A stretch of DNA of 55,112 bases, from positions 1-55,112 of the forward strand of contig CAZEGC010000001.1 in assembly GCA_964511635.1 (NCBI GenBank), read 5' to 3'. A model generated the notes under the pieces. It was given only the letters and a program-made list of their open reading frames with translations, searched no databases and was not told the origin of the DNA. The translations under genes were made by a program, and so were the position numbers. Shown in pieces: positions 1-55,112 of this stretch. The stretch's first letter is position 1. The number at the start of each line of letters is the position of its first letter. Source of the DNA: an uncultured Candidatus Saccharibacteria bacterium. Lineage in GTDB: Bacteria; Patescibacteriota; Saccharimonadia; Saccharimonadales; Saccharimonadaceae.

Positions 1-20
1 GGGACTTCTCTAAAAACCGA

Positions 21-110
21 ATAGCATAAACGGCTGGCTCTTGACTATTCGAGTATGTTTGAGTGGAACATGAGTTACGCAGAATACAACGAACCAGCTG
101 TTTATGCTAT
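21..110. repeat. Imperfect inverted repeat with 17-nt arms (21-37 and 94-110) enclosing 56 nt; candidate structured RNA or MITE-like element
   Basis: ATAGCATAAACGGCTGG at 21-37 pairs with CCAGCTGTTTATGCTAT at 94-110. The single non-Watson-Crick position is G-U on the plus strand and C-A on the minus strand. A T5 run follows at 116-120. No credible ORF is present. Confidence 0.5.
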
Positions 111-194
111 ATCGCGTTTTTGGAGCGTCCCGGGAGTTTTGGATACTTTTGCGGTCAAAAGTATCACGACGCTTTTGTTGGTACAAAATAACAA

Positions 195-203
195 GGGGGG
201 GGG
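195..203. repeat. G9 homopolymer tract (C9 on the minus strand) just downstream of the tig stop
   Basis: Direct count of nine consecutive G at 195-203, in the non-coding region 31-39 nt beyond the tig stop codon (234-236). Confidence 0.9.
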
Positions 204-233
204 ATTGTTTCTTTGACAAAGAAATGCGCCCAA

Positions 234-1520
234 TTACTTCGTATTCAACTCGACCAAACGATCGACGGTTTTTTCAGTCAGCAGACGGTTTGCAATATCA
301 CGCCTGACTTCAGGGGTTTGGAATTGCTTTGCCATTTCTGGATTATTACCGTATTGGCTAGCGTATTGCTGGACGCGTTCATCTAGTTCATCGGTTGAAG
401 CCTTGACACCTTCAACCTTACTTAACTCTGCTAGTACCAAGCCAGCCTGGACTCGCTTCTCAGCAGCTGGAGCAACTTCTTTTTCAAGCCACTGGTCGCG
501 GCTCATGCCCTTTTGTTCTAAATACTGGTCGATGGACAACCCTTGCTGCATCAAATTCTGAGTCATGTCACGTTCGATACCGGTAGCTTGGTCGCTTTTT
601 AGCACTTCCGGTACCGGAACTTCACTGGCTTCTACAAGCTGCGCTACTAGGTCGTCTTTTAATTTTTCAACCTCTTCACGCTCGCGCTGATCAGTGAGCT
701 CTCGCTTGATGTCGCTAGTTAGTTCGTCCATGGAAGTGAATGGACCGCACTTAGCGGCAAATTCATCATTCAACTCAGGCTTAACGACTTCTTTTACTTC
801 TTTGAGCGTGGTAGTAAACGTTGCTTCTTTGCCCTTTAGCTCGGCCGCGTGATAGTCATCGGGGAACTCTAAATTTACATCAAATGTCTCACCTGATTTT
901 TTGCCAGCAACACCCTCTTCAAACCCAGGAATGAACGAGCCGCTCCCTAGCTGAAGTGCATAATCTTCGGCAGAGCCACCATCAAAAGCAACACCGTCAA
1001 TTTTTCCAACAAAATCTATCACAACCTCATCACCGATTTTTGCTGCCCTATCGGCTGGCTTTTTCTCAGCCATGGCGGTGCGCATACGCTCGATAATCTC
1101 ATCGACGTCTTTTTTGGTAATTTTAACTTCAGATTTTTTTACTTTTAACTTCTTATAGTCGCCTAGTTTTACTTCTGGTAACACTTCAGCCTCGGCTGTA
1201 AATTCTACTAGTTTCCCTGGCTCATACTTCTTGACATCAACTTCAGGGCGTTCTAGTGCCTGAATGTTTTCGGCCGTAAAAGCTTCGGCAACAGCCTTTG
1301 ACAGGGCGTCTTCTAGTGTCTGATGGGCTAACGTCGTTGGGTCGACGTGCTTTGCCGCCACACTGGCGGGCACATTCCCTTGTCGAAAGCCTTTTGGCGG
1401 CTTCATTTCTTTTGCTATTTTGGTTAGCGCGACCTGCCTTGCGTCGTCGAGCTCTTTCGGTCCCAGCTCAATTGAGAGCTCCACCTTGGTGCTTGATAAT
1501 TGTTTTACACTTGTCTTCAT
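234..1520 (-). CDS. tig: Trigger factor (ribosome-associated chaperone / PPIase)
   Basis: 428-aa ORF. The N-terminus (MKTSVKQLSSTKVELSIEL...), central FKBP-like region (GDEVVIDFVGKIDGVAFDGGSAEDY) and length are typical of trigger factor. Confidence 0.9.
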   Translation of the reverse strand: MKTSVKQLSSTKVELSIELGPKELDDARQVALTKIAKEMKPPKGFRQGNVPASVAAKHVDPTTLAHQTLEDALSKAVAEAFTAENIQALERPEVDVKKYEPGKLVEFTAEAEVLPEVKLGDYKKLKVKKSEVKITKKDVDEIIERMRTAMAEKKPADRAAKIGDEVVIDFVGKIDGVAFDGGSAEDYALQLGSGSFIPGFEEGVAGKKSGETFDVNLEFPDDYHAAELKGKEATFTTTLKEVKEVVKPELNDEFAAKCGPFTSMDELTSDIKRELTDQREREEVEKLKDDLVAQLVEASEVPVPEVLKSDQATGIERDMTQNLMQQGLSIDQYLEQKGMSRDQWLEKEVAPAAEKRVQAGLVLAELSKVEGVKASTDELDERVQQYASQYGNNPEMAKQFQTPEVRRDIANRLLTEKTVDRLVELNTK

Positions 1521-1530
1521 ACTTCGACGT

Positions 1531-1539
1531 AGTATAACA
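1531..1539 (-). promoter_or_regulatory. Extended -10 element TGTTATACT, 10 nt upstream of the tig ATG
   Basis: The minus strand reads TGT TATACT ACGTCGAAGT ATG. There is no Shine-Dalgarno motif in the 40-nt hisS-tig gap. Confidence 0.45.
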
Positions 1540-1560
1540 GATATAAAAGTATTTCGCTAA

Positions 1561-2898
1561 CTAGCCCAATATATCGTCAAGTTCGTCTTTATCACTGCGA
1601 CGCCTGTCTTTGACGGTCGTAACGATTCTTTCAAAACTTAATTTTTCTTCTTTGGTAGTTTTAGTGTCTTTGAATGGATAAATTTCACTACTAAGTTCGT
1701 CCTGGCCAATGAATACAATGAATGGAATTTGTTTTTTTATAATTGATTTTATCTGCTTGTCTAGCTTGCGGCCTGTAATGTCGACTTCGACATTTACACC
1801 CTCTTCGCGGAGTCGTCTTGCAAACCCTAGCGCACCGTCCAGTGATGAGCCTAGGACAACCACCCCGACTTCGGTAGTGGACTCTAGGCTGGGTAGTAAG
1901 TTGTGTGATTCTAAAAAGTTCTGAAACGTAGTCGCACCTGGCGCCATACCAACAGTCGGAACTGGATCAGCGCCAAATAATCCAACCAACCCGTCATACC
2001 TTCCACCACCAAACATCGCCCTGTTGTTGTCGGGGTGCTTGTCAAATACTTCAAAAACAGTGCCAGTATAATAATCTAGTCCTCGCATCAGGGTAATATC
2101 AAAAACAGCATTTTTTACACCGGATTTACCTAGCAAAGTAAATAGTTCCTGCACCTCGCGCACCGCGCTAGATGAAGCGACTTCCCTAGGTAGATCAGCC
2201 ATTGTGCCCGCCTGAAGCAGATCTGATATTTTCTTTAGTCCAACCTCGGCCTTTTCATGACCAAAAATAGCCACTGCTTGGTCGCGAAACTCTTCATGTG
2301 TGATTTTGTTCTTTTTATCAAACAACTTGACCATTAGCTCAGCCTGAATAGTATCTAGTTCCAGGTAGTGCGCCATCATATAGTTAATAAGCTTTCGATT
2401 ATTAACCCTAATAGTAAACATGTCGCTGCTAGCACCAAATGCTGCTACTAGCTCATACGCTAGAGTAATGATTTCTGCCTCGGCAACCACGCCCTCTACT
2501 CCAAATATATCGGTGTTAAGTTGCCAAAATTCACGTTCTCGACCGCGCTGTGGCCTTTCGTAGCGCATAAAATTAGCAATTGAGTAAAGCCGAGCAGGAT
2601 ATCCTAGCTCCTGACGCCTTGCCGCCACCATTCGACTAACACTTGGTGTCATTTCGGGACGAATCGCTACTACACGTCCACCACGATCAGTGAATGAATA
2701 AGTCTGTTCGTTTGCAAGCTCATGGCCACTTTTTGCGGTATAAATATCCAGCGGCTCAAGCAAGGGTGCTGCATATTCTTCATACCCATGACTTTCAACT
2801 ATTTTTTGCCAGGTGCGAAAAATATAATTTTGCACTCGCTTATCTTCTGGGTAGTAGTCGCGGGCACCTTTGTAGCTTTGGGGTGAAAGGGTACTCAT
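1561..2898 (-). CDS. hisS: Histidyl-tRNA synthetase (class II aaRS)
   Basis: 445 aa. It has the KGARDYYPED motif near the N-terminus, class II motif 2-like RYERPQRGREREFWQ, and a C-terminal anticodon-binding domain. Confidence 0.85.
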   Translation of the reverse strand: MSTLSPQSYKGARDYYPEDKRVQNYIFRTWQKIVESHGYEEYAAPLLEPLDIYTAKSGHELANEQTYSFTDRGGRVVAIRPEMTPSVSRMVAARRQELGYPARLYSIANFMRYERPQRGREREFWQLNTDIFGVEGVVAEAEIITLAYELVAAFGASSDMFTIRVNNRKLINYMMAHYLELDTIQAELMVKLFDKKNKITHEEFRDQAVAIFGHEKAEVGLKKISDLLQAGTMADLPREVASSSAVREVQELFTLLGKSGVKNAVFDITLMRGLDYYTGTVFEVFDKHPDNNRAMFGGGRYDGLVGLFGADPVPTVGMAPGATTFQNFLESHNLLPSLESTTEVGVVVLGSSLDGALGFARRLREEGVNVEVDITGRKLDKQIKSIIKKQIPFIVFIGQDELSSEIYPFKDTKTTKEEKLSFERIVTTVKDRRRSDKDELDDILG

Positions 2899-2952
2899 TT
2901 ATTCCATATAGTGTCATATATCGCTGCCACTTGCAAGCATAAGATTTGCCAC

Positions 2953-3546
2953 CTACTGACAGTAATCGTCATAAACGCCGCGGCACCTCACATGCTCACG
3001 TAAAAATTTAATCCTGGGACCTAGTGCCTGGTTGCTGCTACTACTAATAATTTGATTCATTGCCTTAATTTGGCGTCGCAGAGCCAGTGAAGCTACCCCA
3101 GGTGCGGGATTAGGCACTCGTAAGAATACCGCCCATTCGTCTATAGCCGGGCTGCTACCAAAAATTCGACCAGCCGACAGATATTCTTGCATTTCGTCAT
3201 CTAGGTTGAGTTCAAACCGTATGTCAGTTACGCTCTCCCTAGTCTCGATGCTTACCTCTTCTGGCGCTAGCGGTATCTTTTTGCCAATCAGTGGCCACAC
3301 CCGGCGGGTGTACTCGTCGACCTTTTCCTGCACGTCCCGTGGGTGAGTGGGCATGCCGCCCGAGTCAGGCTCGCCAGCTGATAGATAGATCGGCTGAGTG
3401 GTTAAATAAAGCGCCCTCATGGCTAGCCTCCCCCCAGCTAGCGGCAACGCCGCCCGTCGCAGGCTCTCGCTGCCTATAAACTGTAAATACAGCTTTGATG
3501 TTCGTTCGTAGGCTGGTATGATTTCATTTTTCATTAGTGGACTCAC
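2953..3546 (-). CDS. Hypothetical protein with no recognised domain; locally GC-elevated
   Basis: 197-aa ORF that overlaps the stop of the upstream SpoU gene by 23 nt (11 nt if Met5 is the start). The antisense frame is also open at 3291-3479, consistent with elevated GC. I recognise no motif. Confidence 0.45.
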   Translation of the reverse strand: MSPLMKNEIIPAYERTSKLYLQFIGSESLRRAALPLAGGRLAMRALYLTTQPIYLSAGEPDSGGMPTHPRDVQEKVDEYTRRVWPLIGKKIPLAPEEVSIETRESVTDIRFELNLDDEMQEYLSAGRIFGSSPAIDEWAVFLRVPNPAPGVASLALRRQIKAMNQIISSSSNQALGPRIKFLREHVRCRGVYDDYCQ

Positions 3547-4156
3547 TTAATTTATGCTGCCGCATCCATTCATACATAACAATACTTGCCGCTGCACCAA
3601 CATTAATCGAACGCGTTGATCCAAATTGCTCTATTTGAACTAATCTGTCAGCCTTGCGAGCAAGCTCATCCGAAATGCCGTCGCTTTCGCTTCCGAATAC
3701 TAAAATAGACTTAATCGGTAGCTCAGTCTGGCTTAAATTGCTTGCACCGCTAATGTTATCGACTGCAATAACCGCTGCATCTGCGCCACGAGCATAATTT
3801 AAAAAAGCACTCAAACTATCGTGGTGAGAGATATCGATATATTTATCAGTCATCATCGCACCGCGCTTATTCCATTGGCGACGTCCAATAATATGTACCT
3901 TTCCAACGTTAAAAGCATTGGCAGTCCGCACGATATTGCCCATATTAAAATCACGCTGCCAGTTTTCAATTGCGATTTCAAGCAGCGCGCATCTTAAAGC
4001 GAGATCGCTCCTTATCGCTTCAACACTCCAGTAGCGATATTGATCGGGTACATTTCGCTGATCCCCCGTAGCGAGCAGATTGACGTCAAACTCTGACCCT
4101 TCGGGCCAGGGTTTTGGGTGTGGTCCAACACCATATCTAGTGTTACTTTGTGCCAT
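3524..4156 (-). CDS. SpoU/TrmH-family RNA 2'-O-methyltransferase
   Basis: 210 aa with the SPOUT motifs NMGNIVRTANAF, LVFGSESDGIS and STRSINVGAAASIVMYEW. Confidence 0.8.
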   Translation of the reverse strand: MAQSNTRYGVGPHPKPWPEGSEFDVNLLATGDQRNVPDQYRYWSVEAIRSDLALRCALLEIAIENWQRDFNMGNIVRTANAFNVGKVHIIGRRQWNKRGAMMTDKYIDISHHDSLSAFLNYARGADAAVIAVDNISGASNLSQTELPIKSILVFGSESDGISDELARKADRLVQIEQFGSTRSINVGAAASIVMYEWMRQHKLSESTNEK

Positions 4157-4184
4157 ATAGACATTATAACAACTAAATATATAT

Positions 4185-4212
4185 TTACGCGAAACGATAG
4201 ATACACTATGAT
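4185..4212 (+). promoter_or_regulatory. Sigma70-type promoter TTACGC-16 nt-TATGAT, 9 nt upstream of the ParB-like ATG
   Basis: TTACGC at 4185-4190, 16-nt spacer, TATGAT at 4207-4212, ATG at 4222. Confidence 0.45.
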
Positions 4213-4221
4213 AGGGACAAC

Positions 4222-5400
4222 ATGAGCGCAGAGGGACTACATTATGTCACTAAACATGAAGGTGACGATGATTTGGTGGAATTTGGTCCACAATTTTTGG
4301 AACTTGTACCACTAACGGAACTACGCGAATTACAGCAAGTCCGCGAAGAATATGACCCAGCTGGCATAGAAGAGCTCGCTACGTCACTCGAACATCCTGA
4401 GTCTATATTCTATGAAGACATGTCAAACACAGAGCTAACTAAACAGTTTGACTTAAAACATCCACTCGTTGTAGCGCGTCTAGACCAGCAGTCATATAGA
4501 AATTTTGTTAAAGAGCACGCTGAATACTACGGTATTGAGCCAGTAGCGCTAGAAGACGAGCCTGCCGAGGGTGAAGTCGCATTGCTGCTGATAGCTGGTC
4601 ATCGTAGAAAACGAGCCGTTGCGCTAAAATCACTCCAACGAAATATACCGCTTGATGAGGTAGGAATAGTGGCCCATGTATATGACAATATTGACTTTGA
4701 TGAAGCCCTAAGCCATCAGTTACGCGAAAATATTCATACCCGTACATCCCCCCAGGAAGAGGCCCGAGCCATAGAACGCTACTTCCGACATGAAAAACGA
4801 CGAAGTGCAGGTAAAAGCGTAACAATTGCTTCAATAGCAAGAAGCCTCGGGTTTGGTACGCAAAAAGTGTCTGATGCACTAGCTTTTGCATCGCTCCCGG
4901 TCAAGATCCAGTCATACGTAGACTCAAAAGACAAACAGCTAGCCTACGGTGTCGTAAGAAGCCTTAAACCCCTGTATGATGCTTACGGTGAGTTGCATGA
5001 CTTACTAAATCAGTCGGGTGATCACCCCCAGCTCAAAGAAGACTACTGCTGCGACGAATTAATTATTATGGCTAACAAGCTAGCTGGGAGAAATTTTGAG
5101 GAAAATTCAGTAAAAGCCCAGACGATTATTAAAAACACACTAGAAGAAATCAGAGCTAAAATTGACCCACGAGCAGTGCCTCTATTCGAGATGCAGGCCG
5201 AATCAGCAAGGGACCGCCGCAATCGTTCTTATGGCAATTTGGGTAAAAAAGCAGTGAGCGCACTGCGGCACATCGAAAGCCACGATGCTCTGCAGTACCT
5301 TAGCGATCAGGACAAGGCTGCCATCATGAATCTAGCCGAAGAATTAAGCCATGCTGCCCTGCAGGAAGCCTATACTCACCCCACCCTAGAGCTACAGTAG
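4222..5400 (+). CDS. ParB/Srx-fold N-terminal domain protein with an HTH region; orphan, with no parA neighbour
   Basis: 392 aa. LLLIAGHRRKRAV matches the ParB box II GERRxRA arginine patch. It is followed by an HTH-like SVTIASIARSLGFGTQKVSDALAF. A roughly 45-aa acidic insertion precedes the arginine patch. Confidence 0.65.
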   Translation: MSAEGLHYVTKHEGDDDLVEFGPQFLELVPLTELRELQQVREEYDPAGIEELATSLEHPESIFYEDMSNTELTKQFDLKHPLVVARLDQQSYRNFVKEHAEYYGIEPVALEDEPAEGEVALLLIAGHRRKRAVALKSLQRNIPLDEVGIVAHVYDNIDFDEALSHQLRENIHTRTSPQEEARAIERYFRHEKRRSAGKSVTIASIARSLGFGTQKVSDALAFASLPVKIQSYVDSKDKQLAYGVVRSLKPLYDAYGELHDLLNQSGDHPQLKEDYCCDELIIMANKLAGRNFEENSVKAQTIIKNTLEEIRAKIDPRAVPLFEMQAESARDRRNRSYGNLGKKAVSALRHIESHDALQYLSDQDKAAIMNLAEELSHAALQEAYTHPTLELQ

Positions 5401-5414
5401 TAAATTGAGACAAT

Positions 5415-7052
5415 TTAATTATACACAGCAAAATTTTTATGCGACGTATCGTCATACTCACTTCGCAGTAAGCGAGCCAATAACTTTACGTCCTGATCCG
5501 ACTTAACGCCCGGGTTCATAATGCCGTGTGGATCAAAGATATTCTTTATTTCCTGAAATATTTTCCTAACATCAGGATCAAGATTCTTATATGCAGCGCT
5601 GGCTTTTAGCCTGCCTTCGCCGTTTTTAGCAACCAGGTGGCCGCCATGACTTTCGATTAGGGCAGTGCATTCGTCTATAAGTTTGATGACTCTTTGTCTA
5701 TCACTTACCTTCTTAAGGTGAAGCACGGGCCGAAGGTAAAAAATTTCTTCTATAACGTGACCATACAGATTCAAATCAACTGAATGCTTTTTAGCTAACT
5801 TTTTTAGCTTCGAGCTAAAATCTTCAATTCGAGCAAGCGGCACATGAAACCCATCCAGAATCGGAGGAATGCCTGCGCCAGCAACTTGCGGTGAACTAGC
5901 CAGACCAGTAACTTCACGCAGAGCTAGGACATCCCTAGCGTCGTCTTCGTCACCGCTTACAACTTCGGCTTCGAACTTCAATGCTAAATTGACAGCTTTT
6001 CTAAGTCTTCTACGCCGTTCACGAGCACTTGATTCGTCAAATGCCAGCACAAGCACCACGTCATCGTTATCAATTTCCTTTATGCTTTCGAGAACTAAGT
6101 ATTTCTTGCCCATCGATTGAGCAGCCTTAAAGTATGACCCATCAATTAGCTCCATCGCCGCAGGCTCAAGCTTGAATAGTCCCTCGATACAGTCATGGGC
6201 CTTTTCAAGATCGGGAAACACTGCTATGGCGGCATGCAAGCCGCTAGACGCCAGCTCAGCTTTCATGATCATTTCTGATATTATCGCCAAAGTTCCTTGG
6301 CTCCCCAGAAGTAAAGGAGTAAGATCAAACGACCCGTCGCGGTGCTTTACATCTGCAATTCCACTATAGCCCACGTTGTCTCGCACGTGAGGGGCAATTT
6401 TTCCATTAATGGTAGCTAAATTATCCTCTATCAAACCGTCTATCTTGCGGTATATCTCACCCTCGAGTGTCTGTTCACCTTTTTTGCGGTTGAGGGCCTT
6501 TTTACTGATACGCTCAGTCTGCATCAGGTCGCCATTAGATAAAACAACTTCTAGTTGATGAGTCCAAGTCAACATATCACCGTACTTCCCGGATAGCACG
6601 CCGCTAGCATTATTTGCAATAGCGCCGCCTACCGTACCGTAGCTTGCAGCTTGAGAATAGGCTGGGATATAAAGTTCATGCAATCTAAGTGCTTGGTTTA
6701 GAGCACCCATCGTGACGCCCGGCTGCAGGCGAACAAGTCGCTGTCTGGGATCTAGTTCGAAAATATTGTTCAAGTGCGCAGTGGTGTTAATTATAATATC
6801 TTTACCAATTGCCGCACCGGTACTATCGCTGCCACTACCCCTAGCGGTCAAACCTATGGAGTGGCCAGTTTCCGCCAATCGCCACGCAAACCTTGCAGTT
6901 TTGCGTATATCCACGGTTGCCCGTGGATATATGACCATATCAGGTTTAATTGAAAGTACGCTTTTATCAACCGAAAAAGCTTGACGCGTCTGAGTCCTAG
7001 TATCAACTTCGCCCTTTAGGTGTTCGTTTAAATACTTTGCTACCTTATTCAT
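5415..7052 (-). CDS. FAD-linked oxidase (GlcD / D-lactate dehydrogenase-like)
   Basis: 545 aa. It has an N-terminal PCMH-type FAD-binding domain (TARGSGSDSTGAAIG, GTVGGAIANNASG) and a C-terminal FAD-oxidase domain (GHLVAKNGEGRLK ... DPHGIMNPG). Confidence 0.75.
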   Translation of the reverse strand: MNKVAKYLNEHLKGEVDTRTQTRQAFSVDKSVLSIKPDMVIYPRATVDIRKTARFAWRLAETGHSIGLTARGSGSDSTGAAIGKDIIINTTAHLNNIFELDPRQRLVRLQPGVTMGALNQALRLHELYIPAYSQAASYGTVGGAIANNASGVLSGKYGDMLTWTHQLEVVLSNGDLMQTERISKKALNRKKGEQTLEGEIYRKIDGLIEDNLATINGKIAPHVRDNVGYSGIADVKHRDGSFDLTPLLLGSQGTLAIISEMIMKAELASSGLHAAIAVFPDLEKAHDCIEGLFKLEPAAMELIDGSYFKAAQSMGKKYLVLESIKEIDNDDVVLVLAFDESSARERRRRLRKAVNLALKFEAEVVSGDEDDARDVLALREVTGLASSPQVAGAGIPPILDGFHVPLARIEDFSSKLKKLAKKHSVDLNLYGHVIEEIFYLRPVLHLKKVSDRQRVIKLIDECTALIESHGGHLVAKNGEGRLKASAAYKNLDPDVRKIFQEIKNIFDPHGIMNPGVKSDQDVKLLARLLRSEYDDTSHKNFAVYN

Positions 7053-7140
7053 CTATACCCGCCTAATTTAATGTCACTATACAGTTAATGTTTCTATGAT
7101 AGCACAAGCGCATAACTAGACTTTTAAAATTTGTCTGCCT

Positions 7141-7169
7141 TTGATATAGTATTCTAGTACCAATATTTA
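7141..7169 (+). promoter_or_regulatory. Candidate promoter TTGATA-17 nt-TATTTA placed 6 nt upstream of tRNA-Leu position +1
   Basis: TTGATA at 7141-7146, 17-nt spacer, TATTTA at 7164-7169, and mature G1 of the tRNA at 7176. Confidence 0.3.
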
Positions 7170-7175
7170 GTACAC

Positions 7176-7261
7176 GCGCGAGTGGTGGAATTGGTAGACA
7201 CGCATGCCTTAGGAGCATGTGCCTTTACGGCGTGGAGGTTCAAGTCCTCTCTCGCGTACCA
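7176..7261 (+). tRNA. tRNA-Leu (anticodon UAG), type II with a long variable arm and an encoded CCA
   Basis: Hand-folded. The acceptor stem GCGCGAG/CTCGCGT has a G1-U72 pair. The D stem is GTG/CAC. The anticodon stem CATGC/GCATG carries the loop CTTAGGA. The variable arm is GCC-TTTAC-GGC, the T arm is GGAGG-TTCAAGT-CCTCT, and the discriminator A is followed by CCA. Confidence 0.9.
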
Positions 7262-7270
7262 AAATTATTT

Positions 7271-7302
7271 ACCGACCCAGATTCTGGGTCGGTTTGCTTT
7301 TT
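7271..7302 (+). terminator. Rho-independent terminator after tRNA-Leu
   Basis: ACCGACCCAG-ATT-CTGGGTCGGT hairpin followed by TTGCTTTTT. Confidence 0.8.
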
Positions 7303-7328
7303 CAATATAAATCACGTAAAGAAAACGC

Positions 7329-7351
7329 AAAAAAACGCCTAAAATCAGGCG
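7329..7351 (-). terminator. Rho-independent terminator of the rsmD operon, overlapping the rsmD stop codon
   Basis: The minus strand reads CGCCT-GATTTT-AGGCG followed by T7. The stop codon at 7345-7347 lies within the hairpin (loop and start of the stem). Confidence 0.65.
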
Positions 7352-7887
7352 CTTTCCTGCCGGTAGTATGTGAGCGTGGCATTTCCATAACTACGATTGT
7401 CCACCACAACAACTCCGGGTTTGGTTGACACGCCTCCCCTACCTGAATGTGATAATACCATAACTCCGCCAGGTTTTAACAGGTCAAATAACTTTTCTAC
7501 TGTGGAAAACTGCTCATGGTAATACGGCGGGTCAGCCAGTATCAAATCGAACCGCTCCCCCTGATAGGTGCTTTGCCATGATGATACGCTAGCACGAATA
7601 AGTTTTGTCTGATCGCCTAGCCCTAGAGCGCTTAGATTGTTAGCTAAAATCTTCTGAGCTAGTCGATCCTTTTCAATAAAAACTGCCTGGAGAGCTCCGC
7701 GACTAATTGCTTCTATGCCTAGTGCGCCCGTGCCAGCAAAGGCATCTAGGACAGTTTTGCCAGATAAGTCACCGAGGCTATTAAATAGCGCGCCACGAAC
7801 CCTTTCACCCATTGGGTGAGTCCGTTTGCCTTTTGGAGCATCAATTTTACGACCACCAAATATACCGGCTATGATGCGTACATTCAT
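7345..7887 (-). CDS. rsmD: 16S rRNA (guanine966-N2)-methyltransferase RsmD
   Basis: 180 aa. It has the SAM motif LDAFAGTGALGIEAISRGA and catalytic ADPPY, a typical RsmD length, and an ATGA start/stop overlap with the upstream gene. Confidence 0.85.
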   Translation of the reverse strand: MNVRIIAGIFGGRKIDAPKGKRTHPMGERVRGALFNSLGDLSGKTVLDAFAGTGALGIEAISRGALQAVFIEKDRLAQKILANNLSALGLGDQTKLIRASVSSWQSTYQGERFDLILADPPYYHEQFSTVEKLFDLLKPGGVMVLSHSGRGGVSTKPGVVVVDNRSYGNATLTYYRQESA

Positions 7888-8702
7888 GATTTTTTCTGAA
7901 CTGCTTTTTCAATCGCTTGCTGCCAGCCGAGGCAGACTGTTTGAGTGATTATGGGGATTAAAAACTGGTTGGTCTGTCTAGCTAAGCGCCGTGTCCAGCC
8001 ATTTTCAGTAAACTCTTCGTACATCCTGAGCGCTGCGACGTCTTTGACTGCTTGAAAAAATATTGCCTTAAATCCATCCTGCTGCAGACGAAGCATTGTC
8101 TCACCATCTGGCAGCGTGTCATCAAACTTACGCGAAGCAATTGTAGTTGCAATCCCTAACTCAAAGGTGAGGTGCGTTGTCATGACGCCTTTTGCGCCCC
8201 AAAATTCCCAGTTATTGCGAAGCATTTCGCGCTTGCTGGCACCAGGAATAATAACCTTTTCTTTTTTTGTATTGCGAGTCTCTAACCCCTCACCGCCGCG
8301 TAGTTCTGTTAGTTTTTCTTCCAGTGGATAGTGATGGGCAGGTGTCAGCCCATCAGTTATGGCGTGTGCCAGCCAGGCAGCCTCAAAAGCGGCTCGCTCT
8401 TTATTGCTGCTTTTAAGCGCAGCAGTTAAATTAGCGGTATGATCAACTATCATCTGCCACAAGGTGTCGTCATTTGGATCGCTAGGGTCAATGTAGTGCC
8501 AAGGCTCGTCCTTGCCTGGGCTTTTTCGTTTTATACCATCCGGCCCGTTCAAGCCTTCAAAGTGAAGGATTTCGGCAATCGATGGAAAATAAAAATTGTC
8601 AGGAATATGATGCTCGAGCTGACGTCTAGCAACTTTATCTATTTTTTGATGCACGCCCAGCACCCGACCTGACTTGACGCGAAATGTAGTTCCAGAATAC
8701 AT
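7884..8702 (-). CDS. Hypothetical protein; histidine-rich pattern weakly reminiscent of the zinc-dependent phospholipase C / P1 nuclease superfamily
   Basis: 272 aa. Spaced His/Asp motifs (WHYIDPSD, AHAITDGLTPAHH) give only weak motif-level resemblance. Confidence 0.3.
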   Translation of the reverse strand: MYSGTTFRVKSGRVLGVHQKIDKVARRQLEHHIPDNFYFPSIAEILHFEGLNGPDGIKRKSPGKDEPWHYIDPSDPNDDTLWQMIVDHTANLTAALKSSNKERAAFEAAWLAHAITDGLTPAHHYPLEEKLTELRGGEGLETRNTKKEKVIIPGASKREMLRNNWEFWGAKGVMTTHLTFELGIATTIASRKFDDTLPDGETMLRLQQDGFKAIFFQAVKDVAALRMYEEFTENGWTRRLARQTNQFLIPIITQTVCLGWQQAIEKAVQKKS

Positions 8703-8710
8703 GTTTTACT

Positions 8711-10744
8711 TTAATTCAGCGTTGTCAGGCGTTGATATTTCTTTACCTGCGCAGCTAGTTGCTTATATTGTAGCAGGTTGTCGCTATTTAATGCGAACTT
8801 CTTAGCCTGCACCTGGGCTCGGGCGATTAATTTTGTATCGCCTAGTGTTGCGACTTTTAAGTTTAACGCTCCATGCTGTGCATGACCGTACACCTCGCCT
8901 GGACCACGAAGCCTAAGGTCAACTTCGGCTAAATAAAACCCGTCATTAGACTTTTCTATGTGACGCAGGCGCTCGGTTGGCTTGCCGCTAGTGCTAGTAA
9001 CTAAATAGCAGTAGCTCTGGTGCTGACTACGACCCACTCTTCCGCGCAGCTGGTGCAGCTGACTTAGACCAAATCTATCAGCATCCTCGATTAGCATCGC
9101 CGTAGCATTAGGAACATCAACTCCCACTTCAACGACTGTTGTACTCACCAAAATATCGTACGCTCCACTGGCAAATTCCTGCATCACACTATCTTTTTCG
9201 CTAGACTTCATCTTGCCGTGCAGCAAACCTATGCTGCGGTGCCTAAACGCACCTTGACGTAACTTATCATACTCTGCCTGGACGCTCTTAGCTTCATTGT
9301 CCGGATTGTCGTCTATTAGACTGCAAATGACATAGGCTTGTCGTCCTTTAGCGATTTCTGCGTCAATTAACTTGTAGACTTGCGACCGCGAATTTGGCGA
9401 CCAAATCCTAGTCCTGATGGGCTTTCTGCCCTGGGGGCGCTCATTGATTATAGAAATATCTAGCTCGCCGTAAACCGTCAGAGCTAAGCTACGGGGGATA
9501 GGAGTAGCGGTCATTGCCAGAAGATGCGGCATTCTAGCTGACTTTTCCAGCAGGGCCTGCCGCTGCTTGACTCCGAACCGATGCTGCTCGTCAATTACCA
9601 CAAAGCCTAGCTTCCTAAAAGCTAGCTTGTCCTGAATTAAAGCGTGGGTGCCAATTACTACGTCAACTCTGCCCGACTCGATAGCCTCATAAAGCAGCTT
9701 CCTAGCAACACCCTTGACACTGCTAGTTAGAAGCCCAACTGACACCCCGAAAGGCGCCAGCAAGCTCGACAGGGTTTCGGCGTGTTGCGATGCTAAAATT
9801 TCAGTTGGCGCCATTAGGGCAGACTGGAAACCAGCCTGGGCGGCCTGCCGAGCGGCCAGCCCAGCTACGACTGTCTTGCCTGACCCAACGTCACCTTGCA
9901 GTAGGCGGTTCATCGGCGTAGACTTTTCAAAATCCTGCAGAATCTCCCAAGCAGCTAGTCTTTGAGCGTTGGTGAGTTTAAACGGCAAATTATCGACAAA
10001 CTTTTTGACTGTTAATTTATCAAATGGTATCAACCAGCCGTCTAATTTAATTATTTCCTGTCGATTTAGCTGGCTGGCTAGCAGTAGGCTAAACAGCTCC
10101 TCGAACGCTAGTCGCTGTTTAGCTTTGTCTATACCAGCCTGCGAGGTTGGAAAATGCATTTCAATAAGGGCGTCTGCACGAGTTAGCAGTTTTTCAGACT
10201 TAACAATAAAGTCTGGCAATGTTTCGGGTAGCATAGAAATTAACGGTCGCAGTTCAAGTATGATTTTTCTAATGGCTCTAGTTTTTAGTCCACGTACCTG
10301 ACGATATATCGGTACAATCACCTCACTCGACTTATCAATGTCGCCTGCCTGCTCGGCACTAGGGTTCATCAGTTGATAGCGATTATAATTAAACTCGTAA
10401 CTACCGGAAAAATAAAATTCTTCGCTACTTTTTGACAGTTGGGCTGCGCGATATGGCTGATTGAACCAGACAGCTTTGATCTTTCCTGTGCCATCAGTCA
10501 AAGTTGCTGTAGTTACCCTAAGTCCACGTCGTACAGACCTGGTTTCAATTTTTTCGCATCTGGCTTTTAGGGTGATACGTCCTGGCTTTATATCTGATAT
10601 CGCGTCAACACTTGAATAGTCATCAAAAGTACGCGGGAAAAAATTGATCAAATCCCCGACTGTAAGTATTTGAGCATCACGTAAGCAAGCAGCGGTCTTT
10701 GGTCCGACGCCTTTTATATTATCTATCGGAGTAAGCAAGTTCAT
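8711..10744 (-). CDS. recG: ATP-dependent DNA helicase RecG
   Basis: 677 aa. It has an N-terminal wedge/OB region, Walker A GDVGSGKT, DEQH box VIDEQHRFG, and the C-terminal motifs QLHQLRGRVGR. Confidence 0.9.
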   Translation of the reverse strand: MNLLTPIDNIKGVGPKTAACLRDAQILTVGDLINFFPRTFDDYSSVDAISDIKPGRITLKARCEKIETRSVRRGLRVTTATLTDGTGKIKAVWFNQPYRAAQLSKSSEEFYFSGSYEFNYNRYQLMNPSAEQAGDIDKSSEVIVPIYRQVRGLKTRAIRKIILELRPLISMLPETLPDFIVKSEKLLTRADALIEMHFPTSQAGIDKAKQRLAFEELFSLLLASQLNRQEIIKLDGWLIPFDKLTVKKFVDNLPFKLTNAQRLAAWEILQDFEKSTPMNRLLQGDVGSGKTVVAGLAARQAAQAGFQSALMAPTEILASQHAETLSSLLAPFGVSVGLLTSSVKGVARKLLYEAIESGRVDVVIGTHALIQDKLAFRKLGFVVIDEQHRFGVKQRQALLEKSARMPHLLAMTATPIPRSLALTVYGELDISIINERPQGRKPIRTRIWSPNSRSQVYKLIDAEIAKGRQAYVICSLIDDNPDNEAKSVQAEYDKLRQGAFRHRSIGLLHGKMKSSEKDSVMQEFASGAYDILVSTTVVEVGVDVPNATAMLIEDADRFGLSQLHQLRGRVGRSQHQSYCYLVTSTSGKPTERLRHIEKSNDGFYLAEVDLRLRGPGEVYGHAQHGALNLKVATLGDTKLIARAQVQAKKFALNSDNLLQYKQLAAQVKKYQRLTTLN

Positions 10745-10751
10745 ACTACTT

Positions 10752-10760
10752 ATTCTATCA
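10752..10760 (-). promoter_or_regulatory. Extended -10 element TGATAGAAT, 7 nt upstream of the recG ATG
   Basis: The minus strand reads TGA TAGAAT AAGTAGT ATG, with no SD motif. Confidence 0.45.
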
Positions 10761-10791
10761 GTGATAAGTAGTATGAGTTAAATGAATCTGC

Positions 10792-11553
10792 CTACTGAGT
10801 GACTCCAAGAATACCTTCAATCACCAAAGCCGTATCCTCCCAGCCGTCAACTGCAATCGTATCTATTCCCATGGCTTTTACTGGATAGTCGTTGCCGCCC
10901 TCCTCTAGCTTGTCACCTATAAACAAAATATTTTCTTTACCGATTTCTAAGGCGTCCATGAGTTTTCGCATACCATAGGCCTTGTCGATTCCGATGCGAG
11001 TAATGTCCACACTAGTAGTCCCGCCTAAGCGAACTTCTAGGTTAGGCAGCTGCTGTGCAACCATATCGCGTAGCTTATGCTTGGCAGCGTCGTTTTTCTC
11101 TGCCCACTCGTATTTCTTTTCAGCAGGCGCTTGTTGACCCAGGGCGGAATAGGTCACTTGACTGCCCCGGTCTTCAATTATTTCGCCGTAAGGCTTATCT
11201 ACCCATATGCCCACTTCTTTGGCACTACTTTTTAGAGTGGATATGATTTTACTTTTCTCATCATTCGTTAAGTCTTCTGAGTATTGCAGCTTCCAATCTT
11301 TATTTAACTCGTCGTATCGATAATACCTAGTGCCGCAAGTCGGCATTAAGTGCATACGATTTAATTTATGGGCCGGAACCTCTAGTCGATCCACCACCTG
11401 CATCATAAATTGTTCGATTTTACCACCAGAAATGATACAGACATCATAGTGCTCTAGCAACTTAGCAAGTAGCTCCCCCATGCGATCTGACATGGGCGAT
11501 TTAGTAACTGATAATGTGTCGTCTAGGTCAAAAGCGATTACTTGTTTCGTCAT
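10792..11553 (-). CDS. HAD-IIB family hydrolase (sugar-phosphatase / phosphomannomutase-like fold)
   Basis: 253 aa with HAD motif I FDLDDTL and motif IV GDKLEEGGNDYP. Confidence 0.7.
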   Translation of the reverse strand: MTKQVIAFDLDDTLSVTKSPMSDRMGELLAKLLEHYDVCIISGGKIEQFMMQVVDRLEVPAHKLNRMHLMPTCGTRYYRYDELNKDWKLQYSEDLTNDEKSKIISTLKSSAKEVGIWVDKPYGEIIEDRGSQVTYSALGQQAPAEKKYEWAEKNDAAKHKLRDMVAQQLPNLEVRLGGTTSVDITRIGIDKAYGMRKLMDALEIGKENILFIGDKLEEGGNDYPVKAMGIDTIAVDGWEDTALVIEGILGVTQ

Positions 11554-11560
11554 AGGCTAC

Positions 11561-11569
11561 ATTGTAACA
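11561..11569 (-). promoter_or_regulatory. Extended -10 element TGTTACAAT, 7 nt upstream of the HAD hydrolase ATG
   Basis: The minus strand reads TGT TACAAT GTAGCCT ATG. Confidence 0.45.
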
Positions 11570-11587
11570 AATTAGCCTAAGAGATTG

Positions 11588-12802
11588 CTAGCGAACCAGA
11601 ATAAAGGTGTTTTTACCTTTTTTTATCAAACTACTGCTAGCTATTTTCGCGTCATGGCTTGTCTTCTTGCCATTTATAGATATAGCTCCACCTTCGATCA
11701 GACGCCTAGCCTGACTGTTGCTACTAACGACCTTTGATTCTATTAGTGAAGATACTAAAGTTTGACCAACTGAAACAGTTGGAATCTCTGATGAAAGCGC
11801 TTCGATGTCGCCAGGCGTCAGGTTGGTAAAATCTTCTCTTCCGAATAGAACATCTGTAACGCGGATAACGGTTTCGGTGCGCTGCTTGCCATGTACTAGC
11901 GTGGTTACCTCGCGAGCTAAAGTCCTTTGCGCCAGTCTTGCGCCTGGATCTTCCTGATGCTTAGCGGCCAGCTCCTCGACCTCGGCTTTTGGAAGCAGCG
12001 TATAGATTTTTATATAGTCAATCACGCCAGCGTCGTCTAGGTTTAACCAGAACTGGTAAAACTTATAAACACTTGTCATTTCAGGGTCAAGCCAAACAGC
12101 ACCTCCTTCAGACTTACCAAACTTACGGCCGGTGGCCCTATTAATAACGAGTGGCGTAGAATATACATGTGCTTCGCGGCCTTCGATGCGTCGAATCAAG
12201 TCCACTCCCGCCAGTGAATTGCCCCACTGATCCGCACCGCACAGCTGAAGCGTCACTCCATACTCACGGTTTAAGTGCAAAAAATCATAGCCTTGAACCA
12301 GGGCATAGCTAAATTCAGCGTAACTAATTCCTGCCCCACCCTCACCTAGCCTAGACTGTACGAACTCACGACTCATCATCTGACTCATCGGCACATGCTT
12401 GCCCACATCACGCAAAAACTGCAAGTAGCCTACGTCCTTAAACCAATCATAATTATCAATAAGTTCAAAACTTTTACCAGAAAAGATTTGCTGATACTGC
12501 GCTGCAATACCAGCTTTATTTTCAGCTATTTCTTCGAATGTTTTTTGTTTTCGCTCATCCTGCCTACCATCAGGGTCGCCAATTAATCCAGTTGCACCGC
12601 CAACTAGCAGGTAGCCTTTGTGCCCATAATCGATAAAATGACGCACCATCATAGCTGACCCTAAATTCCCAATCGTCATTGAACTAGCGCTCGGGTCGAC
12701 TCCGAAATAAAACGAAATCGAGCCATTGTCAAGCGCTGATACGTCATCAAATGTAGTCTGGTTAATAAAGCCGCGCCACTGTAATTCTTCGGATAAAGTC
12801 AT
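11588..12802 (-). CDS. tyrS: Tyrosyl-tRNA synthetase
   Basis: It has class I motifs (a GVDPSASSMTIGNL HIGH-like region and KFGKSEG, which is KMSKS-like) and a C-terminal S4 domain. I place the start at Met45 of the tracked ORF (MTLSEELQWRGF, ATG at 12802). The longer form would run through its own promoter and the divergent PBP promoter. Confidence 0.85.
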   Translation of the reverse strand: MTLSEELQWRGFINQTTFDDVSALDNGSISFYFGVDPSASSMTIGNLGSAMMVRHFIDYGHKGYLLVGGATGLIGDPDGRQDERKQKTFEEIAENKAGIAAQYQQIFSGKSFELIDNYDWFKDVGYLQFLRDVGKHVPMSQMMSREFVQSRLGEGGAGISYAEFSYALVQGYDFLHLNREYGVTLQLCGADQWGNSLAGVDLIRRIEGREAHVYSTPLVINRATGRKFGKSEGGAVWLDPEMTSVYKFYQFWLNLDDAGVIDYIKIYTLLPKAEVEELAAKHQEDPGARLAQRTLAREVTTLVHGKQRTETVIRVTDVLFGREDFTNLTPGDIEALSSEIPTVSVGQTLVSSLIESKVVSSNSQARRLIEGGAISINGKKTSHDAKIASSSLIKKGKNTFILVR

Positions 12803-12833
12803 TTGTCTGCCTTTACTTAATTTACCTCTATTA

Positions 12834-12842
12834 ATTATATCA
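12834..12842 (-). promoter_or_regulatory. Extended -10 element TGATATAAT for tyrS (31-nt leader with an AAAGG SD)
   Basis: The minus strand reads TGA TATAAT TAATAGAGGTAAATTAAGTAAAGGCAGACAA ATG. Confidence 0.5.
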
Positions 12843-12869
12843 GAAAAGCTACTGACAGCCGGAGATAAG

Positions 12870-12878
12870 TGATATAAT
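12870..12878 (+). promoter_or_regulatory. Extended -10 element TGATATAAT for the PBP gene (31-nt leader with a GAGGG SD)
   Basis: TGATATAAT at 12870-12878, GAGGG at 12896-12900, GTG start at 12910. Confidence 0.5.
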
Positions 12879-12909
12879 AGTGTCATTAATTCGATGAGGG
12901 AAAAGACAC

Positions 12910-15570
12910 GTGGGTAAAAAACGAACAAAGTCACGCAATATGAGCGTGTATTCTAATCTTGTGCGACGTCGAAAAGTAAAAAAAGACGCATCAGCTAGAA
13001 AAAAGGCCGAGTACCTAGCGAGCCTGCCAAAGCATCCTGTAAAGCGGTTTTTTTACCGCATGAGCCCGAAGCGTTTTTTCAAGTTCTGGTTCAGCAAAGA
13101 AGGTGCTGCCTTAGCGCTTAAGATATCTGGCGTGGCGATTTTAGTCATGGCTCTGCTGGTTGGGGCGCTGTTTGCCTATTACCGACGAGAACTAGACGCC
13201 ATTAGACCTGGTGAAATAGCTAAACGGGTTCAAACTACTGTCACAAAATACTACGATCGAAACGATAAGTTGCTGTGGGAAGACCATGGCGATGGTGATT
13301 ATAAATTAGTAGTTGATAGTAGCGAAATTAATGACGAAATAAAACTGGCTACGATTGCAATCGAAGACAGGGAGTTCTATAACCACAGCGGGGTGAGTTT
13401 AAGTGGGATCATCCGCTCGGCGATTAACAATGCTCGCGGTAACGAAATTCAAGGTGGCTCAACCCTCACGCAGCAGTTAGTCAAGCAGGTATTCTTTGCT
13501 GACGAAGCGGGCAATCGTGGCCTAGGAGGAATCCCGCGCAAAATAAAAGAGGTTATCTTAGCGATAGAAGTCGAGCGCATGTACGACAAAGAGCAAATTT
13601 TAACCTTATACCTCAACGAGAGTCCTTACGGTGGGCGTCGAAATGGAGTTCAGTCAGGCGCTCAAACATACTTTGGCAAAAACGCCAAAGAGCTTACACT
13701 GGCCGAAGCGGCGCTACTTGCGGCCATACCGAACCAGCCTGGGCTATATAATCCATACAATACCGCTGGCCATGATGCCTTGATTAGACGCCAGCACAGG
13801 GTACTAAGCGCAATGGTAGAAACGGGCAAGATCACCCAGGAGGAAGCTGATAGGGCTAAAAAAGTAGCAATCCTGGACTCGATCCGTCCAGAATCAGATT
13901 TATATAAAGACCTGAAGGCACCGCACTTCGTTCAAATGGTACGAAGCGAACTTCAGAAAGAATTAGGTGAAGCTACCGTAGGGCGCGGCGGCTTAATAGT
14001 GAAAACTACCTTGGATCTACGAATCCAGAACAAGCTAGAGGGGTCCGTTAATAATATGTTCTCATCAGGCTCGCCAGAGGCTAATGGTTTTACTAATGGC
14101 GCCGCTACTGTCGAAGATGTTAAGACGGGTAACGTTATAGCTATGGTAGGGAGCCGTGACTTTAACTATCCAGGCTACGGCCAGGACAATGCTGCGATCG
14201 CCTATATCCAGCCTGGCTCGTCAATTAAGCCTTTGGTTTATGCCGAGCTCTTAAAGGATAGGGGCGAAGCTGAGCAGAATTTTGGCAGCGGCACAATCAT
14301 ACCAGATAGAAACATTGACAATATATATGGTGCCCCCTTGAGGAACGCCGACAGACGCTTTTTAGGCAATATTACTCTGCGTGATGGTTTGGCACTTTCT
14401 AGAAATATTCCAGCTGTTACAGCCATGAATACTACCGGCATAAAGCCTGCCATCGAAACAATTCACGAACTAGGCAACAAGAGCTACTGCACCCAGGGTG
14501 TAGATACTACCGTCCAGCTGTCCGCCGCTATCGGTGGATGTGGCGCCAGGCAGGTGGAGCACGTCAACGCCTTTGGCACCTTAGCCCGCATGGGAGTATA
14601 CAAACCATACAGCAGTGTGCTTGAAGTTAAAAATAACCAGGGAGAGGTGCTCCAAAAATGGGAAGATGACGCAAAGCGCGTAATAGACGAGCAAATTCCC
14701 TACATAATCAGCGACATCCTGGCTGACTCAAATGCTCGAGCTGGACTATTTGGTCGCAACGTTCCCGGATTTGACATCCCAGGGGTAAGGACAGCCACAA
14801 AAACCGGAACCTCCGACGTTGACGGCAAGCCCAAAGACCTATGGATGATGAGCTATAGCCCAGCGATTGCAATGGGCGTTTGGCTAGGCAACTCGGACAC
14901 TCGTCCACTTTCATCAGGCAACTCGACCCTACCGGGCCCTATCATCCATGATGTTATGAGCTTTGCACACACTGAAATCTACATGGCTGAAGAAAAGTGG
15001 CAACCGGGCGACTGGTTCCAGCAACCTGAGGGAATTCAGGTAATAGGCGGCGAACTATACCCCAGCTGGTATCGACGTGATCAAGACGATTTAAATGCTA
15101 AGTTAACGTTTGATAAAGTTTCAAAAAAGATTGCAACCGACTGCACCCCGCCAGGTGCCAGAGAAGAGATAGCTGTACGTAAAAATATCGACCCGATCAC
15201 CAAACGCGATATATATATTGCACCAGCAGGTTATAACGCGAACGAAGAAGATGATGTCCACAAATGTAGCGACACCAAGCCGCGCATAAACAGCATTACA
15301 ACCTCACACGTTAGCGGTAACACATACAGCATTACGGTATCTATCCGGCAGGGTACTCATAAACTAGAAAACCTAGAGATTAAATCCGGCAGTACAGTAA
15401 TCGGGAATATACCCGTTAGTAGTAGTGGCAACCATTCAGCTACACACGTATTTGACGGCCGCGGTCGTCAATCTATAACAGCTAGCGTGCGCGATACTGC
15501 GTATTACGTAGGCGAATCCTCAACTAGCTTTACACCCAGACCTGACTCGTCTCGTGACGACGATGACTAG
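12910..15570 (+). CDS. Class A penicillin-binding protein (bifunctional glycosyltransferase/transpeptidase) with a C-terminal extension
   Basis: 886 aa with a GTG start. It has an N-terminal TM helix, GT51 motifs (EDREFYNHSGV, GGSTLTQQL, RKIKE), transpeptidase SxxK (GSSIKP) and KTGT, and roughly 200 aa of extra C-terminal sequence ending in an acidic tail. Confidence 0.9.
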   Translation: MGKKRTKSRNMSVYSNLVRRRKVKKDASARKKAEYLASLPKHPVKRFFYRMSPKRFFKFWFSKEGAALALKISGVAILVMALLVGALFAYYRRELDAIRPGEIAKRVQTTVTKYYDRNDKLLWEDHGDGDYKLVVDSSEINDEIKLATIAIEDREFYNHSGVSLSGIIRSAINNARGNEIQGGSTLTQQLVKQVFFADEAGNRGLGGIPRKIKEVILAIEVERMYDKEQILTLYLNESPYGGRRNGVQSGAQTYFGKNAKELTLAEAALLAAIPNQPGLYNPYNTAGHDALIRRQHRVLSAMVETGKITQEEADRAKKVAILDSIRPESDLYKDLKAPHFVQMVRSELQKELGEATVGRGGLIVKTTLDLRIQNKLEGSVNNMFSSGSPEANGFTNGAATVEDVKTGNVIAMVGSRDFNYPGYGQDNAAIAYIQPGSSIKPLVYAELLKDRGEAEQNFGSGTIIPDRNIDNIYGAPLRNADRRFLGNITLRDGLALSRNIPAVTAMNTTGIKPAIETIHELGNKSYCTQGVDTTVQLSAAIGGCGARQVEHVNAFGTLARMGVYKPYSSVLEVKNNQGEVLQKWEDDAKRVIDEQIPYIISDILADSNARAGLFGRNVPGFDIPGVRTATKTGTSDVDGKPKDLWMMSYSPAIAMGVWLGNSDTRPLSSGNSTLPGPIIHDVMSFAHTEIYMAEEKWQPGDWFQQPEGIQVIGGELYPSWYRRDQDDLNAKLTFDKVSKKIATDCTPPGAREEIAVRKNIDPITKRDIYIAPAGYNANEEDDVHKCSDTKPRINSITTSHVSGNTYSITVSIRQGTHKLENLEIKSGSTVIGNIPVSSSGNHSATHVFDGRGRQSITASVRDTAYYVGESSTSFTPRPDSSRDDDD

Positions 15571-15618
15571 GTCACACTAGGCAAGAGGGCTCTTCGCTTA
15601 TGCATAAAGAGTACGGTC

Positions 15619-16554
15619 TTAGTCCTTGGCGTTCCTAGCGACAAGTTGCATTAAGTCATCTTCTTTCTGATTTAGTGACTTCCTCTGCCGGCTTTTTACG
15701 CCATCACCCCTGACGGGCTTTGAAGGCTGGCTGTTCTTACTGCGTGAATTCTGTTTTTTCGATTTGTCATTATTTTTACCGCCGCCTGTGAGCTTAACTT
15801 TGGAGGTGATTTTATTAGCTAGCGACTTCTTGTTAGCACTTGATTTAGTCTTAGTAGCACTGACCGAAGGATCTGATAACTTTGCAAACATCATTTTGCC
15901 TGCGGCAGTTTGAAGACTACGAATAAATTCAATTTCGATTTTCTTGCCTATAAACTTACTGGCGTTTTCTACTACTACCATCGTCCCGTCTTTGAGGTGC
16001 CCAATTGCCTGGTGACCATCCTGACCCTCGCTAGTTAGTTCTAGCATCATCTTTTCACCTGGCAAGTAGGCCATCCGTAGGCTCTGCGCTAATTCATTAA
16101 CATTTAAAACTTCGATTTTTTCAACTTTGGCAACCTTGTTTAAGTTAAAGTCGATGGTGCAGATAGCGGCACCGCTATCCTTGGCTAAGGCAAGCAACCG
16201 TTCATCAACGCCCTCTGCGGCCTTACTGCCGTCTTGTAAAATTTCAACTCGCACTTCGGGTATATCTTGCAAAAGCTTGATAACGTCCAGCCCGTATCTC
16301 GCCCGAGCACGCTTATCGGCATCTCCGACGTCTGCTAGTAGCTGAAGCTCGCCTACTACGCTCCTGGGCACGACCAGCCTATCTCCCACAAAACCCGATT
16401 CTGCCACCGCAATAATGCGACCATCAATCAAAACAGATGTATCAAGTAGTATCATGCGATCATTTTTTCCATTTTTACTACGAGGTAATTTGTAAATAAC
16501 AAATGAGGTCTGCAGTAAAATAACCACGAGCATTACTAATATTAAATTTTCCAT
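15619..16554 (-). CDS. PIN/TRAM-domain protein (YacL-like) with a lysine/serine-rich tail
   Basis: 311 aa. It has an N-terminal TM helix, a PIN core (ILLDTSVLIDGR ... TIDFNLNKVA) and a TRAM-like segment (GKKIEIEFIRSLQTAAGKMMFAKL). Its position directly after radA matches Firmicutes. Confidence 0.75.
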   Translation of the reverse strand: MENLILVMLVVILLQTSFVIYKLPRSKNGKNDRMILLDTSVLIDGRIIAVAESGFVGDRLVVPRSVVGELQLLADVGDADKRARARYGLDVIKLLQDIPEVRVEILQDGSKAAEGVDERLLALAKDSGAAICTIDFNLNKVAKVEKIEVLNVNELAQSLRMAYLPGEKMMLELTSEGQDGHQAIGHLKDGTMVVVENASKFIGKKIEIEFIRSLQTAAGKMMFAKLSDPSVSATKTKSSANKKSLANKITSKVKLTGGGKNNDKSKKQNSRSKNSQPSKPVRGDGVKSRQRKSLNQKEDDLMQLVARNAKD

Positions 16555-16565
16555 ATTTTTATCCT

Positions 16566-17918
16566 TTACTGTAAATAATCTATCAATGCCTGCCTGAGGG
16601 AGCCAACTTGATGATAGAACTTATCTTTTTTATTGTTTCTAGGTGAAATTGCGCTAGTAAATCCTAGTTTTTTTGCCTCACTCGCTCGTCGGTCAATACT
16701 AAGGACAGAGCGCACCTCACCACCCAATCCAACCTCACCAAATACGACAATTTTATCATCTAGCTTGCGCCCTGCCGCCGCACTGGCGATTGCCATGCAG
16801 ATAGCTAAATCTGCAGCAGGGTCATTAAGTCGCAGGCCTCCGACTACGTTAATATAAACATCTTTATCGCTAAGGTTTAACTTGGTCCGCTTTTCTAACA
16901 CTGCAATTAACAGGTTAAGTCGATTCAAATCAAACCCAGAGGCGGTGCGCTTTGGATAGCCAAAACTGGTTGTATTAACTAGCGCTTGTATTTCCACCAA
17001 CAAGGGCCTAGTTCCTTCAAGCGTTGCTAGCACTATAGACCCGTCTTCGTTTTGACGCTCCGAAAGTAGTGCAGCGGAAGGATTTTCAACCACCTTTAAG
17101 CCCTTTTCGTACATTTCAAATATGGCAGCTTCGTTAGTAGATCCAAAACGATTCTTGACGGCTCGCACAACCTTAAAGCCACCATATCGATCGCCCTCAA
17201 ACTGCAATACAACATCGACTAAGTGCTCTAACACTTTTGGACCTGCGATGGCGCCCTCTTTGGTGACGTGGCCAACAAAAATAACTGCAGTACTGGCCTC
17301 TTTAGCGGCACGAATTATCACATTACTGCTATTAGTGATCTGGCTAACAGTGCCGGGTGCCGAGGTGATTTCGTCCAAACTTAAAGTCTGGATTGAATCT
17401 ATTATTACAAGCTTGTAGCCGCCGGATCGAATCGTCGCTGCAATGTCATCAGCACTGGTGCTAGAAGCAAAGCTCAGGCTCCCAGATTCATCCGCCCCCA
17501 GCCTCGATGCGCGAAGTTTGACCTGACTAGCCGACTCTTCACCACTGACATACAAGACGGGCTGAGAGTTTGCTACCATGGCAGTCACTTGAAGCAAAAG
17601 CGTGCTCTTTCCCATCCCAGGCTGCCCCGCTAGCAGCGTAACACTCCCAGGTAACACCCCGCCACCTAGGACTAGATCAAGCTCGTCAAGCCCCGTCTTC
17701 ATACGCCTGGCACTAGATTCAGCCTCTATGTCTTGAATGGAAGCCACTTTAAGTGCTTTACCGCTAGATGCGCTTCTCGAAACTACAGATTTTCCACCTG
17801 AGATTATTTGCTCGACCAGTGTATTCCACTGACCGCAGTTGTCACACTTGCCTGTCCACTTGGGATAAGTAGCGCCGCAATTTTGGCAAACATAATTTGA
17901 TTTGGATTTAGCCATCAC
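16566..17918 (-). CDS. radA: DNA repair protein RadA/Sms
   Basis: 450 aa. It has an N-terminal Zn finger (CQNCG...CDNCGQW), Walker A GQPGMGKST, the KNRFG motif and a Lon-like C-terminal domain. Confidence 0.9.
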   Translation of the reverse strand: MMAKSKSNYVCQNCGATYPKWTGKCDNCGQWNTLVEQIISGGKSVVSRSASSGKALKVASIQDIEAESSARRMKTGLDELDLVLGGGVLPGSVTLLAGQPGMGKSTLLLQVTAMVANSQPVLYVSGEESASQVKLRASRLGADESGSLSFASSTSADDIAATIRSGGYKLVIIDSIQTLSLDEITSAPGTVSQITNSSNVIIRAAKEASTAVIFVGHVTKEGAIAGPKVLEHLVDVVLQFEGDRYGGFKVVRAVKNRFGSTNEAAIFEMYEKGLKVVENPSAALLSERQNEDGSIVLATLEGTRPLLVEIQALVNTTSFGYPKRTASGFDLNRLNLLIAVLEKRTKLNLSDKDVYINVVGGLRLNDPAADLAICMAIASAAAGRKLDDKIVVFGEVGLGGEVRSVLSIDRRASEAKKLGFTSAISPRNNKKDKFYHQVGSLRQALIDYLQ

Positions 17919-17924
17919 GCCTTA

Positions 17925-18920
17925 TTATACACTAGGTATATGGGGCGGATTGCTGTCTAGGCTTCGCTGCAACTCCCTGGTTTCGCCCGATAACCTTTCA
18001 AGTTCAACTACTAGTTCGTTGTGCTGAGTGACCAGTGCATTGACCCTCGACTGCATGGCAGCGAGGTGATTAGAGCGATTCACTAGCTGACTTCTTTCGA
18101 TACTAAACTGCGCTGGACTATCAAAATCTCCGCGGGCAGCTCGGGTATTAAAATCAACAATTGCCGCATTTAACTGCTGAAGCTCCTGACGGTACTCTAC
18201 CCTAGCAGCATCAATTTGAGCCGATAGCGATTCAATTTCTTGCTGCACGCCATGCAGCCTCTCGTTAAGTTCTATAAAAAGTTGGTTGTAGTTTTCAAAA
18301 AGATCAACAACTTCGGACCTCGACAAAAAATACTTGGCGTAATGCGCCTCTAGTTCATCGGATAAGTCACGATACTCGGTGCCGATAATAGAATGAAGTT
18401 CGTTAACTCTTTCGCCTGGCTGCGCTCTTTCATAGTAAGACATACGATCATCTAGTCGCTGATCGTTCATCGCTTTATATTCAGCCTCTAGAAGTGCGCC
18501 AACTCTATCCCTTTCAGATTGACTCATGCGCATATAGACTGCGTGAAGCATCTCATGTGCAGCGGTAACTTGCTTGACGCCGTCCAAGCGTTCATCGCTT
18601 ACGTCATAAATATAAATTCTCCCCGCCGAATAGCACCCTAGCACAGCGCTGCCAGGTTCGTGTCTATGGCAGCGATTATTAAACTTATCACTAGGCAGCA
18701 ACTGGGGGTGGCTAGCGTAGAAATAAAACTTACCCAGTTCAGTCATGGTGGTTTCTTCGGCGATACTAGCAGTCTCTAAAGACGGCTCATATTGCCAGAC
18801 GCTCAGCAAATCCAGGGTGTACTGCCGGTTAAAAAGCACCCACGCGGTGCTAGCAAGTAGCAGCAACCCTATGGCTACGCTGGCTACCCGCCAAGCAGTG
18901 CTAGCCTTCACGCTCGACAT
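17925..18920 (-). CDS. Membrane-anchored hypothetical protein with an HExxH motif and a long C-terminal coiled coil
   Basis: 331 aa. It has an N-terminal TM helix (VASVAIGLLLLASTAWVLF), AAHEMLHAVY (zincin-like HExxH) and a heptad-rich tail. It overlaps the clpC stop by 20 nt and sits 6 nt from radA. Confidence 0.5.
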   Translation of the reverse strand: MSSVKASTAWRVASVAIGLLLLASTAWVLFNRQYTLDLLSVWQYEPSLETASIAEETTMTELGKFYFYASHPQLLPSDKFNNRCHRHEPGSAVLGCYSAGRIYIYDVSDERLDGVKQVTAAHEMLHAVYMRMSQSERDRVGALLEAEYKAMNDQRLDDRMSYYERAQPGERVNELHSIIGTEYRDLSDELEAHYAKYFLSRSEVVDLFENYNQLFIELNERLHGVQQEIESLSAQIDAARVEYRQELQQLNAAIVDFNTRAARGDFDSPAQFSIERSQLVNRSNHLAAMQSRVNALVTQHNELVVELERLSGETRELQRSLDSNPPHIPSV

Positions 18921-21378
18921 TTATTACAATTTCACCCTTCCTTGATCCAACGCTAAGCACACTGCCACCTTCATATTCTTCCGATAAAATGCCATCAGCT
19001 ATTTTGTGCTCTAATTCGTCCTGAATAACCCGACGTAAGGGCCTGACACCATAGGTTTCACTAAACCCTTTATCAATAAGTAGCTTCTTGGCTGACGGTT
19101 TCACCGTCACGTGCAGCCCCTTCCTGAGCAAGCGCTGCTGCAGTTCATCTATCAATTTATCGAAAATTTTTCCGACCTGGCGACGGGTTAGAGCCCTAAA
19201 GGTTATTATGCTATCGATCCGGTTAATGAGCTCGGGTCGCATAATTTTTTCCAAAGCTTCACGCGCAGCCTCGGCATTCTCAGCATGAGCCTCGTCAAGT
19301 TGTTTTTCGTCCGATTTACTTTTTGCATTAAAACCAAGTGACGATTCTTTCATCATTTTATCGGCACCTAGGTTGCTGGTCATGATTATAATAGTATTTG
19401 AAAAGTTAACACTCTTGCCCTTAGCATCGGTTAGGCGGCCGTCTTCGAGCAGTTGAAGTAGCAACTGGTAAACTTCTTTGTGGGCTTTTTCAATTTCATC
19501 GAGCAATACAACGCTGTATGGCTGACGACGTATTTTTTCAGTGAATGTACCGCCATCATCATATCCTACATAGCCAGCTGGCGCACCAAGCAGACGACTA
19601 GTGTGGTGCCTCTCGCTAAACTCACTCATGTCAATTTTTATCAAAGCGTCTTCGCTGCCAAAAACTTCACGCGCTAACACGCGAGCTAGCTCGGTTTTCC
19701 CGACACCAGTAGGCCCCATGAACACAAATGAACCAATCGGCCTCTTTGAACTAGCCACGCCGCTTCGGCTGCGGCGAACAGCACGAGACACTTTTTCAAT
19801 CGCTTCGTCCTGGCCAACGATATACTTACCTAAGTGTTTCTCTAGTCTTCGAAGCATCTTGGCTTCGCTTTTTTGAATACGCTTGACCGGTACGCCTGTC
19901 ATGGTGGAAACCGCCTGGGCTACGTCATCACTTTTGAGATTTACTGGTGTCTTCTTTTCATACTCTTCGCGTGTTTCATCTAATTTCAGGGTAATTTGAC
20001 TAATACGCGTTTTGTAAAGAGCAGCTCTTTCATAATCTTCAGCGTTAACTGCTTCTTCCATCTTCTCATTTAAATTTTTGAGCTGCCTGGTGTAGTCACG
20101 TAGCTTACTAGGGCGTCTGCCCATGCGCACTCGCACCAGTGCAGCCGCCTCGTCAATCACATCGATTGCCTTGTCTGGCATAAAACGCTCATGAACATAA
20201 CGTTCAGCCATATAAACGGCGTCGTCAAGTACTTCGTCGCTAAACTTCACGCCGTGGTGCTTTTCATAATGGGTGCGGAGCCCTTTTAGGATTGCCAGCG
20301 TATCTTTGGCGCTAGGCTCTGGCACTACTATAGTCTGAAAACGCCTCTCGAGTGCACTATCCTTTTCGATATGTTTGCGATATTCGTCTAGCGTGGTGGC
20401 ACCTATTAGGTGAAGCTCACCTCGAGCCAGAGCGGGCTTTAGCATATTAGCAGCATCAAGCGCGCCTTCGGCAGCACCAGCGCCAACGAGTAGGTGCAGC
20501 TCATCAATGAATAGTATAACGTTCTTCTGTTCACTCAGCTCACTAATAATTTTCTTAAGACGTTCTTCAAACTCGCCGCGATATTTTGTACCTGCGATCA
20601 TGGCAGCTAGATCAAGCTGAATCAAACGCTTGTCCAGTAGGTGGTCTGGCACGTCTTCTCGCACAATGCGCTGCGCAACCCCTTCGGCGATAGCAGTCTT
20701 TCCAACCCCAGGCTCTCCGATTAGGACCGGATTATTTTTAGTACGCCTAGAAAGTATGGTTATCATCCTATCCTCCTGGGCATTGCGGCCAATCACCGGA
20801 TCAAGTTGGCCGTTTTTAGCACGAGCGGTTAAATCAGTCCCAAATATATCAAGTGCCCCGCCCCGTTTTTTGGGTCGTTGCTGGCGAGTAGCCTGTTCGC
20901 TACCAAGATCCTGACCAGAGTGATTCTGTCGCTCTAAGAAATCTTCTAGCTCACTCATGAGTCCAGGTAAGTCAATGTTCATATCACGAAGTAGCACCGT
21001 CGCTCTTGCGTTCCGTTGCTTCAAAATACTATAGAGTATGTGTTCCGTACCCAAATGGTCTTGGTGGAACTCCTGGGCAATTTCCCAACTCATTTTCAGT
21101 GTCAATTTAGCTGTTTCGCTAAGACCTTTTGCCCCAGTACTAACAATTAACGTTCTAGGGGTTAAATTAAGTGCCAACTCAGCACGATCAAGCGTCACCC
21201 CAGCGTCAGCTAGAATCTTAGCTCCGACTGATGAGCCCTGGGCTAGTACACCCAGAAGGATGTGCTCAGTGCCAATATAGGCACTACTATACCCTCGCGC
21301 AATAGCATCTGCGTGATGTAAGCTTATGCGCGCATTGTCAGTTAAGTGTGAAATAAATTCTGCGAAATCATCTGACAT
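18901..21378 (-). CDS. clpC: ATP-dependent Clp protease ATP-binding subunit ClpC (class I AAA+)
   Basis: 825 aa. It has duplicated Clp_N repeats, two Walker A motifs (GEPGVGKT and GPTGVGKT), a UVR-like middle region and two AAA+ modules. Confidence 0.9.
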
Positions 21379-21446
21379 ATTACTATTATTAAACCTCCTT
21401 TGAAGTAGCGCAAGTATTTTTTACTTATGCTACTAAGCATATATAG

Positions 21447-21475
21447 ATTATAGGTAAAATTAGCACTCTGGTCAA
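21447..21475 (-). promoter_or_regulatory. Consensus sigma70 promoter of clpC: TTGACC-17 nt-TATAAT
   Basis: The minus strand reads TTGACC AGAGTGCTAATTTTACC TATAAT. The -35 box lies in the CIRCE spacer. A roughly 68-nt leader with an AAAGGAGGT SD follows. Confidence 0.7.
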
Positions 21476-21486
21476 TAGAGTGCTAA
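21460..21486 (-). promoter_or_regulatory. CIRCE operator (HrcA binding site), a perfect match to TTAGCACTC-N9-GAGTGCTAA
   Basis: TTAGCACTC at 21460-21468, 9-nt spacer TGGTCAATA, GAGTGCTAA at 21478-21486. It overlaps the -35 box and spacer of the clpC promoter. On the minus strand it is followed by TTTT and lies 10 nt after the nusA stop. Confidence 0.85.
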
Positions 21487-21495
21487 GTAATATGT

Positions 21496-22623
21496 CTACT
21501 CTTCGCTAGATTCCTCTAGGGCGCTTAGCAAGCTATCTTCTATATTCTTCCTCGGTTTTGGTGCCTCGGCACGCGGCTCTGGCTTGGTGGCAATGATATC
21601 AAGCTCGTAACCTGTCAATCGACTCGCTAAACGAACGTTCTGACCTCCGCGGCCAATTGCAATTGACTGCTGGTCCTCAGCTACATGAACTTTGGCTCGC
21701 TTGTCGCTTTCATCAATTTCAACTTTGTCTACTTCGGCCGGACTGAGGGCTGCTACTATAAATGAGCTAACATCTTCATCGTAGGTGACTATGTCAATTT
21801 TTTCTTGATCACCGATTTCGCTCATTACTGTTTGAACCCTGGTGCCGTGACCACCGACAAAAGTACCGACAGGGTCGACGCCAGGAACGGTGCTGCGAAC
21901 AGCCAGTTTAGTCCTTCGGCCAGCTTCCCGGGCAATAGCTTTTATCTCAACGGCCCCTGTTTCCATCTCGGGTACTTCTTGTTCAAATAGTGCCCTGACA
22001 AAATCTTCACTACCGCGACTTAAAATCAATTGAGGCCCGCGATTTTCGCGTTCAATATCCTTTATTAGCACCCTAGTCCGTGATCCGACGCTATAATACT
22101 CATTTGGAATCTGCTCGCTTTGAGGCATGATTCCAGTTGCCTTACCTAAGTCAATCCTTACCACCCGAGGCTCAACACGCTGGACGGTGCCATTTACAAG
22201 CATGCCAATTTTATCTTCGTACTCTTCTAGTACCACTTCCCGCTCGGCTTCGCGTAGACGCTGCAACACCACCTGCTTGGCAGTCTGGGCCGCTACGCGC
22301 CCAAATGAGGTTACCTTGTGCTCTTCCTCGATTATATCGCCTATTTGTACGTCAGGCTTAACCTTTTTAGCATCCTCTAGGCTAACTTCAACCGATTCGC
22401 TACCTACCTCCCTGACTACTTCACGGGCTACATAAACATCGACTTCACCCGATACGCTATTTAGCTTAGCTCGCACCTCCTGGTCGCGCTGCCCATGGTC
22501 CCGCCTCCAGGCAGCAGCTAGCGCCTGCTCTATAACACTTAAAACCGTTTCTTCGGGTAAGTTCTTTTCTTCAGCAATTGTTCTGACAGTTAGAGTCAGT
22601 TGTTTTACGTTAATATCTTCCAC
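21496..22623 (-). CDS. nusA: Transcription termination/antitermination factor NusA
   Basis: It has an N-terminal RNAP-binding domain (EEKNLPEETVLSVIEQALAAAWRR), an S1 domain and two KH domains (GRGGQNVRLASRLTG). I prefer the GTG start at 22623, which has AAGGGAG 10 nt upstream, over the tracked upstream GTG at 22677. Confidence 0.85.
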   Translation of the reverse strand: MEDINVKQLTLTVRTIAEEKNLPEETVLSVIEQALAAAWRRDHGQRDQEVRAKLNSVSGEVDVYVAREVVREVGSESVEVSLEDAKKVKPDVQIGDIIEEEHKVTSFGRVAAQTAKQVVLQRLREAEREVVLEEYEDKIGMLVNGTVQRVEPRVVRIDLGKATGIMPQSEQIPNEYYSVGSRTRVLIKDIERENRGPQLILSRGSEDFVRALFEQEVPEMETGAVEIKAIAREAGRRTKLAVRSTVPGVDPVGTFVGGHGTRVQTVMSEIGDQEKIDIVTYDEDVSSFIVAALSPAEVDKVEIDESDKRAKVHVAEDQQSIAIGRGGQNVRLASRLTGYELDIIATKPEPRAEAPKPRKNIEDSLLSALEESSEE

Positions 22624-22728
22624 TTGCAGTGATCTCCCTTGCTTCTTTATGAAAAAAGTCGACCTTCCGGCCGACACATCTACTAATACTAATAATACAC
22701 CAAACTGACACCTGTATGCAACAATAAT

Positions 22729-23448
22729 TTATTTACTGCTAGGCAGCCTCTGATCGGGGCAATTAGATAAAACTGTTTTCATTGCTTTCTTTTCAGCTTT
22801 TGTAACCCATAGATCATATTTGCTTTTAACCGCTATTTGTCTAGCAACATACGGACAACGATATTCTTTCCGGGGTGGAAGCCACGTAGCCGCATCTGAA
22901 TCACCCTTTTCTTGGTTTAGCGCGCCGCTAACCGCTAGCAAGTTCAGCGGATCATTATAAAACGCATTACGCTCGTCATAGCTAAGTTGCTGGGCCCCTT
23001 TTTGCCAGGCGTCGCTAACTGCAACCACGTGATCAATTTGAATCTCACTACTAGAATTTCGCCCGCGTCGAAACTCTAGACTCTCGCCCGAGTAGGGATC
23101 CTGCAATGTGCCAGATTCGACTTGACATTCATCGCCCACTACTGGACTGTGCAAGTCACGAAATAATATTACATTTCTAATGTTGCAACCCTGCAGCTGA
23201 CCCCAGCCTGGACTAAACATGCTTCTTGCATAGCCTGTTTTTGGTGCTCGACCTTTTGTACTTAATTGGTCCAAGGTAGCGCTTGCGTGCTTACCGTCTG
23301 CTAGAGTATCCAGACGGCTAGCACTAGAGGATTTGATTTCAGCTTGTTCACTTTGGTGCTCAATTGAACCTTGCACGCCAAAAATAGAAGTGATAATAAA
23401 AACTATTATCAAAACAGCTAGTCTTCGCCTGGACCCTGACTGATTCAT
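22729..23448 (-). CDS. Membrane-anchored/secreted DUF1524-type (His-Me finger, GmrSD C-terminal-like) nuclease
   Basis: 239 aa. It has an N-terminal TM/signal anchor, then GYARSMFSPGW...IDHVVAVSDAWQKGA...NLLAVSGALNQEKGDSDAATWLPP, the pattern I associate with extracellular DUF1524 nucleases. Confidence 0.6.
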   Translation of the reverse strand: MNQSGSRRRLAVLIIVFIITSIFGVQGSIEHQSEQAEIKSSSASRLDTLADGKHASATLDQLSTKGRAPKTGYARSMFSPGWGQLQGCNIRNVILFRDLHSPVVGDECQVESGTLQDPYSGESLEFRRGRNSSSEIQIDHVVAVSDAWQKGAQQLSYDERNAFYNDPLNLLAVSGALNQEKGDSDAATWLPPRKEYRCPYVARQIAVKSKYDLWVTKAEKKAMKTVLSNCPDQRLPSSK

Positions 23449-23465
23449 GCAAGTAATATATCCTT

Positions 23466-23474
23466 TGCTACAAT
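23466..23474 (+). promoter_or_regulatory. Extended -10 element TGCTACAAT, 6 nt upstream of the pepN ATG
   Basis: TGC TACAAT GGGTGT ATG (ATG at 23481), with no SD. Confidence 0.45.
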
Positions 23475-23480
23475 GGGTGT

Positions 23481-26009
23481 ATGAATACTGTATCTAGACT
23501 AATTAACAAATTCAACCCAACCCACTATGAACTCTCGCTTGATTTGGAGCGCGAAAAGCGTCAATTTTCAGGCGTGGTATCAATATACGGGGAACGTCCT
23601 AGCGGTGATGACTCGATCATTCTGCACTCAAAAGATCTAGCCATTGAATCGATCACGGTAGACGGTAAATTGGCAAACTTCCAAGCTGGTGAAAACGATG
23701 AACTGAGTATTAAGCCTAAGGAGCTAAACTCGACAAAGCATGCGATTGTGATTGCTTTTTCGGGCTCAATCACTGATTCAATGCACGGTCTGTATCCATG
23801 CTACTACGACCATAACGGCGAGAAAAAAGAACTACTGGCAACTCAGTTTGAAAGTCATCATGCACGCGAAGTCTTCCCCTGCGTTGACGAGCCAGAAGCA
23901 AAAGCAACCTTTGACGTAACCCTTTCAACTGAGGAAGACGTGACAGTACTTGGTAACATGCCGATTCAAACTCAGCACACCGAAAATAGCAAATTAGTTA
24001 CACGATTTGAAACCACGCCACGAATGAGCACCTACCTGCTCGCTTTCGTGGTGGGTCAGATGCATAAAAAATCTGCCACCACCAGTAACGGGGTCGAGGT
24101 AAATATCTGGGCCACACCGGCACAGACGCTTGAAAGTCTAGACTTTGCGCTTGATATCGCAACTAGGACGATCGAATTTTTTGATGAGTATTTTGGCGTG
24201 CCGTACCCGCTTCCAAAGAGTGACCATGTAGCGCTGCCGGACTTTTCAAGCGGTGCAATGGAAAACTGGGGTCTGATTACTTACCGCGAGATAGCACTGC
24301 TGGCTGATCCTAGTAACGCCTCTGTTTCTAGCAAGCACTATATAGCTACTGTTATTGCACATGAATTGTCCCACCAATGGTTCGGTAATTTAGTTACCAT
24401 GCGGTGGTGGAATAACTTGTGGCTTAATGAAAGCTTTGCTACTTTAATGGAGTATATAGCTGTGGACGCACTAGAGCCTAGTTGGAATATCTGGCTAGAT
24501 TTTGCTAGCCATGAAAGCATATTGGCTCTTCGCCGTGACAGTATCGAAGGTGTTCAGCCAGTTCAAGTTGACGTTAATCATCCCGATGAAATATCAACCT
24601 TGTTTGACGGGGCAATTGTATACGCCAAGGGCGCCAGGCTCCTGCGCATGCTTCAACACCATATCGGACATGAGGCATTTAAAACAGGGCTTCAGAAATA
24701 CTTTTCAACCCATGCCTATGGGAATACCGAAGAAAATGACCTATGGGACGCCCTAAGCGAAGCTAGTGGCAAAGACATCGCCAAGCTAATGAATCCTTGG
24801 ATTTCCAGGTCTGGCTATCCAGTAGTTAGCGTTCACTCCGAAAGTGACTCTCAAGCGACACTACGTCAAGAACAGTTCCTAATAAACCCTGACGCTAAGT
24901 CTGATAGGGTCTGGCCGATTCCACTTAACACAAGCCAGTCAGGTACTGATAGCGTCATGAATGACCAAAAGCTAACTATAAAAGTAAATCCTAAAAAAAG
25001 CCTAAGGCTAAATGTCGGCGATAGCGCCCACTTTATTACTCACTACGATGACGCCAGCCTAAGCAAAATAATTGCTACGGATACTAGTGAAGGTTTGCGT
25101 CCGCTCGATCGGCTCCAGCTTCTGCACGAACAAACTTTGCTCGCCCGCGGGGAAAGACTAGAAAGCTACAAGCTCCTAGGATTGCTAAATACATATAGGC
25201 ACGAAACCAGTGAGGCGGTCTGGGGGATCATCAGTATGGCAACTGGTGAATTAAAGAAATTCGTAGAGCTCGACAGCCAAGCTGAACTAAAACTGAGACA
25301 ATTTACGGCTGACCTGGCCCGCAAGCAATACGATCGACTTGGCTGGAAAATGACCGAGAGCGAAAGCGAAGAAGACACGAAACTAAGATCAACCATTACT
25401 AGCATGATGATCTATGGCCAAGACCCGGACGCTATTGCCGCAGCGCTTGATATTTATAAAAATGTAGCCGTTGTTGATATAGATTCAAATATTCGACCAA
25501 GCATACTAGGTGCGGCTATTCGTTACGGCGACGATGACTCAATCGCAGATAAACTAATTAAGCTTTATGCAAAGACCTCTTCTGCTGAACTTCGTAGCGA
25601 TATCATATCCGGCTTAACTAATACGCACGATGAGGACGTAGCTTCGCGGCTGCTTGACTCTATGCAAGACAAGGGTATCGTAAAGCCGCAGGATGCAGCC
25701 CACTGGTTCGTATATCTAATTCGAAATAGGTATTCGCGCCAACAAGCCTGGCAGTGGCTACAGGACAACTGGGGTTGGATAGAGGCCACCTACAGCGGAG
25801 ACAAAAGCTATGATGCCTTCCCTAGGTACGCTGCTAGCGCCCTAGCAACCAGACAGCAGCTAATAGAATATAGGGAGTTCTTTACTCCTCTGCAGTCTAA
25901 TCCATCACTCACCCGAGTCATTAAGATAGGTAAAAAAGAAATTGAAGCCAGAGTGAGGCTGATCGAAGGCCAGAAGGCAGCCGTAGAAAAAGCTTTGCTA
26001 AATCTCTAA
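23481..26009 (+). CDS. pepN: Aminopeptidase N (M1 family zinc metallopeptidase)
   Basis: 842 aa with the GAMENWG exopeptidase motif, HELSHQWFGN...WLNESFA zinc site and a C-terminal ERAP1-like domain. Confidence 0.9.
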   Translation: MNTVSRLINKFNPTHYELSLDLEREKRQFSGVVSIYGERPSGDDSIILHSKDLAIESITVDGKLANFQAGENDELSIKPKELNSTKHAIVIAFSGSITDSMHGLYPCYYDHNGEKKELLATQFESHHAREVFPCVDEPEAKATFDVTLSTEEDVTVLGNMPIQTQHTENSKLVTRFETTPRMSTYLLAFVVGQMHKKSATTSNGVEVNIWATPAQTLESLDFALDIATRTIEFFDEYFGVPYPLPKSDHVALPDFSSGAMENWGLITYREIALLADPSNASVSSKHYIATVIAHELSHQWFGNLVTMRWWNNLWLNESFATLMEYIAVDALEPSWNIWLDFASHESILALRRDSIEGVQPVQVDVNHPDEISTLFDGAIVYAKGARLLRMLQHHIGHEAFKTGLQKYFSTHAYGNTEENDLWDALSEASGKDIAKLMNPWISRSGYPVVSVHSESDSQATLRQEQFLINPDAKSDRVWPIPLNTSQSGTDSVMNDQKLTIKVNPKKSLRLNVGDSAHFITHYDDASLSKIIATDTSEGLRPLDRLQLLHEQTLLARGERLESYKLLGLLNTYRHETSEAVWGIISMATGELKKFVELDSQAELKLRQFTADLARKQYDRLGWKMTESESEEDTKLRSTITSMMIYGQDPDAIAAALDIYKNVAVVDIDSNIRPSILGAAIRYGDDDSIADKLIKLYAKTSSAELRSDIISGLTNTHDEDVASRLLDSMQDKGIVKPQDAAHWFVYLIRNRYSRQQAWQWLQDNWGWIEATYSGDKSYDAFPRYAASALATRQQLIEYREFFTPLQSNPSLTRVIKIGKKEIEARVRLIEGQKAAVEKALLNL

Positions 26010-26933
26010 ATAGTGCTCAATTTGCGGCGGAATACCGCTAACGGAAGCTACGGCTAGTCTCATATTGACTCCCTTTAGATTACTTGCAGCCTGAAAGACC
26101 CTAGCCGAAAATTCCATTTGCTTTAACTTTTTGGTGGTTATAGCGTCTAAGCCATCGCCGTGGCTAGACTGTCGGCGATACTTTACTTCTGTAAAAAATA
26201 CTGTATTTCTAAAGCGCGAAATGATATCAATTTCACAGTACTTTGTACGCCAGTTTTTATGAAGAACCGTATGGCCACTTGAGGTTAAATAATCACCCAC
26301 CAACTGTTCAGCAATGGCGCCTACTGGTGACGAGACACCAGACCTATCGTCCGATTCGCCACTAGATTCTGGTGCCGCCTTATCAGCGTAGGGCCTAAGA
26401 GGCGCAAATGAAAGCCTGTGAACTGGCGTAACCCCTAAGTGGCTTATCGCCTTGCGGTGCTTTGCCGTACCGTAACCTACATGACTGCTAAATTTATAGC
26501 CGCTAAAGACGGTGTCCAGTTGCGCCATATAACTGTCCCGCGCCACCTTTGCTACTATCGATGCCGCGCTAACACTTGGTATCAGTAGGTCAGCCTTCTT
26601 CATTAAAGTAACGTTGTCACCTTTTAGCAGCGGCACCGTGCCATCAATAATAATTTCACTATATGGACATGATATTTGACGAAGTGCCTGGTGAGCTGCA
26701 GTCATCAAAGCTCTGGATAAGCCGATTTTGTCAATCTGCCTAGCACTCACCCAGCCTAGCCCCACGCCACTGGCATTATTTCTGATGATTTTATCTAACT
26801 CTAGTCTACGGACTTTAGTTAATTTTTTACTATCAGTTAACCCATCAATAGCGTGTCCACCCAGGACAACCGCCCCCACCACCAGCGGCCCAGCCCAGGC
26901 ACCTCGACCGACTTCATCAATTCCCACAATCAT
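25998..26933 (-). CDS. rnhB: Fusion protein: RNase HII (N-terminal) plus YraN/UPF0102 PD-(D/E)xK-like endonuclease (C-terminal)
   Basis: 311 aa. Residues 1-190 are RNase HII (GIDEVGRGAWAGPLVVGAV, DSKKL, SVSAASIVAKV). A Ser/Gly/Asp linker follows, and the C-terminal ~110 aa match YraN (GAIAEQLVGDYL...CEIDIISRF...TVFFTEVKYR). Its 3' end overlaps the pepN 3' end by 12 nt in convergent orientation. Confidence 0.8.
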   Translation of the reverse strand: MIVGIDEVGRGAWAGPLVVGAVVLGGHAIDGLTDSKKLTKVRRLELDKIIRNNASGVGLGWVSARQIDKIGLSRALMTAAHQALRQISCPYSEIIIDGTVPLLKGDNVTLMKKADLLIPSVSAASIVAKVARDSYMAQLDTVFSGYKFSSHVGYGTAKHRKAISHLGVTPVHRLSFAPLRPYADKAAPESSGESDDRSGVSSPVGAIAEQLVGDYLTSSGHTVLHKNWRTKYCEIDIISRFRNTVFFTEVKYRRQSSHGDGLDAITTKKLKQMEFSARVFQAASNLKGVNMRLAVASVSGIPPQIEHYLEI

Positions 26934-26953
26934 TTCCCTATTATTATAAGTTA

Positions 26954-26981
26954 TTGACTAATTAATCTTTTGTGTTATCAT
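26954..26981 (+). promoter_or_regulatory. Strong sigma70 promoter TTGACT-16 nt-TGT TATCAT driving the 97-aa orphan ORF
   Basis: TTGACT at 26954-26959, 16-nt spacer, extended -10 TGTTATCAT at 26973-26981, GGAGGT SD at 27003-27008, ATG at 27013. Confidence 0.65.
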
Positions 26982-27012
26982 AACCACAGTCGCCAAATAC
27001 CTGGAGGTATGG

Positions 27013-27306
27013 ATGAACATAGGACGAGCAACTACGATCTTCCGCTCCAGCAACGAGACAGACTGCCAGATATTCAAATGTCTGGTCGACTACATGGGAA
27101 AGGACGCCATCACCCAAGTCATCGTGAACCGCGAAAACGGTATCATGATGTTCGCTGGTGCAGACTGCATCGCCACCTCGCCAAACCTCACCTGCGGCTA
27201 TGACGGAAAAAGCCCCAGCTACACGCTGGAAGTCCTGCGGTACGCCGGCTTCGATGTTGAGCCCGCTCAAGTTTTCGAAGAGGAGCATCTGGACCGATCA
27301 AAATGA
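27013..27306 (+). CDS. Orphan 97-aa protein with four cysteines (CX4C ... CX8C); no family recognised
   Basis: It has its own promoter, SD and terminator. Amino-acid composition is balanced (MNIGRATTIFRSSNETDCQIFKCLVDYMG...TCGYDGKSPSYTLEVLRYAGFDVEPAQVFEEEHLDRSK). Third codon positions are C/G-rich, unlike the neighbours. Other open frames on both strands here (antisense 26962-27288; same-strand 26970-27203 and 27158-27394) are explained by the elevated GC. Confidence 0.6.
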   Translation: MNIGRATTIFRSSNETDCQIFKCLVDYMGKDAITQVIVNRENGIMMFAGADCIATSPNLTCGYDGKSPSYTLEVLRYAGFDVEPAQVFEEEHLDRSK

Positions 27307-27324
27307 GGCGACCGTAAGGCAAGC

Positions 27325-27367
27325 GCTCCGGATCTCGCCCCCTACCCGGGGGCTAGAGGTCCGGAGC
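27325..27367 (+). other. Very stable GC-rich hairpin (18 bp with a 2-nt bulge and 5-nt loop) 3' of the orphan ORF, without a U-tract
   Basis: GCTCCGGATCTC-GCCCCC-TACCC-GGGGGC-TA-GAGGTCCGGAGC pairs as 8 + 4 + 6 bp, including one G-U pair. Confidence 0.7.
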
Positions 27368-27392
27368 CATTCAACTTTCAAGACATATCAGT

Positions 27393-27430
27393 AAAATACC
27401 CTGCTCTATCAAGTGCAGGGTATTTTACTT
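27393..27430. terminator. Bidirectional rho-independent terminator shared by the orphan ORF (+) and rplS (-)
   Basis: AAAATACCCTGC-TCTATCAAGT-GCAGGGTATTTT: A-run, 9-bp core stem and T-run, symmetric on both strands. Confidence 0.8.
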
Positions 27431-27504
27431 AAGTTAATCTCATGAACTAGTCAGATTTTACTTCTTTGATCCGCCAAGACTCAATCTGCTGGGACTTGTC
27501 CTCT

Positions 27505-27906
27505 TTAAAGCTCAGCTTCTTTGGGCGCTTTTGTAGTATTTACAGCTGTTCGATCAAAGCTAACAGACCTAAGGCGCGCACTTTTACCACTTCTTTCCCG
27601 CAGAAAGCTTAGATAGTTTCGACGCACCTTTGCGCGACGGACAATTTCTACCTTAGCTACAAGCGGACTATGAAGCATAAAGCTTTTTTCAACTCCAATG
27701 CCACTAGTTACCTTGCGAACTGTGATGCGTGAAGTGTGTGAATTTTTTCGATCAGTTCGAATCACTACGCCTTCAAATATCTGAATTCGCTCTTTGCTGC
27801 CTTCTGTAATGCGTTGATGAACACGGACGGTATCACCGCTTCTAACCTCGACCACGCTAGGCTTCTTTTGGGCCTCGTTCACCTTCTGAATTAGTGCAAA
27901 ACTCAT
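27505..27906 (-). CDS. rplS: 50S ribosomal protein L19
   Basis: 133 aa. GDTVRVHQRITEGSKERIQIFEGVVI and RRAKVRRNYLSFLR are typical of L19. It has a short basic C-terminal extension. Confidence 0.9.
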   Translation of the reverse strand: MSFALIQKVNEAQKKPSVVEVRSGDTVRVHQRITEGSKERIQIFEGVVIRTDRKNSHTSRITVRKVTSGIGVEKSFMLHSPLVAKVEIVRRAKVRRNYLSFLRERSGKSARLRSVSFDRTAVNTTKAPKEAEL

Positions 27907-28003
27907 AATTTCTCTCTTTAACTATTATTTATAAGCAATCAATTACTAAATATACCATAGTACTCATTTTTTTTAAAGAGGTGAATCGATTAGATTTTAA
28001 GGT

Positions 28004-28009
28004 TATACT
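28004..28009 (+). promoter_or_regulatory. -10 element TATACT, 8 nt upstream of the malic enzyme ATG
   Basis: TATACT AGGGATAG ATG (ATG at 28018). Confidence 0.35.
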
Positions 28010-28017
28010 AGGGATAG

Positions 28018-29157
28018 ATGGCAGACTTTAATCAACTAGCCCGTGATTTACACGAAAAATTCGGCGGCAAGATAACCACTTCGCTTCGTGACTCGTCAGA
28101 CATGACCCGAGACAAGCTAAGTGCCTACTATAGCCCAGGTGTAGCTGAAATTAGTCGCTTGATAGCAAGCAGTGAGGACAACCTGGCAAAATACACCTGG
28201 ACCAACAATCTTGTGGCTGTTATCTCGGATGGTTCGGCAGTGCTCGGCTTAGGTGATATTGGCCCAAAAGCCGCCTTGCCCGTCATGGAAGGAAAATCTT
28301 TTCTCTTTAAACACTTCGCTAATATCGATAGTGTACCGATTGTTCTAGATGTTCACTCGGCAGATGAAATAATTGCGACCATCAAGGCAATTGCCCCCAG
28401 CTTTGGCGCTATAAACCTAGAAGATATTGCTGCCCCAAAAGCCTTTGAAGTTGAAGAAAAGCTAAAATCTTCACTTAATATTCCGGTTTTTCATGACGAT
28501 CAACATGGCACCGCTGTAGTCACGCTAGCAGGGCTTATTAATGCTTGCAAGGTAACAGGCAAAGAGCTGTCTAAATGTAAAATCACCCTTATAGGAGCGG
28601 GTGCTGCAGGCGTGGCAATAGCGAAACTACTGCATCAATTCGCCGAGCCAGAAATTATTGCACTCGACAGCAAGGGCACCATTAGCAGCAAACGTAGCGA
28701 TTTAAATGATAGCAAGAAACGCCTGCTCGAAATTACCAATCAAAATGACATAGACGGCAACCTAAAAGACGCCCTAATGGGGTCTGATGTATTTATAGGA
28801 GTTAGCCAACCAGGCTTGTTGACGCCTGATTTAATCGCCCTGATGGAAAAAGACCCGATAGTCTTTGCGCTGGCCAACCCAACCCCTGAGATAATGCCCG
28901 AAGAGGCAAAGTCTGCAGGTGTGGCTGTTATCGCCACTGGGCGCAGTGACTACCCAAACCAAGTCAACAATGCAGTTGCGTTTCCTGGTATATTTAGAGG
29001 TGCACTTGATAATAAAGTCACCAAAATAACTGATGAGCATAAAATTGCCGCCGCAAAACAGATTGCAGGCCTGATTACAAGGCCAACGCCTGATAACATT
29101 ATTCCTAGCGTATTTGACGAGCGACTAGTGCCTAGTATCGCTAAGGTTATCAAGTAG
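28018..29157 (+). CDS. NAD(P)-dependent malic enzyme (short, ~380-aa form)
   Basis: 379 aa with [36 protein letters not shown], the Rossmann motif [10 protein letters not shown] and [14 protein letters not shown]. Confidence 0.85.
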
Positions 29158-29173
29158 AGCGAAGTTTTTTAAA

Positions 29174-30796
29174 CTACAAGACACGGTTGACTTCCTCTAG
29201 GGTAGTCTCGCCCCGGAGAGCTGCGAGCACCCCGGCTTGAAGCAGCGTAACCATCCCATCCCTGCGAGCCGAAGCTTCAATATCGCTAGTATGAATATCT
29301 GACACATCACCACGTAAATATTTTTGTATTCTTTCACTTACGACCATTTGCTCCATTATGACTAGGCGACCCTTGTAGCCAAATGGAGCCTCGTCATTAG
29401 GAGCTGGCCTCCATAGCTTAAAACTATCTAAATCTGGTTTTTCTACATGTGGAGGTAGGTCTTCTAGGACACCCTTCACCCACTCACGTGTCGCGTGATC
29501 AGGTTCGTATTCTTGCTTTGTTTCATGATGCAATCGTCGGACTAGTCGTTGAGCAATCAGCAGCCGAATTGCCGTACTAAAGATTGGGTTTACGCCGATT
29601 AAGTCAATCATGCGACTAAATGCAGCAGCAGTTGAGGTAGCGTGAAAAGATGATAGTACTAAATGACCGGTAATTGAAGCCTGTATTGCAGTTTTTGCAG
29701 TATCCTTGTCACGAATCTCACCTATCATAACAACGTCAGGGTCTAGCCTAAGTACAGCCCGCAGCCCATCAGCAAAGCTTTGCCCCCCTGTGGTGTCGAT
29801 TGGAATCTGCGAGACTCCTGTAATTCCGTATTCAATCGGGTCCTCTAGGGTGATGATTTTTTTATCTGTATCATTGAGTGCGTTCAGCATACTATAAAGA
29901 GTAGTAGATTTTCCAGATCCGGTTGGACCCACCATTAGCGCCATACCGCGTGGGTGCCTTATAATATCATCAATTTCTTTTCGCTCTCTTGCCCCTATCC
30001 CTAGTAGATCGAGTTGCAGTAGGGATTCGTCAAAATTAAACAAGCGCATCACCGCGTCTTGACCGTACATAGTAGGCACGGTTTCGATCCTTAAATTAAG
30101 TAAGTGCGTAGCATTTGAACGAGTAACCTCTTTTTGCATGTGGCCAGACTGCGGTGTGGTGGCAGCTGTCGAAATGCCAGTTCGAGAAGCTAGCGCACCC
30201 ATCAACACTCGGTAACGCTCCTTTTCGATCTCTGCCACTGGATGCAGCGCTCCATCGATGCGCATGCGTACACGAATTGACGTTCGCATGTTCTCGATAT
30301 GAATATCACTCGCGCCTAGCTTGTCGGCTTGGTCAATTAGATAATCCATAACCTGGTCTGTCCCTACAGAGTTTAGGGTGCGGCTGACCTCGGCTATTGT
30401 ATTACTGTCACCTTTTTTAGCAATTTTGATATCATCATATTTTATTTCACGCGGCGGATCGTAGCGATTCATAAAAGCCTTAAACCCACTACCACTAATG
30501 AGCAAAAACTCTACATTATCACCCTGGTCATTATACTTTTGACGCAAATCCCTCATAAGCGACTGAGGGGTTTGGCTGGTAACGCCGAACCTATAAGGGT
30601 CGGCATCGCCACCCTGAAGAAGCGGCACAATCCTACCCTTATACATTTCGCTAATTTCTAAAATACCCTCAACTAACGGTAATTCGGCCTCAAACTCTCT
30701 GGAATCAACGTACTGCAAACCCAATATAGCCGCACGTTGCCGGGTGGCGCTTTCATCTTGTTCGCGGCGACGAGCTTGTATTTTTTGTTCGTCCAT
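29174..30796 (-). CDS. pilB: Type IV pilus / type II secretion assembly ATPase (PilB/GspE family)
   Basis: 540 aa. It has an N-terminal T2SSE_N-like region, Walker A GPTGSGKST, Asp box, Walker B and His box (GHLVLSSFH). Confidence 0.8.
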   Translation of the reverse strand: MDEQKIQARRREQDESATRQRAAILGLQYVDSREFEAELPLVEGILEISEMYKGRIVPLLQGGDADPYRFGVTSQTPQSLMRDLRQKYNDQGDNVEFLLISGSGFKAFMNRYDPPREIKYDDIKIAKKGDSNTIAEVSRTLNSVGTDQVMDYLIDQADKLGASDIHIENMRTSIRVRMRIDGALHPVAEIEKERYRVLMGALASRTGISTAATTPQSGHMQKEVTRSNATHLLNLRIETVPTMYGQDAVMRLFNFDESLLQLDLLGIGARERKEIDDIIRHPRGMALMVGPTGSGKSTTLYSMLNALNDTDKKIITLEDPIEYGITGVSQIPIDTTGGQSFADGLRAVLRLDPDVVMIGEIRDKDTAKTAIQASITGHLVLSSFHATSTAAAFSRMIDLIGVNPIFSTAIRLLIAQRLVRRLHHETKQEYEPDHATREWVKGVLEDLPPHVEKPDLDSFKLWRPAPNDEAPFGYKGRLVIMEQMVVSERIQKYLRGDVSDIHTSDIEASARRDGMVTLLQAGVLAALRGETTLEEVNRVL

Positions 30797-30805
30797 TACC
30801 TTATG

Positions 30806-30814
30806 ACTATAGCA
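30806..30814 (-). promoter_or_regulatory. Extended -10 element TGCTATAGT, 9 nt upstream of the pilB ATG
   Basis: The minus strand reads TGC TATAGT CATAAGGTA ATG. Confidence 0.4.
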
Positions 30815-30835
30815 AAAAGCATAACAATTTTATAG

Positions 30836-30844
30836 TGATACAAT
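30836..30844 (+). promoter_or_regulatory. Extended -10 element TGATACAAT, 7 nt upstream of the GTG start of the second SpoU-family gene
   Basis: TGA TACAAT GTGAAAT GTG (GTG at 30852). Confidence 0.45.
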
Positions 30845-30851
30845 GTGAAAT

Positions 30852-31361
30852 GTGTCTAAAGTTATAGTAATCGCAAACAACATTCGATCGACCTACAACA
30901 TTGGGTCTATCTTCCGCACCTCCGATGGCATGGGGGTAAAGCAGCTTATCCTCACCGGCTACACGCCGTACCCAGCAATTGAAAATGACAAACGCTTGCC
31001 ACATTTAGTCGCAAAGCTTACTCGACAAATTCAAAAATCGTCACTCGGCGCCGAGCAGCACCTACCATTTGCCCATCATGACTCAGCAGCTGACGTAATT
31101 GATAACTTAAAGAAAAAAGGCTACCGCATCGTGGCACTAGAGCAGCATGCCAGCAGCACCCAGCTAAACGAATATACGCCGCCGGGCAAGATTGCACTGC
31201 TACTAGGCGAAGAGGTGAGTGGTATTAACCCTGCTCTCCTTGATATGTGTGATGATATTATTGAAATTCCCATGGTCGGCAGCAAAGAATCATTCAACGT
31301 CAGCGTAGCGTGTGGGATAGCGCTTTACGCCCTAACTAATTGCTCGGCTACGGACGCATAA
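30852..31361 (+). CDS. SpoU/TrmH-family RNA methyltransferase (second copy, short form)
   Basis: 169 aa with a GTG start and the SPOUT motifs YNIGSIFRTSDGMGV, LLLGEEVSGI and IPMVGSKESFNVSVACGIALYAL. Confidence 0.75.
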   Translation: MSKVIVIANNIRSTYNIGSIFRTSDGMGVKQLILTGYTPYPAIENDKRLPHLVAKLTRQIQKSSLGAEQHLPFAHHDSAADVIDNLKKKGYRIVALEQHASSTQLNEYTPPGKIALLLGEEVSGINPALLDMCDDIIEIPMVGSKESFNVSVACGIALYALTNCSATDA

Positions 31362-31371
31362 GGCGCGCTGC

Positions 31372-34300
31372 CTACTTTAACACTACGCAGTCTTCACCTA
31401 GCTGCTTAACTAGTTCGCCTATCAGCTTATCACTCGCATCAATTTTAAACGGCATTTTAATTGCAGACTTCTTATCGATGCCGAGCACCAAAATAATATC
31501 AGTATTTCCGACATGCTCCGAGCAGCTGCGCTTCAAGTTCGTCAAAGCAGCTTTATCGTCAGGATTTTTAATATGAACAAATAGTTTTTTGGCTTCGGGC
31601 ACATCAATGATTGGCTTGAGATTTTCGGTTTTTTTATCACTACTTTTTGCTGGCTTAGTTGAGGTTGCCTGGCCAGCTCGACTGACTACTTGCTTTGGCT
31701 TCATACGCTCGGCAATCACCTTTTTGCTAGCACGGGGTGCCTCCATTTTGTGGCCCGTTGATTCATAGCTCCGAAGCTCATCGTCGGTCACTAGCATAAC
31801 TTCGTCGGCTATCATCTTTGCTTCACTAGTTAAAGTACCGTCTTTTTCGCGAGCGCTGACCTTACCAGACACCCTAACGACTGCATCCTGAGCTAGCTTT
31901 GCGCCCACTTGTTCGTATAGGTTCGGAAATACAATGACCTCCCCCTCTCCAGCCTTATCCTCAAGGCCTACAAAAGCCATTTTTGAACCAGTTTTGGTGA
32001 CAATGGTCCTAACGGTTGATATTAAGCCTCCTATTGTGGCCTTTTTGCCATCGATATCAGGTGAAAGCCTCGAGAGAGGCATGGTCTGCTCCTGGAAATA
32101 TGCATCATAATTATCCAGCGGATGGGCACTTATATATAGACCCAGCAGCTCGCGCTCCCAGGTCAGGCGTTCTTTTTCAGTGTGCTTAGCGGGCGCAGCC
32201 TGAAGATCAATCGTCGGCTGAATATCACTGGAACCTGCCAGGCCACCGAACAAATCAGCTTGCCCGCTCAAAGCTTCTTTTTGAAGCTTACTAGCAAATG
32301 CCAGCAGTTTGTCTAGGTTATACAAAAGATCGGACCTGTCAGCTAGTCGATCAAAAGCGCCTGACTTTATCAATGACTCCCAGACGCGCCTATTAACCTT
32401 TGAAGTCGACACTCGTTTGGCAAAATCCTCCACTGACTTAAATTTTTCCTCTGCCCGAGCACTTAAAATTTCCTCGACTGCGCCAACCCCAACACCCTTT
32501 ATGGCCGCCAATCCAAATCTGATTTCATCCTTCCCTGGCACTACAGCAAACTCGACAAAACTCTCATTAACGTCTGGAGCTAGCACAGTAAGGCCCATGT
32601 GCTTACATTCAGAGATTTCGATTGCCAGCCTATCGATATCATCCTGGTCGCTAGTCATCAGGGCTGCCATAAATGCATCAGGATAGTGTGCCTTTAGGTA
32701 GGCTGTCCAGTACGCGATTAACCCATAGCAGGCCGCATGAGACTTATTGAAGCAGTAGTTAGCAAACTCTTCTAGTTGGTTCCAAAAAGTCTCGGCAAGG
32801 CGCGGGTCTACACCACTATGGTCTCTGGCGCCCTGGATAAATTCTGGCTTAACCTTCTGCATAAGTTCAATGTTTTTCTTTCCAACCGCTTTCCTGAGAG
32901 TGTCAGCCTGACCGCCACTAAAGCCGCACATGTCTTTTGAAATCTGCATAAACTGCTCTTGGTAAACTAAGATTCCATACGTACTCTCAAGAGCACTTTC
33001 CATTTTGCTATGCAAAAATTCAATTTTTTCTTGGCCATGCTTCCGGCGAATAAAGCTATCTATAAACTGCATCGGCCCCGGGCGATACAAAGCCACCATC
33101 GCAATGATATCCTCAAACACTGTAGGCTTTAGTTCGCGCAAATAGCGCTTCATGCCAGCAGACTCTAGCTGAAAGACTCCCGTAGTATCGCCCCGCTGAA
33201 AAAGTTCATAAGTTTTTTCATCATCAAGTGATAATTCAGACAGAACTATTTCTTTTTTATAAACCTTTTTTATTATACGCATGGCGTTATTAATAATTGT
33301 CAGGTTAGATAAGCCCAAAAAGTCCATCTTAAGCAACCCAAGGTCTTCAACTGGGCCCATCGGGTATTGAGTTGAAACCACGCCTTTTTGAGCCATCTCA
33401 AGGGGAGTATACTTAACGATATCGTCCGGTGCAATTACCACGCCCGCTGCATGGACACCGTGAGAGCGAATCGTCCCCTCTAGCCTGATTGCGTAATCTA
33501 GCACCTCTTTTGATGTTGGGTTGGTTTCATACTCGCGCTTTAAATCCTGATCTTCTTTGATGCTAACTTTTAGAGGTATGTGTCGCCCCTGAATTGGCGG
33601 TGGAATCATTTTTGATAATCTATCAGCTTCAGAGTATGGCACCTCTAACACACGAGCCACGTCGCGAACTGCCGCACGGGCTGCCATTTTGCCAAAAGTA
33701 ACAATATTTGCCACCTTTGAATCACCATACTTTTTGGCACAATACTCTATTACTTCATTACGCCTAGTGTCCTGTATATCGATATCGATGTCAGGCATGG
33801 ATATGCGGTCTGGATTTAAGAACCTCTCAAATAGCAAATCATATTTTAATGGGTCAAGATCAGTGATATTCAGGGCATAGGCAATAATTGATCCAGCCGC
33901 ACTACCACGACCTGGACCAAATACAATCCCTCTAGACTTGCCCCAGTTCATGAAATCCTGAACTATCAAGAAATAGCCGTTATACCCCATTCTATCCAGC
34001 ACCTCGAGCTCCATCTCTACTCGCGACTTCACTTCATCTGAAAGCACTGCTTTTATTTCTGATACCTCCATGCTGTCCGTATCAACGGGAGCCATATCGT
34101 TATATCTAATGGCAAGTCCACGATAAACTAGTTTGTCAAGATAGGATTTCTCACTTTCGCCTTCAGGCACCGGGAATGTAGGAATTAATATCTTCCCCAA
34201 ATCAAGTTCGACATTACACCTATCTGCTATCAAACTTGCGTTTATAACTGCCTGTGGGTTGGTCTTGCTCCAGCGCTCAATTATTTCATCTGGGTCAGTC

Positions 34301-35100
34301 ACGTGTAGCTCGAACTCCTTTAAGCTCATGCGCTTTTCGTCGCTCAAAAACGAACCAGTCCCCACGCATAGCAGAATTTCATGCGCTTCCTGGTCTTCGT
34401 GGTCCAAGTAGTGACCATCGCTCGTGACAACAGCCTGAATATCTAGCTCACTCGATAGACGCTCTAGGTGTTGATTGATTCCAACCTGAACATCCCACTT
34501 AGCTGGGCAGTCGGGGTGTCCGTGATCCTGAAGTTCTAAATAATACCTATCGCCGAAAACTGACTTATACCAACTAGCTATACGCTTCGCCTCGTCGTAA
34601 TTATCTACTCTGAGCTGTTCACCAAGTTCGCCACTAGCACAGCCGGAGAGTATAATTAAGCCTTCGTTATACTCCTCTAGGAGTTCGCGGTCAATCCTGG
34701 GCTTATAATACATACCCTCAAGGTTCGCCTTAGAAGATAGCATCATTAGGTTTTGGTACCCAACGTTATTCATCGCCAGAATAATTAAATGATACCTGGC
34801 CTTGTCTTTTTGTGGATCACGGTCAAAGCGCGACCTTGCAGCTACGTAGGCTTCCATGCCAATAATTGGCTTTATGCCAGACTTTTTTGCTGACATATAA
34901 AATTCAACCGCTCCGGACATTGTGCCGTGGTCGGTAATTGCTACTGACTCCATACCCAGGTCTTTGACACGCTCGACAAGCTCGTCGACCTTAGTCAAAC
35001 CATCTAGCAAACTATGATGCGTATGGTTGTGTAGGTGTACGTAATCTTTAGATGTTAGCTGCTTGGTACTGACTGCAGACTCGACTGTTTTTACCCCCAT
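31372..35100 (-). CDS. dnaE: DNA polymerase III alpha subunit DnaE
   Basis: 1242 aa. It has an N-terminal PHP domain (HLHNHTHHSLLDG), polymerase core (PDIDIDI), HhH and OB fold, plus a roughly 130-aa Lys/Ser-rich C-terminal extension with a small terminal domain. Confidence 0.9.
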   Translation of the reverse strand: MGVKTVESAVSTKQLTSKDYVHLHNHTHHSLLDGLTKVDELVERVKDLGMESVAITDHGTMSGAVEFYMSAKKSGIKPIIGMEAYVAARSRFDRDPQKDKARYHLIILAMNNVGYQNLMMLSSKANLEGMYYKPRIDRELLEEYNEGLIILSGCASGELGEQLRVDNYDEAKRIASWYKSVFGDRYYLELQDHGHPDCPAKWDVQVGINQHLERLSSELDIQAVVTSDGHYLDHEDQEAHEILLCVGTGSFLSDEKRMSLKEFELHVTDPDEIIERWSKTNPQAVINASLIADRCNVELDLGKILIPTFPVPEGESEKSYLDKLVYRGLAIRYNDMAPVDTDSMEVSEIKAVLSDEVKSRVEMELEVLDRMGYNGYFLIVQDFMNWGKSRGIVFGPGRGSAAGSIIAYALNITDLDPLKYDLLFERFLNPDRISMPDIDIDIQDTRRNEVIEYCAKKYGDSKVANIVTFGKMAARAAVRDVARVLEVPYSEADRLSKMIPPPIQGRHIPLKVSIKEDQDLKREYETNPTSKEVLDYAIRLEGTIRSHGVHAAGVVIAPDDIVKYTPLEMAQKGVVSTQYPMGPVEDLGLLKMDFLGLSNLTIINNAMRIIKKVYKKEIVLSELSLDDEKTYELFQRGDTTGVFQLESAGMKRYLRELKPTVFEDIIAMVALYRPGPMQFIDSFIRRKHGQEKIEFLHSKMESALESTYGILVYQEQFMQISKDMCGFSGGQADTLRKAVGKKNIELMQKVKPEFIQGARDHSGVDPRLAETFWNQLEEFANYCFNKSHAACYGLIAYWTAYLKAHYPDAFMAALMTSDQDDIDRLAIEISECKHMGLTVLAPDVNESFVEFAVVPGKDEIRFGLAAIKGVGVGAVEEILSARAEEKFKSVEDFAKRVSTSKVNRRVWESLIKSGAFDRLADRSDLLYNLDKLLAFASKLQKEALSGQADLFGGLAGSSDIQPTIDLQAAPAKHTEKERLTWERELLGLYISAHPLDNYDAYFQEQTMPLSRLSPDIDGKKATIGGLISTVRTIVTKTGSKMAFVGLEDKAGEGEVIVFPNLYEQVGAKLAQDAVVRVSGKVSAREKDGTLTSEAKMIADEVMLVTDDELRSYESTGHKMEAPRASKKVIAERMKPKQVVSRAGQATSTKPAKSSDKKTENLKPIIDVPEAKKLFVHIKNPDDKAALTNLKRSCSEHVGNTDIILVLGIDKKSAIKMPFKIDASDKLIGELVKQLGEDCVVLK

Positions 35101-35111
35101 AACTAAGCTCT

Positions 35112-35120
35112 AGTATAGCA
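35112..35120 (-). promoter_or_regulatory. Extended -10 element TGCTATACT, 11 nt upstream of the dnaE ATG
   Basis: The minus strand reads TGC TATACT AGAGCTTAGTT ATG. Confidence 0.4.
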
Positions 35121-35190
35121 ATAAAAAGCCGCGTTTATGACCGTTATGTTTACAACGCTCGTGCTCTTTTAGTAAAACTCTATTTACGTG

Positions 35191-35472
35191 CTACTGGTCA
35201 GCTTGAATAGACTGGCGAGCTTCTTCGGCTACCCCACCTATGACTGGGATCTCTACGAATAAACTAAGCAGCCACACCGCTAAAGCTACGACGATCGTAC
35301 CGCCAAGCACACTCCCCAGCCCAAAGAATATTCCTCGGAAAAAGTTCATTACAAAAATTTGCTTTCGGTTGCGATGAAAATCATTAAATAATTCTTCTAG
35401 CACGGTGCGCCTAGCCCCCGCAGCCTGTTTATCTTTTAGCTTTTCAATCAAACCTTTTTTCTGCTTACTCAC
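35191..35472 (-). CDS. Small membrane protein (DUF5665-like)
   Basis: 93 aa: a basic N-terminus followed by the hydrophobic hairpin FFRGIFFGLGSVLGGTIVVALAVWLLSLF. Confidence 0.5.
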   Translation of the reverse strand: MSKQKKGLIEKLKDKQAAGARRTVLEELFNDFHRNRKQIFVMNFFRGIFFGLGSVLGGTIVVALAVWLLSLFVEIPVIGGVAEEARQSIQADQ

Positions 35473-35538
35473 TTACCAGCCTTCCTTAAGCATTATTTTA
35501 GATCCTGACTCTAAACCCCGTAGGATTAGGAGTTGGCC

Positions 35539-35754
35539 CTACTTATTGACCTTATCCTCAATGGCGTCTTTGATGTTGCCGAGTTTCTTTTTAGCTTCGT
35601 CCGCCTGGTGGACAGCTTCATCCTTTAAGTCACCTGCCTTATCCTTGATGTCCTGTCGGGTTTCTTTACCGCTTTTTGGTGCGGTTAATATTCCAACAAC
35701 TACGCCTACGGCTGCCCCGACAATTGCTCCGAGTGTAAACCTATTTTTAGACAT
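35539..35754 (-). CDS. YtxH-like general-stress protein
   Basis: 71 aa. GAIVGAAVGVVVGILTAPKSGKETRQDIKDKAGDLKDEA matches the YtxH pattern. Confidence 0.7.
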   Translation of the reverse strand: MSKNRFTLGAIVGAAVGVVVGILTAPKSGKETRQDIKDKAGDLKDEAVHQADEAKKKLGNIKDAIEDKVNK

Positions 35755-35765
35755 TTTCTACTCCT

Positions 35766-36002
35766 TTACTTCTTATTCCTTAAGGCGCGAACGAAAAACT
35801 TCATTGCCATTATAGGTAGAGAAGCTGACTTCAGCCCCGCCAGCAGTCCACTGGCATCACTAGTGGCCTGGGATGCTTTTGACGCAACCTCTCTTATCTG
35901 TTTGGTGACCTTTATTAGCAGCACTCCAAGCACTATAGCGACCACCAAGAATATAACCATGACAATTGTTAGTATAATGACTAATATTTGCGCCCATTCC
36001 AT
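35766..36002 (-). CDS. DUF948-like small membrane protein
   Basis: 78 aa with one N-terminal TM helix followed by an amphipathic helix (IKVTKQIREVASKASQATSDASGLL). It is adjacent to the YtxH-like gene, as in Firmicutes. Confidence 0.55.
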   Translation of the reverse strand: MEWAQILVIILTIVMVIFLVVAIVLGVLLIKVTKQIREVASKASQATSDASGLLAGLKSASLPIMAMKFFVRALRNKK

Positions 36003-36028
36003 AATCTACCCTAATCTTTTTTAATTAT

Positions 36029-36277
36029 TTATTTTTTGCCACGAAACATCCGGACAATTGTAATTAGTATAATCGATCCAACCAAAGCTACCAAAAAGCT
36101 TGATATGCTGAAATCATCAACACCATCGCCACCTAGTGAATTAAATATAAAACCACCCAGCACTGCGCCCAGTATCCCGACAACGATATTTTTAAGCAGC
36201 CCACCGTCTTCGTTCATTATCATGTTTGCTACCCAACCAGCCAAACCACCCAGTACAATCCATCCAATTACACCCAT
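36029..36277 (-). CDS. GlsB/YeaQ/YmgE-family (transglycosylase-associated) stress membrane protein
   Basis: 82 aa. MGVIGWIVLGGLAGWVANMIM and glycine-zipper helices, with a strong SD (AAAAGGAGATAGAAA ATG). Confidence 0.75.
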   Translation of the reverse strand: MGVIGWIVLGGLAGWVANMIMNEDGGLLKNIVVGILGAVLGGFIFNSLGGDGVDDFSISSFLVALVGSIILITIVRMFRGKK

Positions 36278-36362
36278 TTTCTATCTCCTTTTGTTGGTAA
36301 TTTAAGTGTTACTACCAGCCAGTATACGGCACTAGATACTAATCACAGTGAGAATTTTTACA

Positions 36363-37241
36363 TCATTCTTCTAAACGCTCACGCATATACTGCGCCAGGG
36401 CTGGACCATACTCTACGCTCTCCATGGCTACGTCAATAATAGCCTTGATGTATTTAAGCTGGTCCCCTGTGTCGTGCCAAACACCCTCCACAAACCGGCC
36501 ATAGACTTCATCTTTTTGGGCCAGCTCATTAATGCTGTCAGCCAAAGTTATTTCGCCGCTTTTATCTACTTTTTCCTGAGCAATTATCGGTAAAATATCA
36601 GGAGTTAACAAATAGCCGCCAACTGAAGCAAAGTTACTTGGTGTATTTTTTTCGCCAGGTTTTTCAACTAACTGCGACACTTTAAAGGTGCGCTCATCAA
36701 TCTCGTCAGAAATTGCGGCCATGCCGTATTTATCGGCGGAGCTTTTATCTACCTCAATTAACGATATTACTGATTTGCCAGTTTTCTCATATGACTCTAG
36801 CAGTTGTGAAGCTCGGGGCACCTTGCTCCGAAAGAAATCATCAGCAAAGAATACAAAGAACGGCTCGTCACTATGTATCAGATGCTGTGCGTTAATAATT
36901 GGACGTGCGTTACCTTTGGGGGTTCCTTTTTGCCGAACGTAAACAAAGTTAGCTAGCCCTGCAATTTTTTTGATTTCATCGGCTTTGTCATGTTTGCCCT
37001 TTTCGCGAAGCTCTGCCTCTAGTTCGTCAGAGCGATCAAAATGATCTTCGATAGCACGTTTTGTACTTCCAGTCACAATTATTATGTCAGTTACACCAGC
37101 AGCCACAGCCTCTTCAACGATCAGCTGAATGACTGGACGATCAATGATTGGTAGCATTTCTTTTGGCATAGCTTTGGTTTGCGGTAAAAAGCGAGTGCCT
37201 AGGCCAGCGGCACAGATAATTGCTTTGGTTGGTTGCTTCAT
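36363..37241 (-). CDS. galU: UTP--glucose-1-phosphate uridylyltransferase
   Basis: It has AAGLGTRFLPQTKAMPKEMLP and VEKP motifs. I place the start at Met4 of the tracked ORF (ATG at 37241, AAGGAG 9 nt upstream) because the tracked ATG abuts the SD. Confidence 0.85.
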   Translation of the reverse strand: MKQPTKAIICAAGLGTRFLPQTKAMPKEMLPIIDRPVIQLIVEEAVAAGVTDIIIVTGSTKRAIEDHFDRSDELEAELREKGKHDKADEIKKIAGLANFVYVRQKGTPKGNARPIINAQHLIHSDEPFFVFFADDFFRSKVPRASQLLESYEKTGKSVISLIEVDKSSADKYGMAAISDEIDERTFKVSQLVEKPGEKNTPSNFASVGGYLLTPDILPIIAQEKVDKSGEITLADSINELAQKDEVYGRFVEGVWHDTGDQLKYIKAIIDVAMESVEYGPALAQYMRERLEE

Positions 37242-37254
37242 ATTGATCATCTCC

Positions 37255-38712
37255 TTACTTTTCTAGGCGCTGTTTTATCATCTCGCCAGCCAGCGCTGGG
37301 TTGGCTTTACCTTTAGACTTTTTCATAACCTGTCCGATTAAATAGCCGATTACTTTATCATTACCGGCCCGAATATCAGCGATAGCCTTCTGGGACCCAG
37401 GATCGCTTAGCACTTCGTCAACGATCGCTGCGATAGCACCTACGTCGCTAACCTGGATTAGGTTCCTACGCTCTGCTATCGCTCGCGGCGAGTCCGACTG
37501 ACCCGAGGTAAGTTCGATAAATACATCCTTAGCAGCCGTGCTGCTAACCTCGTTGCCACGCGCCATGTTGGCAAGCTCGATTAAGCTCTTTACCGGTGGA
37601 ATCACAAGACTCTTGCTAGCACCATCTTCAACCCGCCCAAGTGCGCTAGCAAACCAGTGTGCGGTCCGCTTTGCTGTGTCTGGATCTGACTGGTGCAACA
37701 CCGAGGTGACCGTCTCGGCAAATGCCGGGTCGGCCAGTAGTGCATCAACCACCGAACTATCGAGCTCCATCACCTCCCACTGTCGGCGATACGCCGGCGG
37801 CAACGTGGGCATAGTATCCTTTAAGGCAGCAATTTCATCGCTTGTGAGCACTACCGGAGGAATGTCCGCGTCCGGCATGTAGCGATAATCTTGCGCATCC
37901 TCCTTGGACCTCTGTGATATGGTTTTTTGCTTAGCCTCGACCCAGCCACGCGTCTCTTGGACTATGCGCTCCCCGGCTTCAAGTAGCTCTACTTGGCGTT
38001 TAAATTCATACTCGGCCGCCCTTTCGACGCTTCTGAATGAATTTAAGTTCTTCACTTCAGCACGATTGCCTAGCTTGTCTGAATCTTTTGGAGCTACCGA
38101 AATATTAACGTCAAAACGCATATTGCCATGATACAGGTCGCCGTGTGTCACGCCAGCATAGACCATCAATCGGTGCAGCTCGCTGGCGTAAGCTTTCGCC
38201 TCTACTGGTGAATGAATATCCGGTTCGGACACAATTTCAATCAATGGTGTACCAGCCCGATTTAAGTCAACATAGCTAGCATCACCTTCATGAGTTAACT
38301 TGCCGGCGTCCTCTTCAAGGTGAGCATGATGAATTCGAACCTTTACCTCGCCGCCATCTGGCAATGGAGCAAGAACGTAACCAGGCCCGATAATTGGCTC
38401 GTACATCTGCGTAATCTGATAGCCCTTCGGCAAGTCAGGGTAGAAATAATGCTTTCTATCAAATCTGCTAACTAGAGAAATTTGACTATTTAATGCGAGT
38501 CCTGCTTTTACGGCTAAGTTAATCGCCTCTTTATTTAGTACGGGCAACATGCCAGGCAAGCCATAATCGATTGGGCTAACTGCACTATTTGGCTCCCTAT
38601 CGCGCGCGTCGTTGTCGGCACCACTGAATAACTTGGTCTTGGTTGATAGTTGAACGTGACACTCGATGCCAATTGTCATTTCATATTTTGATAAAATTTC
38701 AGCAGTTAGCAT
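37255..38712 (-). CDS. gatB: Asp/Glu-tRNA(Asn/Gln) amidotransferase subunit B
   Basis: 485 aa with YEMTIGIECHVQL, the GatB core and a C-terminal YqeY-like domain. The start codon directly abuts the stop of the upstream small ORF (TAAATG). Confidence 0.9.
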   Translation of the reverse strand: MLTAEILSKYEMTIGIECHVQLSTKTKLFSGADNDARDREPNSAVSPIDYGLPGMLPVLNKEAINLAVKAGLALNSQISLVSRFDRKHYFYPDLPKGYQITQMYEPIIGPGYVLAPLPDGGEVKVRIHHAHLEEDAGKLTHEGDASYVDLNRAGTPLIEIVSEPDIHSPVEAKAYASELHRLMVYAGVTHGDLYHGNMRFDVNISVAPKDSDKLGNRAEVKNLNSFRSVERAAEYEFKRQVELLEAGERIVQETRGWVEAKQKTISQRSKEDAQDYRYMPDADIPPVVLTSDEIAALKDTMPTLPPAYRRQWEVMELDSSVVDALLADPAFAETVTSVLHQSDPDTAKRTAHWFASALGRVEDGASKSLVIPPVKSLIELANMARGNEVSSTAAKDVFIELTSGQSDSPRAIAERRNLIQVSDVGAIAAIVDEVLSDPGSQKAIADIRAGNDKVIGYLIGQVMKKSKGKANPALAGEMIKQRLEK

Positions 38713-39132
38713 TTAAATCGCCCCTACATCCTTTAAGGCTTTCTTAAACTGTGACAAAGCCTGACGAGCTTGACTGTAGGAGACCTTTACATCGGACTCA
38801 TGGGCAATTGCATTGCGTAGCTTATGAGCGGACCATATTCCGTTCCTGTCACTAAATAACTCTTTGGAGTTTTTCATCCTTTCGCCAAGTGTTTCGCCAG
38901 GCGCGCCCCTGTCTTTTAGCGCCTGATCAAGCAATTTATCGGCATCTAGAACTGTCAGGTGATAGCTCGATGGTTCGTCTTTTTTTAACTGCCTTTCAAT
39001 CGACATCCACTTCAGGCGGTACTTATTAACATCTAATTTATTGCTACCTTTTTTAGTTAGCGAAATAATGACCACCATTATCGCACCAACGATTAATATA
39101 GCTGCAAAAAGAAATATTATATTTTGTCCCAT
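38713..39132 (-). CDS. Small single-pass membrane protein with a C-terminal helical domain carrying an Rx4H (HEPN-like) motif, embedded in gatCAB
   Basis: 139 aa. It has an N-terminal TM helix (IIFLFAAILIVGAIMVVIISL) and an alpha-helical soluble domain ending ...WSAHKLRNAIAHESDV. Its start overlaps the gatA stop (TAATG) and its stop abuts the gatB start. Confidence 0.6.
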   Translation of the reverse strand: MGQNIIFLFAAILIVGAIMVVIISLTKKGSNKLDVNKYRLKWMSIERQLKKDEPSSYHLTVLDADKLLDQALKDRGAPGETLGERMKNSKELFSDRNGIWSAHKLRNAIAHESDVKVSYSQARQALSQFKKALKDVGAI

Positions 39133-40535
39133 TAACTATCCTCCAATGAACGTGCTAACGCTAGTAAATTCGCATCTGTTTTCCTGGCTCCGATTAGCTG
39201 CACACCGATCGGTAACCCATCGCTGGATTCACCCGCCGGAACGCTAATAGCAGGCAGCCCTGCTAGACTTGCCGGTACCGTCATTAAGTCCGCTAGGTAC
39301 ATCTTTACTGGATCACTAGTATTTTCACCTAGCCCAAAAGCCGGTGTCGGTGCTACTGGGCCGATTAAAATGTCATATTTGTCAAAAAGCTTGTCAAATT
39401 CTGAAATTAGCAGGGTTCTGGCTTTTTGCGCTTTCTTATAGTAGGCATCAAAATAACCACTTGATAAGACAAAGCTACCAATCATAATCCGCCGTTTATT
39501 TTCGGTTTCAAAGCCTTCACCTCGCGTCTTCCCGTAGAGTTCAACTAGTGATTTTGCATCGTCAGCACGGTAACCATAGCGAATACCGTCATATCTAGCT
39601 AGGTTGCTACTGATTTCTGCTGGCACAATAATGTAATACATCGCTAGCGCTTGTTTTGCCATCGGCAAACTAACCTCATCCACCATATGCCCCAAACTTC
39701 GCAGCTTCTCGGCGTAATCTAGCGTCACGCGCTGCACCTCACTATCCGTGTCTTCGTCCATAAGTTCTTTTATGATGGCTATTTTTTGACCCGCACGCGG
39801 CATTTCAATCGGTGCAAAGAAGTCCTCGAGTGTCGTCATGTCTGATGCGTCCTTACCGGACATGATATCTATCACAATTTCAGCGTCACGAGCTTTACGC
39901 GCGAAAACACCAACTGTGTCTGTACTACTCGACATTGCCACTACCCCATAACGGCTAACGGTTCCGTACGTGGGCTTCATGCCAACTACGCCATTAAAGC
40001 TAGCTGGCTGACGTATTGAGCCGCCCGTATCTGTTCCTAGTGCAAATGGCACCACATCAAGCGCCACAACCACTGCAGAGCCACCACTACTGCCGCCCGG
40101 AACTCGACTGGTATCAACTGCATTTCTGGTGATTTTAAAGGCGGAATTTTCAGTACTACCACCGTGCGCGAAAGCATCTAGGTTACTTTTACCAATACAA
40201 ATCGCCCCCTCGGCCTCTAGTCGCTCAATGGCCTCAGCCTGGACTGGAGAGACAAAATCTTCTAACATCTTGCTAGCAGCTGTGCTGGGGCCGCCATGAG
40301 TCATAAAGTTATCCTTGGCTATAAAAGGAACGCCCGCTAGTCTTCCAGCATTCTCGCCGCTAGCAATTTTTTGATCGATTTCATGGGCTCGTTCTAACGC
40401 ACGCTCACGCGTTATCATTAGTACTGCCTCGTAGCTGCTCGCGCTCTCACACTTTTCAATCGCCAAGCTAACCTCGCTGGCGGCCGTTGATTTGCCTTCT
40501 TTAATACGCCTAACAATTGTTTCGATGCTAGACAT
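39132..40535 (-). CDS. gatA: Glutamyl-tRNA(Gln) amidotransferase subunit A
   Basis: 467 aa with the amidase signature GGSSGGSAVVVA and catalytic Ser-cisSer-Lys context. Confidence 0.9.
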   Translation of the reverse strand: MSSIETIVRRIKEGKSTAASEVSLAIEKCESASSYEAVLMITRERALERAHEIDQKIASGENAGRLAGVPFIAKDNFMTHGGPSTAASKMLEDFVSPVQAEAIERLEAEGAICIGKSNLDAFAHGGSTENSAFKITRNAVDTSRVPGGSSGGSAVVVALDVVPFALGTDTGGSIRQPASFNGVVGMKPTYGTVSRYGVVAMSSSTDTVGVFARKARDAEIVIDIMSGKDASDMTTLEDFFAPIEMPRAGQKIAIIKELMDEDTDSEVQRVTLDYAEKLRSLGHMVDEVSLPMAKQALAMYYIIVPAEISSNLARYDGIRYGYRADDAKSLVELYGKTRGEGFETENKRRIMIGSFVLSSGYFDAYYKKAQKARTLLISEFDKLFDKYDILIGPVAPTPAFGLGENTSDPVKMYLADLMTVPASLAGLPAISVPAGESSDGLPIGVQLIGARKTDANLLALARSLEDS

Positions 40536-40539
40536 ACGG

Positions 40540-40830
40540 CTATAGTACTTTCAAAACTTTAATCTGGTTTTTATCTGAATCTGGTGCCAGCGCAAGCAAA
40601 CTAGCGCGATCAACTTGGTAGTCCACTACACTATCGTCGCGCCATACATTTTTTAAATCCGTCACTTGATATGTCGGCTCAACATCAGTAGTATCAATTT
40701 CTGAAAGCTGCTCGATATATTCAATGATGTTTGAAATGTCTTGCTTTAAATTATCGACTTCGCCTTTTTTTAGCTTTAATCCACTCAGGCGAGCCAGGTG
40801 CTGCACAGTATCGCTTGTTATATCTGCCAT
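40540..40830 (-). CDS. gatC: Glutamyl-tRNA(Gln) amidotransferase subunit C
   Basis: 96 aa with VQHLARLSGLKL...DTTDVEPT, located immediately upstream of gatA. Confidence 0.85.
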   Translation of the reverse strand: MADITSDTVQHLARLSGLKLKKGEVDNLKQDISNIIEYIEQLSEIDTTDVEPTYQVTDLKNVWRDDSVVDYQVDRASLLALAPDSDKNQIKVLKVL

Positions 40831-40836
40831 ACGTAT

Positions 40837-40842
40837 ATTGTA
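40837..40842 (-). promoter_or_regulatory. -10 element TACAAT, 6 nt upstream of the gatC ATG
   Basis: The minus strand reads GCGC TACAAT ATACGT ATG, with no SD. Confidence 0.4.
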
Positions 40843-40900
40843 GCGCAGTTTTAGAGCGAATGCAGCAAAGGAGTCTTTAATCAGGCGGAGCTATGGGGTT

Positions 40901-42118
40901 TTATCGGGCTTCGATAAAAGTATGAGCATGACCGCGCGCACCACTTCTGCCGGTTCGGCCGATGCGATGAATGTAGTCTTCATATGTCTGAGGTGTGTCA
41001 AAGTTAATTACGTGACTAACATTTGGAATATCTAGCCCACGTGCCGCCACGTCAGTTGCAACCAGTACCTTGACTCGTTCGTCCTTGAACTGCTTTAGGG
41101 CCCTTTGGCGTTGGGATTGATTTTTGTTTCCATGGATAGCAGCCGACGGTATGCCTACATTCGACAAGTGGTCGCTTAGTCTCTGCACACCAAACTTAGT
41201 TTCTCCGAATACTAGAACCTTATCGTATGCTTCGTTGCTCAGCATGTTAGTTAGTAGCTCAATTTTATGAGCTTTGTTCGAAGCCTGGATAACATCCTGC
41301 TCGACGTGGTCACTAGTCACTCCGGTCCGGACAGAAACAGTAACTGGATCGTTTAGGAATTTGTTAACTAGTACTTCAATTTCAGGCGTAATAGTAGCAC
41401 TGAAAAATAGCGTCTGTCTGTCGCGCGGCATCGCGTCAACAATCGTACGAATGTCTGGCAAGAATCCCATATCAAGCATTCGGTCAGCTTCATCTAGTAC
41501 CAAAGTTGTCATGTTTTTTAACTGAAGCACTCTGCGGTTAAGTAAATCCTTCAAACGCCCCGGAGTACCAATGATAAAATGCGGACGCCGCTTTAGGTCA
41601 CGAATCTGGCGGTCAATATTGACTCCACCCACTACGAGGGTTGAGTGCAGCCCCAGGCGCTCACTAAACACACGAAACTCATCATTTATCTGCTGAGCTA
41701 GCTCGCGCGTAGGCGCCATGATTAAGACACTCGGTCGTTGCGTTATCCCGGACTGACGTTCAATTATAGGCAGTAAAAAGGCAGCTGTTTTACCGGTTCC
41801 GGTATTTGCCAGACCTACGACGTCTTTGCCATCAATAATGTGTGGTATTGCCTGGTCCTGAATTGCGCTCGGGGCAATATAGCCTTTTTGGGTTATATTA
41901 TGCTGCAACTGAGTCCCGAATGGAAAATCAGCAAACACGTGCCTGTGTTCGTAAACTGTCTCTTCAACAGATTTTGCTTTATTGATAAATTTTGACGGAT
42001 GAATGAATTTTTTCATCGGTCCCCTGCGGCCTCCATTACCGCGGCGATTGCCGTAAGGATTATTTGAGCGCGTGCGGCCACTCTGTGGTCGTCCACCACG
42101 CTTTTGTTGATATGCCAT
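40901..42118 (-). CDS. DEAD-box ATP-dependent RNA helicase with an Arg/Gly-rich N-terminal tail
   Basis: 405 aa with a Q motif, Walker A NTGTGKT, LDEADRMLD (DEAD), SAT and HRIGRTGR. Confidence 0.9.
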   Translation of the reverse strand: MAYQQKRGGRPQSGRTRSNNPYGNRRGNGGRRGPMKKFIHPSKFINKAKSVEETVYEHRHVFADFPFGTQLQHNITQKGYIAPSAIQDQAIPHIIDGKDVVGLANTGTGKTAAFLLPIIERQSGITQRPSVLIMAPTRELAQQINDEFRVFSERLGLHSTLVVGGVNIDRQIRDLKRRPHFIIGTPGRLKDLLNRRVLQLKNMTTLVLDEADRMLDMGFLPDIRTIVDAMPRDRQTLFFSATITPEIEVLVNKFLNDPVTVSVRTGVTSDHVEQDVIQASNKAHKIELLTNMLSNEAYDKVLVFGETKFGVQRLSDHLSNVGIPSAAIHGNKNQSQRQRALKQFKDERVKVLVATDVAARGLDIPNVSHVINFDTPQTYEDYIHRIGRTGRSGARGHAHTFIEAR

Positions 42119-42188
42119 TATTAAATAGCCTTTCGTTATATAGGTAATATTTTAGTCGTACAATTTGTGAACAGCGAGAGAATAATTC

Positions 42189-42500
42189 AGTGGCCGCGTC
42201 AGTCTTGTCACTTAAATAAACGCTGATCTTTGAAAAGAAGCTCGATATCCATCGATAGCACTGATATCTACTCTAGCACTATTGGCCCGATAAAGCAAGC
42301 CGCACGTGACTTAAATACCATGCAGCCCTGAATCTTTACCCTGTCCCACGCCCTAACATGCACATATAACGTGGATTGGCCTCTGCGATCGGACGAGCGG
42401 CCACTTAACCTGCTGGAGAGCCGCACATCTAATAGCTAGAAGGGCGAACCCATAAGGCACGAAGGCATGGAGAGACATAGGGTTCATCCCTAAGAGGTGT
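42189..42500 (-). ncRNA. Candidate structured non-coding RNA of unassigned family; strand tentative
   Basis: In the 388-nt gap 42119-42506 the ORF track lists no ORF, and the helicase promoter/SD account only for 42119 to about 42185. GC is elevated at 42290-42480. AGTGGCCGC (42189-42197) is complementary to GCGGCCACT (42397-42405), extendable to about 13 bp. A bulged hairpin lies at 42442-42490. The minus strand shows weak colinear resemblance to RNase P RNA conserved blocks. Confidence 0.3.
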
Positions 42501-42506
42501 AGAAAA

Positions 42507-44477
42507 TTACATTTTTTGCTTAATTTCGGCAATTAAATCACGTAGTTCGGCAGCTTTTTCAAACTCCAAATTAGCGCTGGCTAGCTCCATCTGGGCTGTT
42601 AAATCTTTTATGAGTGTTTTGTATTCGTCTTTTGGTATTTTCTTTAGATCGATTTTTGGCTTGCCATCGTCCTTCATCGGGATAATTGCCCGAAGACCCT
42701 CGTCTATTTCCTTGGCGACACTACGTGGAGTGATGCCGTGCTTTTGATTGTGCGAAACCTGAATAGACCGCCTACGGTTAGTTTCATCGATTGCAGCCTG
42801 CATTGAACGCGTCACTTTATCGGCGTACATAATCACCTGGCCTTCTTCGTGCCTGGCGGCCCGACCAATTGTCTGGATTAATGAACTTTCAGACCGAAGA
42901 AAACCTTCCTTGTCGGCATCAATAATTGCCACCAAGCTGACTTCAGGCAGGTCCAGACCCTCACGTAGCAAATTTATACCGACCAAAACATCATAAACAC
43001 CCATCCGTAAATCACGCAAAACGTCACTGCGCTCTAGTGTGTCAATTTCGCTATGAAGATAAGCAGTTTTAATATCAATTTCTTGCAAATGCGCACTTAA
43101 ATCTTCGGCCATTCGCTTGGTAAGTGTCGTGACAAGCACCCGTTGATTCTTGCTAGTGCGATCTCGTATTTCAGCGATCAGATCATCTATCTGTTCGTCG
43201 GTTGGTCGTACGTGAATCTCAGGATCAAGCAATCCAGTCGGTCGTATGACCTGCTGCACTGGCTCGGGACTACGTTCAAGTTCATAATCACCAGGTGTAG
43301 CCGAGACATAAATAATTTTATTAATATGAGAGTTAAATTCGTCAAAAGTTAGCGGACGATTATCGAGTGCGCTGGGCAGGCGAAATCCATGCTCCACTAA
43401 AACTTCTTTTCGGGCCCTGTCGCCGTTATACATACCCCGAACCTGCGGCAAGGTCATGTGACTCTCATCAACCATCATCAAAAAGTCATCAGGGAAATAA
43501 TCGAGCAGGGTCGCAGGTTGCTGGCCAGGCTCCCGGTTAGTTAGATATCGGCTATAGTTTTCAATGCCTTTTACAAAACCAGTCTCTTCTAGCATTTCTA
43601 TATCAAATTTGGTGCGCTGAGCTAGTCGCTGCGCTTCGAGCAGTTTATTGTGTCGCTCGAACCACTCCAGCCTTTCTTTGAATTCGCGCTTGATGTTTTC
43701 AATCGCTCGCTCAAGCTTTTGCTTCGGAGTCACGTAGTGGCTGCTAGGAAATATCTTTATCTCGGTAGGTTCTTTTAGTATTTCACCCGTTAGTGGGTCG
43801 ATTTGCGTAATCCGGTCAACTTCATCCCCAAAAAACTCTAACCTATACGCCACGTCGCTCCCGGCCGGAAAGACATCCACTACGTCCCCTCGAACCCTAA
43901 ACGTTCCACGATGAAAATCTACATCGTTACGTTGATACTGGATATCTGTCAGCCAGCGTATAAACTTTGCCTGCTGACGGCGTTCACCTCTTTTGATCGT
44001 AATTGACATTTCACCGTAGTCATCGGGTGATCCAATGCCGTATATACAGCTAACACTAGCTACAATTATAACGTCACGTCGAGTCAGCAAACTTGAGGTC
44101 GCAGCGTGTCTAAGTCGATCGATTTCTTCGTTAATTTTAGAATCTTTTTCAATATAGGTATCACTGCTGGCAATATAGGCTTCCGGTTGGTAATAGTCAA
44201 AATAGCTAACGAAATAGTGAACCTCGTTATCAGGAAAAAAAGTCTTGAATTCAGAAAATAGCTGAGCTGCTAGTGTTTTGTTATGAGCAAGCACCAGGGT
44301 TGGTACTTGCTGACTTTGAATGACGTTTGCCATTGTGAACGTTTTGCCACTACCCGTAACTCCCAGTAGTGTTTGTTCACGTTCGCCGCCTTTTAATCCG
44401 CCTATCAACTGCGAAATAGCCGACGGCTGATCGCCCGTCGGCTGATAATTCGTCTTTAATTTAAAGGATTTATTCAT
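42507..44477 (-). CDS. uvrB: Excinuclease ABC subunit B
   Basis: 656 aa with Walker A GVTGSGKT, a beta-hairpin region, helicase motifs and a C-terminal UVR domain ([11 protein letters not shown]). Confidence 0.95.
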
Positions 44478-44484
44478 CCTTTCT

Positions 44485-44493
44485 ATTATATCA
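44485..44493 (-). promoter_or_regulatory. Extended -10 element TGATATAAT, 7 nt upstream of the uvrB ATG
   Basis: The minus strand reads TGA TATAAT AGAAAGG ATG. Confidence 0.5.
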
Positions 44494-44524
44494 CCGCTAG
44501 ATTTGCAAAGTTAACAGCTAAAAG

Positions 44525-45133
44525 CTAGCCCCGACCTTTGCGCTTTTCACTGACGTGACCATCATCTGCACTATGATCAAAATCAGCGTACTTCTCGTCA
44601 AGTGCTTCAATAATTTTTTGCACCAAACGCTTAGGGTCGGTATCATAAATTACATCCTTTGCGCCCGGGGCTTCGATATTTTCTAGTAGCGCAGGCACAT
44701 AGTCCGCTAGCCCGCCGCTGCCTAGCAAGACTCCACACACTTTACGGCTTTCAAGTGCAGTTGATAGTTCATGCAAACTACCCATGCGCCCACCGACAGT
44801 AATGACTGCGTCGCTGCTACGCACTAAGTGTACGTCACGTCCAACATAGGCCATGCCGGTAAAGTTGATGTAATCAAATTCAACAGTTGGCAGCTTATAG
44901 ACTGCTACGTGTTCGCGAAATGAGCTAGCAGGTGAAAATCCAATCGAAATTCCCCGCTTACCCTTAACACTGACTGCCCCCATAGCGGCATAATGCGGCA
45001 AGCCGACCGTAGCGCCAGTCGTAAGAGTCTTGCCTTTTTCTGAAATCGCCTTTCCTAGATCATAGGCTAACTGGTGCGATGACTTAACGGTGTCGCCGCT
45101 AGCAGCACCTGATACACAAATCTGATAGCGCAT
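44525..45133 (-). CDS. LOG/TIGR00725-family Rossmann protein (putative nucleotide N-ribohydrolase-type enzyme)
   Basis: 202 aa. ICVSGAASG is at the N-terminus, and VGGRMGSLHE resembles the LOG PGGxGTxxE motif. Confidence 0.6.
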   Translation of the reverse strand: MRYQICVSGAASGDTVKSSHQLAYDLGKAISEKGKTLTTGATVGLPHYAAMGAVSVKGKRGISIGFSPASSFREHVAVYKLPTVEFDYINFTGMAYVGRDVHLVRSSDAVITVGGRMGSLHELSTALESRKVCGVLLGSGGLADYVPALLENIEAPGAKDVIYDTDPKRLVQKIIEALDEKYADFDHSADDGHVSEKRKGRG

Positions 45134-45138
45134 AGACC

Positions 45139-46665
45139 CTAACCCTCAAACTCAGTTGCTTTGTACCATTCTGGAGCATCAGACAAGTAGCCCTTGAGTT
45201 CGTCATACATAAGCAGACCCTTTTGAGCACCCATCTGCTGTACAACATAGGCACTATTGATCGGTGCCCAGCGCAGTGCTGATTCTAGTGACTCACCAAG
45301 CGCCAAGGCTGCTGATAGTGTCGAGGCAAATGCATCGCCCGCTCCGGTGCGCTCAAATGGCGGTGCTGGGTCCGGATAGTTAGGCATGAAGAATATCTTT
45401 GATCCATCTGACGCATAGGCGCCGTCTGCCCCATCGGTCACAACAGCAATCGACACTCCCAGGTCGTGTAGACCCTGAATCAGCTGCGAAACATTTTCGC
45501 GACCAAGACCAGTCACCTGTGCCGCTTCTTCGCGGTTCATAATTACAACCTCAGCTTTTTTATAAAACTCGGCCATTTTCTCAGCGCCCCACATGAGATG
45601 GAACATACCCGGCTGAAAGACTAGCTTCACACTCGGATTGCGGTCGAGATAATCTAGTATCGACTCGTGCAAGTGCCAGGTCTTCTCGCCCAACACTCCG
45701 AGGTAGATCCAGTCGGGAACCTGTGCTGGCTCACGCCAGGTGTATGAGTAATCTTCAAACTTCTGCAACTTGGTACGATCGGGACCAAAGCGTAGTACAT
45801 AGTGGTAATTAGACTTCTGACCCTCTTCTACGACCATGTAGTCAGTGCCAACGCCCTGCTCCTTGAGGTAATCAATCATATGCTTGCCGGCTTCGTCATC
45901 ACCCAACCAGGTCATCAGGTCCACATCAAGACCAAGTCGCGCCATCGAAACGGCGGCATTTGGGCTACACTCACCAGCACGGAACTCTTCAACCTCATCG
46001 TATGGAATCTTTCCACCCATTTCGATACTGAGGCGGGTATAACCCTTGTCATCGGTTATAACCTCTCCGTGGTCTTCGTTCATCTTGATAAATGCATTGG
46101 TATTAATGTCACCAATTGCTAATATTCTTGGTTTATCCATGTCATTCCCTTTCTTTAATGGCCCCGCCGCTTTTTGCATCGGAGTATGATTAACTATATT
46201 GTCATCAATCAAACCTGCACCTCGCGCCAAGTCTTCGGTCACGGCAGTTTGTGTTCTCGGATGGTCAGTATATCGCTGAAATATTTCACCGCGCAAAGCT
46301 CGCTGTCCATGCCAGATCTTGCGATCCTCAAAGGCCAACTGGTGGTGGCTGTTTTCAATTACATCGATTAGATTTAGTGAAATTATCTCGCCGCCAATAT
46401 TAGCTAAAACGTAGTCAGTATCTAGCAGTAATTCATAGGCGTCAGCCTTATGCAAATGAGCATTCAAAGCAAGATATAGTTCACGAGCTGTTGTATCGGC
46501 TGGGTTCAGTAGCAGCTGTCTCATGACGTCGTGAAGCTTATGGGTAATATCAGCAATCAAGCGAACGTCCACACCAGACCTACCGGCTGACTGCTCTAGT
46601 CGATGAAGCGACAGGCTAAACATCGGCCCGTCAATACCCAGCAAATTTCCTAACGCTTTTGCCAT
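45139..46665 (-). CDS. PfkB-family carbohydrate/nucleoside kinase with a roughly 170-aa unrecognised N-terminal domain
   Basis: 508 aa. The C-terminal ~330 aa have the PfkB fold, with the signature TGAGDAFASTLSAALALG. The N-terminal domain (MAKALGNLLGIDGPMFSLSLHRLEQSAGR...) matches nothing I recognise. Confidence 0.65.
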   Translation of the reverse strand: MAKALGNLLGIDGPMFSLSLHRLEQSAGRSGVDVRLIADITHKLHDVMRQLLLNPADTTARELYLALNAHLHKADAYELLLDTDYVLANIGGEIISLNLIDVIENSHHQLAFEDRKIWHGQRALRGEIFQRYTDHPRTQTAVTEDLARGAGLIDDNIVNHTPMQKAAGPLKKGNDMDKPRILAIGDINTNAFIKMNEDHGEVITDDKGYTRLSIEMGGKIPYDEVEEFRAGECSPNAAVSMARLGLDVDLMTWLGDDEAGKHMIDYLKEQGVGTDYMVVEEGQKSNYHYVLRFGPDRTKLQKFEDYSYTWREPAQVPDWIYLGVLGEKTWHLHESILDYLDRNPSVKLVFQPGMFHLMWGAEKMAEFYKKAEVVIMNREEAAQVTGLGRENVSQLIQGLHDLGVSIAVVTDGADGAYASDGSKIFFMPNYPDPAPPFERTGAGDAFASTLSAALALGESLESALRWAPINSAYVVQQMGAQKGLLMYDELKGYLSDAPEWYKATEFEG

Positions 46666-46679
46666 TTTTGTTCCTTTAG

Positions 46680-47645
46680 TTAAAATTGTTTTTCTTGAAT
46701 TGGCATTGAATGAAGCTGAGTATCCTGATACAAGATCCCAGCTTTGGCGCCAATTTTAGTAACCACAGAGGTTGAGTTTGCGCTCGCAAAAATAATTGAA
46801 TCTTTCAGGCTCTTACCCTGTGCCCACTGACTGAGGAACCCAGAACCAAAGGCGTCACCTGCACCCGTGCGATCTATCACTGGAACGTCTTCGTACATTC
46901 CAGCTCGGACTATGACATTTCGATCAGTCGCCACCACGCCGTTGGGACCATCACTGATAATCACCACCGGGACGTAGTGTGAGGCATGACGAGCTAGCTC
47001 CTCAAGGTCGCTACCTTCTACGATTTGACTAGCCTCCTCACGATTGACCAGTAGCACTTCTACGTCACTTAGTAGCGTTTTTAGTTGGTCTAACTTTGCC
47101 AGCTCACCTTTGCCCGGGTTAAACATTATTTTTATACCTAGCGATGCGGCTTGGGTAAAAATTTTATTTAAAGTCTCCATATCACCTGCCATACTGGAAA
47201 CATACATCCAATCAACGTCAACTTGACTAACATCGAAATTCTTAGCGTCATAGTGCGTTGAAGCTCCACGATAGGTTAAGATTATACGTTCGCCAGTATC
47301 AGCTAGAAGTAGCACTGAATAGCCCGTATTATAAGTTTCGTTGTAGCTAACATGAGTAGTATCAACTCCTTCGCGGTCTAGGTCCTGCAATACAGCTTGA
47401 CCAGCTGGATCATGGCCAACTGTGCCCATAAAGACGGCACTTAAACCTTGGCGAGAAAAGGTTACAGCTGCGTTAGTTGCACCACCACCAGTTGTAAAAT
47501 CAATGTTGTTTACGTCGGACTTTGAACCCATTTCTAGACGAGCAAAACACTCTTCTGGATTTTCACATACCGGCTTAAAAGCATCGCTGTGACTTAAGAT
47601 AACGTCCTGGACCGCCGCCCCAACTGATAATATTTTTACACTCAT
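46680..47645 (-). CDS. PfkB-family kinase (ribokinase / phosphofructokinase-B-like)
   Basis: 321 aa with GGGATNAAVTFSRQG near the N-terminus and TGAGDAFGSGFLS near the C-terminus. Confidence 0.75.
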   Translation of the reverse strand: MSVKILSVGAAVQDVILSHSDAFKPVCENPEECFARLEMGSKSDVNNIDFTTGGGATNAAVTFSRQGLSAVFMGTVGHDPAGQAVLQDLDREGVDTTHVSYNETYNTGYSVLLLADTGERIILTYRGASTHYDAKNFDVSQVDVDWMYVSSMAGDMETLNKIFTQAASLGIKIMFNPGKGELAKLDQLKTLLSDVEVLLVNREEASQIVEGSDLEELARHASHYVPVVIISDGPNGVVATDRNVIVRAGMYEDVPVIDRTGAGDAFGSGFLSQWAQGKSLKDSIIFASANSTSVVTKIGAKAGILYQDTQLHSMPIQEKQF

Positions 47646-47647
47646 GT

Positions 47648-48559
47648 TTATCGTACCGCCTTACCTGCGCTTCCAAAAGCATTTATTTTTTCTTCAACTA
47701 CTACCTGTACAGCCTTATAGACCTCTGGCATTAACTTTACTACTGCATATTCATTCGGGTTATCGGCCAATACTTTTTCTAAAGTTTTTCTAAATACGTA
47801 GCGCATGTCACTGTTTATATTTACTTTACTAACACCGAGCTTTGCGGCTTCTTCGAAATAATGCGAAGGTGTGCCGCTACCGCCATGTAAACTAATTTGG
47901 CAATGTATTGCGCTGCGAATTTCCGCCAGTAGCTCTAGGTCGAGCTTCTTTGGAACCGGATATTTTCCATGCAAGTTACCGATGGCTGCTGCAAAGGTAT
48001 CGATGCCAGTTTCCTCCACGAATGCCTTTGCTCCTTCCGGAGTTGAAAAAGTCTTTTTTATTTCTTCGTAATCAAAAGCTTCATCAAAAACGTTACTGCC
48101 GCCACCAAAATAATGCGGCTCGCTTTCGACTAGCGCTCCTGTAAACTTCGCATATTCCACCACCTGCTTGGTGGCATCAATTATTTGCTCGTCTGTCGCG
48201 TCCTTATTGGCTTGTGAATAATCGATATGGATAAATTCATAGCCTGCATCGATTGCACGCTTGGCGCCATCTACAGATGGGCTGTGGTCTAGGTTGATAT
48301 ACATTTCAATACCATATTCGCGCTTATAGTTGTCGACCATATCGCGAACATTCTCAACCCCCAGAGCCTTAACCTCACCCTCGCTAACCTCTACCATGAC
48401 TGGCGAATTCAGCTTCTGAGCTGCCCGGGCAATGGCAATTAAAGTCTCTTGATTGTCGATATTAAACGCTCCAACAGCAAATTTTTGCTGACGAGTTCGC
48501 TGCATCAGATGGCGTGCTCGTGTAGTATTTTCGCGTATTTGTCTTATAGTGTGACCCAT
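47648..48559 (-). CDS. fba: Class II fructose/tagatose-bisphosphate aldolase
   Basis: It has FAVGAFNIDN, LDHS and SLHGGSGTP motifs. I place the start at Met36 of the tracked ORF (ATG at 48559, AAGGA 8 nt upstream). The tracked extension overlaps the transketolase C-terminal gene. Confidence 0.8.
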   Translation of the reverse strand: MGHTIRQIRENTTRARHLMQRTRQQKFAVGAFNIDNQETLIAIARAAQKLNSPVMVEVSEGEVKALGVENVRDMVDNYKREYGIEMYINLDHSPSVDGAKRAIDAGYEFIHIDYSQANKDATDEQIIDATKQVVEYAKFTGALVESEPHYFGGGSNVFDEAFDYEEIKKTFSTPEGAKAFVEETGIDTFAAAIGNLHGKYPVPKKLDLELLAEIRSAIHCQISLHGGSGTPSHYFEEAAKLGVSKVNINSDMRYVFRKTLEKVLADNPNEYAVVKLMPEVYKAVQVVVEEKINAFGSAGKAVR

Positions 48560-48575
48560 TTTATGTATCCTTAAA

Positions 48576-49574
48576 TTAAAATCCTTGGTGATATTTTGGT
48601 ACTTTACCGATGAATTCATGAATAGTATCGGCAACTTTTGGTCCAGATAAACTAAAGTAATCAATTAGTTCTTCTGGATTGCCACTTTCACCATATCTAT
48701 CGTAAATACCAATTCGCTTTAAAGGTGTAGGCAGTTCATCGGCTAGCAACTCTGCCACTACGCCACCCAGTCCACCTGCAACTTGCGCTTCTTCGGCCGT
48801 AACGACCCGACCAGTCTTACGCACGCTGTCGATAACCAGTTCGCTATCAAACGGCTTAATTGTCGGCGCGTGGATTACCTCAACATTAACACCTCGCTGC
48901 TCCAGTATCTTGGCAGCCACCATTAACTGATAGGTCATTGTACCAGTTCCAATTAAAGTTGCATCGTGGCCTTCGCGAAGCACGTAAGCTTTACCTATTT
49001 CAAACGGCGAATCTTCCGTGCTGAATATTGGAGTTTTTTCACGCGCTAGACGCAAGTAGGTTGGCAGGCCATTTTCAGCAATTGCCTTGGTCGCCTTTTC
49101 AGCTTCGATACTGTCACCAGGGGCCACTACTACCATATTCGGCATGACGCGCATTATGGCGATGTCTTCTAGCATTTGGTGAGTAGCTCCGTCAGGTCCG
49201 ACGCTAACACCAGCGTGGCTACCAACCACCTTAACAGGTAGATTATTAAGAGCTGCGGTGGTTTTTATCTGCTCCCAGTTTCGCCCTGGACTAAAAGCCG
49301 CATAGCTACTGGTAAACGGTATCTTACCAGCTCGCGCCATACCGCTAGCAACAGTCACTAAGTTCTGCTCAGCCACACCGACTTCTACAAACCGGTCCGG
49401 AAATGCGTCTCTGAATAAGTGCATCTGGGTGCTTTCGGTTAAATCAGCACAAAGTGCAACTATGTTTTCATTTGATTCACCAGCAACTTTCAAGCCACGT
49501 CCAAAGCCAGCTCGGATGGGCTCTTTTTTTACTGTTTCTTCGTTATATAGGTCAGGGTTCAAATTGTAACTCAT
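48576..49574 (-). CDS. Transketolase, C-terminal subunit (pyrimidine-binding plus C-terminal domains)
   Basis: 332 aa with FVEVGVAEQNLVTVASGMA and GPDGATHQMLEDIAIMR. It overlaps the N-terminal subunit gene by 1 nt. Confidence 0.85.
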   Translation of the reverse strand: MSYNLNPDLYNEETVKKEPIRAGFGRGLKVAGESNENIVALCADLTESTQMHLFRDAFPDRFVEVGVAEQNLVTVASGMARAGKIPFTSSYAAFSPGRNWEQIKTTAALNNLPVKVVGSHAGVSVGPDGATHQMLEDIAIMRVMPNMVVVAPGDSIEAEKATKAIAENGLPTYLRLAREKTPIFSTEDSPFEIGKAYVLREGHDATLIGTGTMTYQLMVAAKILEQRGVNVEVIHAPTIKPFDSELVIDSVRKTGRVVTAEEAQVAGGLGGVVAELLADELPTPLKRIGIYDRYGESGNPEELIDYFSLSGPKVADTIHEFIGKVPKYHQGF

Positions 49575-50443
49575 TACGCGTGATCTCCTGAGGTGATTTT
49601 TCCACCAAGTGTTCGTAACTTATTAAGCGCGGCTTTTGCCTGCTCACTGTTGGGAGGCATGCCGTGCCACTGATAGTCATACTCCATGAAATCTACACCC
49701 TTTCCAGGGATGGTGTGGGCAACAATCACACTAGGCTTATTTGTGATCGCGCGCGCCATACTAGCCGCATCTATGATGCTTTCAATATTGTGCCCATCAA
49801 CTTCCTGCACATGCCAACCAAAAGACTCCCACTTCCCGCGTAAATCTTCTAGTGGCATAATTTCCTCGGTAGGACCATCAATTTGAATGTTATTGCGATC
49901 TATAAAACCAATTAAGTTTCCAAGTTTATATTTTCCAGCGAACATGGCAGCTTCCCAGATATTGCCTTCATTTAGTTCGCCATCCCCCATAACCGTGTAT
50001 ACAAACCTGTGGACGTCCCGCTCAAAATACTGTAGCGAATACGCATAGCCGGCTGCCTGCGACAAGCCGCTGCCTAGTGGCCCGCTCGTGCTTTCAATCC
50101 CAGGTAACTTTTCACGCTCTGGGTGCCCCTGAAGTCGCGAGCCAAAACGACGCAAAGTCATTAGTTCGTCTAGGTCGAAAAAGCCTGCTCGCGCCATGGT
50201 TGCATACTGCACCGGGACCGTGTGACCATTACTTAGGAAAAACACATCCCTTTCATCCCACTCAGGATTTTTAGGATCATATTTCATAATACTAAAGTAT
50301 AGAGCTGTAAATATATCGGCCAGCCCCAGCGGACCTGCGCTGTGTCCGCTGCCAGCATGTTCTAGCATGCGAATTATGTCTTGCCTGATATCGTTAGCTG
50401 TTTGGTTCAATTGTGATATCGTCAGATTCCCACCCACACGCAC
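49574..50443 (-). CDS. Transketolase, N-terminal subunit (thiamine diphosphate-binding)
   Basis: 289 aa with SGHSAGPLG, the GDGELNEGNIWEA TPP motif and SNGH. Confidence 0.85.
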   Translation of the reverse strand: MRVGGNLTISQLNQTANDIRQDIIRMLEHAGSGHSAGPLGLADIFTALYFSIMKYDPKNPEWDERDVFFLSNGHTVPVQYATMARAGFFDLDELMTLRRFGSRLQGHPEREKLPGIESTSGPLGSGLSQAAGYAYSLQYFERDVHRFVYTVMGDGELNEGNIWEAAMFAGKYKLGNLIGFIDRNNIQIDGPTEEIMPLEDLRGKWESFGWHVQEVDGHNIESIIDAASMARAITNKPSVIVAHTIPGKGVDFMEYDYQWHGMPPNSEQAKAALNKLRTLGGKITSGDHA

Positions 50444-51088
50444 CTATATCACTCCTTTTTTATTAACTTCTTGTACTAGTTTACCATAAGTGTCACTAGG
50501 ATTGGCGGCATTCGCGATTGCACCACCAACGTTTAATACATCCACGCCACCATGCGATAGACTAAAGGCGTTTTCGACGTTCACTCCACCATCCCAACCA
50601 ATTTCAGCACTTGCATTAATCGCTTTTATAAGACGAACCTTTTCCAGCTGCATCATACTAGCATTGCCACCATGCCGGCCCAGTTCACCACTAAAGATCA
50701 TTACATGATCAGCTGCCTCAATTACGCTCGCTACGGTAGACGGCACGGTAGTCTTAAGTAATGCGACACCAGCTTTTATTTCAAATTTCTGCAGGTTTTT
50801 CATAATCGGCACTAAATCAGTCTCTGTCTCAACATGAAAAATTACCAAATGCGGCTTGAGGCTTATTAGTGTTTCCAGATGGTCCTGCGGCCTCGCCACC
50901 ATTGCGTGGACATCCACCTGCCACTCTTGGGGCCACCAAATTTGAGCCGCATTCAACAAGAAATTTGGCGTAAACTCGCCATCACTAATATCAATATGAA
51001 CTCGCTTGGCAAACGCATGGAGAAGCTCCACTTTCTGTCTGTAGTCATCAGGGGTTTCCGCTGTAATGCATGGTGCAATAACGCTCAT
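50444..51088 (-). CDS. rpe: Ribulose-phosphate 3-epimerase-like TIM-barrel protein (divergent)
   Basis: 214 aa. HIDISDGEFTPN, DVHAMV, FHVE, KAGVAL and WDGGVN align by eye with Rpe motifs. It sits between rpiB and tkt. Confidence 0.6.
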   Translation of the reverse strand: MSVIAPCITAETPDDYRQKVELLHAFAKRVHIDISDGEFTPNFLLNAAQIWWPQEWQVDVHAMVARPQDHLETLISLKPHLVIFHVETETDLVPIMKNLQKFEIKAGVALLKTTVPSTVASVIEAADHVMIFSGELGRHGGNASMMQLEKVRLIKAINASAEIGWDGGVNVENAFSLSHGGVDVLNVGGAIANAANPSDTYGKLVQEVNKKGVI

Positions 51089-51090
51089 CT

Positions 51091-51540
51091 CTATAGCTCA
51101 TCAATCTGCGCATTGCGCCGCTTAAATCTGACCGCACCAGCAAATGGTGTATTTAGCCATGTTTCTATAATCCCCTGCCAAGCTGGATCGTCATCCTCTA
51201 GAACCCTAGATGGCAGGCACAATACATTACTATCGTTATCGTTCCTAGTCATCCTAGCTTCGAACGCATCCCAAATAACACTAGCCCTAATTCCGCTAAA
51301 GCGATTAGCAGCCATTGCCATGCCCTGGCCGCTACCACACAGCAATATTGCGCGCGGATCTTTCGTATCATCACCAATAACCTTTAGCGCTGCAGTCTGG
51401 GCAAATTGCGGGAAGTCGTCACTAGGGTCTAGTTCTCTTCCGCCGACGTCTTCAACGTCATAGCCATGCTTTGCAAGATATGCAAAAACTTTTTCTTTCA
51501 TATGAAAACCATTATGGTCTGATCCAAGATATATTTTCAT
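51091..51540 (-). CDS. rpiB: Ribose-5-phosphate isomerase B
   Basis: 149 aa with MKIYLGSDHNGF and LLCGSGQGMAMAANR, typical of RpiB/LacAB. Confidence 0.85.
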   Translation of the reverse strand: MKIYLGSDHNGFHMKEKVFAYLAKHGYDVEDVGGRELDPSDDFPQFAQTAALKVIGDDTKDPRAILLCGSGQGMAMAANRFSGIRASVIWDAFEARMTRNDNDSNVLCLPSRVLEDDDPAWQGIIETWLNTPFAGAVRFKRRNAQIDEL

Positions 51541-51595
51541 GTTGTCCTTAGTATAAGCAGTTTTAAGTTTATTTTAAACAGCTGACCCATACATG

Positions 51596-52609
51596 CTACA
51601 GGTTCTTGCCAGCATCAGCTACCAGTTCCACTAACCGGTTGCTGTATCCCCACTCGTTATCGTACCAGGCAACCACCTTCACTAGGTTTCCACCTACGAC
51701 ATTAGTTAGGTTCAAGTCAACCGTTGCGCTATAGCTGCTGCCCTTAAAGTCACTACTTACCAGTTCTTCTTCGGTGACATTTAGTATACCCTGGTAAAAT
51801 GGCTGCTTGGCGGCTTCTTTGAAGGCATCATTAATTTCGTCCTTTGTAACGTCTTTTTTTAGAACTACCGCGAAATCGCTTAGACTAACCACTGGCGTAG
51901 GTACGCGGACGCTTAGCCCGCCAAAGACGCCCTCAAGCGCAGGCAGCGCCTTGGCTGCTGCAATACTAGCACCAGTAGTTGTAGGGACAATATTTTCAGC
52001 AGCCGAACGAGCTTCACGTAAGTCCTTGGCTGGTGCATCAAGTAGTTTTTGACTAGCAGTATAGCTGTGTACGGTTGTCATCATAGCTTTTTCAATTCCA
52101 AACTGACTTTCTAGCACCGCCATGACTGGCGTGATGCAGTTGGTAGTACAGCTAGCATTTGATAAAACGTCACTTGCTCCATCAATGGAGTCCTCGTTAA
52201 CGCCTAGTACAATTGTGCTAGCACCATCACCCTTAGCGGGTGCGCTTATAACAACCCGCTTTGCCCCTGCATCGTCAATGTGCGCTCTTGCTTTGGCCGG
52301 ATCAACGAAAAATCCAGTAGATTCAATCACCACGTCAACCTCGTAATCACGCCACGGCAAGCTGGCAGGTTCACGCTCGGCAAGCACAGCTATATGAGTA
52401 CCACCGACTGATATACCCTTGTCATCACTCGTAACGTCGTGCTGATATGTTCCGTATGTAGAGTCGTGTTTCAATAAGTGCGCCAGTGTCCGGGTGTCCG
52501 TCAGGTCATTAATTGCAACGATTTCGATATCACTTCGTTCATATGCAATCTTAAATGCATTGCGTCCAATGCGACCAAAACCATTAATTGCTACTCTTAC
52601 TTTCGCCAT
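51596..52609 (-). CDS. gap: Glyceraldehyde-3-phosphate dehydrogenase (type I)
   Basis: It has INGFGRIGR and the active site SNASCTTNC. I prefer the ATG at 52609 (GGGAG SD 11 nt upstream) to the tracked GTG at 52621. Confidence 0.9.
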   Translation of the reverse strand: MAKVRVAINGFGRIGRNAFKIAYERSDIEIVAINDLTDTRTLAHLLKHDSTYGTYQHDVTSDDKGISVGGTHIAVLAEREPASLPWRDYEVDVVIESTGFFVDPAKARAHIDDAGAKRVVISAPAKGDGASTIVLGVNEDSIDGASDVLSNASCTTNCITPVMAVLESQFGIEKAMMTTVHSYTASQKLLDAPAKDLREARSAAENIVPTTTGASIAAAKALPALEGVFGGLSVRVPTPVVSLSDFAVVLKKDVTKDEINDAFKEAAKQPFYQGILNVTEEELVSSDFKGSSYSATVDLNLTNVVGGNLVKVVAWYDNEWGYSNRLVELVADAGKNL

Positions 52610-52730
52610 TATTTTTACCACTCCCTTTAAGCATTAGTGTCTTTATAAAAAGTATCGCACTAGTCGTTTCAATATGCAAATATAGCAGCAATAAAATATA
52701 GGCGCGTTCGATAAAACCGAACGCTTGCAG

Positions 52731-52736
52731 TATAAT
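52731..52736 (+). promoter_or_regulatory. -10 element TATAAT, 9 nt upstream of the rel ATG
   Basis: TATAAT at 52731-52736 and ATG at 52746. The tracked TTG start at 52725 lies upstream of this -10 box and is therefore unlikely. Confidence 0.45.
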
Positions 52737-52745
52737 ACACCCTAC

Positions 52746-54290
52746 ATGAAGAAGGTCGAACTACTAGCAGGCGCCAAAGGCAAATACACCTCCACTCAGC
52801 TACTTGAATTAGAACACGCAGTTGACTTTGCTACCAAGCATCATGAAGGACAAAAACGCAGAAGTGGCGAACCATACATCATTCATCCCCTGCACGTTGC
52901 AAATATTTTAATCGAATGGGAAATGGACATCGACTCTATCCTGGCAGGAGTCCTACACGACACAATCGAAGACACCGAAGCCACTCTGCAGGACATCGAA
53001 TCCTTGTTTGGTCGTGACGTGGCCTTTCTAGTGGATGGCGTGACAAAAGTTGGCCGCGCCAGGGCTGGTATGCGCGATCTTTCTAGCTACTTACCGCAAA
53101 CAAAGGATAACCTATCCAAGCTTTTAGTAGCAGTCGGTCAAGATGTTCGCGTTATTATCATTAAATTAGCCGATCGCCTACATAACCTTTCAACCTTGCA
53201 GCACATGCCGCTAGAAAAACAAAAGAAAATCGCACGCGAAAGCTTGGACGTATTCGGCCCAATGGCCGACCAACTGGGAATGGGCCGAGTCCGGATGCAA
53301 ATCGAAGAGCTAGCTTTTAGCTACATAGACCCGCAGGAGTTTAAAAAACTAAAAAACTTAATGAAAAAACGACTAGGGAAAAGTACTCGCAAATTAGGTA
53401 TAGTTCGCCAGGAAGTCGAAGCCGCACTTAAGGAAAACAGTCTACCGGTGGAAATCAACGGCCGAGTCAAAAGTATATATAGCCTACATAAAAAGTTAAA
53501 AAAGGTTAATAACAATATTGACGACATCTACGACCTAATGGCACTGCGTATTATCGTTGACAGCAAAGAGCAGTGTTACCAAGTGCTAGGCATACTGCAC
53601 GCAATGTACCAGCCGATGATTTCACGTATAAAAGATTACATTTCGGTACCAAAACCAAACGGCTACCAGAGCCTCCACACTACCGTCATCACCCCCAACA
53701 AGCAGATAGTTGAATTTCAAATCAGAACTCACGACATGCACGAGTACGCCGAACGTGGTTTAGCAGCGAGCTTTCATTATCATGATCAAAAATCTAGTAA
53801 AAGTTATGCCAAAAGGCAGAAAACCGCCAGCACCCTGCCTGCTAACCTGCAATGGATTACCCAGCTTCAGGAGGTCGCCATGCGCTTAAAAGACGACGAA
53901 GAAATTCCAATTGACGAATTAAAGGTCGACTTATTTGGCAATAGAATTTTTGTCTATTCTCCAAAGGGAGATATTTATAATTTGCCCGAAGGCGCACTGC
54001 CGCTAGACTTTGCCTATTTAGTCCATAGCGATATCGGCAAACACGCCTACAGCTTTCGCGTAAACGGTAAAATCTCATCATTTGATAAACCTTTGCAAAA
54101 CGGTGATATCGTCGAGGTTGTAACTCGTAAGTTATCACTCCCAAAACAGTCCTGGCTGGATTTAGTTAAAACTACTCACGCCCGCAACAAACTCCGCGCC
54201 CAGCTGCGACAACTGGGAATCATAAAATCCGTCGGTAAAGCTGCGTCTATCATGCGTCGTAAAGCTATAAAGAATCAAATCAAGAAATAA
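52746..54290 (+). CDS. rel: Bifunctional (p)ppGpp synthetase/hydrolase of the RelA/SpoT family, short form ending after the TGS domain
   Basis: It has an HD hydrolase domain (HPLHVANIL...LHDTIEDT), synthetase motifs (DLMALRIIV, GYQSLHTTV, EFQIRTHDMH) and a TGS domain (IFVYSPKGDIYNLPEGALPLDFAYLVHSDIG). Only about 50 aa follow the TGS domain. Confidence 0.85.
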   Translation: MKKVELLAGAKGKYTSTQLLELEHAVDFATKHHEGQKRRSGEPYIIHPLHVANILIEWEMDIDSILAGVLHDTIEDTEATLQDIESLFGRDVAFLVDGVTKVGRARAGMRDLSSYLPQTKDNLSKLLVAVGQDVRVIIIKLADRLHNLSTLQHMPLEKQKKIARESLDVFGPMADQLGMGRVRMQIEELAFSYIDPQEFKKLKNLMKKRLGKSTRKLGIVRQEVEAALKENSLPVEINGRVKSIYSLHKKLKKVNNNIDDIYDLMALRIIVDSKEQCYQVLGILHAMYQPMISRIKDYISVPKPNGYQSLHTTVITPNKQIVEFQIRTHDMHEYAERGLAASFHYHDQKSSKSYAKRQKTASTLPANLQWITQLQEVAMRLKDDEEIPIDELKVDLFGNRIFVYSPKGDIYNLPEGALPLDFAYLVHSDIGKHAYSFRVNGKISSFDKPLQNGDIVEVVTRKLSLPKQSWLDLVKTTHARNKLRAQLRQLGIIKSVGKAASIMRRKAIKNQIKK

Positions 54291-54462
54291 TAATTATTTT
54301 GCTGTCGCATGGGTATGGTAATTGTCGTCTTAGTGCATACTCTGTATGTTGTCCGCACCCACGCCTAGCTTAAAGATAAGAGGCTTCACTCCGTTCACAT
54401 CTCATACACTAAAATAAAGAACAATCTTGCGTATCAGCATAATCATACCGGCCTATGCTTAG

Positions 54463-55112
54463 CTAGAATCTTCTAATTGGTATGATGCTTCCACTCCAGG
54501 AAGTTTGCATCTCCCGTGCCTCAGGCATATATGTCATTCCTACACGAACAGTAACCGCCCAGACCCTACCTGCGGTAGGTGCAGTTGAAGAGCTCCAATA
54601 GTCATGATCTATAGGAAACACTGTCTGGATTGATTGGTCAACAACAACTGATACTAGTTCAAGAAGCTCATCGCGAGATGGTACAAACCAGTCACTATAT
54701 TCTCCCTGCTCGTAGTTATCCGTGACTTCAATTGCCTCAAAATTGTAAGTATCACCGCCGCACGAAGCTATAATACTATTTGTATTGTTCAGACCACTAC
54801 CTACTGATGTCCCTGTACTGGCCGCAGGACATGACCAATAAGTACCCAAAAGCGGATGAGGAATATTTATTCCAGTCGTCGCCTCCAGATACCTCCACCC
54901 ATCACTAAATTCACCTTTGTCATAGAAGATGACTCCTCCCGCAGGCCCAGTATCACCAACTGCATAGGTTTGACTACTTCCTCCTGGACACGCCCCTTCC
55001 TCAATAGGTCCACCATTAATCCTATGGAAAGCTCCTACATCAGTCTGGGTGTGAGTAGCAGTAATACAGTAGGAGTTAGTAGCTTCTTCGTATGTATAGT
55101 CATAGTGAGTAG
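54463..55112 (-). CDS. Partial CDS (N-terminus beyond the window): secreted/surface protein with a C-terminal DUF1566 (Lcl C-terminal-like) domain
   Basis: My hand translation shows the frame stays open from 54849 to the window end (...YAVGDTGPAGGVIFYDKGEFSDGWRYLEATTGINIPHPLLGTYWSCP...). The tracked start is an internal TTG. SDWFVPSRDELLEL and YWSSST are DUF1566 hallmarks. Confidence 0.6.
   Translation of the reverse strand, partial: THYDYTYEEATNSYCITATHTQTDVGAFHRINGGPIEEGACPGGSSQTYAVGDTGPAGGVIFYDKGEFSDGWRYLEATTGINIPHPLLGTYWSCPAASTGTSVGSGLNNTNSIIASCGGDTYNFEAIEVTDNYEQGEYSDWFVPSRDELLELVSVVVDQSIQTVFPIDHDYWSSSTAPTAGRVWAVTVRVGMTYMPEAREMQTSWSGSIIPIRRF

Follow-up and report, generated by a model that had tools for sequence, protein, structure and literature searches.

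A probable moron-like gene cassette in a variable slot of the Saccharibacteria chromosome, between rplS and rnhB

Introduction

Phage "morons," reportedly described by Hendrix, Juhala, and colleagues, are independent units of promoter, gene, and terminator that lie between conserved phage genes. The interval that concerns us here—571 bp between rnhB and rplS of an uncultured Candidatus Saccharibacteria bacterium (contig CAZEGC010000001.1; "the window" is the whole stretch of 55,112 nucleotides that was analyzed)—has much the same look. It holds a self-contained cassette with its own putative promoter and its own terminator (a −37 kcal/mol hairpin and then a bidirectional terminator); its composition is unlike that of its neighbors; it encodes a small protein; it separates two genes that adjoin each other in relatives; and it is present, absent, or different among genomes. 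Unlike a moron, it sits in a bacterial core context rather than in a phage or prophage, with no phage genes nearby, and searches of phage sequences gave no similarity to the cassette.

Bacterial pangenomes, defense islands included, have chromosomal hotspots in which accessory genes are flanked by core genes. The rplS–rnhB slot is like them in its conserved flanks, its unrelated contents, the sharp ends of DNA homology, and (in the related locus L102) two cassettes in tandem. It is unlike them in being tiny, with one or two genes of ~100 codons in 0.4–1 kb, and in the uniformity of its cassettes, which share an opposite orientation, a strong Shine–Dalgarno (SD) sequence, and a long hairpin. 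No defense, mobile-element, or integrase gene is recognizable at the slot, and PADLOC finds nothing there.

Integron cassettes offer another comparison. There, as here, a small and mostly orphan ORF is followed by an imperfect palindrome, alternative or tandem cassettes occupy one site, and the composition is unlike that of the host. The slot hairpins, however, are 40–46 nt long, nearly perfect, and without paired R''/R' (RYYYAAC / GTTRRRY) core sites, whereas attC sites measure 57–141 nt and have such sites and extrahelical bases; the hairpin in the window is 44 nt long, with an isolated ATTCAAC 3' of it that has no pairing partner. In contrast to integron cassettes, too, each slot cassette appears to have a promoter-like sequence of its own (most clearly in the window and in both cassettes of L102), and the genes called out to about 5 kb on each side include no integron integrase.

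How, then, should one read a small gene with odd codons that lies between two core genes? We found no relevant description of such a Saccharibacteria slot in the literature. We argue here that the interval is probably an accessory gene cassette, moron-like in its anatomy, in a variable chromosomal slot, bounded on one side by the terminator of rplS and on the other by the promoter of rnhB.

Results

Anatomy of the interval

The neighborhood comprises nusA, a gene with a GmrSD_C domain, pepN, rnhB, rplS, a malic enzyme gene, pilB, and a SpoU methylase gene. Among scored candidates, 7555 relatives of the rnhB product have E ≤ 1e-40, and both of its domains are present in the best 120 of these 7555. 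Between rnhB and rplS, the initial annotation had described a separate, opposite-facing unit made up of a near-consensus TTGACT-16 promoter, an SD, a 97-aa ORF, an 18-bp GC-rich hairpin, and a bidirectional terminator, and each of these parts is there to be found, the promoter as a candidate site (Table 1).

Table 1. Features of the rnhB–rplS interval and its flanks, in window coordinates
Feature	Coordinates	Strand	Evidence
rnhB fused to YraN/UPF0102 domain, 311 aa; left flank, conserved core gene	25998..26933	-	Pfam RNase_HII E=1.7e-34, UPF0102 E=4.4e-18
TATAAT box, 9 nt upstream of rnhB ATG; native flank	26943..26948	-	sequence; comparable box in relatives
Sigma-70-like candidate promoter of cassette, TTGACT-16-TATCAT with TG extension	26954..26981	+	pattern match, 10/12 positions
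Shine–Dalgarno GGAGG, 5 nt before ATG at 27013	27003..27007	+	sequence
ORF97, 97 aa	27013..27306	+	open reading frame list
Long GC-rich hairpin, 18 pairs, no U-tract	27325..27368	+	folding
Predicted bidirectional intrinsic terminator, symmetric A-tract/stem/T-tract	27390..27430	.	folding and sequence
rplS (ribosomal protein L19); right flank, conserved core gene	27505..27906	-	Pfam Ribosomal_L19 E=1.4e-36

Promoter-like sites are not above chance when taken alone (4 found vs. 2.1, sd 1.9, expected from shuffles). The candidate cassette promoter sits back to back with the putative promoter of rnhB, a TATAAT box that is likely rnhB's own and would leave its transcript with little or no leader; in relatives, too, a −10-like box lies 6–10 nt ahead of rnhB. 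A full GGAGG stands ahead of only 3 of the 44 ORFs in the window. Many genes in this genome have a −10 box directly before the start codon, and against that background a canonical GGAGG ribosome binding site is unusual.

The slot in related genomes

In about 24 relatives, rplS and rnhB are a tight pair, separated by 1–190 bp, a comparison that bears out the earlier suggestion of an insertion between commonly linked genes. The gap widens to 443–1003 bp in L016, L017, L019, L099, L101, L102, L103, and L105. Throughout this carrier clade, the gene order is maeB / rplS / slot / rnhB / pepN, and every cassette examined is laid out alike: the ORF is preceded by a strong SD, its stop codon leads straight into a long hairpin, and the terminator of rplS comes last. 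The SD is a full GGAGG in most of the relatives' cassettes (AAGGAG in L019, GGAAGG in L016, and GGGGGAG before the 103-aa ORF of L102), and the slot ORFs of the clade run from 80 to 125 aa.

These ORFs belong to at least three unrelated orphan families, which occur singly or in tandem; families 1 and 2 are unrelated as judged by hhalign, and the proteins of family 3 are membrane-embedded. Flank DNA is 70–86% identical between loci, whereas the interval itself has no DNA similarity except in L016 vs. L102, and DNA homology between genomes breaks off at two points, the terminator of rplS and the start of rnhB. An RnhB tree (simple neighbor joining, without support values) clusters the carriers, with family 1 paraphyletic, the window deepest, and families 2 and 3 each monophyletic. 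Transposon-like boundaries are rejected: target-site duplications and terminal repeats are lacking, and neither direct repeats (the longest at the flanks is 7 nt, P = 0.58) nor inverted ones exceed chance. A motif common to the surroundings of the hairpins was sought in seven loci and not found, nor does the window hold a second copy of the element.

The stem-loop and the terminator

No other 50-nt stretch of the 55-kb contig folds as stably as the long hairpin after ORF97, which reaches −37.3 kcal/mol; the mean is −7.7 (sd 3.8) and the next best value −26.1. The hairpin had been taken for an adjacent structured RNA element. We would call it, instead, the cassette's own 3' stem-loop, probably a terminator and/or a stabilizer of the mRNA 3' end: each relative's cassette that was examined has a long GC-rich hairpin after the stop codon (stems of ~10–19 pairs, composite in L016), the sequences of these hairpins are unrelated to one another, and no match approaches the gathering threshold of an Rfam family, the matches being terminator look-alikes. 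Among those rejected look-alikes are the type I toxin–antitoxin/sRNA families ohsC (21.4 vs. 50 bits) and OrzO-P (20 vs. 60 bits), both with E > 2 and both on the terminator hairpin.

The bidirectional terminator is most likely the native terminator of rplS, held in common with the convergent cassette. In several cassette-free relatives (L001, L002, L004, and L010), rplS is directly followed by an intrinsic terminator, and DNA homology between loci stops at or just past that terminator, as seen for L016 vs. L102.

The ORF97 protein and its positional relatives

The product of ORF97 is predicted to be soluble and acidic (pI 4.7). The first impression that it matches no known family stands: searches of Pfam (E up to 10), NCBIfam, PADLOC, and the PDB (one sequence search and two profile searches) gave no match, and a PHROGs hit, phrog_19231 (E = 0.045), is treated as chance, since other family members do not match it. 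A word-indexed search of 5.8 billion clusters returned ORF97 itself and nothing else. An exhaustive phmmer search of 1.84 billion representatives returned, beyond self, two giant repeat adhesins, P0002 and P0003, at E = 3e-7 and 5e-4 summed over 6 and 4 stretches. We rejected kinship with the repeat domain of giant Firmicutes-type adhesins as repeat-amplified chance; a profile of 37 repeat copies gives ORF97 6.9 bits, and the best single BLASTP segment, at 32.7 bits, is not significant database-wide. The same phmmer search did not recover the proteins described next.

Comparisons of proteins chosen a priori by position tell more. Family 1, which we define by its "TCG" motif and by an alignment (A3) of four sequences only, consists of ORF97, L017-107, L019, and L099-112, all in the same slot and the same orientation. 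Its members share a hydrophobic β-strand pattern, a [FS]P[EN][LY]TCG-like motif in which Cys-Gly is invariant, and then a helix ending in GF. Pairwise E-values of ORF97 with the others run from 6e-4 to 0.09 (by BLASTP, 6e-4 against L099-112 and 0.002–0.008 against L017-107), with identities of 17–23% over the alignment and ~29–38% in short local BLASTP matches. A leave-one-out hidden Markov model (HMM) gives ORF97 14.8 bits, whereas the best of 2000 shuffles reaches 7.5 (0/2000 attain the score of ORF97). Judged from their sequences, ORF97 is a weak but significant positional homolog of the L017, L019, and L099 slot proteins, and family 1 is a previously undescribed family of fast-evolving soluble proteins.

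The same alignment disposes of a Cys4 metal-binding protein, which the initial annotation had imagined from spacings (CX4C and CX8C) that are indeed present in ORF97. Invariant across the four members are C61, G62, and T71; C18, C23, and C52 are not conserved, so that C61 alone remains of the four would-be zinc ligands. A HicB/UPF0150-type antitoxin, a lead that came from a "P-x-L-x-C-G" resemblance, was rejected as well: A3 aligned to E. coli HicB by hhalign has a probability of 0.1%, there is no Pfam match, and no small toxin gene is adjacent.

Is ORF97 a recent arrival?

The initial annotation proposed that the unit had been acquired horizontally from a donor of higher GC, an actinobacterial host or a phage, and it put the unit at about 55–65% GC against about 48% in rplS. 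These figures were overstated: GC is 53.4% in the ORF, 61.4% in the hairpin region, 55.1% over the core at 26985–27389, and 48.9% across the whole interval, with rplS at 44.8% and the window at 46.1%. What sets the gene apart is its third codon position. The GC3 of ORF97 is 0.68 vs. 0.43 (sd 0.04) in 45 other ORFs, above all 1307 97-codon windows in other genes (maximum 0.64), and the excess is one of C over T only, with C/(C+T) at 0.81 vs. 0.41 (sd 0.06) and G/(G+A) normal. GC3 is elevated in most cassettes of relatives, too, but not universally: that of the L019 cassette is not above its same-strand neighbors.

We think it rather unlikely that such a gene, with its terminator, came in as a recent, one-off gain. 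An outlying GC3 would invite that explanation, but a C-over-T excess beside a normal share of G is not the imprint of a uniformly GC-rich donor. The U-less GC-rich stem resembles those that high-GC bacteria use as terminators, and the leader and SD architecture is atypical for the genome; against this, the same layout, slot, and orientation house distant homologs of ORF97 in three other Saccharibacteria genomes, and among the carriers the ORF97 genome branches deepest. The lone self-match among billions of clusters might also speak for a stranger, but searches of phage and plasmid sequences by tblastn or blastn turned up no relatives, and neither did pattern scans of viral and metagenome contigs. 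The lack of target-site duplications and terminal repeats and of any integrase or transposase within about 5 kb argues against it further.

Is ORF97 a gene?

Could ORF97 be spurious—noncoding DNA or structured RNA, or the shadow of ORF108, a 108-aa minus-strand frame that is co-directional with rplS and rnhB? Length by itself is within chance (at least 97 aa in 7.6% of segment shuffles), several frames are open on both strands (as had been noticed before), standard searches give no homologs, and a single-sequence AlphaFold2 model has a pLDDT of 41, which is uninformative. The region also folds far better than its shuffles (z = −8.1), but that signal is there because of the two hairpins downstream of ORF97, and the Rfam result above lends no weight to an RNA. 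We hold a spurious ORF97 to be highly improbable. At its first two codon positions, base usage is almost exactly that of native genes, with deviation at position 3 alone; its 3-periodicity is significant (p = 5e-4); the GGAGG is correctly spaced for ORF97 only; and its similarity to positional counterparts is at the level of protein, not of DNA. ORF108 has an abnormal codon position 1 (G1 = 0.48, A1 = 0.13) and no SD, a search for its homologs found none, and we rejected it as a real gene.

Can the assembly be trusted?

Independent Logan contigs of SRR10083315 reproduce 21998–27017 and 27151–30906; the 133 bp at 27018–27150, in the 5' half of ORF97, are missing from both and present in the deposited assembly alone. 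The join across them rests on that assembly, on a frame that runs on without a break, and on the GC3 pattern to either side. A chimera, in which a GC-rich piece was wrongly joined into the rplS–rnhB spacer of this metagenome-assembled contig, would fit that break and the recording of ORF97 from NCBI only (the neighboring RnhB is recorded from Logan as well), but we consider it extremely improbable: the rplS-side Logan contig runs unbroken from rplS through terminator and hairpin into the 3' half of ORF97, the rnhB-side contig covers promoter and SD and reaches 5 bases into ORF97, a single frame continues across the gap (GC3 is 0.72 and 0.65 on its two sides), and independently assembled relatives show the same architecture. 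A DGR variable region was rejected as the cause of the Logan gap; the window holds no template-like repeat.

Discussion

ORF97, then, appears not to be a lone foreign orphan, because related genomes hold different small genes at the same position. As an accessory cassette in a variable slot, the interval would be a complete transcription unit facing rplS, in which a sigma-70-like promoter and a GGAGG would drive a 97-codon gene closed by its own stem-loop. The stem-loop would stop transcription and/or protect the 3' end of the mRNA, with the bidirectional terminator of rplS as a backstop. The analysis shows the anatomy, the insertion as judged against relatives, the coding signature, the membership of ORF97 in its family, and the variation among cassettes; from these we infer the activity of promoter and terminators. 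Since the flanks are conserved, the contents of the slot could be replaced by homologous recombination through them.

What might such a protein do? As a best guess, and with low confidence, we suggest a strain-variable conflict or fitness factor, for example a protein of the immunity or anti-defense type; the anti-defense or host-interaction role put forward in the initial annotation is speculative. Bolder, and in our judgment improbable, is the idea of a dedicated cassette-exchange locus, where small, highly expressed cassettes would replace one another or pile up through a mechanism that recognizes structure and not sequence—a trans-acting recombinase, say, acting on folded single strands that arrive by natural transformation—and small conflict proteins would be diversified in the process. 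The repertoire would be that of an episymbiont: immunity, exclusion, or anti-defense factors. If true, a reduced CPR genome would possess a system much like an integron, but with no integrase linked to it.

The interval as an accessory cassette in a variable slot has consequences enough. It carries a caution for anyone who annotates small genomes: what passes in a single genome for an "orphan with foreign codon usage" can have been resident for long while evolving fast, and only a comparison by position brings this to light. The slot yields at least three undescribed families of small proteins. Some members of the Saccharibacteria take up DNA by natural transformation and are genetically tractable, and the conserved flanks suggest the slot as a neutral, well-insulated site for gene insertion. 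Saccharibacteria genomes are tiny and have few recognizable accessory regions, and this slot, in which unrelated and strongly signaled small genes substitute for one another between two core genes, is a place where strain-level adaptation probably happens.

A small unit between rplS and rnhB

In the window, an entire Saccharibacterium contig of 55,112 bp, rnhB and rplS lie 571 bp apart, and between them, on the plus strand, stands a complete small transcription unit (or cassette), with a putative promoter, a Shine–Dalgarno sequence (SD), a 97-codon reading frame (ORF97), a hairpin and a terminator. The initial annotation had called this unit self-contained, and so it appears, with promoter and terminator activity expected from the motifs. 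The hairpin, at −37.3 kcal/mol, is the most stable 50-nt fold of the contig (mean −7.7 kcal/mol, sd 3.8; second most stable −26.1).

Could such a unit be an artifact of assembly? Independently assembled Logan contigs (run SRR10083315) match 21998–27017 and 27151–30906 with one mismatch each; the rnhB-side contig reaches the first 5 bases of ORF97 and the other confirms the hairpin and the 3' half of ORF97, so that the contig of each flank runs on into the unit. The 133 bp at 27018–27150, inside ORF97, occur in the deposited assembly only, outside both Logan contigs, and low coverage, strain variants or a metagenome repeat could account for the break. A chimera is unlikely, because the reading frame and a bias in third-position GC (GC3) carry on across the gap and because relatives share the architecture.

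Features of the window and contents of the rplS–rnhB gap at relatives' loci (L numbers)
Locus	Feature	Position	Strand	Remark
Window	rnhB, fused to YraN/UPF0102 domain	25998–26933	−	left flank
Window	promoter-like TTGACT-16-TATCAT with TG extension	26954–26981	+	pattern match
Window	GGAGG (SD)	27003–27007	+	5 bases before ATG
Window	ORF97, 97 codons	ATG 27013, end 27306	+	
Window	hairpin, 18 pairs	27325–27368	+	
Window	terminator, symmetric A-tract/stem/T-tract	27390–27430	bidirectional	
Window	rplS	27505–27906	−	right flank
L017	slot ORF, 107 aa			
L019	slot ORF, about 125 aa			
L099	slot ORF, 112 aa			L098, L100 identical
L016	slot ORF, 99 aa			
L102	slot ORFs, 103 aa + 99 aa	L102:998–2000		tandem
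L103	slot ORF, 107 aa			
L101	slot ORF, 81 aa			
L105	slot ORF, 95 aa			L106 identical
L021, L022, L024, L025, L026	165-aa membrane protein		same strand	more distant
L027, L046	small membrane ORFs			more distant
L036	NUDIX hydrolase			more distant
L010	GIY-YIG gene fragment	L010:3811–3997		

The slot in relatives

The closest relatives of RnhB (about 57–63% identity) are all from Saccharibacteria or Saccharimonadales MAGs. In about 24 relatives only 1–190 bp separate rplS from rnhB, so the unit has been inserted between closely spaced neighbours and does, as had been proposed, split their linkage; at L001, L002, L004 and L010 the gap holds a terminator and a −10 box 6–10 nt before the rnhB start. 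In one clade, with the order malic-enzyme gene, rplS, gap, rnhB and pepN, the gap (or slot) widens to 443–1003 bp and contains small, oppositely oriented ORFs. All of these loci, L016 to L105 in the table, repeat the window's layout: an SD that is strong (in most cases a full GGAGG), an ORF, a long GC-rich hairpin and the bidirectional rplS terminator. The hairpins start 0–20 nt past the stop codon, have stems of roughly 10–19 pairs (composite in L016) and are mutually unrelated in sequence. The L102 cassette away from rplS has a conventional terminator, a hairpin followed by a T-tract, at its end. From this, the long hairpins would seem to serve just as terminators or 3' stabilisers of their own cassettes.

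The tandem cassettes of L102, both of a helical family, each have their own promoter-like site, SD and terminator, and related genomes (L016 or L103) retain just one of the two types. The short ORF of L010, one of the more distant lineages, is MKVFFVYILAIKCNGTLYIGMTQ and resembles the truncated N-terminal part of a GIY-YIG nuclease, a further sign that the gap takes insertions.

ORF97, a probable gene of unusual composition

Length by itself is not significant, as 7.6% of shuffles contain an ORF of at least 97 aa. In favour of a real gene, the base composition of ORF97 at codon positions 1 and 2 is almost exactly that of native genes, its three-base periodicity reaches significance (p = 5e-4), the SD is properly positioned, and ORFs at the corresponding place in other genomes resemble it as protein but not as DNA. 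The overlapping minus-strand ORF108 (108 aa) was rejected as a rival: the base composition at its first codon position is abnormal (G 0.48, A 0.13), and it lacks both an SD and homologues.

The GC content of 55–65% first estimated for the unit is too high overall (ORF 53.4%, hairpin region 61.4%, interval 48.9%; rplS 44.8%, window 46.1%). The GC3 of ORF97, 0.68 vs 0.43 (sd 0.04) in other ORFs, exceeds that of every one of 1307 97-codon windows from other genes. The anomaly lies in third positions and is purely C in place of T: C/(C+T) is 0.81 vs 0.41 (sd 0.06), and G/(G+A) is normal at 0.49. Across the window, plus-strand genes have third-position C/(C+T) of 0.47–0.57 and minus-strand genes about 0.40, consistent with a steadily negative GC skew and with the location of most genes on a single strand, probably the leading one; few genes run the other way, and the cassette is one of them.

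Slot genes exceed both flanks in GC3 by 0.15–0.4 at the five loci with measurements for slot gene, rplS and rnhB alike, and exceed same-strand neighbours at most loci (L019 is the exception). The high-GC donor originally invoked, actinobacterial or phage, is not supported. So persistent a bias is difficult to square with one recent import; it could come from a pool of cassettes held in common, from biased gene conversion where recombination is frequent, or from selection acting on small genes with high expression.

Families of slot proteins

ORF97 had been said to match no known family, and Pfam, NCBIfam and PADLOC indeed return nothing, with one borderline match in PHROGs. Among 5.8 billion clusters the query itself was the sole match, and no relatives appeared in PDB sequences, phages, plasmids, viral contigs or metagenome contigs. 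Exhaustive phmmer added two giant repeat adhesins (E = 3e-7 and 5e-4), which we reject: each score adds together several repeats (6 and 4, respectively), chance amplified by repetition, the best single segment would lack database-wide significance, and a profile of 37 repeat copies gives ORF97 just 6.9 bits. A suspected resemblance to HicB was tested and rejected.

Alignment places ORF97 with the slot proteins of L017, L099 and L019 (family 1), which have in common a hydrophobic strand pattern, a helix ending in GF and an invariant Cys-Gly inside an [FS]P[EN][LY]TCG-like motif. BLASTP of ORF97 against the individual members gives E-values of 6e-4, 0.002–0.008 and 0.09, and an HMM from the other three members gives ORF97 14.8 bits (maximum 7.5 in 2000 shuffles). 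Since these comparisons were picked by position and not trawled from a database, we accept that they are distant homologues. With C61 the single ORF97 cysteine of four conserved in the family, the idea of a Cys4 metal site falls. Family 2 (L016, both L102 proteins, L103) is helical and shows no relationship to family 1 by hhalign; family 3 (L101, L105) consists of membrane proteins. None of the three families has a counterpart in Pfam, PHROGs, PDB or viral contigs.

Other features of the window

Many window genes have a TANNNT −10-like box just 6–10 nt before the start codon and no SD (for example 234–1520, 3524–4156, 10792–11553, 23481–26009, 25998–26933, 28018–29157, 31372–35100, 40540–30, 42507–44477), and a full GGAGG precedes 3 of 44 ORFs. 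The pattern, which relatives repeat ahead of rnhB, suggests that leaderless or very-short-leader mRNAs are widespread in this Saccharibacterium.

RNase HII and YraN/UPF0102 (NERD-like nuclease) domains are both present in all 120 best-scoring relatives among the matches listed; they are separate overlapping genes at L005 and a split version at L010. A 239-aa protein (22729–23448, minus strand), encoded some 3.5 kb away from the slot and flanked by nusA and pepN, carries a GmrSD_C (type IV restriction-like nuclease) domain and may be a defence gene.

Discussion

How might one slot come to hold such different proteins? Between loci, DNA similarity of 70–86% extends over rplS with its terminator and over rnhB, and ends at or near the slot edges; only L016 and L102 match within the slot. 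L016 and L103 have flanks 84–86% identical and slot proteins merely 24% identical; for L017 and L099, both family 1, RnhB is 74% identical and the slot proteins about 19–25%. In a neighbor-joining tree of RnhB the cassette carriers group together with the window deepest, family 1 is paraphyletic, and each of the other two families is monophyletic. The simplest reading would make family 1 the old occupant, either evolving very fast or replaced by divergent alleles, with unrelated cassettes now and then taking its place and with duplications and losses. The unit's own promoter would drive its expression, its stem would end or stabilise the transcript, the rplS terminator serving as backstop, and the unit would be exchanged by recombination through the conserved flanks.

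The nearest known concept is the phage moron, a self-contained promoter-gene-terminator unit, here moved to a bacterial core-genome hotspot. An integron cassette it is not, since there is neither an attC-type site nor an integrase among the called genes within about 5 kb. In being small, strongly signalled, variable from strain to strain and either soluble or membrane proteins, the products of this one locus recall, by analogy, the pattern of immunity, exclusion or anti-defence genes. What we have is a complete small unit in a variable slot, with a coding signature, a new small family and alternative cassettes in relatives, and the main interest of the locus lies in the behavior of that slot and in its new protein families.
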